DNA from: Aplysia californica
Lineage: Eukaryota
Length of the DNA: 58,334 nt
NCBI RefSeq assembly: GCF_000002075.1
Contig: NW_004797951.1
Span: 280,852-339,185, forward strand
Reading direction: 5' to 3'
Of this stretch, positions 1 through 58,334 are shown one piece after another. The notes beneath the pieces were generated by a model. The model saw nothing but the letters and a program-made list of their open reading frames with translations, did no database searches and was not told the DNA's origin. Numbering within the stretch: the stretch's first letter is position 1; each line of letters starts with the position of its first letter. The position numbers were made by a program, and so were the translations under genes.

Positions 1-1252
1 CGGGAGTGGTTTTGTTGTTTTTTGTTGTTTTTTTTAAGGGGGGGGGGGGGGTTCGGCACCAGTGAGTTCAGCACAGAAGATGTTGTCGGCCGAACAGGAG
101 AACGTGTCGAGGCAGGAGGAAATGAACAGAGGACACGTGTGTGAAGTCGGCAGCACGGGGGTACACAAGGAATCAAGCGGTGAGGAGGAGGAGGAGGTGG
201 GGATGAGATGGAGAATGGGGGGAAAAAAAAGACGTGGGGCCAAAATGAATGTGAATGAATTGAAAATGACAAACAAATGACGTGTAGTATATGCAAACGT
301 AGCCGCTTCAGCATCAAGGCCCTCATTCGTAACTCTCACAGATTCAATTTACATCTTTAAAAAGTACTTGTTAAAAATCTTTTGTTGTCGTCTCCTGTCT
401 TCTCTTCTTACATTCAAGAAACCTGGGGCATGAGACTTGGAAAGTTATGAGTTATAACCAGTATTCAACTTTGTATAAAAATACCACCCCAACAAACTTC
501 GAATAATCTGTAACTGTATATATGTATATATATACATGTCTTCATCTCAACTATCTACAACAAAATCTTCACAGTGAGATGTAGCTGAAGCCTTGATGCT
601 GCAGCTTTCTATCTACCAGTTCTAATCTACTCAGCACACCATTGTGTATAGAGAGCAGAAAGTGGAACTTTATAGATACACATACTACACACAAAGATAT
701 TATATGTCAAGTATGAACAAAATGTCACACATTGTACACAACACCACAATGAACAAAAATAAAAAGGAAAGGAATAGAGGGAAAAATCTATTAAAAACAA
801 GGCAATTACTTGTCCATACATTTTAATTGTCCATAAATTTTAATTACACTACCCCTCTCTCTCTCTCATTACTTCTCTCCTCCACTCCAACCCTTTTCAA
901 ACTCGTCCAAAATTTTTTTAAGGACACATCTTGCACAGTCCTCACTTTACATTAATGTCCATCTTTGTATTCTTTTCAAGAACGGTCTCATTAAACGACT
1001 GACTTCTTGGTAGAAACAATGTTTATCAGATGTGAAATTTGACTCATTATAGTCAACGGTCTTTTATCAAAATGCTTTTTTAGGGTCAAATTAGGACATA
1101 CTTTGGTTCCAATTTCTAGAATGGAAGGGAGACATATGATCCTCAAATCATATTCAAACTTTGGGCAACATTAGCCTTTAGGATATAACGAAGTCCAAAC
1201 CCTTACTAGGCTAACCCACTGAATTCAAAAACGCAAACGCAACACGAACGAC

Positions 1253-1321
1253 CTGCTACAAAAAAATCCTCCAACATCCAAACTTCTACTTCACCATTAA
1301 CAGAAACACTGTTTGGTTTTG
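1253..1321 (-). CDS. Candidate 69-nt symmetric (phase 1-1) internal exon of the JIP3/4 gene
   Basis: Pyrimidine tract ttttctctggtag acceptor, open frame (T)KPNSVSVNGEVEVWMLEDFFVA, CAG|gtcgtt donor; phase matches the exon ending at 2864. No homology support. Confidence 0.4.
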
Positions 1322-2863
1322 CTACCAGAGAAAAATATGGACAACCTCGTGAGATAATAAGGAACAAAAAAAATGTTTGACTAAGTGCGCCCATCAATAG
1401 AATTCAAACAATAAGGCAGGAAACAGAAAACAAAACAAAAAAAGAATTTTCTACATAAAGAGGAAATGTAAAAGGTGTCCAACTACGCATGCAACATGAA
1501 ACAGCAAAATTTATTGTATGGTTATGGTCATTCAGTATAAATTTACTCAACTCGTTCCAATATACCACCTGCAAGTTGACATGATAATAATAATAATAGA
1601 CTATTTCTCTGTCTTCGTTTTTAACACAAATTCGGATTTCAAGGTTTTATTAACTCATTTAACATTTCAAGATTCCCAAAAAGAATTGAGAGATTTCCCT
1701 ATGCTATGATTCATCAGCAGTTGCACTACACAGTCATTTAATCAGTTTGGATGAAACTGCTTTGAGAAGCACAAAAGTACTCCAGCATGCAATGAAACTG
1801 ACACTAGAGAGCAAAACAAGTAATGCTTTGTTAAAGGCAGACTCTTTCTCGTTAACTAAAATTCATTACACAAAGACCGATGACAATAAAAATAAGTCAT
1901 GACTGAACCATTATCTTCTTGCAAGTGGCACTTGTTCCTACAACCCAGCCATAGCTTATCCCCTTTATCTTCATCATTAAACACACATTAACAAGACTAA
2001 GGAAAATGTATTCTGAAAAATAAGCTTTACCACAAACTTAAGTTGCTATGAAAATTTTTTTTACTACCATAATCTATGTGAACAAATGTGAATGAAGACA
2101 TGAATGGATTCATTACAGTAACATGTACGTATATATAAAAGGTATTCTTCTAAAAGGAAAAAGGGTAACTATTCTTATCAATATAATTTTCTCTCTTTCA
2201 GATTCAAGAAGAAAAAAAAGAAATGCAAACTTCTAGAAAAAGGAGGCCTGCATGCATGACAAACACTTCATTGTGAGGAGTGAATCAAGGACATTGATCA
2301 TAAAAACAAAAATATCCATTTGTCCAAAACCCATCAGATGCCACATCTAGTACTTTCATAAATGCATTTCCCCACCAAGACAAACTTTGCATACCCATTG
2401 AATCAAAAGGGATAAAAGAAAAAAAAAGGACGCTCTATGAGACAGGAAGAACCCACATGTGTAAGTACCCACATGAAACCAATTAACAAAACATTAAAAT
2501 CTCAACCAGCTGCTCTTAATTTGCATTTCTCTGTCAAACTACAAAAACCAGAGCTCTGTACCTTCAAAAGCAAGTTGTGTTCCATAAATAGATTACTTCA
2601 CAACAGAATAGATATATACACAAACTAACACCCCCCCCCCCCCCCCCCCCCCAGAAGAGTCACAGAAATTGACATACAGAAAAGTCAGAAGACATGGAAT
2701 AACATCCACGAGGCTAACCAACCTAGGATAGTAGGGAAAGGTGGAAAATGTTCGTGGACTGATCCAGGGTTGAGAAAAAAAGGCAATGATGACGACCCCC
2801 GACCCCCCCCCCCCAATAACCCCCCTCCAAAGAACAAAGAAGAAGCACACAAACGAGTCCTAC

Positions 2864-5800
2864 TTGTGGCTGTGGCTTTCTCCGTGACATCGGTGCTCTG
2901 GCTGAGCTCCTCCTTGACCTCTGTGACCGGGGCCTCGGCCGGAGCCGGTGTCGACTCCTTCTTGGGCGACTCCGCGTCCAGCTCGCTCTTGAGGCTAACG
3001 TTGCCGGTGCTCTGCGGTGTGCTGGCGTCCACAAATCCCATCGGGCTGCCCTCCATGCCCTTCTGGAACTCCATCATGCCCCCGTAGGCCACACTCACCG
3101 GACGCAGCCCCGGGAGACTGAAACCGCCTTTGCTGGAAGCATCAAAGTTATTGTTTGGTACTCTTGGATTTGTGTAAACAGCCTTGAGCTGAGCGTACAC
3201 GGGGGGGTAGGCGCTATAACAATGATCTTCATTATTATCATTATTGAGAAATTGCAGAGTTGTTTCTGTACAAATGTAAATGGAAACGCTTCGGCACTGA
3301 AAGGATTAATACAAACAAAATCTCAATGTTAATGAAAATGTACCTTTGCTAGAAACAGTTAATAAAAAGTAACAAACTTAAATGCATCTTTGCTGGAAAC
3401 AGTAATTAAAACTAACATAAATTGTTCAAAATTCACATATTTAATTCATGTACCAAACATGAAATAAGAAAACCCACATGATTCTGCAGCTACACCGTTT
3501 GAGCCATCATTTTCTTTAGTCTGATGTTTTATCATTATGCAGAAAACATTCACCTAAAACAAGTATTTCTCCAAAATATCACAATGAATCTCACAACCAA
3601 TTTAATATGCCGAACCATAAAATTTGGCGTATCTAAGGTTTCTGTGAAAGTTACGTCTAACATTCATGACCATCCATGCGCAATCCTGTATTATCTAGGA
3701 GGGAACAACACACAAGCTTCGAACAATTCCTAGTCAACACCACATGAATTCAGTGTAACTTGCAAGCGATCTTGGTGCCATTTGAATGTGGTCTGGATAA
3801 TAAATCCACGGCACCCGTCAACAGTTTGGAATTGCTCTAGACCTGATCTGAACGCCATCTGGACCCAACCTCGATATGACAAACAGTATCTGTGACACCC
3901 CCCCCCCAACCCAAAATAATTTGTGACTTACTTTATTCTAGGACTGAGTCCAGTGAGGTCTGATATCTTGTCCGTCCCCATCAGGATCTTTGTCCTCTCC
4001 ATATAATCCATGTGGGTTCGAAACAGCTGGAAAGAAAAATATAATAATCAAATTTCATAACGTAGAAAAAAAATCAAGCTGAACAAATAAACTTTTATTT
4101 TACTTCTGTTTCTTCGACATTCTACTAGACAATAGGTAGGTAATTTTGAGATGTCACGCAATTGAGCGTCGTAATATAAACACCGGGTACAGAGGAATAA
4201 TTACTCCGATTAACCCTAAAAGCGCTCAGCGTTTCACCGGAAGTAACCCGCCAAAAATGCCCCGCCGACACGGCCGATCAGTTGTAAACATGGGGGTTTG
4301 GCGGGGGGGAAACAGCTGAGATACCCGAAATGTATACCTGCTACTGAAAAATGACCATTTACGGCTCAACGGATGATAAAAAGCATATAAAAGCATATAT
4401 TTTCTTTAAGCTGATAGAATGAGCCATTCAAAAATGATCAGTGATCAAATAAATACAAACAAAGCCGAGAACGCGATAAACTCAACAATTAGTACATCAG
4501 CACAGCGAAACAAGTGATAACACATAGCGTGTAGTCGCTCAGCGGGACCGCGTCACTTTATCGATCGATATCTCGGCCAAGAGACGCTCTACGAGGTCAA
4601 GATAACTTGCAAAGTCATTGGTCACTATATATAACTTTGGCCTGTAATTGACTACGTCATTTTCCATATAAGGAACACTGGAATTTTCCATTGAAAAGGC
4701 TCAGCGTCTATGCCCTTTATATAGGGCCTGCGCGCTTCCCGGTCGCAGTAGGTCAGCCTTATATATAGGGCGTGTGCGCTTCCCGGGTAGCCCGGCTCAC
4801 GCCCTTTATATAGGGCCTGCGCGCTTCCAGGGTTAAGGATGAAAACAATACGGTACCCACTTTAATCCAAGCCACGGGTCGATTTCATAATACTGGAAAC
4901 AGCAAGCAGCATCTTCATTTCCACAGAGCATAAACAAACATTGAACATTATTGATTGTCTCAAAAAATACAAAACATTGAACAAATACTATAACAGCACC
5001 AAGCCTATTTCGTCATCAATGACCATATATTGTAAATGAAAATTAAGACTATAGGGAGGGAGAATGAAACAAAAGTATGCAAAGGCACCGAATTACGTCA
5101 ACGCCAGATTGATCCCCATCTGTTATAGCAGCAAGGTCAGTGAATTGTGCAAAATACGAGCATTTTGTACAATCATTTGAAAAGAGACTTGAGCTGGAAA
5201 TACAACATTGTGATCATAAATTTATTCCAAACACATACCTCAGTGTATCTTTCATGGAGTTTGTTGTATTCATTTTTCGATTCATTCTCTTTCTCTTCAA
5301 GTCGACTCACTGAAATCATGACAAATATATGACGAAGCATTAGTTACCTTGGTGCGAATTTGAGTGTGTGCTGAGTTTATTTGCATGGATATATTGCGAG
5401 TACAAATGTGAGTGTGTGTACATTGGAGTCTGCATACGTATGAAAGTATGTACATGGTGTGTGAATATGTGCGTGTGCGTGTTAGCGCATGTGAAGAGTG
5501 AGTGTACTCATCTTCATTTTCAGTTTCATATCATTGGAAAGCTGTTCAAGTTTAAATGTGCTAAACTCAGAAAAGTAAAATTTTTTAGGACAGAGAAAAA
5601 TAAATGGTATCGTTCTTTTAATTTTTGTACCTTTACATGATATGTATCTTTTCTCACCCCCCCCCCCCCCCCCTCGCCCCCCAACATTTAGAATTTGCAT
5701 TTCGGCAAAATATTTCTTAGGTGCATACACCTGATACCTGAGATAGGGAAGCTGCAAGGCAAAAAATAAAACAATTTTTGGATTCATACATCTGAACAAC

Positions 5801-8469
5801 TGGCCAACATATAAGATACAAGTGTGTGCGCGTGCGTGTGTGTGTGTATATGTGTGTGCGCGTGTGTGTGTATCTGTGTGTGTATTGAGCGTGTGTGGGT
5901 ACATATGTGAGTATACAAGAGGTATGAGTGCATGAGCACATGCCCACACATCAGCAACAACTTGCAAACTAGGAACAAGGCCAAGTCAGATCATCTTGTC
6001 TATATGTGAAGACAGACTAAATTAGTCATCTATCAACTTATTATTGCTGAAAATAACCATAACCCCTAAATGATGTTTTCTCCCGAACGTATTTAATTTT
6101 ATCAGAGACAGTAACACATGCTGATGGACATGAAAAATTGTCTGACACTTGAACGCCATGCTTTTCATACAGAGGGAACACTAAGAATGTTGCTATACCG
6201 AATACAATTTTTCAAGATTTTTTTGCATATTCTCTTTTTTTTTTTTACCCCACCTTAACATCATTCTTGTCGAATAAAGGCATGTCTTTTTATAATGTAA
6301 GTATACACAGGAGTCACTTTACTTAAAACTTCAAAATTATAAATTTTATTACCATGGTCTGCAGAATTTTTTGCTTTGATCTCAGACATGCGAAGGATGG
6401 ACTCAAGTGTCTCCACTTTGTCCTGCAGCTCTTTCTTCACACCCTCGTTTGAGTCTTCCATCTCTAGGTATTTCTGAAATAAATTTGACGAAAAGATCAA
6501 TTTAAAAGAAAGCCCTAAAATATTTAGAACATTAATTGAAAACAACATTAATTTTCAACCAATTAAGAGAGGTGCAAAAAGACATTTCGAGTTATCACTG
6601 AAGTATTAAAAGTGGCAAATCAATACCAATCACATTACCTTTGGAAGAATAATGAACCAGGAGTTTGAGTAAAGAGAGCATATAAAAACGAAAATGGTCA
6701 TGTAGTCCGGGGAAAAAGTAAGACAGACTGACAGAAACAACAAAGGGAAGGTAAAGAGGTAGGACCTACCAGTGACATCCTCCAACCAACTACAATAAAT
6801 TAGGATCATAGAGCAAACAAAACTAACACTGAATCATGTTATCACAAAATGACAAGGTCCTTTCAACACAACTACATGAATGCATCAAGTTGTTTATATT
6901 GATCCAGACATAAAATCAGTCATCATGATGTGTCAGTGTCGGGTACAAAATCTTTTTCTAGGTCATGCCACACGTCCAGATGGTGCTGTGAACGGACAGT
7001 AAGGACCCCCTAACATCGAAACATTTTTACCAGTTAAAATTGTAATCATTATAAAGACTAGCCTGATGCCTACATTCATCAAAATATTAGACAGAGTAAA
7101 TCATACGCCATCCTACCCCCTTCTTTTCTCTCAAATTTAATGGATTTATCTTTCATTCTCCAAAGTTATGTATGCCATGTTACACAGAGTACACTGCATT
7201 TGTTAGCAATGACACTATGACTGTTTATATTTCATCTATATTTAACACTTTGTCTCCCACAAAACTCTGTGCCAAAGTAACTGGCAACTTCCATCATCGA
7301 CACAAACCACCCACCCTAACTTAAAAACTGAGACTGAGAACTTTCAGTATCCAAACTGTTTTAATGGAACCGAGATCTTCCCTTTCAGACCAATTGGAAA
7401 AAAAAGTTTCCAACCCGTATGTATCGGATAAAAAGCATTACTTTGCTGTGTTGGGGGGGGTCTTCCATAAAAAAAAAAGACTTGCCACAAGATTGAAACC
7501 ACCTTCTTTCTGCCACTCTGACAAAAAACTATTCAGGTGAGTAGCCAAAACAATAAGAACAAAACTCACTTTGAATTTGAATGTCATGGCCAGAAATGCA
7601 GAAAACTCACAGAAGTGAATTTAAAAAAGGCTCCTTTAAAAAACAGAAATAAAAGGGCAGTTGATTTTATTTTCTTAGTAACTTAATATAGATTCTAAGT
7701 TAAAACACCACTGACTTCATTTCTTCCCTTACTTTGTGACTTTGTCAGTACCATCAGAGAGGAAAATTTAGTCAACCCAACAGCCAACAGTGAACCTCAG
7801 TTAGTCATGAACAATACAATACATAATCCCGCAAACTATAGAAAATAGAGCTTCCCAACAAGGTAAATTAAACGAAATAGCTCCAAACTTGTTCTCTGAA
7901 CAGGGTGGTGGATCATCATGGAATTTTTACTGCCATTTCTTGGCAGTAAAACAAGAATTAAAATTCAATGCCAATGATGTGCTAGACAGCAGTGTGTCAG
8001 ATTAATCACTTTTGGAAACTGTCCCCAGTTTACCTTTACCCTAAATGATATTATTATATTATATAGGCCTATTGTAATACTTGGTTTTGTAGCTAGAAAT
8101 CTAGACCTAGATCCTAATCTAGACAGTAGGCCTATTATAAGAAGTAATAAGACTGCTAGTGCTTACCTGTTCTGACCCTTTCCTCAGCTGTTTTTCCCTT
8201 TCATATTGTGTAAGGAGTTGTTCATTGTCTTCCCTTAACAATTCTATTTCTACATCAAGTTCCTGTTTCTCAGTGAAAGCAGAGTCCAGTGTTTCCAATA
8301 TCCCAACAACAAGTGGCATTAGGTCTTTCACGACATCCTCGTCGTAACGTTTGATGACTTTCTCGAACTCCTTGTAGACAGTGGCTGCCAATGACTGAAC
8401 TTTCTCAGACATTACATGGGTCTCTTCATGAGTCCCATATATTGTCTCCGACGCCATCTTACCAGACAT
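2864..8469 (-). CDS. MAPK8IP3/SPAG9: JNK-interacting protein 3/4 family (JIP3/JIP4, Sunday driver/UNC-16), 5' coding exons; gene continues beyond window start
   Basis: Exons 8469-8167 ([12 protein letters not shown]...[36 protein letters not shown]...[23 protein letters not shown]1 domain), 6473-6353, 5309-5239 ([20 protein letters not shown]), 4026-3932 ([13 protein letters not shown]) and 3132-2864; all GT-AG with compatible phases (0,1,0,2,1). Confidence 0.95.
4214..4832. mobile_element. Non-autonomous piggyBac-like DNA transposon (MITE)
   Basis: TTAA on both sides (4210-4213, 4833-4836); TIR ccct..aagcgc.cag; three subterminal repeats gccctttatatagggcctgcgcgcttcc. Confidence 0.8.
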
Positions 8470-8676
8470 AATTGAAAACGATAGATTTGACTAAATCAGT
8501 ACTGTGCAGAGCACAGTTTTAATTAAAACGTGGCTATTTTTATCAGTGACCAACATGCGACGTCTATTATTTTGCTCATCATTCATAACACATCATCCTC
8601 CATATTGTCTACGGTAGTCATCAAAGTCATGTGATCACGCATGCGCCCCTAGTACGGAAGTTGAAGTTAAGCGAAA
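8470..8676. promoter_or_regulatory. Bidirectional promoter between the JIP3/4 and AtuA-like genes
   Basis: Divergent ATGs 207 bp apart; GTCATGTGAT (8626-8635, M-box/E-box), CGCATGCGC (8638-8646, NRF1-like) and ACGGAAGT (8654-8661, ETS/GABP-like). Confidence 0.75.
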
Positions 8677-9727
8677 ATGGCTGGAGTTCAGTGTTTACGT
8701 CTACTAGGACTAAGGCGACTGCCTGCTGCCTATTCCATTTGCTCATCTAATGAAAGACATTATTTCGTAACGCCAAAGAGACATATTCATGAACGTATAT
8801 TGAAAGGTCAAGTTGTCAGAATTGGATGTGCAAGCGGATTTTGGGGAGACACCGCCTGTGCTGGTTCGTATCGTAAGACAAATTATTCAGGGGTGAAAGT
8901 CCAGAGAGAGTGCCGAAATTAAGACTCTGGATTGCAGTTGAAGTAGTATAGAAACCGAAAGTAGATGCTGAACTTTCGATATCTTGTGTTCATGCTCTTT
9001 TGTAACCATTGTATTTTTTGTCCTATAGGTCTATTATATTACGATTTGAAGAAGGGACGTTCTTTTTCTCCAGTCTTTTATATTTGTTCTGTTGGCCCTT
9101 CCTATAGATCTACAGCCTACATTTCAAGATCAAGCTGCAGTTTTATGAATGTTGGCTTTAATAATTTGAAGTATGTAATCTAGATTTAGTGTGTATAAAT
9201 TTATATTAAAAACTTAATGTAGCAGAAATGCGTATTTGTAACTTACTTTAGGCTTATATGGCTTTATAGTTGTTTTTTATTGAACTTTTCTCATGTTTAA
9301 AAATTCAAATCAATTTTTAAGTTATAAATTGTTTAGATTGTGACCAGGTTTCCTTTTATAATTGGTAGCGTCAATTGCCCCCCAGTGACAAAAATTGACT
9401 TTTTGTCAATTGCCACCGAGTGAAGTGGTGTCAAGTCAGAAAACAACACTATATTTAGCATTTATGCATAATGTGTGTCTAATGGGTCAATTTGTTCTCA
9501 ACTAATTTCATTGGACGAGCATCTAGTCTAGAGCTACGATACCAACTTGGCGTGTTTTCAATGGGACGTAGGCCTAGATCTAGGCTAGCCTTAGCCTACA
9601 CTTTGGTGTAGAACCAACACAGGCAATTCTAGCTAAGAAGTAGAAGGTACATTAAACGCACTCAAACTGAAGCAGAAATTCACGTTATATCGGGGAACAT
9701 AAATCGGGGGACGGGGGTCAGGAAAAG

Positions 9728-9760
<33 letters not shown>

Positions 9761-12700
9761 GACACACACACACACACAAACTCACATACACACAAACACA
9801 CATACACACACAGAGGGACAGAGAGGTGAACACACAACACCGAGCACTCGGGCACAATAAGCTAGATCTACCCGCCAACGCAAAAGAGCTCCAATTTACT
9901 CTGTGGCAATTGACAAAAAGTCAATTTGTGTCAATTGCCACTGCGTCACTCGGTGGCAATTGACACTACCTTTATAATATACTATAGGCCTACATGAATA
10001 TGGTTGTTTAGACTATAAAGTTGCAGCCATGATAGACTGTCCTCTCAATGCTCTCTCGTACTGTACATCATACCACAGAATTGTTGACTTCCCAATAAAC
10101 TTCTATCTCAAATCTATACTCCCATTCCTAACCCAGATTTAACCCTAAATAATGTTAACAAAACTAACTCTAACATTTTAAGTAGTCAAAATCTAAAGTT
10201 TAAGTGAGAAAGTGAACTTTTGCAACATAGTACAGAAGTTATCAAGATAACTTCAGAAGTTGAAAAGTTTAAGGGTCAACTTGTTATCAGTTGGATGAGC
10301 TTGGTGACCTGATAGCTAACTGTGTTTCGCCGGACTTATGAACAGATTTAGAGCTTAGGCTATGGTGAAGAGTATGATAGTATGGTACAGAGTCCCCTAA
10401 TATCCTTCCACAGTACTGAAATAAGCACAGCGACATACTTAGATTAACTTGCTATTGTCTGGTGCTCAAAAGCTAGCCCCACGAGAGTATATAGATTACT
10501 GGACAATGAATCTCTGCCTGCACTTTTGTATTGAACCCCTCTTGATTGTTTGAATAATAAACTCTCTGGATTTTTTCCCCTTTTCATTAGTCATATCCCA
10601 GAATGGGAGAAGAAATATCAGAGGTCATTTAGACTTCCAAGCAGGCACTGTCAAAATCATGAAAATGCAACATTTAAATGAAGCTGGTCATGGTCCTGGT
10701 TCAGATATAGTGCACAATTATTTCACAGGTCATGCACTCCTAGCTAAGTACGTAACTATGTTTTGAGCAGCTTCGTTTTGCGAAAATGTGTCATTGAAAA
10801 CCATTTTAAATACATCATTTTAAAAAGTAGATTGAACCGATTGAACCTGTCATTGTTTAGTGAAACATTTTATCTTCACTGAGACTCCTTTGAAAAAAAA
10901 ATAATAAAAAAATCTCGATTTGTTTGCTTGCTTGATAGTAAAATTAACTGGCGATGGTGGGGTGTTAAGTTGGATTTCCTTTCAAAAACTGCTTTGAATT
11001 TCATCAAAATCTTTTGACACAAGGCAGATTTTTAAAATCAGTATATATAAAATGGAAATAGCAGTAACCTTTGTTTTCTTTAAAATGAAGAAAAATAATT
11101 TTTTCAGATTACAGGACTATCAAAGTCTGTTTCAGTANNNNNNNNNNNNNNNNNNNNNNNNNNNNNNNNNNNNNNNNNNNNNNNNNNNNNNNNNNNNNNN
11201 NNNNNNNNNNNNNNNNNNNNNNNNNNNNNNNNNNNNNNNNNNNNNNNNNNNNNNNNNNNNNNNNNNNNNNNNNNNNNNNNNNNNNNNNNNNNNNNNNNNN
11301 NNNNNNNNNNNNNNNNNNNNNNNNNNNNNNNNNNNNNNNNNNNNNNNNNNNNNNNNNNNNNNNNNNNNNNNNNNNNNNNNNNNNNNNNNNNNNNNNNNNN
11401 NNNNNNNNNNNNNNNNNNNNNNNNNNNNNNNNNNNNNNNNNNNNNNNNNNNNNNNNNNNNNNNNNNNNNNNNNNNNNNCTTAACTCTCCAACACACACAC
11501 ACACACACACACTCACACACACATGTGTACATACGCACGCACGCTCACTCACAGACACACACACACACACGCACACAGACACACATACACACACACACAC
11601 ATTACACAGTCTCTCTATTTAATCTCTCTCTACAATGTCTCTACCCCACTAAGGCCTATCCTATCAGTTGTATACTAGTACTTTAAACTAGCTATATTGT
11701 TTCCTTTTTTTCAGCTCCACAACTTATCTATGGCTCCAAGCTCAACTACATTGTCTTCGATTACCTTTCGGAGATTACAATGTCGCTCCTCACGGCCGCC
11801 AGGAGAAAAAATCCGGTAGCTTTGTCTTTTTAAGCAAAACATTTTCTTGTACTTAATGTTATATCTGTACCTTCTCTTGAATTCTAGATTCTTATTTTCT
11901 TATAATGAATTTAGAAAATGTAAAGAATTCGACAGTTTTTGAAGGAAGTGAGTACCCAAATCCATTTGTGGAAGTTCTGTAAAGATTTGTTCATTTTTTC
12001 GCTCTGTCCCAAAGCCTGAAACTAACATTACACTTTTTGACATCAAACAGCTCATTACTCTTTGTAGAATAGTTACATTTCTTTCAAGTGGACATATCAG
12101 AGGTGGAGTCGGTGGCCTAGTGGTTAGGCAGGCGGACTCGTAATCGTGAGATTGCAGGTTCGGGGGTTCGAGCTGACGTTGTGTCCTTGGGAAAGGTACT
12201 TGACACGAATTTCCCACTTGGCTCGGTCCTTTCGGAGACGGACGTTTAACTTGGAGGCCACGCCTCTTAAATAACCTCATAGTGTTGATAGGGGCGTTAA
12301 ACCTGTACCATTTCACCATATATTTTTTTCGGAGATATCAGTGCATGGTTTCATACCTTGTTTTGTCCTTAAAAGTATCAATTGCAAGCATGCTAGTAAT
12401 TTCTAGTACTGTGTGAATTCAACATGATGTTTGTGTAGGATTTGATAGGATTAGCAACTTTTTGTCTTCCCATTTACATTAACCAAGTGCAATATGTTTC
12501 TTGATCTCCCTGCGTTATTCTTCTCAGGATATGGGCTACACCCCTGACTTTGTCCAAGTTGTTGTGGCTCCCTTTGTGAAAGACATCAAGGCCAGGGGTT
12601 TGTAAATTAAAATTTTTCTTTTGTCCTGTGAAATGTAGAACAAACAGGATGTTGTTCAATGCTCTTAAAGATAGAAAGTTGGATAGTTCTTTTTCTCCTG

Positions 12701-15700
12701 AACTAAGAGTCTGTGAAGGGTACTTACAATTAAGCTGACATTTCATGTTAGTGGACTATTCTTCGAAAGTTTTCGTGTCTTTCTTTGTGAAAATGATAGC
12801 CAACAGTCATATTACAATTGTTTAAGGCATTTTTTTTTTCATTGTAGATATGTGTATCTGTTTTGTTTTCTGTATCCCTCCTTGTTATTGTTTCTGATTT
12901 TGCTTCATTTAAATATGTATCTCCTGTGCTTTCATTATCTTACCATTTCCATTGTATTGTTTTTCATAAAATGATATGATCTGACCTGACATGCTGCATC
13001 ATTCAGTACTGTGGATAACTTTTTTTCCCCCTCATCATTCTCAGGAATCAAATTGATTGCCAATGCAGGGGGGATTAATCCGTCGGGGTGTGCGGACGCC
13101 TTGAAAGCTGTGTGCAAAAAAGAAGGGGTCGATCTCAACATCGCTGTTGTAAAAGGGGATGACCTCATGGCACAGGTGAGAAAAAGCTTACCCAGAGGGA
13201 GGGGGGGGGGGGAATCTGCATTATCAGTTAAGATCATGGGCGAGGTGCAACAAGATGTGATCATTTTTATGAATTGTCTTTGAGAATTTTTAAAATGATT
13301 AGAAAGTAAAAATATTTGTTCACCCCCCATCAAAAAAATCTATATAGATAGATATTGGTAAGCATCTTTCCTTTGGAAAGGACTAGTTGCACTATTTCCT
13401 GCATCTTTATTATAATTCAAGATAGGTGTATCAAGTGTTATACAAGCTGAAGATCTTGACTAAATAAAAGTTTTTGAGAAATTAAACATCATCAATGATT
13501 GGCCTTAAGAAGTAATTTCAATGTGTTTTCAGTGCTATTCTTGATCTTAGAATGCTTATATTTATTGTAATTGTTTACACAAATTTTTGACTGTTAGTTA
13601 AGTACAAATGTATACCAATGATATATCACTCCAGGTTCGAGATCTGAAAAAACTGGGAATTACAGACTTGGACTCAGGAGTTCCATTTCCGGAACAGCTC
13701 CACAGCATGAATGCCTACCTTGGGTAAGTCGAAGTCGTAAAGGAGGGAATTTCTAGTGTGAACTGTTTTTTTGGTTTTGTTTTTTTTAAATAGTAGAGGA
13801 TTTTACGGCGCTCGCAACTGCATAAAGTCATATGAGTGCCAAGGGAGAAGTCAACAGAGAAGTCTTTACAGGGAACCAGGCTTACCCTGCTCACCTCTCT
13901 AGCTTCAACAGCACAAGGTCTGCTTCGACTATCAAGGCACCCCAAAATAGCAGGTCACAAGAGAGTGACAAACATACAAAAGAAGTTGAGGAAAATGACA
14001 ATAGTAAGGATCAGGAAAGAAAAAACAGCCGTTCCCTTTTGTAGATCTGGCACAGTTATGAACGTGACATGAGTCAGCCCATTTACAATTCTACTATGCT
14101 TGAACGAGAAATGTCCCCCCTTTGGGAATGGCCTAAAGACACTTCAGTCAGTGGCACTGCCCCGGGGGGTTTGTGAACTGTAACACAATATCTTCTGCTG
14201 TAAATGCCATCACTACTGACTACACCTGAAAGTATCTCATGCTTGGATGGAGGCCGAGATAAGAGCAGATGAATAGGTTCTGGCTGCTAATCAACACACT
14301 GTGTTGAGCACACCATGTGTTTGCGTGATGACAACATTCTTGGCTCTAGATGCAGGCAACCAATCAGGTTTTGTACAGCTCCCAAGGTAATGCTAATAAT
14401 AGATTGCATTTACATAGCGCTCTATCCCATACAAGTATAAGCTCTGAGCACTTCACATCAATCACGTTATCACAAAAAAATTGACATTCACACTGGATCA
14501 AATATTCCACTGTAACAAGAAAAACCAGTTCAACAGAAAACTTTCAACCAATGCCATTAATGCAGAACAAAGGATACTGGTGCCAAAATTATACCTACAG
14601 AGCTGGGTACTGTTTTCACCCTCAAACGTGTCAGTCAGTCAGTCACTCTTGCCTCACTATGTTTATATCAGTGTACATTTCCATTTATGAAAATAGGCAC
14701 ATGTTTCATGCAACCGGTTAAGATTCTTCAAATATAAAGCATTTTTACCTGTGATTACGAAGGGCCCTCTAAGCTCATGAATGCAGTGATTATTTGGAAG
14801 AGTGATAAAGGATTCACCACATTTTGTTCCTTTGAAGAAAATGGCAGAGGAGAACTCTAAGCTTGATCAAATTCATGTTGAGAAGGCAGCACAGCAGTTA
14901 ATGGTTATTTTCATCCTGGCAGTCTGTGACCGTAATTTGATGCAACTTACCGTACGCACGGTGGTGAGTCGAGTGTTTAATGACCTTTAATTTATTCATC
15001 GGTAAATTCAGTTAAACTGTGAGAGGATTTATCTACATAGGTCAAAACAGGACATCATTGGTTATACAGTGTTTTGAATAAGATTTCAGCTGATTGTAAA
15101 AAGTAGACTCTTAATTCATACTGTAAAAGACACATGTTGTATCTGGTCTCCATCGTTTTATAGACTAAAAGTTTTCAAAGAGAGAACAAAATAGTTTTTG
15201 TTTAAAGATGAACTGGCACCGAAATTTCACTCTTTGAGAAAATTCAACAAACTAACAAACTTGTTCTTTATTGGTGGGAAGCCTCATTCTTGCAGGCTGT
15301 ACACAGTAAAAATGTAGAAAACTCGAGAGGAGTGTGAAATTTGTGGTCAAGCAGCTGATGACGGGAGGGTGCGGGGTACAACCAGGGAGTCTAGATTCAG
15401 ACCAATTGTATTCCACTACTCACCACATATAAGTTGAAAGGTTGAGTCACACTCTACTTTGGCGCTCATATGACCTTATGCAGTTGAGAGCGCCGTAAAA
15501 CCCTCTTCTATTTAAAAAAAATACACTCTACATGATTGTCAGAGTGCCAAACGGTGCCGGATTAGTGCTATAGCTGTTGGCCACTACATTAGATCAGTCG
15601 CTAAAGTTGTGTGGATTTACAGCTGTGGATCAGGTTTCGCTTTCACATAATGACCTGATTAATAAATCAAGTTGCTATCACACATTCAGCTTCAAACGTG

Positions 15701-18700
15701 CTGTTCGAATTTATTTTATCTGAAAATTGAACATCTCATTTTGGATGGATTCGATAATTCTTATGGCAGTGCATTTGTATCCTGAAAAAAATATTATCTT
15801 GAAAAGTATGTGGAATTGATGGGGAGAGTTAGAAAATTCTATCTCGACTTGATTTCTATTTGGAATTTTTTGGTGTTAGTCAGGTTTTGGACCCCCACCA
15901 CCGTGTGCGTTGGCTCTACACAGATGATCTAGTCCTAGTCCTATGGTGGGAATGTCTGCTTATTGTCTGTGCTCTTTGGTCTCTGTGTGCAAAAAGGCTG
16001 TCATGAAAATCAAGTTTGAAATCCACTTAAAAATTTTCTTTTCTGTATTTATATCAAGTTTTGAACAAATAGAAGTTTTCTTTTTCCGAAGGAAAAAAGA
16101 ACAGTCTTTTTTTTCAAGCTTTAATTAAGTCAAGAAAGGCCAAGTATTGTTATAATTATTGGAGCAATGTCCAGGTTCTCAACAACCTGAGTTTCATTAT
16201 GACTGGACGCTGGTTATTACTTTGTGCTTGGTTTGTGTAATCTGACCCATTAAAGTGGATGGAAAGCGAGTGCTCTCGTGTGGGTTGCTCCATTCTTCTT
16301 ATCAAACAACTATCGTCCTTATCTCTTCTCCTCCTTTTCTTTGTATGTTACTCTCTAGTTACTCCTCAAATCTTTTGGAACATATATAACATATTTGTGT
16401 CGCAACTGTTGTAAAACGTTAACTCAAACTGTAGAACTGACCCATGAAAATGCTATCATAAAATACTCAAAGGCAGTGTGATCAGAATGTAGAGAATTTA
16501 ATTGTCCTATCTGAGAGTGGTTGTGTACGTGATAATGAAATTAGTCAATAAAACATGTTTTATTTATTATGTGCTCCCCAGTGCGGGTCCCATCGCTCAG
16601 GCCCTGGGCATGGGTGCGGACATTGTGGTCACCGGGAGATGTACAGACAGTGCCCTGGTCCTCGCTCCCTTGATGCATGAGGTAGGCAGGGAAAATGCTC
16701 CGGTTTTCTTTGAAAAGTAAAGTACCTTTGGAATAAGTGATTGGAAGGTATGACTAGTGCTTCTACAACGACTATGTTTGTATTGTCCCTCTGTTGTTTC
16801 TGTATGCCTGTCTTTAGTTTCTTCAGCTCTTAACTTAAGTTCCCTGAGCTCTTAGTTTCATTTTCCTCTCCTGTTAACTTCAGTTTTTGTGTCCTTCACC
16901 AAACAATATCCCCCTTCTGCTCCCTCCATATCATCCTCTGCACTCTCCTCCCTCACCCTATATTCCTCCCTCCTGTCCTTCTGCCAAAAACCTCTCTCGC
17001 TCTTCTTAGTACGTCATGTGACCTCATATACAAGACAGCCACAAGGTTTGTTAACCTTTTTCCTCTGTCCTTTCAGTTTGGATGGCGGATGGACCAGTTT
17101 GATGTCCTAGCGGCTGGCAGGTAGGATTTAGGGGGGTGGGGGTATCGGTGAAAGAGACTAAGTGAGAGAGGATGTTGGACTCTTGTGTTAAGAGATGGAA
17201 ATTTTCAGCTTTTTATCAGTACTCTGCTTCCTCTGCCAACGAATTTGTTAAGACACAGTTTATTATGGACTGTTAGGAAAAGACGATTATATTCCTAAAA
17301 TTTTTGGTTTTTCTTTTTTGTGCAATAGGTGACTTGGCCTATGATCATAGATTGTTAATTAAGAAAGTTCTTTGGGCTGTTCAGACTGTACTATGTAGGC
17401 CCTCAGTAAAAGCCCACCCCCTTTTCATGATTAATTATGCATTTTAGCTACCCTTTTATTATTTAGTTTTCTCCTACGATTGATCTTGCTTGGTATAAAC
17501 ATTATTTTTTAATCAGTCCTATTTTTGGCAGATAATGGTTAATAACATGTAGCTCTCACTGGTAAGATTGAAGGCTAACAAAGCAGGGGTAGGCTCGGAG
17601 AAACTTGTTTGTTAAGCCTCAACAGTTGGGTTTCGAGGGAAACATCAGGATAATAGAAAGGTTTTAAGAACGACAGAGCAAAGGAATGAATGGCAAGCCA
17701 TGATCGCCAATGTATGTTGCTGATCTGACACTGGATGATGATGATGATGATGAATGGTTAATAGTTTATTATTTTATTGTGCAATGGTTGTTCCCTTATA
17801 TGTTCAATACGTCCAAAGTGTGCAGGTCTGGCTCCTGACTTGCTAGTGTTTGATTGTATTAATTTGTAAGAGCCTTACTGCATATTGGTCTTTATTCCCT
17901 TATTCATTCCTGTTAATTATGTTCAGTTTTGAAAATATTTATGTATATTTATATAAATCTACAGAGAAGTATGCAGTATAACAAGGATAGGTCGAGCACA
18001 GAAGACTCGAAATCACGCCTCCGTCGAATTGTGCCTGCAGTTCCGGGTTTTTTCTTCTTCTTTATCTTTGTAAGATATTCCTTGAACTACGGATCCCTCG
18101 AACTACTGAGGCTGGTCTCGATGAATTCGAGCTATCCGTGTTATTTGAAAGTCATACCTGTATGTCTGTATGTTTATTAAAATTGGGTTTGGTTTCTTCC
18201 AGCTTGGCCGGACACCTGGTGGAGTGCGGAGCCCAGGCTACGGGTGGGATCTTCACCGACTGGCATGAAGTCAAGGACTGGTGAGAGGCTCCCATTCTAA
18301 ATGTGGTCTATTTGGTTGTTTAATTTGCAATCTGGCGTGTTGGTCAGTGGCAGGGGGTTAGGCCTAGCCTATTGTTCGGCTGAAAGTGTGAGAGTGAGTA
18401 AAGTGTGTCTCAGTTCAGTTGTATTGTTTGGTGCAAGTGTATAAAAGCAGTCTGGATTACTACTGGTTAGACTTTAGAGGGGAGAGCTGTAGCAAGGCAG
18501 AGGAGGCCTGCTGAGAGTTCGGGTGGGGAAAAGGCTAGTTAGAGCCTCGGTTTATTTCTGTGTAACGTGTGAGATTCCAACACATCGGGGCCCCGTCGCT
18601 GAGGAAAGGATCACCCTCCGGAGAGAAACAGGTTTGGCTAACCCCTGTTGTAGGCGCAGGCAGACAGAAGATTAGTGTTAAACATTGTTTTATGTTCAAG

Positions 18701-19311
18701 TAACAACACAATATTACTTGATGTCTGTTATAGCTGAGAGAGGGGGTCCCTTGGTTATTATAGTTTTTTAACACTCTCCTTTCAGAATGCACATAATAAT
18801 ATGTCAACTAAAAAAAACATTTACGGTAAAAATGTGTAGAGTCTTCCTTCTTTGACCTTTTTGTGTTGCAAGCGTGATAAAACTTTAGCGAAAAATAAAA
18901 ATTAATTTGATTATTGCCACTTTCTCGCCGTGTGCAGGGATCACATCGGCTTCCCTATCGTGTCCGTCGGATCAGATGGGAAGTTCACGCTGTCCAAACC
19001 TCCGAAGACGGGCGGGCTGGTGAACAAGGGCACTGTGTCGGAGCAACTCTTGTACGAGATCGGTGACCCCTCGCAGTACTTCCTGCCCGACGTCGTCTGC
19101 GACTTTTCCAACGTGCGAATCGACGAGCTGCCAGGGGACATGGTTTACGTGGACGGTGCTCGTGGAAATCCGCCGTCAGGCGAGTATAAGGTGAGGGACT
19201 GAGGGAGGGGAACTCTCAGTTATTGCTGTCATGTTGAGGATAATGATGATGATTCTGTTACTTCTTCTTCTTCTTCTTAACTTTTTCTTCTTCTTCTTTT
19301 CCTTCTTCTTA

Positions 19312-19342
<31 letters not shown>

Positions 19343-21733
19343 CTTCTTCTTCTTCTTCTTCTTCTCCGCCTCCACCTCCTCCTTCCTATTTGTTCTTCTT
19401 CTTTTGCTCTAAGAAAAGTTTCTTTAATCCTCCACAAAATTTTTGCCGCATGTTTGAGTAAATCCCCGTGGCACATCCTCCTCTCGCAGATTGTTCTCAC
19501 CAGTCCTGTCTTAATTATTCCATCCCCCCGGGGCAGTGCCACTGTTTGTAGTGTCTTTAGGCCATTCCCAAAGGGGGGACATTTTTCGTTCAAGCACAGT
19601 AGAATTGTAAATGGGCTGATTCATGTCACGCTTATAACTGTGCCTGATCTACAACAGGGAACTGCTGCTTTTTCTTTCCTGATCCTTACTATTGTCATTT
19701 CATCTACTTCTTTTGCAAGTTTGTCACTCTCTTGTGACTTGCTATTTCCACGGTGCCTTGATAGTTGAAGCAGACCTTGTCCTGTTGAAGCTAGAGAGGT
19801 GAGCAGAGTAAGTCTTATTCCCTGTAAAGACTTCTCTGTTGACACCCACCCCTTGGCGCTCATGTGACTTTATGCAGTTGCGAGCGCCCATAAAACCCTC
19901 TACTATAATAAACAAAATTATTATTTTAGGTCAGTGCAACCTACGCTGCGGGCTACAGGACCACAGCGGCCGCCATTGTCGGGGGTCCAAGAGCCACAGA
20001 GAAAGCGGAAATGACAGCAAAGGCCATCCTTACTAGGTTTGAGTTCAATCCTTTTTTTAAATTTGATCTGAGAATTTCCTGTGGTAGAAGTTCCCTGATC
20101 AGGTTTGCATAAAATCCTGTTGTTGTTTTTTTCTGGACTTCCATTTCTATTTAGTGATATTCAACTTATTGTCAATGATGTGAAAATATGTATTTCTATG
20201 TGGGAAAATTTGTGTGTCTTTACAATACTGGTACACAAATATTTGCCATGGAAGGGTTGTTATATAATCTTAGTGTACCCAGGTTCTGGAAAGTCAATTT
20301 CTTTTTCTTCCCAAACCCCTATATTTTTTTTGGGGGGGGGGGGAGGAGGGGGTTAAAGAAAGCTCTTATTTTTGGTCCTGGAGTGGTTTGCAGGTCCGGT
20401 TTTGAATCTCAGTCTCATTATCGGTCATGTCAGTCTACTCTACTTTGTGGGGAAGTGAGTTTGAGAAGACTGGGAATGCCTGCTCAAGTGCTCTCTACGA
20501 CATTTTACTCTCTGAAGAAGGAACTGTAGGAATAAAAAGATGTTTGGTTGAATGAGAGCAGGAATTTTTTAAATCATTTTTTTTTCTTTTTTTGCAGGTG
20601 CCGTCGCATTTTTCACCAGCTGAATCTGGATGATTTCACAGCGGTGAATATAGAGGTCGTCGGTGCGGATAGACGTCCCCTGGAGGAAAGGAACTGCGGA
20701 ACAGTGGTAGGTCAAATTTGACGTGTTGTTCCAAATATAAGGACAGGGGGAAAAAAACACATGTCACTTTCCACACATTATTATATGCAAATATGGCGGT
20801 CGTTGATGTGGAGATGCCTTGCAAGGATAACTAATTAGTGCAGGCGGTTGGCGAGTGCTCTGGTGTGGTTTGCTCCTTCTTTCCTATCAAACATCTATCG
20901 TCCTTATCTTCCCTTCTTCTTTTTTATGTTTGTTGCTCTCTTGTAACACCTCTAATCCCCTGGCGCTCATATGACTTTATGCAGTTGCGAGTGCTGTAAA
21001 ACCCTCTCCTAAAAAAAAACAACATCTGATTAGTGTTTGGATCTCAGGTATTCTTGCATAAGTGAACGCAATAGTTGATTCCTTTTGTTAGTTAGTACAT
21101 GGCTTTGTTTCCTCCTTTTTCTGTCTCCTCTCACAGAACGAGCCCAAGAATGCTGTGCTCTGGATTGCTGTCACCCACAAGGAGAGGAAAGCCTTGGAGT
21201 TTTTCTCGAGAGAAGTTGCTCCTGCTGGCACGGGAATGGGTCAGAGAATTTTTTCCACATTGTTTCTTTTTTTTTTTTCACTTTCTACGTCAGTCTGTCT
21301 TTCTCTCTGCNNNNNNNNNNNNNNNNNNNNNNNNNNNNNNNNNNNNNNNNNNNNNNNNNNNNNNNNNNNNNNNNNNNNNNNNNNNNNNNNNNNNNNNNNN
21401 NNNNNNNNNNNNNNNNNNNNNNNNNNNNNNNNNNNNNNNNNNNNNNNNNNNNNNNNNNNNNNNNNNNNNNNNNNNNCATACAAACACAAGTTGAAGGTCT
21501 TTACCACTCTGTCTTTGTCGATGTAAAGTTCCAAACAACACAGTAAAATAATCAAGAAGCATAAACTAATGATAATCATAAAAGAATAATATTGAGAATA
21601 ATAACAACATAATAACATCAACAACAATAATAANNNNNNNNNNNNNNNNNNNNNNNNNNNNNNNNNNNNNNNNNNNNNNNNNNNNNNNNNNNNNNNNNNN
21701 NNNNNNNNNNNNNNNNNNNNNNNNNNNNNNNNN

Positions 21734-21773
<40 letters not shown>

Positions 21774-24700
21774 TCTCTCTCTCTTTCCTTCTTTTCTCTG
21801 TTTGCCTCCTCAATCAACCTCACTCATTTTCTGTTCACACTCATTCAAAGATGCTGATGTGTACACACACAAAAGCCTGTTACTTAATGCCCCAACCCAA
21901 ATGACAAAACTGGCCAAATGTAACCATTATTAATATGACAATTTGGCATAGACCACTTCTCAAAAGTAACAGAATCAAAAAGTTACTTTGACGCAACAAT
22001 AGAGATTACTGAATAAAAAATGTGGTCTTTAGATTTTACCTTTAATTAGTGGGTTTTTTTATCTTCAGTTGTTTATCAAGGTAGGCCTTGTTAAGCTCTG
22101 TGTAGCTTCTTATTTAAGTCCTTTTGGTTTGTATCTTTTAGCAAACTTTCACTACCCCCCGGGGCAGTGCCACTGACTGTAGTGTCTTTAGGCCATTCCC
22201 AAAGGGGTCGACATTTCTCGTTCAAGCACTGTAGAATTGTAAATGGGCTGATTCATCATTTCACACTCATAACTATGCCTGATCTGCAACAGGGAGCTGC
22301 TGCTTTTTCTTTCCTAATCCTTACTATTGTCATTTCCTCTACTTCTTTTGTATGTTTACCACACTCTTGTGACCCGCTATTTCCGGGGTGCCCTGATAGT
22401 CGAAGCAGACTTTGTGCTGTTGAAGCTAGAGAGGTAAGCAGAGTAAGTCTGATACCCTGTAAGGAATTCTCTGTTGACACCCACCCCTTGGCGCTCATAT
22501 AACCTTGTGCTGTTGCGAGCGCCGTAAAACCCTCTGCTAAAAAAAAAAAAAAAAACTTTCTCAAGATTTGTTTTCTTACGACTTTTCAATCTGTCCTTCT
22601 CCTCAGCCCCTGGGTTGTGTGGCATCGTGGGAGGAAGACCGAGCATGTAAGTATTTTTTTTCTCCTTCTCCTCGTTCTTTTTCTTTCATTTTCGGCTTTC
22701 ACTCTGTTCCCTCCTGCTTTCTTTTCCCTCTTCTTCTTGATCGTATTCGTCTCTCGCAATGAGCTCTCTCTGATTGCCTGTCCACAGTGTCTCCCTCACA
22801 CTCCATCTCAAACTGCAGGCTACCATTCTCTTGCTCACTGTATGCATACACATATCACTTCAAAATTTTCAGAGTGGGGGGGTCGGCTGTTTTTGAATCA
22901 ATAAAGTTGTCTTATTTTTTTAAATTCAAAAGTATGTCTGGCCTTATTTAAAGTAAAAAACATTGTTCATTTTCCTCTCCCAGATCCCCAGTACTGAGGC
23001 TGTTTTCCTTCCTGTACCCAAGGGACAATTTCAAGGTATCTGTGTCGTGTCTGAAGATAACGTAGAATTTGTTTTTAATCAGTTATTCATCCTATTTAGT
23101 CTATCAATTGTTTCTCAGAACTGGAAAGAAAACAAAATTTGTTCTTTCATTCCGCCATCTGAATTTCTACCATAGACTTGTTTCAGCCAAGTATGGGTTG
23201 TATACATTGTTACTTTTCCTGAGAGAGGCAAAGAAATTTCTTTCAGAACTGGCTGCTTCATTGAAGTTACGGGTGACATTTTTGTATAATGCGTTTAAAA
23301 AATATATATATTTGTCATTACACAGTGGAGTCACACGCTCTTCAATTTTTGGGCATGTGGAGTTATTGATATCATCTGAAGGCTTATTCATTTTTGCTTG
23401 CTTCAATGAAAAAAATTTCCTCCTATCTTGAATAGAAGTCAGTATGTTTGTGATTGAAGTAGGTGAGGTTGCCCATTTTCAGTGGTAAAATTACTGTAGC
23501 GAGAAAATGGCTGCCAAAGTTTGGTAACTTCAATAGCTTGAGAGTCGTTGAAAATGTATATTTTATGCCTTTACTTTAACTTTTTTCAGGAAGATTAACG
23601 TGGAGATGTGCATCACGGTGCCTCACATATACTCATAACAAGTAAATGAAAAACGAGAAATCAGTTCTGAGACCCGTATTAACCCTATCCGTATGTCGTG
23701 TTTTGCTATCGTATTCATACGACGCTGGGAACTCTGTGCCACCACTTTCCAAAGAGGAAATTTACTCGTTAATCCAATCTGTACGCTTTGCATAGCTGTC
23801 TGTCAAAATGATTTTTTGAGAAATACTGAAAGTTTCCAAGACATCTTCGCACTAGAAGTATTCTAAAATGTGAAGAATACTCCAACCCCGGGGGGTACAA
23901 AATTACCCCAGGGCGTACAGATTGGGTTAACTAACAACCGAGTGTTGGTTTTCGACAGATCACGATCGAGATGAACGACGAGGTGGTGGAGTACCAGCAG
24001 CCCGAGGTCCCGACCGTCGAGTACACGCGCCAGGCGTACCCGGCCAGCGACAGCAACGGCAACGGCCCGAACCCGCTGGTCAACGACATTGACCTTCCCG
24101 GGGGTGACAGGAGCTACAGGCTGGAGGAACTGGCCTATACCCGCTCGGGGGACAAAGGGGACACCTGCAATATAGGTTAGTTTAGTTTTAGTAGAGGTTT
24201 TTACGGCGCTCACAACTGCATAAGGTCATATGAGCGCCAAGGGGTGGATGTCCAAGGGGTGGATGTCAACAGAGATGTCCTTACAGGGAATCAGACTTAT
24301 TATGCTCACCTCTCTAGCCTCAACAGCACAAAGTCTGCTTCGACTATCCAGGCACCCTGGAAATAGCGGGTCATAAGAGTGTGACAAACATACAAAAAAA
24401 GTAGAGGAAGTGACGATAGTAAGGATTAGGAAAGAAAAAGAGGCAGTTCCCTGTTATAGTTCAGGCACAGTTATGAGCATGACATTGTTGGATCAGCCCA
24501 TTTGCAATTCTACTGTGCACTAGAGCAAGAAATGTCCCCCCTTTGGGAATAGCCTAAAGACACTTCAGTCTGTGGCACCGCCCCGGGGGGGGGGGGGGGG
24601 GTTATATATATATACAAATGTAGAATTAGATATAGAGTGAGATGTAGGTAAATATGAAGAGAGACACAGAGAGAGAGAGACTCACAGAGTGAGAGAAAAA

Positions 24701-25893
24701 AAAATTATTTTGTACCTAGAGGGGAGATCTTTTGCTGCACCTGCTTGGGGGACACCTGCGCTATTGGTTAATTATATATGTGTTTATCGATGTAGGTATA
24801 GATATAGAGTGCTGATATGGATAGATGGTGAGAGAGGGAGGGAGAGTGAGAGAGACAGAGAGAGAAAGAATTATATTATACAGGCTGGAGGATCTGGCCT
24901 ACTTCCGCTCAGGGGACAAATGGTACACCTGCAATATTGGTTAGTTATATATATATATATTGATGTAGATGTAGATATAGAGTGCTGATACAGATAGATA
25001 TATGGATAGATGGTGAGAGAGAGAGAGAGAGAGAAAAATAATTATAATATACAGAAAGGGAGAGATCTTTTGCTGCACGTACTTGGGGGACAAAGGGGAC
25101 ACCTGCAATATTGGTGAGATATATATATATGTATATGTGTCCCAACCTGGAGATATATATATATGTACATGTGTCACAACGTGGAGATATATATATATAT
25201 ATGTATATGTGTTACAACGTGGAGATATATATATGTGTATATGTGTCACAACGTGGAGATATATATATGTGTATATGTGTCACAACGTGGAGATATATAT
25301 ATGTGTATATGTGTCACAACGTGGAGATATATATATATATGTATATGTGTCACAACGTGGAGATATATATATATATGTATATGTGTCACAACGTGAAGAT
25401 ATATATATATGTATATGTGTCACAACGTGGAGATATATATATATGTATATGTGTCACAACGTGGTGGAATCAGGTTCTCATCAATTTTTGGGCATATGGA
25501 GTTATTGGTATCATCTTAAAAAGCCTGTCCATCTACCTTGCTTTCAATGAAAAAAATATCCATTTATCTTGGATGCAAGTCAAGATATTGGTGACTGAAG
25601 GAGGTGGGTGTTGCCTGGTTTCAGAGGTCAAATTAGCGAGAAATGGCCGCTAAAGTTTAGTTATTCCCTAAGATTGAGAGTCCGTGAAAACCTAAAATTG
25701 ACATTTTTATGCAATTAATCGTTTTCCAATAAAATTCACACAGAAATGTGTTCTTTAATGAGCATGAAAGGTGTTGAGCAAAAAAACAAAAATTTCACTT
25801 TTCTTTTGTTTCATTATTTTGACGAGCGCCTGATTTCACCACGCTGCCTCACATATAGATGTAGAAAATGAAATAGATGAATAGATAAATGGT

Positions 25894-25935
<42 letters not shown>

Positions 25936-28284
25936 ATTACATGTCTATTATTTAGAGAGGGGAGGTCTTTTGCTACACCCGCTGGATGGACAAAGGGGAC
26001 ACCTGCTATTGGTGAGATATATAGGTGTAGTTATAGATATACACTGGGTGCTGATGTAGATAGATTTATAGAAGATAGATATGTCATATAGAGAGATATA
26101 CAGATAGATGTACATACGTTTTTATACAGATGTTTATGATTGTGTGGATCATTGAATATAATATGTGTGAATGTTTATGATTGTGTGGATCATTGAATAT
26201 AATATGTGTGAATGTTTTTGATTGTGTGGATCATTGAATATTATAATATGTGTGAAAGTTTTTGATTGTGTGGGTCATTGAATATAATATGTGTGAATAT
26301 TTTTGATAGCATTTATGTTTTATGTGAGTGTGTTTGATAGTGTTAAGAATATGTGTGCATCTGGACAGCTGACCCTTGGGGCAGGTTTCTCTGCCTTTAT
26401 ATGAATAGGCCTGTATGTGTGTTTATATGTAAATCTGTATTTGGGTGCAAATGTGTGAGGTAATTTATGTCTGTGAGTGAGGATGTAAATGTGTTGGTGA
26501 GTGAATGTTTTATATATGTTATGAATGTTATGGAGAGGTATGTGTGTGTATGTGCGTGCGTGCATGCGTGCTTGCGCGTGTGTGAATGTTACTGCCAGTT
26601 TCCCTCTTTCTTCCCCATTTATTTGCACAAACTGTCCTATCCGTTGGTGGTTGGTGGGTGCTCTGGTGTGGTTTGCTTCTTCTTTCCTATCAAACATCTA
26701 TCGTCCTTATCTCCCCTCCTTCTTTTTTGTATTTGTTACTCTCTTGTAACACTTTTAATCTTCTGGCACTCATATGACCTTATGCAGTTGCGAGCGCCTT
26801 AAAACCTCTACCAAAACGATATTGTCTTCTCCTCGTCGCAGGTGTGGTAGCCCGCCACCCGGTGTTCTTGCCATTCATCCGCAAGCAGCTCACGGCAGAG
26901 GCAGTCGAGAAGTATTTCGAAGACAATTTTAGAGGGAGCCCTGCCAATGTCACCAACAAAGTTCAAAGGTAAACGGTTGTTGTCGGCGAGTGATATAGAG
27001 GTTGTAGTGTTGTTGTTGTTGGTGGTGTGAGGGGTGTATTTCCATCTGTGTGTTTGTTGGTGTGTATGTGGGTGTGACAAGATAATTGCTTTCCTTTTGT
27101 CATATTTTCCAATTCGAAGCCCATGTATGAGCAGAATAAGCAAGTAAAACAATTCAAGTCCTTATAATGACGGGGTTTCAATTCCATGACACATAATTTT
27201 GAGAAAATGAGATTCGAAGATTCACACTCTTATATATAGTTTAAAATGTTATTACACTTGTTTGTTAAGGCAAAAACAGCACCTGGATATGGATTGCTGG
27301 TGCCTCTATAAATAAATTATTGATGGTCGACTTATTTGTTTAGTGTCAAACTGAAAGAAAAAGGTCAGATTGTCTAGGGATTTTGACACAGCATGCTGAT
27401 CATCTGTGTCCGTAATGTGTAACGTCTAACTCGGTTCTCGAAAAAAGTGGAGCTAGAACCCTGTCATTCTAAGGACGTATGTGAATCATACACTCTTTAC
27501 AGTTTCACAGTGTTTCATATATGCCCACCTTTAAAGACCAGAAGAGTATTATTCATTTATTTAATCATTTAAGATAAGATAGGTAAGATAAATCTTTATT
27601 GTTCAGATCCTGGTACATTATACATTTGTGTATAAAAAAAAGTTTGTGTTATATGTATATATGTGTGCGGGTGTGCTTTTGTCAGTCAGGTGTAGACACC
27701 ACTTTATTTATGCTTCAATATATGTGACTGTGTTGGATGTTTGAACACATTTCCAGGTATGATGTGCCTGGGGTTGGCGGTCTCAACTTTGTCCTGAAAC
27801 ACTCGCTGGGCGGAGGCGGCATCGCTTCACTGCGCACAGATCCACAGGTGAGGTGGTGCTTTCTCTGTAAAAAGCCACATACAAGCTTGCACACGCAAGC
27901 ACACACTCAGACACACACTCACACACACACATGTAAGCACACACATACAAACAAAAAACGGGGATTTTAAAAATCCGTCATTACCGGATCCCTGTTATTA
28001 CCGGGCCTGTTATACATGGTTTCCTCTGTATTTTGTGGATCTGAAGTTAAAGTCCATAAGCAAGTATTCCTTCTTCCTTTGGTGAGTCTAATAGATGTGG
28101 TAAATGTGAAGCTGTCTGCGTAACTATCACTTCCATTTTATTTGTAATCACTGATGTGTTTGTAATTTACTCTTTCTTTATGTCTCTGCAGGGCAAAGGA
28201 ATGGGTCAGGAATTGCTCAACTTCAAAATCACGAATGTTCCGGACTTGAAGAGACTGGCGGAGGAAGCGGTCACTCAGAGTTAA
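8677..28284 (+). CDS. Acyclic terpene utilisation AtuA family protein (DUF1446 plus C-terminal AtuA domain), 663 aa, probably mitochondrial
   Basis: 18 exons: 8677-8863, 11715-11815, 12528-12597, 13045-13175, 13635-13723, 16582-16681, 17077-17120, 18203-18280, 18938-19190, 19930-20036, 20598-20706, 21137-21239, 22607-22646, 22984-23035, 23959-24175, 26842-26968, 27757-27847, 28192-28284. Total 1992 nt, all GT-AG and in frame. Motifs [111 protein letters not shown]. Confidence 0.93.
9357..9976. mobile_element. MITE with long imperfect TIRs, unclassified, TATA flanks, internal (CA)n
   Basis: Left ggtagcgtcaattgcc...aattgactttttgtcaattgccac is the reverse complement of right gtggcaattgacaaaaagtcaatt...ggcaattgacactacc. 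Confidence 0.8.
11138..11478. other. Assembly gap (others: 21311-21476, 21634-21733, 35114-35356, 50332-50471, 52226-52557)
   Basis: N runs, mostly next to microsatellites; the gene models stay in phase across them. Confidence 1.
12102..12330 (+). mobile_element. tRNA-derived SINE
   Basis: A box tggcctagtgg, anticodon-like loop ctcgtaa, B box ggttcg; core gttgtgtccttgggaaagg; TSD-like gga[c/g]atatcag on both sides. Confidence 0.8.
13767..14171 (-). mobile_element. Non-tRNA SINE-like retroposon, family A (about 380 bp)
   Basis: Homologous to the 19524, 22155 and 24181 copies; A-rich tail; TSD tgtgaactgt (13757-13766 / 14172-14181). Confidence 0.9.
15458..15522 (+). mobile_element. Tail-only retroposon (stem-loop plus A-run)
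   Basis: ttggcgctcatatgaccttatgcagttgagagcgccgtaaaaccct; TSD acactctac (15449-15457 / 15523-15531). Confidence 0.85.
16255..16420 (+). mobile_element. Degenerate family B copy
   Basis: gagtgctctcgtgtgggttgctccattcttcttatcaaacaactatcgtccttatctc; decayed tail. Confidence 0.7.
17545..17752 (+). mobile_element. 5'-truncated RTE-type LINE 3' end with (gat)n tail
   Basis: Homologous to 51680-52012; TSD aatggttaata. Confidence 0.8.
19524..19916 (+). mobile_element. SINE-like retroposon, family A
   Basis: Starts ccccccggggcagtgccactg, ends ggcgctc...gagcgcc..aaaaccctctact plus A-rich tail; TSD aattatt. Confidence 0.9.
20843..21022 (+). mobile_element. SINE-like retroposon, family B (about 170 bp; same tail as family A)
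   Basis: Body gtgctctggtgtggtttgct..ttctttcctatcaaacatctatcgtccttatct plus stem-loop tail plus A-run; TSD ct[a/g]attagtg. Confidence 0.85.
22155..22552 (+). mobile_element. SINE-like retroposon, family A
   Basis: Same 5' end and stem-loop tail, poly(A); TSD aaactttc. Confidence 0.9.
23683..23926. mobile_element. piggyBac-like MITE
   Basis: TTAA|ccctatccgta ... tacagattggg|TTAA; second copy at 49353-49592. Confidence 0.85.
24181..24600 (-). mobile_element. SINE-like retroposon, family A
   Basis: Reverse-complement copy inserted about 5 nt after the exon 15 donor. Confidence 0.9.
25113..25463 (+). repeat. Minisatellite, about 32-38 bp unit, about 10 copies
   Basis: gtggagatatata(ta)n-tgtatatgtgtcacaac repeated. 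Confidence 0.95.
25447..25858. mobile_element. TA-flanked MITE with TIR atatgtg...cgtggtg.aatcagg
   Basis: Left atatgtgtcacaacgtggtggaatcagg versus right cctgatttcaccacgctgcctcacatat; related copies at about 23320-23630, 49880-49960 and 53067-53335. Confidence 0.75.
26128..26306 (+). repeat. Minisatellite, about 41 bp unit, about 4 copies
   Basis: tgattgtgtggatcattgaatataatatgtgtgaatgttt. Confidence 0.95.
26640..26818 (+). mobile_element. SINE-like retroposon, family B
   Basis: Same body and tail; ends about 25 nt before the exon 16 acceptor. Confidence 0.85.
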
Positions 28285-28484
28285 TGCTGACCGCTGGATT
28301 AGTTGTCGGTTGTACACCATCATCCGGATTAAAATGGTTGTGTGTTTGTTATTGCTACAAAGATGTCAATTACAATTTTGATATAGTGTGTTTCTAGGAA
28401 TTATGATTGTTTGTTCTGAGATTGCAAGGTTAGAGGTATATGGTTTCTGTTAATACGATGTCGCCTTTTTTAAGATGTACAACG

Positions 28485-28800
28485 TGTTTATTTTACGTTA
28501 ACAACATCTGTTGGGAATTTGACAGCAACGTGTTTTGTTTTTTTGTACATTGACACTTGTTGAGAATTTGACAGCAAAATTGTACGTTAACAACATCTGT
28601 TGGGAATTTGACAGCAACGTGCTTTGTTTTTTTTGTACATTGACACTTGTTGAGAATTTGACAGCGAAATGGGTTGGTTTTTATTGTACGTTAACAACAC
28701 TTGTTGAGAATTTGACAGCAAAGTGGTGTTGGGTTTTTTGGTAAGTTGACCAAACAATTGTTGAGAATTTGACAGCAACATGTTTTTTTGTACATTGACT
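28485..28800 (+). repeat. Imperfect tandem repeat in the AtuA 3' region
   Basis: Core tgttg[g/a]gaatttgacagc occurs six times (28508, 28558, 28598, 28648, 28702, 28759). Confidence 0.9.
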
Positions 28801-29816
28801 TATTCTTAAAATTCATAACATCAACATGTTTATAGGTACATCGACGTCTGCTTAGCTTATGGCATTATTTTGTTTATCTGTACTCTGGCAAGGCTATTGT
28901 CTTTCTTTCCTAAGCCTGCCGACGGTATACGCCCGGGTGGCGTAAACAGATTCTTGTTGACCCGCTCAAGTGGTGAAGTTGTTATATATATATTATTTTC
29001 TAGGCCTTTTTCAGGCCTGATGTGTGTGTGTATGTGTCTGTCTGTCAGATAAACATGTCTTGTGTTGCTCAGAATGAAGAGTTATATTTTCCTCCAAGTG
29101 TTATATATATATATATATTTGTGTGAATCAAAATCTTTCCCGTTTTTGTAAGGTTGGCATTGTTCATTTTCCTCTCTGAAAATGTTTTTCCAAGTTTTCA
29201 TAGTAATGGAAAAGTAGAAAGTTTCAATTTTGGGAACATATGAAAGAGATTTGTGGATTTTTTCATACTTGTCAAAGATTTATTCGTATGTTTACTATTT
29301 TTGTTGAAACAATAGCCCATGGGTAGCAAACTCTTTATCAAGAGTTTTGTAAGTTTTGTCAGTATTGAATTCATCTCAGGGATGGCCAATGTATTTAATT
29401 TTAGCTGCTTTTGTACACTATGGCATCTATGGCCTATTAGTTAGTCTACTAGTCTACTGGACTCGTGGTTGTAAGGCTGTGGGTTTTATTCCTGGCTGCA
29501 GGCACTATTTAATTTTCTGTCTTGCCACTGCAGTTTAACCCATTGACTGCCAGACCTGCTCCTCAGTGCAATCAAAGAGCTCAAGGGCCTGGCATTGAAG
29601 GAGTTAATTCTGTGCGGAATTTTCAGAACATTCCCGGTCTAACAGTGTTTGCCCCACCGTCATTTGTCACGAGCTCACGTTTTGTTTGTTGTTTACTTCA
29701 AGACAACAGATTTGTACATCATCTGGGAGGCATCGATGTTTTGTTGAAAACCATCCTTTTTATTGGCAGACATTATGAAGCTTTTTCACTGTCCAAGCGA
29801 GGCGCATGCTACCTTA

Positions 29817-30155
29817 GTGGCGTGGGTGGCCTAGTGGTTAGGCTAACGGACTCGTAATCTTGAGGTTGTGGGTTCGGGGGTTCGAGCCACGGGCCCTACG
29901 TTGTGTCCTTAGGAAAGGCACTTTACGCGAATTCTCCTCATTTGAGAATGGGTACCCGGCCATAGACAGTGAAAGGTCTTGTTAGTGTTTTAGCCCCTAT
30001 AAATGGCCGCTCTCAATGCATACTTCCCAGGAAGTTGAGGTTGTTTCAGAGTGCTCTCAGGTCTGCTGGGGTAATAGTATAGATTGTGAAGCGCACAGAG
30101 CTTACTGTTGAGTGGGGACTTGTGCCATACAAATGCTATCTATTATTATTTTATT
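29817..30155 (+). mobile_element. tRNA-derived SINE with L2/CR1-like (att)n tail
   Basis: Same head and core as the 12102 copy but a different 3' part ending gtgccatacaaatgctatctattattatt; related tail fragments at about 14388-14457 (-) and 52595-52660 (+). Confidence 0.8.
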
Positions 30156-33100
30156 CGAGCATTGTGGAAACATTGTGGTTTAGAAACAGACGTGGAGCTA
30201 GTAATTTTGCCTTGTTATTTAATCCAAATACTTTGTCCTTCTAATAGTACGTTATTTTTTTAGATGTGTTTGCCACACATGACTATCGATCATGAACATT
30301 TTATGTATTTTTGTATTGCTTATAAAGGATTACTGTTGTTTATCTCACTGTCAGAGGTAGAAATATTTTCTTAAGAATTGTTGGGGGGTTTTTTTTCTTT
30401 CGTTACGGTATTAAGGTATTTAAAGTTGACATGCTCAGGGCCTGAGGAATGATTTACGGTTGTCCAACTTCATTTCTCGAGGTTTTCTTTGTTGTTAAAA
30501 GTTCTAATGAAGTGCGCTAATGCTGACTTTACTTGTTATTTTTCTAAATCTGCTAAAGCTTGGAATCTTGTTTTCTCAGAATATTATAATATAAATTTAT
30601 AGACAATAGGTAAGGATTGTCTAATGGCTTGACAAATGAGTTCCGTATTTTGAATAGGTTGTAAAATTCACTGTTCTGTCGTCATAGTCAAGTTCAAGTT
30701 CGTCACTCAAAACGGAAAGATTGATTCTTGAATGATTTCTAGATTTTCCCAAAGATATTTCTGGTTGTTGCACATTTATTTTTTGTACTTGTTGGCTCAA
30801 TATGGGCAAGTCAGAATTTACATTCTAATGAGATTTCATTTGGAGAGTGCGCAATACAGGCCATGAATGTAGTAGTATAAAGATTTTGTTGTATATGTTT
30901 ACAGCACAGTTTGTTTCTTTTAAATTGAACCCATCTATATTTGAATTCATTTGAGGTTTTTTGTTTACATTTCCCAAAGTAACTCTGCTTTGGATTGTTT
31001 CCATTTTCAAAATTGATTTTGAAAATTTCTATGGCTATTTGTACAACTCAGGTGACTTAGTAGATATTGGACACAATGCACAGAAGATTGTATTTTGGCA
31101 AATGAAATGTTCTATATATAATTTACAGTAGGTGTGTATTGCTGGTAGGTAGCAGGTCCATGTCATTGCAGGTCAAAGTTCATAGTGTGAAAGAAATGTC
31201 TGGGCCTTGACCTCATTCACAAAGAGGTTTGATGTGATCTATGTTCAAGTGTGTCTCTGACCTTGAACTGTCATCATGTTATTTGAGATATGTTAAACCC
31301 AAAAGTATTGTTTTATGAAGTCATACTGGCCTAATGAAAACCTGGGAAATAGGTCAATCAAAGCAAAACTTCTCCTCAATTCTCTTACAGAGTTCTGTAT
31401 GAAATCTTTGTCCCATGGTCTATTATTGTCTCTCTCTATTTATGTAAACAATTTTACAAGATCGCCCATTCTGTTGGGTTTTTTTTTTTTTATTATGAAG
31501 AAAGTTTTATGACCACAGGTATCATGGGTCATTTTCAGGTCAGACCCAAAAACACTTTTTTTAATTAATATTATTCAACACGAATTTGTCTCCTTTTGAA
31601 AAAAGAAAAAACAAAGTGGATATATATGTTGTGTTTGTTGAAAATGTGGGATCTCATCAACTTGGATTTCAGCATATTTCAAAAATCAGCTCTAAGCCTG
31701 ACATCGTGTTTACTGCAAAAATAAAGTTACTTTTGTCTATTCAGTAAATAGGTGAATTATAATAGAAACTGTCTTTATTCTCAAAATGGATGTGTCGCAT
31801 TTTGTCTCAGAACTGTTCCGATACTATGTATGTCTGTTTTAACCAGAAAATGTTTGTTGTTCGCCCTTGGTATTATTTACCCTTTGTTATTGAACCTGTC
31901 AAACTCTGTGGTTCCCATTTTACTTTTAAAATTTACCTTTTATTTTTTAAAGAATATATTGTGATAATGATCTTCTCAGCTCGTGAAAGGCAGTCTAAAT
32001 CATACATTATTGAAATAGGAAAAAGTTTTAGGGACGTATCAAAGCTTTTCTCTAAATTGACTTCTTTCAAGATCTCCTCCCTGCTGTTTTCTTTGAGAGG
32101 GGTGGAAAGTAATGTAGAGGAAAGAAAAAAAGATTGTTGCCCTATAGTGTCCATTATCATTATAGTGAGTTTGTGAAGACTATTTGTTCAGCTGCTAGCA
32201 CTGACTAGAGCTAAGGACAGTTTAGCTCCGCCCCAGTACAGACAGTTTGTTCTTTTAGTGCTACTGACCAGAGCTGAGGGAAAGAAATTTTGTTGAGCTT
32301 TGTACTTTCGTTCGGAAAACTTTTTTTTTAACCTGCTGCTCTTTTTACTTCAGAACTTTTTGCTGTTGAAATTCCACAATCAAGCTATGCATATATTTTG
32401 TTGGCCTTCATCTTTTTTTTTCTTGTTTGCATATACAGTGCCTGAGTATGAGATTAATACTTGCTGTATTTCGCTCGTGTTGTCAGCCTTGTTTTTGTCA
32501 AACCAAAGTGATACATTTTGAAGTCTGGGCATCCTGTGTTTGTGCCTGACTTTTTGGCAAACTCACGGGCATTTCTTCCAGTTTTTGTTACTATTTTTTA
32601 CTTTTGTGTTATTTTTTGTTGTGATTACTTCTCTGCATCAATTATACAGGTCTATTTCCTGTGCCAGACATCTTGGGTGTTTTCTGGTTGATAGTATATT
32701 TAGACTAAGTTTTCATTAGCCAATATGATTCACCTTTTGACAAACACCGAAAAATTATTTAACTTGCTGCTTTCTTTTCCTTGAATTTTAACATCATTCA
32801 GTCCTCGACTTAGGTAATTTTATGTTACTTTTGCAATTTCGTTAGTCCTGTTTGTTTATCAAAAATCGCTCAAGTGGATTATGATCCTACTGTCTGAAAA
32901 GAAACAAAGTGCAAGTCAAAGGATTTGTTTCGCTCTCTGTTCATTGTTTTCGACAGACAAAGAGGGAGACTCTACTAAACTGAGAGTGACTTGTTGATGT
33001 TTTGAAGAATTCCATTACACAATCTTTTGTTGTTGTTGATGTTGTTGTTGATGCCATTATTCTTAAGTTTGCATACCAATGCTGTGTGTTACATGTATTT

Positions 33101-33814
33101 ATTCCTCTCTCGAAAAAGCTTTAGTTTTACTATATCCATCTTTTATGCTTTATATCCCAGCTAGGCTGCGTCTGGGGCGAGGGGGCATAGTTGGAGCTAA
33201 AAATACATCTTCTTAACTAAATCAAGAGTTAAACTTGTGTGTATTTGAAAAAGAGAAACTATTTGCACAATTTTCATTTGATTTTTTATAGTCGTTAGCC
33301 AATTTACTTTTCAATTTTTTAACGGTTGGTTAGACATGCTCCATTTTGCAGAATCTAATATTTATTTTCCTGCAGGTGGTATGTGTGCAGGTTTTCTAAC
33401 TTTCAACTCTTGTTCATTGATACTCTACGGTCAAGCTAGTGTAGATGATATCAGTCAGCACTTTTAATGGGTTCTCGGTTTAGCTCTATTTTCTGCCACT
33501 CCTTTGAATGTGATGGCAACCCATTCCTCAGTCACTTCGACATTGGGACCTGCTCCTTTTTTATGATCACTTATTTACTGTACAGACGTGACTGCTTTGT
33601 CTTAATTCTGGTTACAATTTGTTAGAAGTTACATGTAGTGATAATTTTATCTTGACCAAGCTTCGAATGGACAATGGAGACAAGATGAAATGGCAAGATT
33701 TGAGAAATGCAATCATTCATTCGGTTTCTTTAGCTTTGAATGCAGTGAATAATGTTTACTTTTGATTTGCTTTCACTCTGTGGTTCAAGCTGTCTACTTT
33801 TTTTAACAAAAGAG

Positions 33815-33886
33815 ATTGGCGCTCATATGACCTTATGCAGTGGCAAGTGCCATAAAATCTCTACTAAAAAAAAACAACTAAAGAAA
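33815..33886 (+). mobile_element. Tail-only retroposon (stem-loop plus A-run)
   Basis: ttggcgctcatatgaccttatgcagtggcaagtgccataaaa; TSD aacaaaag[a/g]g. Confidence 0.8.
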
Positions 33887-35959
33887 AACAAAAGGGTTTT
33901 ACTATTGTCTATCAGTATCAGCTTGTGAAGCTGCAAACAGTCATAATATATAGTTGTAACTTTTTTGGTCACCTAAGTACTTTTGAAGAGGAACTGGTGT
34001 ACGTGTATTTAGTTGTGCAAACATTATAGTGCATTACACATAACCAGTCAAAATATTTGTTGTTGAAAATAAAGAACTAAGTTAAAAAAATAAATTGATG
34101 CCAACAAAAACTACCGTGTTCCTGTTGTTTTTTTCTTATGTTGTCATGTTGTTGGCTGGTCTTCATCTCTTTTCTTTTTTTTTGTGTGGGGAAAGGGGGG
34201 GAAGAGTTGGTTGATCTTTAGGGTACATCTATGAACGGTGACAGCAATTGGTTTTATTTGCCTTTCAGAGATAAACAATGTAGCCTACATTTCTTGTATT
34301 TAGTACAAGAAAAAGCCAATGGCAAAGGGAAAGTGAGTTTATGTCAAAAGTTGTGGGTTTTGGTCCAGGGTGGCACAATATAATATTTAGGCTAATATAG
34401 GGCCTACAAAAATTTGCAACCTTTTTTTTTTTTTTTTTTAAACATATTTTCCGCATACATCATGTACATGATCCAAATCGAAGGTGGCTATAATCGTATC
34501 CAGTACTGAAAGGCCTTATCTACACCTTCATATTTGAAACACATATTTAATATTGTTGTTAAGTGGTAGCTAGAAATGGAGGAGTGATTTTCTTAAATTT
34601 AAGCTGACACGAACTGAGAAAACTGATATGTAGGAACAATTTCCAACAGATACCTGCGAACATCATGTGGCTATTCAACAAACTGAAAAAGGACGGAATT
34701 TTAAATTGAGTAGGGGAAAAATGACTTTAGAGTTTGAGTAAAGAGAAATACATGAATTCAATCATGGTGATTTAGTGGAGGAGGACAAAGACGCATAGAA
34801 ACAGCAGAGAGAAAGGGTCTTGTGAGGTGGAGGAGGAGGAAGCACAGAAGAGAAATGTACGTACGAGAATATACTGTACTTCCATGATCTTTTCCATGCG
34901 TGCCAGGGCGTTTGGTAATGCGCGAGTCGTATAGACCTATTGCCTGACCCCTACAGTAGCAAACCAAACATTAAATTAAATTGTTTTATACCTACAATGA
35001 GAAATTATCTAGATCTAGTAGTATACATGTGCACTTCAATATATTGAAACTTGATCTTTCATTTTCTTCTACGTCCTTTTTTTCGTGCTGGGTTTTTATT
35101 GGAGGGGGGGGGGNNNNNNNNNNNNNNNNNNNNNNNNNNNNNNNNNNNNNNNNNNNNNNNNNNNNNNNNNNNNNNNNNNNNNNNNNNNNNNNNNNNNNNN
35201 NNNNNNNNNNNNNNNNNNNNNNNNNNNNNNNNNNNNNNNNNNNNNNNNNNNNNNNNNNNNNNNNNNNNNNNNNNNNNNNNNNNNNNNNNNNNNNNNNNNN
35301 NNNNNNNNNNNNNNNNNNNNNNNNNNNNNNNNNNNNNNNNNNNNNNNNNNNNNNNNTTTATTCCTGACTGTTTTTGAGGCTACTCCTGGCTCCTTTTTAC
35401 CTCTGTCTTTCAGCCACACCCCTGATCTTGGGGTAGGTTAGATCTAATTACGCGCTGGCCTCCTCGGATAAGGGCGGAAAATCTCGGCGTCGGAGCTCCC
35501 GTGTGTATGAATTTGCGTACGCTGATAAGATCCCATTGGTGGTCCTAAAATTAATAAGAGCAGGCTTTGGTCGCCACCAAGGCAAAACTCAAAATTCATA
35601 ACATAACTTAAAATACTCTAGTCAGTTCAAAAACATAATATTATATAGTGTGCCTTTGAAATCTAAATGTGACCGCCTGAAGGCACTGCATGGGCCCTAC
35701 TATAATAAAGTAGGCAAAGCAGTCACAACATAAAAATCAGTTGCCCTGCAGGTTGAAGAACCAGCAATCGACAGCCCCTCAAATCTAGCAGGGGAACCCA
35801 AAGAAAAGAAAAAGAAAACCGAAATCGACTTTGCCTTTTTGTTGTAGTTGTTGTTGTTTTTTTAAAACAAAATTATGCTCTTTGGTATTCATCAATGATA
35901 GCGCCGCAAGAAGCGGGAGAAAATTCAAAGGGGTACAATCTGATACGACCACCGTTTGC

Positions 35960-36128
35960 GACTTATAAGTCGACGCATGCGCAGTGCCCAGTGTGCAGTG
36001 CTTATTTTCCAAAATAAGTTGTGCCAACAATGGTGGATGGATGGACGAATAGCTTGGTTTTGTAAACCTCCATTAGTTCTGAGACGTTTTCAAACATTCT
36101 GATCGTTTGAACACTTCCGTCAAAATAA
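35960..36128 (+). promoter_or_regulatory. Putative promoter and non-coding first exon of the MULE/DIRS-derived gene
   Basis: CpG-containing patch with CGCATGCGCA (35974-35983, NRF1-like); donor-like gtaaga at 36129; the next strong acceptors are at 37108 and 37368. Confidence 0.5.
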
Positions 36129-37391
36129 GTAAGACGTCTCAATGTTTAAAGTTTTGTGTGTTTTATATACCTTCTCGGCGAGATCCGAGCATTTTAGGAC
36201 GAAATTTGCAATGATCCTTTCTACACACACGATGCACGACGAAAAGCTACATTGTTCGTAGCTGGGTTTTACAGTTTATTTGCCGCCAGATGAATTTTCT
36301 AATTCCAATTGAACTAATACATATAAAAATGACGAAAAAATGCGGACGTTCTGTATACAGTAATGTGGCTGGAAAAAAGATTTCAAGCTTCATAATTCGA
36401 GCACCTCAAAACCTGAGACAGTCCTCTGACTCTGACAATCATCCATCATTCATTGCACCGTTATTTCTCCTACACTCTCACTGTTCTATTTAATTTCTCT
36501 AGCCTATTTTGTATTTTTAGTCTATTAGCCATACAAAAAAATTATGGTAAATTATAAATTACGTTATTATATATATCTGTAATATATTTAATCATCAATA
36601 GCCCTTAATAGGCCTCTAGCTATTATTTATAATTTGAAGTTGAGCTTCTTACTCGACCCGTATTATATAAAATACTAAATTAATTAATGGCCTACATGAC
36701 CACATTTTGTCTCTCTATACTATGCTAAATGTTGACTTAAAATAATATTACATGATAACAGACTACAGTTTCTTAGTGAAAGGAAAATATCTGTGAATGG
36801 GCCAGCTTTTTTTTACACTATATTAAATGGACAATCAAATGCTTTGACCGCATGAGAAGAGACAAGTGAAGTGCCATATATCGCATCGTTTTGCGATTGA
36901 CCCACAGTTGAGATCACATTCGTATCTAGATAAAAATCATTTTATGTAAGTGTGCATGTAGTGTTTAGATTTCGTCATCTGCTTAAGATTCATGTCAACT
37001 CCTCTTCCTTCACTTCAACCCCTCGATATCTCACTTCTTTTCCCCTTCATTAAAAAATAAAAATTACCTCACTTTCGCATATTATTATATGTCTCTTTTT
37101 CCTTGCAGCTATGGTAAAGCAGCTCAAAAAATGTTAATGCCTTGAGCCCAAAAATCAGCTTCTTAGCCTGTGGATTTCAATTTTTAGAATGGGTTCCCAG
37201 TTCATAGGCATGCAAATTGTAGAGAAAAAATGATGGAAAAGCGGGCTCTTATAGATGGATTGGGTTCTTATGCAGAGTGTTGTTAGGCAGACACCACTGT
37301 ACATCATTTGCTTTACTTAGTGTACATCATATAAGCTTACGTTGTTTTTGGTTTCTTTATTCTTTCAGACTGTGTCTTGACAAAAAAAACT

Positions 37392-40300
37392 ATGGCACTG
37401 CGAATGGAGCCAGGTCAAGTGTACAACTCGTGGCTGGAATTCAAGCAAGCCCTTGAGGAGCACTGCAATGAGCACAAAGTCTTGTTTAACATTGGTCACG
37501 CCAAAACTGTGGAACAGGCAAACTCTCTTTTGAAGAAACCCCCGTTCTTTCACGACCGTCTGAAGTATGCATCATGCACACTGCGATGTAAACACTTCGG
37601 ATCCTACACAAGTCTCAGTGCTGGGTTGAGACCAAAGCAAAGGTTTGTCCCTCGCCCAATTTCTTAGATTTTAAGATCCTGTTATATATTATTTTGTTTT
37701 TCAGGGGGAAAAGTTGATAGAACAGATGTTCTCACATTTATTTTTTACCCTTTTTTCACCAGGAAAGAATTAGAGAAACCTGTTACTGTAACGTCACATG
37801 ATTTCATTACGTCTCTGATGTGATGTCAATGTGTTGAAATTTGACCGTTTTTATGTTTGTCGCCTGTGAAATATCCCTAATTATTGGCATAGAACCTTAT
37901 CTTAGTTTCCTTTTGCAGTTACTTGTCGTCCACATGAATAAATCTCAGAAGTGGCAATTGCCATAGCCTTAAGACAGCTTTAATTTATGAACAGAATGTT
38001 GAAATTTAATTGATTGAGGTAGCCTAGCTTCGTTTTTGTCAGAGTTTGAACTAAAGATACAGTGTGCTTCTAATGAAGGCACATCTCCACTGTGTCTGTA
38101 ACTGTTACAACTGTACAGAATTTATTTGTCTTACTTAGATTTTGTAAAAATATGTAACCATGATATGACTGGTCATTCCCTTACTTCTTGGCTTTTCATG
38201 TTGCCTAATCATACTACATGTACTTGTATTTGGCATGACAAATTTACAGGCTATTGATTCTAGTGCTTTCTCGTTGTTAGGTCGTTTTTATTTTTATCTT
38301 TTCCCGCCCTACATTGCGTCTTCTAAATGTGAACATATTTTTCTTTTCTTATTGAATGTTTAAAATTGATACCCTCACGATTTCCGGTTTGTGACTTCCG
38401 GTTTTTCCAGTGGATTTCTCATTATAGTGAATATTTGCATACATTGTATGCATTCACAGTAGAGAGATCCACAGAAAACACACACACAACAGTTACAGAT
38501 TTTAAATAGCAAAATATAAGAAGCCTAGTGAGATGCATTTTAAAAGAATATGTCATCCTATTTATGGAATGTTTGAGTCATCAATCCTCTTCTTTTTCTC
38601 CTCTATTGTTTTAGGAGCTACAAGATTGACTGCAAGGCTTTTGTCAGTGTCAGCGCGTGCCGCAAGGAGGGCTACTTGATTGTCCGTGACTCTTGTCATC
38701 TGCACTCACACCCATGCACCGAAGAAATCTACAACTCGTACCCGGAGGTGCGAAGGATGAGCAAAGACGAGAAGAAGATGGTGGGTACTCTAATGGAGAT
38801 GGGCGTTCCTGTGGCACAGATCAAGACTGCAATTGGAAGAAGTGTGACACCGAAGGACTTGCACAACGCTCGCTCGCACATGAAGCGAGTCCGGATGGGA
38901 CTGGACAGGGAAGAACCTAGGACGGGGCCCCGTAAGCGCCGGACGTACTCGGAGATGCAAGGGGACCATCAGGTGGTCGGTGAGATTCTCTCGGGTGGGG
39001 AGGAGGTAGAAGAGGACATGGAGGGAATTTCTTCTACTCCCGAGAAAAAGGTCAAGACGGAGAGTGAACAGGAAGAGAAGGGAACGGAGGAGGTGACCGA
39101 ATCGGCAGGTTTTTCCATGATGGTGGAGGGGATGGGCGACCAGTTGGGGGCTACAGACAATGGTTTGAGCGTGGTTGAGTCGTCTCAGGCGGGCTCCGAG
39201 AGAGAGGTGACCTCTAGCGTGGAGGATACTAGTGGACTATCCGGCCTCCTGGCAGCGGCGGGGCTCAGCTCAGACTCGGTGGTGCTCACCGTCAATCAGG
39301 GGTCAAAGTCTGAGGTGTCGGAGGAAACAGAAAAAAGAGAGAACCAGCCCAAGAACTCGTACACGGTCACTATCTCTCTACCCGAGGGGGACGTTACGCA
39401 CACAGGGACTGACTTACAAGAGCTGCTGAAAGGTCTTCCGCTAAATAAAATCGGGCCGACCGCCAAAGCAGATTCCTCTTCCCCTCTCCCAGCTGAGGTG
39501 AAGACAGAAGTGCCGAGAGGAGCAGACAGCGCGGGTAAAAGCTGCTCAAAGTGCGAGTCGTACATGTCGCCTCTGGATGGGCACAGCCTGTGTCTACAGT
39601 GTCTGGGGCCGGACCACCTGCTCATGAAGGAGTGCGTCCACTGCGCATCCATGAGACCCGAGCAGCTGTCCATTCGCAGAAAGCAGCTGGTACGACAGCG
39701 CATGAAAGCCCTGAAGGCTCTGCAGGACAAGAGGATGCGCCAGTCTTTGCTACAGTCGGACTCGGACGACAGCAGTGTGGCACCTATCATCTTGAGGAAA
39801 AGTAAGAGGGGTCGGAAGCCCAAGAACTATGGGCCGGATATCGCCGTGGAAAGTGCGTTTGTGAGGGGGTATACGTCTGCCAGAGACAAAGAGGGTGACA
39901 GAGTTCGCCCCAAAAGTGAGCCGTTCGATGAGTATGAATTGAACCCCTTTGAGCAGCAAGACAATGTAGCTGATTATGCTGAGGAGAATAAGTCCAGGTC
40001 TGCGTCATCTAACAGTCAGCGGTTTGATCACTTGCTGGGACAGACGGCTGTGCTCGACGACGTCATTTTGGAGGAAAGTGGTCAGGGCTCTCTGCTCTAT
40101 GTGCCAGGTCCAAGCGCTTGTGACGAATTTGCCAGAGTGACAGCGCTCCAGAACCCCCCAGCTACCCTAACCTCTCTCTACGGCAAGTACTCTCTTCACC
40201 AAAGCTTTGAGTCGGAGTACTGCAGTGATCCGCCTGCCCTCAGCAATGTGTCTGATCCGGGGGTCAAAGCCATGGGCTCTGGTTTGCGCAAGCTGGCGAA

Positions 40301-41120
40301 GAATGCAGCTGTCCAGACCAGGCTGGCTGTGTATGACCAAGTCTTCACACGTCTAGGGGTGGGTATGGCAGATGAAGCCCTGTCTATTCTCGGCGAGCTC
40401 TACGGTAAAGTCACTCACGTGACCGAGATCTCTCAGGAAGACCTGACCAACGACCTTCAAACAGCTCTTGATACCATACAAGCACTCAAAGACGTGTTGG
40501 AGGAACTTGGCATCATGTCCTCCGACGCCATCAGCACTGCAGCCCACCAACGAAGTCTGTCGATCGGCTCTCTCAACATAGCAAAGAAGTCACTCCAGCA
40601 ACAAGCAGATGCTTCAGAAGTCTCAAACCGCCGGCGGAAGTTCCAACCGTTCTCGCGTCCCAAAATAGCCCCAGTGATCATAAAAACACCCGAGCCCGCG
40701 CCAACTCCCCCACCACCCGTGCAGTCTTCATCCTCGTCCTCATCTTGCGCGACGAGCTCCCTGCCTGCCCTGTCCATCCCGAGCCAATACATGAAGCACC
40801 TGGTGGTCAACGTCTCTGCCGACAACGACCTTGCCCTCATCCCGTCCTCCACCGCCCAGGAAGTGACGTCCGAGCCCCAGCCAGACCCGAGCCCGGCGTT
40901 CATCAGCGTGTCCAGCAAGGAGTACTCGGTGGCGCCGCTGACGGTCAGCTCGGAGCTCCTACAGAGCCTGCAGGGCGGCAAAGAGGGCGTGATTGAGCTG
41001 CACGTCATGAAGGAGGATGCCGCGGGGATGCTCACGGCAGGAGACACCATTGAGGAGGTGATACACACGCAGTCCGAGGAGGTCCTCGATGCCTCCGGGG
41101 CATACCAGCTCAACAGTTGA
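37392..41120 (+). CDS. Chimeric transposon-derived putative nuclear protein, 918 aa: FAR1/ZSWIM3-N (Mutator) DNA-binding domain + DIRS Gag-type zinc finger + LAP2alpha-like helical domain
   Basis: Exons 37392-37642 (aactATGg start, AG|gtttgt donor) and 38615-41120 (ttttag acceptor) join in frame (phase 2) to give 2757 nt with no stops or frameshifts. The N-terminus has C-x23-C-x23-H-x-H followed by a MULE-type helical segment (..TPKDLHN). Confidence 0.85.
39543..39690 (+). other. DIRS1-like Gag/ORF1 N-terminal zinc finger within the chimeric gene
   Basis: CSKCESYMSPLDGHSLCLQCLGPDHLLMKECVHCASMRPEQLSIRR fits the recalled DIRS ORF1 pattern CxxC-x7-D[GP]HxxCxxCLGxxH-x5/9-CxxCxxM...L..R. Confidence 0.75.
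40140..40660 (+). other. LAP2alpha-like / DIRS Gag helical domain within the chimeric gene
   Basis: Amphipathic helices ...DPGVKAMGSGLRKLAKNAAVQTRLA...DAISTAAHQRSL followed by the basic RRRKFQPF; order and spacing after the zinc finger and low-complexity linker match DIRS ORF1. Pattern recognition only. Confidence 0.5.
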
Positions 41121-41324
41121 TGAGAGGTCACCCTTTAGTTTATCGAGGAGGTGATACATACGCAGTCCGAAGAAGTCCTAGATGCCTCCAAGGCCAGCCA
41201 GCTCAACAGTTGAGGAGACGTCACCCCTTAGTTTATCGAGGAGGTGATACACACGCAGTCCGAGGAAGTCCTCGAAGCCTCCGGCCATACCAGCTCAACA
41301 GTTGATGAGACGTCACCCTTTAGT
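41052..41324 (+). repeat. 93-bp tandem triplication spanning the stop codon of the chimeric gene
   Basis: Units start at 41052, 41145 and 41238 (gaggaggtgataca...cagctcaacagttga...caccc.ttagt). Confidence 0.95.
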
Positions 41325-42129
41325 CCTTTGAAGATGTGATAATCACACCACAGTACATGAAGGAGACTTTTGAGACAATGTCATGCCACACCAGCTCATT
41401 AGTCAATGCTTCGTCACCCGGCCCCTTGTATTTTGGAGAGGTGAATCAAAATAATCTAGTCTACCACGGATGCCCTTGGTGTAACCAGGGGGTGACCACT
41501 CAAAAGTTGATACAATATCTCCTTATATTCTTTTGACCCGTTCTTCAGTGAAGTGGTTAGACTTTTTTGCCCTGCATTCACTAGACATGAGTTTGTTTCC
41601 AAGATGGTTTATTGTAAGAATATTTCATTGAATGATTGATTGAAGTTCTCTGCTGGTCAGCTGCCAAGATTATTGAGATGTACCCCACATAGTCTGGTTA
41701 GCTTGGACAGGTGGAACTGAAGTAGCCTGTCTCGTAAATGATCTTATCTGTTTCAATGGGATCTCAGAACAGTTTCTCTCTTTTGACCTAGTAGGCCCTA
41801 CTAGTACTAGTACAGTTGAGGTTAAGGACCAGAGTCTTCCTTTTCCTCAGTGAATTGACTGCCAAGTATACAAGTGTCTCTTATACTTATTTAACTTATA
41901 CTGCTTAAATCTAATCAAACTTTTTGGCATTTTCAAAAAGGCATGAACCGGTACCATATATATGCTGCTATTCATTTCATGTTGCAATATTTTGTTACAT
42001 TCATGGAAGAGTGTTACATAAATTAAAAACTCAAGTAGACATATTCAACACTGTTTGTCTTCATTTTTCTCTCCAATGATAAGATCATCTTTGGCCTTTC
42101 TTTCTTTTTGTGCTGCTTGAATCCCTCTC

Positions 42130-42345
42130 TACTAGTGTCTGTGGTGCACGTAGGAGACCCAAGTTGGGAGAAATATATCGAATGTAGTGTATCTGAAGTC
42201 AATCTATCTTTCTGCTGAGATGTATATATTATATTCCCTCTCAGTCTCAGGCTAGGTTGGCCCTGACAGGCATGGTTGGAAGCACGTCTACTATTACTAT
42301 TACTACTAACCTAACTTGTGTTGATGGGGGTGTAAAATCATCAAC
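42130..42345 (+). mobile_element. SINE-like repeat, family C
   Basis: tactagtgtctgtggtgcacgtaggagacccaagttgggagaaat...ctaggttggccctgacaggcatggttggaagc; second copy at 42560-42760 and a partial inverted copy at 47180-47310. Confidence 0.75.
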
Positions 42346-42559
42346 TAGATCTACAATTTTTTAATTTTTAAAATTCCGTTCAGTGCAGCCTCTCTATATA
42401 TAACAACCTTCGATATAACGACATCCTGTGTATAGCGAAATGGTGCCCAGGTCCCGATTTTTTTCTTATATCGTTAGCAATGTTTTTGGTTGCCTGTCCT
42501 TAATAACAACACTCTAAAAAGACATTTTTTTCTGGTCTCAACAATGTTGTTGGATCCCT

Positions 42560-42760
42560 TACTACTAGCGTCTGAGGTGCACGCAGGAGACCCAAGTTGG
42601 GAGAAATGTATGTATATATTGAATGCAATGTATCTCAGTCTTTCTGCCGAGATGTTGTATCCTTCTCACACTAGGTTGGCCCTGACAGGCACAGTTGGAA
42701 GTCCGTCTTCTATTAGATGACCTAATCTAATTTGTATTAATGGGGACGTAAAAATCATCT
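42560..42760 (+). mobile_element. SINE-like repeat, family C, abutting a Tc1/pogo-like MITE remnant (42381-42555)
   Basis: Near-identical to the 42130 copy; upstream cagtgcagcctctctatatataacaaccttcgatataacgac resembles pogo/Tigger MITE ends. Confidence 0.7.
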
Positions 42761-44088
42761 CCCACAATTAAATCACGTACCTAACCCAGAATATGATTTC
42801 AAAGTTGGAGCACATCAGGGCATGGGGAGGAGAGGAAATACATGCATGTACATCCATTTGCAACAACTAGCCAAATGTAGGTCCACCTCAAGTACTGTAC
42901 ATATTTTATGTTAGGCCCTATTTCATTTTGAGGTTTGGTTGGGGAGGCAGATGTTATTTGTAAAATTCAGCTATAGGCCTATTCTTTCATTTTTACTTTG
43001 AACTGTTCTGTGGTTTTATGCACCCCACATAATTTAGCAAAATTTGATCATTTTTTGCATAATTTCTGATCATTTTGCTTTGATAAAATTAACAGAATCA
43101 CATAATTTCACATTTTTGGGCTCAGTTTGCATAATTTCAGAATTTTTTTTGCATAAAACCACAGGGACAGTTTGAACAAAAAAAGTACAACATTGAAACG
43201 GGCTGGAACAAAAACAAACAAACAAGTCTCCTTGTTTTTTCAATAATTATTTTATTGCTTAGTTTCATCTCGGCAGAAGTCTTCATTTTGAAGAATAATA
43301 TCAAAATATATATATAAACCAAACATCCACATATATTATGGACGGTGAAAAATTGGCAAAACGGTGAAAGCTTTCATCTACCTACTCGTTTGAAGAAATT
43401 GAAGTGACATAGTGGGAGAAGAAAACCCCTCAGCACTACAGTGCAAACAGTTGAAGAAGAAACAGTAAAACTTATTAACCCTTCCAGCCCCAGCCATTTT
43501 TGTGCACTCCCTAACCCCAGTCCCAGCCAATACAGCAGTATTTCAGAAAAAGAGGCATGCATTCTGAAAAAGTGATGAAGTACCTTTGTAATGAGGTTTA
43601 GATCTAGATATAAAAAAAACAACCATATAACAATGTAAGATAAATGAACTTGGAAAATTAAAGTTTCTTTAGGTTCACTAATTAATTTAGAAAAATGCAC
43701 AAATTCAGTACCCCCAGAAACAGAATACAGATCTACGCTCTTGGGATCGCGGGGGGTACAAGCGCTGCTGAAAATATATGCGCATTGGGCTAGAAGTGTT
43801 AAGTAACTATGGTACAACCAGAAAGTGTCAACCCAAACCAGGATCGTAGCGAACTTTGTCGGAGATAAAGTAAAAAAAGATACAGTTGAGTCCTCTTAAT
43901 AAACTGTAACGTAACTGTAATCTATGGAGCAGCTGGATTTACTCCAGTTTAGAAAAGTTTCTCAAAATGAAGAGAGAAAAAAGGAGAGATTTTCATTTTC
44001 TTTTCTTTCGGTTTTTCCTGTTTTCGGATAAGAATCTAACCAAGTTCTGTTCAAGTGAAATCCATTGTATATACATACATTGCCATTA

Positions 44089-45003
44089 CGTTACCTCAGA
44101 ATTACGAAGTTCTATCTGACATTTTTGGCCGATTTGAGTTACTAAAACCTTGAGGCCAGAAATCATGTTCTATCTGCTCTATCAAAATCATAAGACTATT
44201 TAGAGTTGTTATCAAGATGTTCAAAGAATTGCATTATAAAAAAAAGCTTGACATATTGTAAAACTCAATTTCTTAATGTCAAATCTTAAAACTAGGTACT
44301 GAGCTGATTTTTAAAAACTTTGTAATTCTGTAATTCTGGGGTAGCGATTACGATATAAATAAATGTTTCTACAGAGCTGGTGAAGAAAAAAAAAAATGGG
44401 TCTGAAAATAGCCACAAAGTAGGCTACCGTACAGAAAGGAAGTAAGAGTAGACCTAGGCATACTAACTAGTAGTGACACCATCCTTCCTTTCCACCTGCT
44501 TCATTTAAAAAGGTTGAACCTACAGTTAACTACAAAGATGAAGGAAAAATCTGAAGTTTGTAAAATCGCTGAGTGAAATTCTGCCGTAAGTCATAAGCTG
44601 ACAAAACACCTTTTTAAAAATTTACAGCAGTTTGGAGAAAAACAGTTTTTATGTTAGCGTAAGCATCGAAAAATAAAGGTCTTCCGGAATTCGAATTCAA
44701 ATTTATTCAAAAACTAGTCACAGTTTCACTTTGATTTTTTCACACAAGTAGTAGTAGGGTAACTGATGAGGCTTTCGATTTAGCAAAAAAAAATGTTAGC
44801 GCCAAAATGGGGAAAAAAGGCGTTTTGTCAGCTTACGGCAGTATTGTGGGAGTCCATTGGGAGCCATGGACAGCTAACCACGACTCAGTGCTTTCTTGTC
44901 GCATCTCCATTTTTTAACAGTTCTTCTTAAGTTCACTCTTTGTTATTAACTGTTTTCAGTTATTAAAAATGGAAATACGACAAGAAAACACTGAGGTCGC
45001 GTA
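44089..45003. mobile_element. Cluster of three short inverted-repeat elements (44089-44346, 44579-44843, 44878-45003)
   Basis: TIR pairs cgttacctcagaattac / gtaattctggggtagcg; ctgccgtaag..ctgacaaaac / gttttgtcagcttacggcag; ctcagtgctttcttgtcg / cgacaagaaaacactgag. Confidence 0.7.
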
Positions 45004-47311
45004 ATGTAGGTGAAGAAAAGTGCAAAGTCACTGGGGATTCACACAGTAAAGAACATTTCATTGAACAAAAATAATTTGTATGGAAAAAAACAAAAACTCA
45101 TCCCAACTGGGAAACCGGAACAACAGGTTGTCATAAATGTGTCAAAAGCAAATTTAATCAAGAGCTGTACATATTTAATGAATTAAATGATATTCCATTG
45201 TTCATCACACTGTGGTACGTATGGTAACACCCAATAATTCAAAGCTATTTAAATAACTAGGGTTGATTAAAAGATAAGACATCCAGTTTAATTATGTCCA
45301 CCTCCAAATTGAAAACTCGCTTATCAAGAACGACAGTCCAAGACCATCCTGTTGGGTATTCGAACTGAAGTCATTTGCTTCATAAATGGCGCTGAATTGA
45401 GCTATTCTGAGAGACTGCAATGCATGATGAAGATAACATGACAAAGTATCTCAAAGAAAATATATGTCTCTCTAGATCTGTGTCTTCAAAACTCACCCAG
45501 AGACATCTGTAAAATATGCGCAAATTAGACTACAAAAGTACATTTGTACAAATGTGACCCACCTGATATCTTCTACGTTCACTGTTTTTCACCTATAAAA
45601 CAGATCACATCTTAGCTAATAGTAGAAGTACAGTATATACACACTTGTAATAAATAATAATGATAATTAATTATCTTTATCTGGCCCTCCACCGGGAAGG
45701 TATATAAAAATTATTCGATTTTGAAGTGAGCTTTTGTGTGAATGCTACACCCTATAATTACACACAAATACGTGACCATACACAAAGCTTATCTCGTAAA
45801 AAACAGAAGGCTTGGAGGAAAACCTTTCAGTAAATATTTTTAAAAGTCCTCTGGCACAGTGCACACATGCTCAAATCCTGGCCAATACCAATAACAAGAA
45901 GTTTCATTTTATGTGAACTTACTTAGGTGGATGTGACTTTAAAGAAAACATTTTTATGTGATGACCAACAGGTATATAAGATAATAATGTAAATTTCATT
46001 CCACAAAAGGATGACCTGTTGTGGGGGTTCCCAGTACAGAGCATTAGACTAGCATTAGTGTCTACTACAGTGGAGTCTGCTTAATTTAAAAACCATTATT
46101 TTATATAATAATCCAAAAACAGCGGTAAACCAAAAACAAAATTAAATCCCTGATTTTTTGGTTCTTCTTTTATAAAATGTGAGCAACCTCTCTAAACTGT
46201 AAAATGAAAACTCGGATTAATTAAAGAAAATCTGGCAGTCCCTCAGATTTAACAGTGCCGATTCCACTGTGCTTGACAATACACACTAAGCTGTCCTATG
46301 AACAGCCATCAGCAGGAATAAGACTAATAGAAAAGATCGTACAACATAACAAGATAGTTAACTCTGCAAAAAAAAGTGTCCATGGAAGTCCGCGCATTGG
46401 TTCAGATGGCGCTGCAGTCTTCGTTTTGAAGCTCACTTTCGTTTCTCCAGAAGAATAGGAATAGTACAGTTTGTCAGTTTCACTTTTATTGTTTCTCACA
46501 CAAGTAGGGGAACTCCCATCGCAAAGTCCACACTTGTTCGAAGAGGGCGCCACCAAATTTTGAGAACACTTTTTTAATGGGCTCAAAGAGAAGAGTGAAC
46601 TATATGGTTATGTACGGTTGTTGGATCATGTAATAGTAATAAGAAGAAAAAGTGTGGCGCCAAAAAAAAAAAGTTTTAAAAGGACCGCTTTTTTTACAAG
46701 AAGAGTCCAACCAATACATGTACTTCAGTTTCAATGCATAGTGATGTGTGTCAGCGTAATATAATTCATAATTTACTCAAGATTTCTCACCCAGTGCAGG
46801 GCATTCTTGTGATAAAATAAATTTACAATTTACAGAGTTATGATCTCTCACTTTGTATTACCGGTACAGAGTTTCAATTCTTAGCATCACTCTTTGATTT
46901 GTTTCTGTTCTCCATATTTAGAAAAAATATAAAGGCACAATATAATATACAATGGGATACCGGTACCAGTAATGTGATTCATTCTCCATCTCTTTCTCCC
47001 TCTCTTCCATCCTCCCCTCACTTTCTCTCTCCCTGCTCTTTACAACCCTTGAGGGCTTTCTTCAATCTTCATCATCGCTTACCTCTCCTCGCAAACAAAA
47101 TGACACACTCTCAATTTTCCATCAATCACCAGTGTCATCAAATTATATTATATATATGTAAAAAAAAAAATTATTTGAATTAAATGTCGATGCTTTCACT
47201 CCCCTATTGACACTATTTAGATCACGAAGGAAGCAGGCTTCGACCATGCCTGTCAGGGCCAACCTGGGCTGAAAGGGATACAACGCCCCAGCAGAAAGAA
47301 AGACCCAGATC

Positions 47312-47990
47312 TCTCTCTTGCCCTTTTTAACTCCCAGTGGAGCATAGGCCATCAACAACATTTCTCCAGTGAAGCCTGTCCTAAGCATCCTTTTCTAGCT
47401 GCTTCCATGATGTCCCCGCCTCTTCCATTTCCGCTTGTACAGCTCGCCTCCATGTCATCTTTGGCCTTCCTTTCTTACGCTTTCTTTGTGGATTCCACGT
47501 CAAAGCGTGTCTGATGATGCTTGTCGGGGGTCTCTTCAGGGTATGTCCAATCCATTTCCATTTCTTCACTTGTATGTCTTCCTTTACTGGCCTTTGACTT
47601 GTTCTCTCTCACAGTTGAGCATTAGTGACTCGATCGTACGACTTGATCCCAACTATCCTTCTTAGACATCCATTTATGAAGCTCTGCAGTTTCCCTGCTG
47701 CTGATGCTGTGAGCCTCCATGTCTCTGAACCATACAGTAGAACAGTCTTCACTTTTGTTTTGAAGAACCTCAGCTTAGTGTTCAATCCCAGTTCCTTAGC
47801 CATCCATACATTCCTGAGGATGATGAATGCTGTTCTTTCCTTTTGGATTCTGACCTTGATGTCTTCGTCTGTTCCCCCTGCCTTGTTGATGACACTTCCC
47901 AGGTAGGCGAAGGATTCAACATCCGCCAATGGTGTCCCTTGCAGTGTGATAGGAACGTCGGTTGCATTCATTCGAAGAACTTTTGTTTTA
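47312..47990 (-). mobile_element. RTE-clade LINE fragment (post-RT region, frameshifted)
   Basis: VESFAYLGSVI...DEDIKVRIQK...KTVLLYGSETW, then KWKWIGHTLKRP...ALTWNPQRKRKKGRPKMTWRR. Confidence 0.9.
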
Positions 47991-48719
47991 TCCAAGACCC
48001 AGATACTCAATAAAAATTCTCCCCATATGGGAATCGACCTCACATCTGCTGCATGTGATGGCAAAGTGCCTAATCACTACATTACACGCGCCAGTTGTGT
48101 CAAAAGGGAAGGGACGAAATAAAGAAATACAGACCCCCAAGACATAATTCTATGGAATCATTATAGCAGGTATATTTCATCAATGCAAACAATGTCTAAT
48201 TTGACATTTTAACAGAAATCATAAAAGAAATACACAAAAACACATGTCGTGTAGGGCCTGGGCTCATTTATGACACAGAAGAAGATTAAACTACTGCTGT
48301 GTCAAAGCTAAAGGCTACTGAACCTTTCCCAACACACCATGTAGGTCTACTACTAAAATAGACCAACAATTTGTCAGAAAATGTAAGCAATCTTTGGCCT
48401 GTTTAAGACTTTTCCTTCCTGATGACTTCATGAATTCAAAACATTTTCTGTTCTCACAATGAAAAAAATTTGGCTCACTTAAATTCAAATTCAAGCTTGG
48501 TTTTTGTCTCATAAGTTAAAAAATATTTTTAAAATACTTATTCTAAGTAGATCTACACAGGCTGTCGACAGGTCATTTGAGGTTGATGATCAGAGCTCAG
48601 CTTATGAAACTTTTGATAAATTTTTGGCCAAGTTTTGCTGGACAGGTTCTCAGCTTTCTGCTGTTTACATTACAATCCGACACGTAGGAGTGGGAAAGAT
48701 AATGTCCATCAGCCGCATA

Positions 48720-49035
48720 ATTATCATCAGGATTTCTCACCTTGTGCCAGAGTATAGGCCACTAACAACAGCTCTTCATTTACTTCTGTCCTGGACTATT
48801 GTCTGCACGTCTGTTCAGCTGTATCTCACCCCCTTCAGTTCTGACTGCATCCTTCCTTTATGTACTTTTAAGCCTTCCTTTCTTTATCTTTCCTCATGGA
48901 TTCCACCTGAAGGCTTGGTGGGTAACCAATATCTGTTTTCTGTTTTCTCAAGGTGAGTCCAATCCACTTCCATTTTCTCTTTCAAACTTTTATGTTCTAT
49001 TTTCTGTTGATTTGTTTGCTCCCATAATTGTTAAT
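48720..49035 (-). mobile_element. Degenerate RTE-clade LINE 3' fragment
   Basis: aatccacttccattttct and catggattccacc correspond to the KWKWI and WNP motifs of the 47312 element. Confidence 0.6.
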
Positions 49036-49196
49036 TTCCGATGGTGAAGATAACATCCAGGATCAATGAAACTTATGAATACAACGTTCGTGGGTAAAGA
49101 ATTAGTTTTCACAAGGAGTAAGAAGAAGCACCGGCCTCTCCACGACATGGAAACTCCCCAGGAAACTGTTTGTGTTGGCCACCAGCCAGACAGAGG

Positions 49197-52100
49197 TCAG
49201 GACAAAGGGTCTCCGCCCTCCTCAACATACAGCTGCATCTGTGGAGAAAGCGGACACCGAGAGTTGGTGGCTTTTTTATGTTAAGACCTTCCCCTCCCCT
49301 CCCCACCGCCAATTACTTTTATTCTTTAGAACATCAATAAATAATCCTTTGACTCTGTTCGTACATCATGTTTTACTATGGTATCCATATGACGTGGGGA
49401 ACTCTGGGCCAGCACTTTCCACAGAGGAAATTTACTCGTTAATCCGATCCGTACACTTTGCACAGCAGTCTGTCAAGATGATTTTTTGAGAAATACTGAA
49501 AGTTTCAAAGAGATCTTTGAAAAAGAAATATTCTAAAATGTGAAAAATACAACTCAGGGGGTACAAAATGACCACAGGGCGTACGGATAGGGTTAATGTT
49601 TAGACCCTCACCTCCCCACCACCGGTTACTTTATTCTTTAGAGCATCAATAGATAATACTTTAAAAAATAACCCCCAAAAATACAACGATAAATTTTATA
49701 TAGATATAAGAGTGGGTGGGAGTGTAAAGGAGACCTATTTTGATTAGAATTTGATATTATGTTATAGACCTTTATTATATGTACTTCACAACCTTGAGGG
49801 ACAAGATTAAAATGATAGGCCCAACAACAGAAGTAAATCTAAAACTTATAACAAATTACTATTAGCATTAGACACGTTCTTCTCTCTCATCTTCATAGAC
49901 AATAACTCCATGTGCTCAAAAATTGATGACCGCCTGAATCCACATCGTTGCGACTCATACTCGTATGAACTTCTCTCAGTCTGATACTTAAGTGGTATGA
50001 GAATGTACTGGAGAAAAAGTTTGTAACAAAGAGCACACAAAAAAAAAAGGAAAAAAAAAAGAGAGTTTCCATTAAATCAATACAACTGGACACATGAGAA
50101 GACATAGAGAAATTCGGCTTGGAGGTGAACTTACATCAAATATATCCGTGGACACACTTTTCACCGGAATTATTTTAGCATTGGGAATTTTTTGTTGTTG
50201 CTCATCCGCTTCTGTCCAAGGGAAATCCTGTGAGAAGAGAAAAATAAAACGCTACACACCCATTCATTCCTTATTACACACACACATGGTAGGCCCGTCC
50301 GCACAAACCCTCACACATACATTCGCGCGCANNNNNNNNNNNNNNNNNNNNNNNNNNNNNNNNNNNNNNNNNNNNNNNNNNNNNNNNNNNNNNNNNNNNN
50401 NNNNNNNNNNNNNNNNNNNNNNNNNNNNNNNNNNNNNNNNNNNNNNNNNNNNNNNNNNNNNNNNNNNNNNNAGAGTGCAAAATTTGAACAAACAGCAAAT
50501 ACATCCACTAAATTTAAACGCAATATAACCAGCCATACACACAGATAAAATTGAAATATATATAAATACAGTAAAACCCAAAACTTCATGGGACAAGAAA
50601 ACGTAGTCATTCCATGCACATTTTACAGAAGGCAAAGTGCCAATGAAAAGAATAAAAAAGGGGAGGCTACTCCTTTCTTACTATTACAAGTGAACCTCTC
50701 TCTCTCTCTCTCTCTACTCTCTCTCTCTCTTCTGGCGCAGAGGCGTCATAAATGGTCAGCGATGCCGACAGCACAAAGGAACTCAACACTCGCCCGCGGG
50801 TCCTTAAAAAGTGTTGAAAATGGGTAACTGAAATGTCCCAGCAGACACAAATGAACCTGTTTTGATAGTTCTTTATATCTAATGAAAGAGCTCCAGATAA
50901 AAGAGACATGTTTTTGGTAACCCCCGAAAACTAATTTGATGCCAAACTCGTCGTAAAGGAATGTTACTGAGTGGCTGCCAGTGGCTCACGCCTGACAGCA
51001 TCTTGGAGTGACTTGCCGGAGATAAGGAGTTAAAGAACAACGTCTGCAACTACCAACCAGTGGCCATTATTTAACATTATGAACACTTTAATTTTCACCA
51101 ACCCACCATTTGGATCAGCTTCTCCTCAGCAGACGATAACGTGGAATCTTTTGTGTGGGCATGGATGGTCCATGTAGTAGCTGAAACAATATATATGAAA
51201 AATAAGTGAAGTCATTTGGGCAAATATCTTAAAATGAGAACATACATGTTGTTTGTTTGTTTTAGTAGAGGTTTTACGGCGCTCGCAACTGCATTAGGTA
51301 ATAGAACATACAAGTTGTTTAGTTTTAGCAAGTGTTTTACGGCACTTGCAACACAACAAGGTCATATAAGTGCCGAAGATTAGAGGTGTTACAAGAGAGT
51401 AACAAACACAAAAAAAGAAGGAGGAGAGATAAGGACGATAGATGTTCGATAGGAAAGAAGAAGCAAACCACACCAGAGCACCCTCCAACCACCCACAAAC
51501 ATACATGTTGAAATCTGGGATAGAATGTTATATCAACAAGAACAAACAGTATGAGAAGTTGGCAAAACTTGTAACAATAATGATATACACATTCTAAGTA
51601 ATCTAAGAGGTTGGCTAAACTCAGGGAAAAAAATCTTGTTCCAAAGATAACACATAAAGATTTGATAATACTATCATCATCATCATCATCATCCAGTGCC
51701 AGATCTGCAACAGACATTGGCGATCATGATTTTCCATTCATTCCTTTGCTCGGATGCTCTCAGAAAAGCTACGTTTCCCTGATTTTTCCCTGTTACCCAT
51801 TTGTTTAGGTTCCCTAAGTATGTTGTTCTGAGCCTACCCCTGCCTCGCTTGCCTTCAATTTTGCCAGTGAGAGCTAGATGTTCAAGACCCTTATGTCTAT
51901 TCAGGTGTCCCAAAAACTGCATTTGTCGTTTCCTGATTGTTTTTAACATTGAGCGTCCCACGTGGGCTTCATCAAGCACTACTTCATTTGATTTCTTTTC
52001 CTTCCACGATAAGATAATACTATCATCACTATAAAAACTATTTCAAGAGTAACATGTGGTAATTTAAAATGTTCTAGATGTTCAGCACTTCAGACAGCCA

Positions 52101-55100
52101 TAAATCCATCAGAATCTCACACATGTACCCCGTAAACACACATGTGTACATACTAGATTGGGAAAGTATTCGGTTTCAATGTTATGTGTCTTGAAATATT
52201 TTTCATTATAGTTGTTCTGTTCCTANNNNNNNNNNNNNNNNNNNNNNNNNNNNNNNNNNNNNNNNNNNNNNNNNNNNNNNNNNNNNNNNNNNNNNNNNNN
52301 NNNNNNNNNNNNNNNNNNNNNNNNNNNNNNNNNNNNNNNNNNNNNNNNNNNNNNNNNNNNNNNNNNNNNNNNNNNNNNNNNNNNNNNNNNNNNNNNNNNN
52401 NNNNNNNNNNNNNNNNNNNNNNNNNNNNNNNNNNNNNNNNNNNNNNNNNNNNNNNNNNNNNNNNNNNNNNNNNNNNNNNNNNNNNNNNNNNNNNNNNNNN
52501 NNNNNNNNNNNNNNNNNNNNNNNNNNNNNNNNNNNNNNNNNNNNNNNNNNNNNNNNNTAAGAAGAAAGGATTTTGAAAAATGGGTATTCCGATGTAAAGC
52601 GCATTGAGCTACTTTTTTGGAAATGCGCTAAATAAATGTTATATATTATTATTATTATTATCTCAACATAAAGAGTAGTCTACCCGTTTTGAAATATTTT
52701 TAGCATCTTTGAAAACCTTGTTTGACAGATTGAAGACAGGGATACAATTTGACTTTCCAAAACGATGCAAGCCCAAGACATTCTTTACTATACAAAAAAA
52801 AAAGATACCCTCAGTGGAAAAATAAAACTTAAGAAAGAAAATTTTAATTTACTGTACTTTGTTGAGTTTAATCATTCATTAAATACAGTTTTTACATAAT
52901 TATAAAACAATCAAATTCCTAGTTATGTAAAAAAAAAATCTTCTCACATACAACTTTATTACAACAACTGGACAAAAACCGTTGTTTAATGAATTGTGAC
53001 AGAAGCTTAATATTTGAAACATGAGCACAGCAATCTCTTCGACATAACAAATTATGAAAAAAAAAACATGTGAGGCATCCAGTTGAAATCAGGCGCACGT
53101 CAAAATAATGAAAACGAAAAATTTACATGTGGATCTTACAGAAAAGCGTTCATTTAAGGCACAAATAACATTTCTGAAACCAGGCGACCCATACCTCCTT
53201 CAATTGCAAATATCTTAACTTTTTTTCATGATTGATGTGTATTCTTTTAAAATCGCAAGCAAGGCAAATGAACAAGTTAAAATGACACCAATAATTTACG
53301 AGTGCCTGAATCCTCCGCGTCGCGAGACTCATATCAATACCCACCTGTAAGTTGTGGTAGCCATCTCCAGTTGGGGCTATGGCAACACATAATGAGTGAC
53401 TTGCTAAAATGACCTTCTAAGAGTGGAGAAACCTATTTGGTTTAACTTATTTACTCCTATGTATTTATTTATATATATATATGTAAAACAATTTCCTGTG
53501 TGTTTACTCTAAGACTAACAGCTAATTTCAAAACCCAAAATGCTGCACAGTTGGTTGTTATTACCAAACACAAAAGTGCCAGATGACACAATTGGCCAGG
53601 GTACCAAAAAAACAAAAAAATTTTAAAAATAAAAACCAAACCCACCTGTAGAGGACGTCATCAGCAAGCCATCGCTGACGTTCAGTTTCAAGAGGAAGCC
53701 ACGTAGCGCCTGCTCTACTCGGAATAGATGCGGGTCAGTCCTGGTGTGAGGAGACAGCAGAGTAGTAGTACAAATGACCAAGTCAGACGAACTATCTAAA
53801 TAAATTGTACACTTTCTTCGAAAAGAAACGAAGAACACAGGGGGGAAAACAACCACAATCACAAACGGAAAATCGTGGGGGTATCATCTTTGAATGCTTG
53901 TTGACTCATAATTGTATTTCTGTTCAACTGATGGTGGATTATTGTTTTTTGATTTCTCATTTAACAAACATAACACAATAAACCACCAGTTATATAAATA
54001 TGAAGTTATGAGTCCACAGGCTTTTAAAATTGGCACCCTCACAATTTCTAATTTGTGACTATGGCAGTTTTCCCCCTGTGGTGTTCAATCATCTTCACCT
54101 CATCTAGTTTGTTTCCAGGGAAATAACTTTCTTTCATTCTCCCATTTTTTCCTTCCAGGGAGACAACTTTCTTTCCTTTCCCCCATGTGATGCTTCTCTA
54201 CTCGACTCAGACAGACATCTCTCTGTTGGATAGGTGGCAGGTGCCCTTGTATGGGTAACTCTCTCTTTCCCATTAAACATTTATATAATCTTCAGCACAA
54301 ATATGACCTTTTTGTGTTGCAAGTGCCTTAAAATTAAAACTCTTACTTTAAATCAAAATTCAGACATCTCTACCCATTCTTGTGCTGTACAATACCCCAG
54401 GCTAACGAGAGCTTAAGTAGGCCTATGGGTAAAAAAAAATTAATATTGACATTGCTTCCCCCCCCCCCTCTCCACACATGCAAGTCAAGGCTGGGCATGT
54501 TTCGCATGGGAAGATTAAAAAACCAAGAACTCTGTGTGTAGACTGCATCCCTGAAATTTCTAAGAAACCTCAGTATCGTAATATAACAGCCCCTCCCCCC
54601 CCCCCCTCCCCTTTCTCTGTTTTTTTCCCCTAGGACATAGATAAATATATTTCTAAAAGATAATAAGGATTGAACAAAACTTTCTCAAGATTGTAGGTTT
54701 TAATTTACTACTTGGTCTTAAAAATATTTCTGAAGAACCACATTACCCCATAAGTAACAGGTTAAAGTGTGTGTGTCAGACCATGAAACAACAATTTCTT
54801 AAAAAATATCTGTCTGTACAGCCTCAGACATATATATACACCAAAGGCTGAACAAATATTCATTTGACTTACTCTCTCCACTTTTCTTTCAAATCGCTCA
54901 CTTCAAAGACAAATTTTTCCACAGGTAAGCCAGTGTCTTCCTGAAGAATCACCACAGCAACTTTCTCGACTTTTCCCTCAGCGAGAAGTAGTTTCAGGCT
55001 CTGGATGATGTGGCCCACGTACGCACAAACATCTGGATGCAAACACATCTAGGAAAAGAAAATGAAGCCATTAAGATTTCAATCCCTTCAAACGAGATTC

Positions 55101-55264
55101 ATGGCTCACCAGCTAGAAGTGCAACTCCACTGTAGTCGAAAATATATATATAGACAAACAAATGAGTTCATATATACTCAAGTGAACACACACATATTCA
55201 AACCTTTCAAACCTTGCAAAACAGTAAAACATCATATAGAATAGTCAAAAAATGAATATCTATG

Positions 55265-55313
<49 letters not shown>

Positions 55314-57627
55314 ATTGATTATTTACCATTAACAGTTATGATTTATGATGTTCTGTTCATATTTTCTTTCTTTTCCCTTTCACTTTTACTTTAAAATGGA
55401 CTGCTTAAATTTGGGCTACTTCATCCAAAAGCTACTGTCATATATAGAAAACAAAGTACTAGAAGCTGATTCATTACACCATACTGTCTTTCTTTGACCC
55501 TCCTCACAGAGGGATATGGTTTTAAAAGAACTAGTTACAAAGAAAAGAGGAAGAAATGAACTGACACAAGATGAAGCTCTCATCCATGATTTCCTGAGAA
55601 GAGTTGAAGTATAGACAGCTTCACTTTAAAGGAGATTGAAGTGCTAGCACACACAGATGCCTGTCAATAACATGTTACTCTGATCCATCAGTAGAGAAAC
55701 CTTAGAGTTCTGCTTAGTAGCCAAATTCTAGACTTGAAAACCAGGAAATGTGAGTGAGAGAAACAGGTTTTTAAACTCACTTGGACAGGAACATTATACT
55801 TGATCTTTTTCTCAAATACTCCTTGAGGATACAAATTCCGGTTGTAAAGGATGCAATGAATTGCAACTTCAAGGAATTCCACAATGATGTCCACATTCAG
55901 CTTTTCTGAAAATGCAAGATAAAACATTACGTGTATCTTAGAGACATAAATATGTTGATAATGATCAACACTGGGAGGAGGTCCAATATAACAGCAATAA
56001 TTATATAATATAGATATAAAACATAAAAACAGAACCGTACAATATACTTTCTTACTGTACAAACAGAAAATAAAAAAACAAAAGGAATTCATATAAAAGG
56101 AAACTGAAAGTTCAAATCTGAGTGGGGTCTACATTTTTCTTTGGCTTCCTGGATTATTGCCACTCTATGCTGTGATAAAACTATTTAACTCTTTATCTCC
56201 GGCAAGCCGCTCCCAGCGGCTCGTGGTCAGAACCACTGTGCTGGTGAGCCGCTGACAGCGGCTCGAGTGAATTCCTTTACTACAACTTTGACATCAAATT
56301 ACTTTTCGGCAATTACTGAAAACAAATCTAATAGATATGAAGAATTATCGAAGTAGGTTCACTTTTTAAAATTCAATGACCAGTTTAGAGGCATATATGT
56401 CAATTTTAGATTTTGTACCAAAACAGGGCCCCAGCATAGTGGGTTACCCCCAACCTCCCCGAGATACAGGGTTAAAGTGGAGTCCATGTATACCGAAATC
56501 TGCAGAACCGCCAGAACAGGTTTTCAGTTTACAGACAAAAATCAAACTGTCTCCTGAAAGACAAGGATATATATATTCTGCACTTTGATGTACTGTGGTC
56601 TCCACTTAAGATTTCAGTGCTCAGGACAGGAGCTAGGAAAAAGCAATGTGGTCTGACAACTTAATGCTTACATTATGGGCGAGTGCAAAAGACTAGAGAG
56701 GTTAGCCAGTGGGGAACCAGTGAACTCATCATGCACAAGGTGAAGTCGACACAGCTGAAAAACATGTGGCGAGATCTCCGAAACAAAAGTATCCAATAAT
56801 AGCGAACTCGTCACACTACCTCCATCAATCAACTTATACCATTTTAAATTTGTTTTATGGCATAGGCTACAGTAAGGGCATGCACATTTTAAAGAGGTTT
56901 TATATATTGCACCCAAAAATGTGTCTGTTTTCTCTTTAAAAAGTTGAAACAGAAAGGCTGACATGTGGAGATTTTGATTGAATATAACTCTAGTTTTATA
57001 TTCTAAAAATAGTAATCTTAATCAAAGGTTGACATATATATATATGTGGGTTTTCCTGCCAATCCACGGTGAACTCGCCACACGTTTTTCACAAGTTGGA
57101 GTATGTGACGAGATAATTTTGACGAGATCACTGGAGGCATGTGACGTCTTTACCGTGAGACGAGTTCACTGGAAGTTGAGTGGAAGCCAACCTGTTAGAC
57201 CAACTATCACAGGTCTGTTCTTCTGATCAGGCATGCCATTTACAATAATCCATATGCGAGTCTCAAGATTTAAGTCAAAATTAAGTTGATCCCTTTTCTC
57301 CTCCCCTTCGCCGGCCCCCTCCCTACTCTTTATAATCTTCAGTCTACACATTCCGGATTCTTGGTTCCCACAGAGCACGCATACAGGGGAAAAGATTAAA
57401 AGTACTAGCGTACATACAGGTAGGCTACTGAAAACTGTTTACTGAAAAGCAGTAAAAGTAAAACTGTGAAAGAGTCAGGGGTAGACAGCAAGACGATAGA
57501 CCGATGCCGACAGTCGACAGTGCGAACAAGGAGGAGTGTTGGAGTTTGAAGAATGACCAGAGCCAGCAGAGCAACAACACCACTGTCAGTCGATGTCAGT
57601 AACAATACCTTCAGAATGTCCACTCAT
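49197..57627 (-). CDS. MAD2L2: Mitotic arrest deficient 2-like 2 / REV7 (HORMA domain), 207 aa
   Basis: Exons 57627-57609, 55905-55781 ([37 protein letters not shown]), 55048-54873 (MCLHPDV..Y...PVEKFVFE), 53740-53646 ([16 protein letters not shown]), 51180-51107, 50227-50135 (DFPW..AD...IIPVKS) and 49238-49197 (MQLYVEE...stop). 624 nt with consistent phases; the 19-nt first exon is the least certain. Confidence 0.95.
49353..49592. mobile_element. piggyBac-like MITE (same family as 23683)
   Basis: Collinear homology (gaggaaatttactcgttaatcc...gatttttgagaaatactgaaagttt); right end ggcgtacggataggg|TTAA. Confidence 0.85.
51252..51497 (-). mobile_element. Family B copy plus an adjacent tail-only insertion
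   Basis: Two tails in tandem; target aacataca[t/a]gttg present three times (51239, 51305, 51498). Confidence 0.85.
51680..52012 (-). mobile_element. 5'-truncated RTE-type LINE 3' end
   Basis: Translates [35 protein letters not shown]; (gat)n tail; 16-bp TSD gataatactatcatca (51664 / 52013). Confidence 0.88.
54225..54335 (+). mobile_element. Degenerate, internally deleted family B copy
   Basis: ggtggcaggtgcccttgtatgggt...cacaaatatgacctt..gtgttgcaagtgccttaaaa. Confidence 0.55.
56189..56471. mobile_element. piggyBac-like MITE, followed by a small TTAA-flanked inverted-repeat element (56476-56606)
   Basis: TTAA|ctctttatctccgg ... cccgagatacaggg|TTAA; internal inverted repeat gccgctcccagcggctc / gagccgctgacagcggc. 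Confidence 0.7.
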
Positions 57628-58334
57628 TGTTCTTTTTCAGCATAATTCTTGGATTCACGATTGATAATGCGAATAGTTCCCAGAAACATTATAACCCCTA
57701 ATAGTGTCTTCCTCCCCCGTTTTGGTCTCGATTTTATTCTAAAAAGCAGACAAGCAAAACAGACAACAAACACAGGAACGAAAGAACCGGTCTGCCAGAC
57801 TTTAAACGGGTGTCAGGTAATACTGAAATTGTATTTGCTCAATAATTAAATTAATTATGCTTTTATTAAGCATTTCTTTCTCATGGGTAGTTTCGAAAAG
57901 AAGATAGTGCGAACTTAGATTCTGGAGAAAGAGTAGTATAAAGTTTCATTTAATGATTGACCTACACATTATTGTTTTGTTTCCCTGTTGTACTTGTTGT
58001 GATTGATATCCTTGCTGGCATTTTGCGTCTGAAGTTTTGAGGTGTGTTGTAACTTTCAGCAGTTTTAAAACAAAACCTAGCAATTCTCGGATTTTTACAT
58101 ATTCGCAGCCATTGTTAACTAATATAATTTGTGACATCAAATAAAATCACCTTGAGGAAGTTCATTTATTGGTCAAACGCTGTGCCAATGTTTCGAAAGC
58201 CTGCCAGTTTATGTTTATAACAAATTCGTGGGAAATTAAGGAGTGCGATCGGACCCTGTGCAGACAAGACCTCGCCTATAATGGCCTTTATCCTACGGTC
58301 CTTGTAGTGAAACAATTTTCAGAATGCTTCCCCC

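Follow-up and report, generated by a model that had tools for sequence, protein, structure and literature searches.

A heterobranch gastropod gene joining a ZSWIM1/3-MULE-type N-terminal domain to a zinc finger of retrotransposon ORF1 type

Introduction

A 918-codon reading frame in the genome of Aplysia californica raises the question of whether a protein whose recognisable domains are both of transposon type belongs to a mobile element or to the host, and, if to the host, where each of its parts came from. The window analysed here is the whole stretch of 58,334 nucleotides in which this gene lies, and all coordinates are window positions on the + strand unless otherwise stated. A sequence-only reading of this DNA had proposed a "double domestication", namely a host gene in which a Mutator DNA-binding domain is fused to the Gag (ORF1) of a DIRS retrotransposon, including its helical, LAP2alpha-related domain. 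The reuse of transposase DNA-binding domains by host genes is a known source of new regulators, and genes that fuse host and transposase sequence or combine parts of several elements, such as SCAND3/ZBED9, are also known. Our literature searches found no gene that unites a MULE-type head with the ORF1 finger of a tyrosine-recombinase retroelement, no mention of DUF5575, and no paper joining ZSWIM1/ZSWIM3, MULE and domestication.

Results and Discussion

The gene opens with an ATG at 37392 and closes with a TGA stop at 41118-41120. Coding exon 1 (37392-37642; 83 codons plus 2 bases) holds the first half of a WRKY-GCM1 domain of ZSWIM3_N/FAR1 type, C66 included, and is followed by a 972-nt GT...AG intron (37643-38614; donor GT at 37643-37644, acceptor AG at 38613-38614) that interrupts codon 84 between its second and third bases. 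Coding exon 2 (38615-41120) is an open frame of 834 codons plus the stop and shares 42-52% identity with ten gastropod proteins; the 83 codons, the split AG|G codon and the 834 codons make up the total of 918. The predicted 37642/38615 splice rests on the Lymnaea and Elysia loci, whose two-exon layout is identical to that of the Aplysia window, and on annotated orthologue proteins that run uninterrupted through the junction. Three tandem 93-nt copies (41049-41327) extend across the stop codon into the start of the 3' flank. These results confirmed the intact, spliced 918-residue frame that had been described earlier, with neither TIRs nor ITRs around it and no transposase core, reverse transcriptase or recombinase nearby, and with its motifs (C-x23-C-x23-H-x-H, TPKDLHN, the CSKC finger, which begins at 39543 as described, and RRRKFQPF).

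The two window exons were searched separately, with full-length orthologue proteins serving as proxies for the intron-split N-terminal domain. The zinc ligands C66, C90, H114 and H116, with their 23-residue spacers, are invariant in all five full-length orthologues, and these proteins match the Pfam families ZSWIM3_N (1.1e-9, above the curated cut-off), DUF5575_N (4.5e-9) and FAR1 (0.009). Exon 1 of the window on its own, which carries just the part of the domain upstream of the intron, matches DUF5575_N at 5e-5 and ZSWIM3_N at 2.5e-4 (22-24 bits) and for that reason falls just under the cut-off; a profile of the orthologue N-domains matches this exon at 9.7e-39. The second half of the finger (38616-38717; C90, H114, H116 and C118, all invariant) is followed by a nearly invariant three-helix, HTH-like segment (38742-38894) that contains TPKDLHN (residues 162-168) and is also present in a ZSWIM1/3-like paralogue. 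In the Lymnaea proxy model this segment has a pLDDT of about 67-80. The AF2 model of the N-domain, with a pLDDT of 51, was too poor for a fold search; at that confidence its order of one helix, one short and four main strands, and three helices is compatible with a four-stranded sheet. MULE transposases carry WRKY-GCM1 DNA-binding domains (PMC1702500), and the family matches identify residues 1-175 as a MULE/FAR1/ZSWIM3-type WRKY-GCM1 domain, predicted to bind DNA, in support of the Mutator-type N-terminus proposed earlier.

The ZSWIM1/3-like paralogue in the same genome (G000:C80) carries ZSWIM1-3_RNaseH-like, MULE and the SWIM CxC...CxH motif, and its alignment to the gene is confined to the N-terminal module (hhalign 89.9% probability, E 1.7e-6). 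Besides the gene itself, roughly 15 loci of this genome have ZSWIM3_N domains. For exon 2 and for every orthologue, Pfam returned no MULE or RNaseH-like (ZSWIM1-3_RNaseH-like) match. The intron of the paralogue occupies the same codon position and phase as that of the gene; because of this shared intron the N-module may have arisen by duplication of a ZSWIM1/3-like gene that had been domesticated earlier, and its fresh domestication from a Mutator element becomes doubtful.

Beyond this module lies an acidic linker, poorly alignable from one species to another, within which invariant columns define a short motif, GLSGLLAAAG..DSVVLTVN (39228-39299), and a further set of invariant columns defines SYTVT.SLP.GDV...NLQELLKGLPL.K (39354-39455). 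The middle of the protein then holds an eight-ligand zinc finger with a long basic helix (39537-39761), recognised by profile search, hhalign and alignment and modelled by AF2 with a pLDDT of 70-84. Its ligand pattern is C-x2-C-x9-H-x2-C-x2-C-x4-H-x5-C-x2-C, and the finger CSKC...SPLDGH..CLQCLGPDH..CVHC begins at nucleotide 39543. An invariant basic patch downstream, KSKR.RKPK..GPD (39795-39839), is probably a nuclear localisation signal.

An hmmsearch of 1.84 billion proteins gave 23 non-orthologous matches to the finger (E 6e-9 to 1e-3), none of which extends past it. Against ORF1 fingers, hhalign gave a probability of 96% (E 2.8e-9), and the finger with its helix shares 25-41% identity with ORF1s over about 60 residues; D, L, G and R positions are common to a 20-sequence finger alignment in addition to the ligands. 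Those matches with a readable genomic context are element ORF1s. One of them (P0015) is followed by RVT_1 (7e-24), RT_RNaseH and Phage_int_SAM/integrase, together with a weak PCIF1_WW match (E 0.009, below cut-off) that may represent the methyltransferase-like region of DIRS elements, and downstream of another (P0040, from the same cluster as P0020) lie ORFs for RT/RNase H and integrase. At a further locus, L007, the second ORF is largely out of frame with a recombinase at its end, which makes it weak evidence of context. Gag zinc fingers occur in some tyrosine-recombinase retrotransposons (PMC4157794). Our literature searches found no study of the biochemistry of this finger. Judged by profile match, alignment and element context, the middle finger is homologous to the N-terminal ORF1 finger of tyrosine-recombinase retrotransposons, so that the profile match to DIRS ORF1 expected from the sequence-only reading was found. 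The finger was probably taken from a DIRS/Ngaro-type element in an ancestor of the heterobranch lineages sampled.

The best-surviving alternative is that no retroelement was domesticated at all, and that the gene is a ZSWIM1/3 paralogue with novel sequence in place of the core, its finger being an older host module that retroelements captured or that was inherited independently. Consistent with this are the intron position and phase common to the ZSWIM1/3-like paralogue, the brevity of the common region (about 60 residues), and the state of the present genome. Profile searches there found no ORF1 with this finger or with the helical domain of the gene; the combined finger profile matched this gene and nothing else, a fish ORF1 profile matched nothing, and the ORF1 of a resident retroelement (G000:C126) lacks the finger and does not align to the gene. 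Nor was any molluscan element with this finger found. Against it, the finger sits at the very beginning of the predicted protein, or no more than about 60 residues from it, in all non-orthologous matches, with the repeat-rich P0017 as the sole exception, the matches with readable context belong to elements, no other host protein family surfaced among the 1.84 billion proteins, and the element finger shows much greater diversity than the host gene, which is lineage-restricted. On balance we consider this alternative unlikely.

The best-conserved block of the protein is an antiparallel coiled-coil hairpin (40257-40613) of two helices of about 55-60 residues each (AF2, pLDDT 75-86). It is followed by two further motifs that are conserved in the orthologues, the basic RR.KF.PF (40629-40652; RRRKFQPF in the window) and the C-terminal FI..S.K.Y...P...ELL..L (40899-41015). 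Mammalian LAP2alpha (TMPO) and the ZNF451-L2a isoform contain exons derived from a DIRS1-like ORF1 (PMC4495291), and the sequence-only reading had assigned the helical domain to the same source. None of our searches bore this out. For the helical part against fish ORF1s, hhalign gave a probability of 0.14%; hmmsearch with filters off found nothing in any finger-match protein, and the exhaustive profile search of 1.84 billion proteins found no relatives of the helical domain beyond the orthologues. Pfam LAP2alpha does not match the gene, a zinc-finger-to-hairpin profile gave chance-level matches and no LAP2alpha among PDB sequences, and Foldseek with the hairpin returned nothing from the PDB at E <= 1e-3. 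In the wide VIA-align search the hairpins of dynein stalk, IpaB and SMC reached Z scores of 7-9, a level generic for long helices, and the ESM Atlas, queried by features and by shape, gave no usable match. The homodimer prediction for the hairpin scored 0.01, which is evidence neither for nor against dimerisation. Separately, a Pfam LAP2alpha match elsewhere in the Aplysia genome (E 0.14) was set aside as chance-level, the ORF being judged by eye unrelated to DIRS ORF1. We concluded that the helical domain at the C-terminus is a coiled-coil hairpin of generic type, for which a connection to DIRS ORF1 or LAP2alpha is not detectable.

These results also bear on a second alternative, in which everything from the finger through RRRKFQPF is one domesticated DIRS1-like ORF1 joined to a Mutator DNA-binding domain, its helices having diverged beyond detection. 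The homology of the finger speaks for it, as does the placement of the entire region within one large exon. The layout, in which the finger and its basic helix precede an acidic/basic stretch that aligns poorly and then the long helices and a basic tail, moreover resembles that of element ORF1s such as P0035 and P0023, which match Pfam LAP2alpha weakly (0.057 and 0.019, respectively). The hhalign, unfiltered hmmsearch and exhaustive profile results for the helices, the lack of LAP2alpha in the Pfam, PDB profile and fold searches, and the failure of the same-genome ORF1 to align all argue against it, and we regard it as decidedly unlikely. A more far-reaching version would make the whole C-terminal two thirds a domesticated retroelement ORF1 tethered to chromatin by the Mutator-type head, acting either as a LAP2alpha-like chromatin organiser of independent, molluscan origin or as a decoy by which the assembly of tyrosine-recombinase retroelements is poisoned; to this we give little credence. 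For the decoy or restriction factor that the sequence-only reading had put forward as a possibility, the present genome yielded no ORF1 bearing either the finger or the helical domain.

The conservation of the locus argues for a host gene over a mobile element. In genome profile searches, a single locus in the 927-Mb genome was matched, whether by the zinc-finger-to-hairpin profile or by those of the finger alone, with no near-identical, TIR-flanked copies. Six other heterobranch gastropods have the gene at 42-52% identity, and orthologues of the same architecture were found in Lymnaea, Biomphalaria, Bulinus, Elysia and Plakobranchus. The gene order AtuA - gene - HORMA is kept in the window, Lymnaea and Bulinus, the upstream anchor being the AtuA-domain gene (exons at 23971-28281, located by tblastn of Lymnaea AtuA exons) and the downstream anchor the HORMA-domain gene (exons at 50118-55930, - strand, placed by synteny comparison with Lymnaea and Bulinus); both identities follow from how Pfam labels their Lymnaea and Bulinus counterparts. 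For exon 2, dN/dS was 0.10-0.14 between Elysia-group sequences and 0.08 between Lymnaea and Bulinus, values that are not near 1. Inverted repeats in the flanks were low-complexity only, with no TIRs or ITRs around the gene; no Pfam match to reverse transcriptase, RNase H, integrase or transposase was found in the large flanking ORFs or two antisense ORFs; and a methyltransferase, recombinase or terminal repeats of the DIRS/Ngaro kind are absent near the gene. The gene is thus a single-copy, syntenic host gene under purifying selection. A chimeric mobile element that is active or was so until recently, or an artefact of annotation fusing unrelated ORFs, might be suspected from the transposon type of both recognisable domains and is close to refuted by the single copy, the conserved synteny, the dN/dS of about 0.1, the lack of terminal repeats and of any catalytic domain, and a two-exon structure and junction that are identical in distant species.

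We therefore favour, as fairly likely, a lineage-restricted heterobranch host gene that combines a ZSWIM1/3-MULE head, an ORF1-type finger and a family-specific hairpin in a predicted nuclear regulator. The head (residues 1-175) would most likely have been inherited by duplication of an intron-bearing ZSWIM1/3-like gene, with loss of the transposase core and the SWIM finger. The two-zinc, eight-ligand finger and basic helix (residues about 392-466), downstream of the acidic linker with its two conserved motifs, would have been captured, probably from the ORF1 of a DIRS/Ngaro-type retrotransposon, before the sampled heterobranchs diverged, and the C-terminus would be formed by the very conserved, family-specific antiparallel hairpin and the basic motifs. 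In such a protein the N-terminal head may tether the molecule to specific DNA sites while partner proteins or nucleic acid are recruited or assembled by its finger and hairpin, suggesting a transcription or chromatin regulator, not a transposition factor. The idea of double domestication is thereby upheld in part: the Mutator-type head, the DIRS ORF1 finger and the status as a host gene stand, the helical Gag domain does not, and a fresh MULE capture is doubtful.

Comparison with known systems

The gene would offer an example from outside the vertebrates of a new architecture, a class II (MULE-type) head with a class I (tyrosine-recombinase retroelement) ORF1 zinc finger, which strong constraint has maintained in the heterobranch gastropods sampled. 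It supplies a version of the ORF1 zinc finger that is conserved and encoded by the host, and it is amenable to study in experimental molluscs (Aplysia, Lymnaea and Biomphalaria).

With ZSWIM1 and ZSWIM3, which are domesticated MULE transposases, and with plant FAR1/FHY3, the gene shares the C/C/H/H finger of WRKY-GCM1 type followed by a three-helix segment, and with the ZSWIM1/3-like gene of the same genome it also shares intron position and phase. In contrast to these proteins, it has neither the RNaseH-like transposase core nor the SWIM finger, and is unrelated to them beyond residue 175 or so. With the ORF1 ('Gag') of DIRS1-like and Ngaro-like elements it has in common the eight-ligand finger and the helix that follows, including the non-ligand D, L, G and R, although the finger is internal in the gastropod gene and N-terminal in the elements, and the remainder of ORF1 has no detectable likeness to it. 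LAP2alpha and ZNF451-L2a are similar in concept, with part of a DIRS-type ORF1 fixed in a host nuclear protein within one large exon, but the mammalian proteins retain the helical LAP2alpha domain, whereas the gastropod gene appears to have retained the zinc finger and carries a hairpin without LAP2alpha similarity. Finally, as in fusions of the SCAND3/ZBED9 kind, a predicted host regulator reuses a transposase DNA-binding domain together with other modules, the difference here being that a MULE-type head is combined with the ORF1 finger of a tyrosine-recombinase retroelement.

Gene model and motifs

The gene studied lies on the plus strand in two exons. Exon 1 (37392-37642) starts with the ATG at 37392 and is followed directly by a GT donor, the 972-nt intron ends in the AG at 38613-38614, and exon 2 (38615-41120) closes with the TGA stop at 41118-41120; 83 and 834 whole codons, with one codon split AG|G between them, yield a product of 918 residues, the length given by the sequence-only reading. 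Each motif listed in that reading was also found in its place: C66-x23-C90-x23-H114-x-H116 in the N-terminal head, TPKDLHN at residues 162-168, a CSKC...SPLDGH..CLQCLGPDH..CVHC finger from nucleotide 39543, and RRRKFQPF at 40629-40652. Two short motifs (39228-39299 and 39354-39455) are invariant within a fast-evolving acidic linker, and their hydrophobic beta-like cores beside acidic residues presumably recall SUMO-interaction motifs. Three tandem 93-nt copies occupy 41049-41327. The first, to which the others are 86% and 60% identical, takes in the final 23 codons of the gene and its stop; the species-specific C-terminal extension past EEVIHTQ appears to be contained in the repeat unit.

Host gene status and distribution

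The two exons were queried separately, with full-length orthologous database proteins as a proxy for the intact N-terminal domain. Exon 2 matched ten proteins at 42-52% identity in the protein database search, from sources including Lymnaea stagnalis, Biomphalaria glabrata, Bulinus truncatus, Elysia marginata, E. chlorotica, and Plakobranchus ocellatus, and the full-length orthologues all have the N-terminus in common and run unbroken through the splice junction. Public records name them automatically as "ZSWIM3 N-terminal domain-containing protein", or carry clearly unrelated names. Because only four orthologue clusters emerged when 1.84 billion representatives were searched exhaustively with the profile, the family is, on present data, restricted to gastropods and mainly to heterobranchs. 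In P0011, the orthologue that diverges most (40-44% identity; 259-2754 of L024, a contig of Logan SRR13555242), exon 2 begins at the same SYKINCKA position just behind a pyrimidine-rich tract, so the intron is conserved there too.

That this is a host gene devoid of element features, as first read, was borne out by copy number, synteny, selection, and flanking sequence. In the window's own genome (4332 contigs, 927,310,431 bases), this locus was the sole match of the zinc-finger-to-hairpin profile and of either profile built on the finger alone. The gene is flanked in Lymnaea and Bulinus by an AtuA-domain gene and, on the opposite strand, a HORMA-domain gene, and tblastn placed the same AtuA exons at 23971-28281 and HORMA exons at 50118-55930 of the window. 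Nei-Gojobori dN/dS over exon 2 was 0.10-0.14 among three Elysia-group sequences and 0.08 for Lymnaea versus Bulinus, synonymous sites being saturated in deeper pairs. No substantial terminal or inverted repeats were found flanking the gene, and domain scans of the flanking ORFs and exon 2 gave no reverse transcriptase (RT), RNase H, integrase, or transposase matches. Between the gene and its HORMA neighbour, a 151-codon minus-strand ORF (47609-48064) matches Pfam DUF6451 strongly (5.8e-13).

The N-terminal head

Since the intron splits the domain, exon 1 alone matched DUF5575_N and ZSWIM3_N just below their Pfam cut-offs. Full-length orthologues matched ZSWIM3_N (1.1e-9), DUF5575_N (4.5e-9), and FAR1 (0.009), in agreement with the Mutator/FAR1/ZSWIM3-type N-terminus proposed from sequence; these models describe a DNA-binding domain of WRKY-GCM1-type fold (PMC1702500) that is found in MULE transposases and in the domesticated genes derived from them.

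The orthologue N-domain profile matched 15 further loci in the same genome, among them an intact ZSWIM1/3-like gene at G000:C80:585898-591783 (L021 2898-8783, with a possible extra 5' exon at L021 2898). Its large exon encodes a MULE-derived core that matches ZSWIM1-3_RNaseH-like (4.8e-7) and, less strongly, MULE (0.0026), together with an AT-hook and a SWIM-type CxC...CxH motif. Its alignment to our family, at 89.9% probability (E 1.7e-6), is limited to 97 columns, namely the second half of the finger in the head and a three-helix segment. The introns of the two genes are identical in place and phase, falling past the second base of the codon next after the conserved Q of G-x-R-x-x-Q, and the first exons of two other ZSWIM3_N-like loci stop at the same residue. 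On this evidence we assign the head to a ZSWIM1/3-like family whose genes carry this intron. Duplication inside the family is its most likely source, rather than an independent acquisition from an active Mutator element, and it probably came via an already domesticated gene family. Three of the roughly 15 ZSWIM3_N-like first-exon matches (G000:C88:1563634-1563894, C319:793825-794085, C1325:31260-31520, C558:6672-6980, and others in L011-L020, L022, and L023) are interrupted by the same pair of in-frame stops, which makes them look like copies of a single repeat or dead gene family; the matches may be MULE remnants or pseudogenes.

The zinc finger and its ORF1 relatives

Across the whole library, the zinc-finger-to-hairpin profile had 23 non-orthologous matches (E 5.8e-9 to 9.6e-4), every one confined to the finger and the beginning of the next helix. 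The finger lay at, or at most about 60 residues from, the predicted protein start in all but the repeat-rich P0017, and wherever the surrounding DNA was readable, the finger protein was ORF1 of a tyrosine-recombinase retrotransposon. In P0015, from a lizard assembly, it is followed in DIRS1-like order by RVT_1 (6.8e-24), RT_RNaseH, and Phage_int_SAM/Phage_integrase, and a weak PCIF1_WW match below the cut-off (E 0.009) may mark the DIRS methyltransferase-like region. P0040, a cluster-mate of P0020, is followed by one ORF with RT/RNase H and another with integrase, and P0018 has an RT fragment downstream. The C-terminal end of P0033 resembles by eye the recombinase N-terminal SAM-like domain, which Pfam did not flag at E 0.1. 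P0023 and P0035 gave weak matches to Pfam LAP2alpha, a domain derived from DIRS1-like ORF1 (PMC4495291).

Aligned by hhalign with four fish ORF1s, the gastropod family scored 96% probability (E 2.8e-9, 47 columns). In a 20-sequence alignment the eight ligands, C-x2-C-x9-H-x2-C-x2-C-x4-H-x(5-12)-C-x2-C, were invariant or near-invariant, and non-ligand D, L, G, and R positions were shared as well. On these alignments we accept that the finger is homologous to that of tyrosine-recombinase element ORF1, and the match to DIRS-type ORF1 first suggested for it withstood the profile comparison.

The helical domain

In an AlphaFold2 model from a 12-sequence alignment (mean pLDDT 59.5; structured parts 70-86), the finger is joined by a 34-residue helix, a small element combines helix and strand, and two helices, each about 55-60 residues long, form a hairpin. 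This hairpin is the best conserved portion of the protein. The sequence-only reading took everything from the finger through the basic tail as retroelement ORF1. In overall order the protein does resemble element ORF1s, with a finger, then a basic helix, an acidic/basic stretch that aligns poorly, long helices, and a basic tail. This resemblance is suggestive but is not evidence, and no sequence or fold match links the helical domain to DIRS ORF1 or LAP2alpha. The exhaustive search of 1.84 billion representatives found no relatives of the hairpin beyond the orthologues; hhalign against the fish ORF1 profile gave 0.14% probability; hmmsearch with filters off matched no finger-bearing protein; and the PDB profile search had no match. 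LAP2alpha matches to the gene were absent from Pfam scans of the orthologues and a six-frame genome search, and fold searches returned only generic antiparallel coiled coils, LAP2alpha not being among the matches listed. We therefore consider a whole-Gag origin improbable, and the large helical domain is not demonstrably Gag. Of the double domestication originally proposed, the MULE-family DNA-binding head and the ORF1 zinc finger stand, and the gene is built from these two; the identification of the helical domain as Gag does not.

Origin of the finger and possible function

Capture of the finger by the host from an element is favoured, since among elements the finger is widespread and varied, and the host gene is lineage-restricted. 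Tyrosine-recombinase retroelements have been reported for Aplysia (PMC4157794), and the window's own genome holds intact ones, with at least 22 recombinase loci. An apparently intact element on the minus strand (G000:C126:1188770-1193048; L046 471-4749) has a 444-codon ORF1, ORFs suggesting RT and RNase H by sequence motifs and position, and then the recombinase. This ORF1, the one resident copy examined, is without the finger and gave no alignment to the helical domain, and no molluscan element with the finger was found.

With its modules, their conservation, and their relatives established, the protein might be tethered to DNA and serve there as an adaptor in the regulation of transcription or chromatin: the head would bind specific DNA by analogy with FAR1/FHY3 and other WRKY-GCM1 domains, the basic KSKR.RKPK patch would serve as a nuclear localisation signal, and the finger, hairpin, and short conserved motifs could make protein or nucleic-acid contacts. 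A transposon decoy or restriction role has no support, and the window's own genome yielded no ORF1 able to co-assemble via this finger or this hairpin.

The literature searched contained neither the combination of a MULE-type head with an ORF1 finger nor any mollusc gene in which a DIRS-type ORF1 finger has become fixed. Both the reuse of transposase DNA-binding domains and the co-option of Gag pieces are already known; in contrast to the ZSWIM1/3-like family, the gene studied carries its head without the transposase core and without the SWIM finger.
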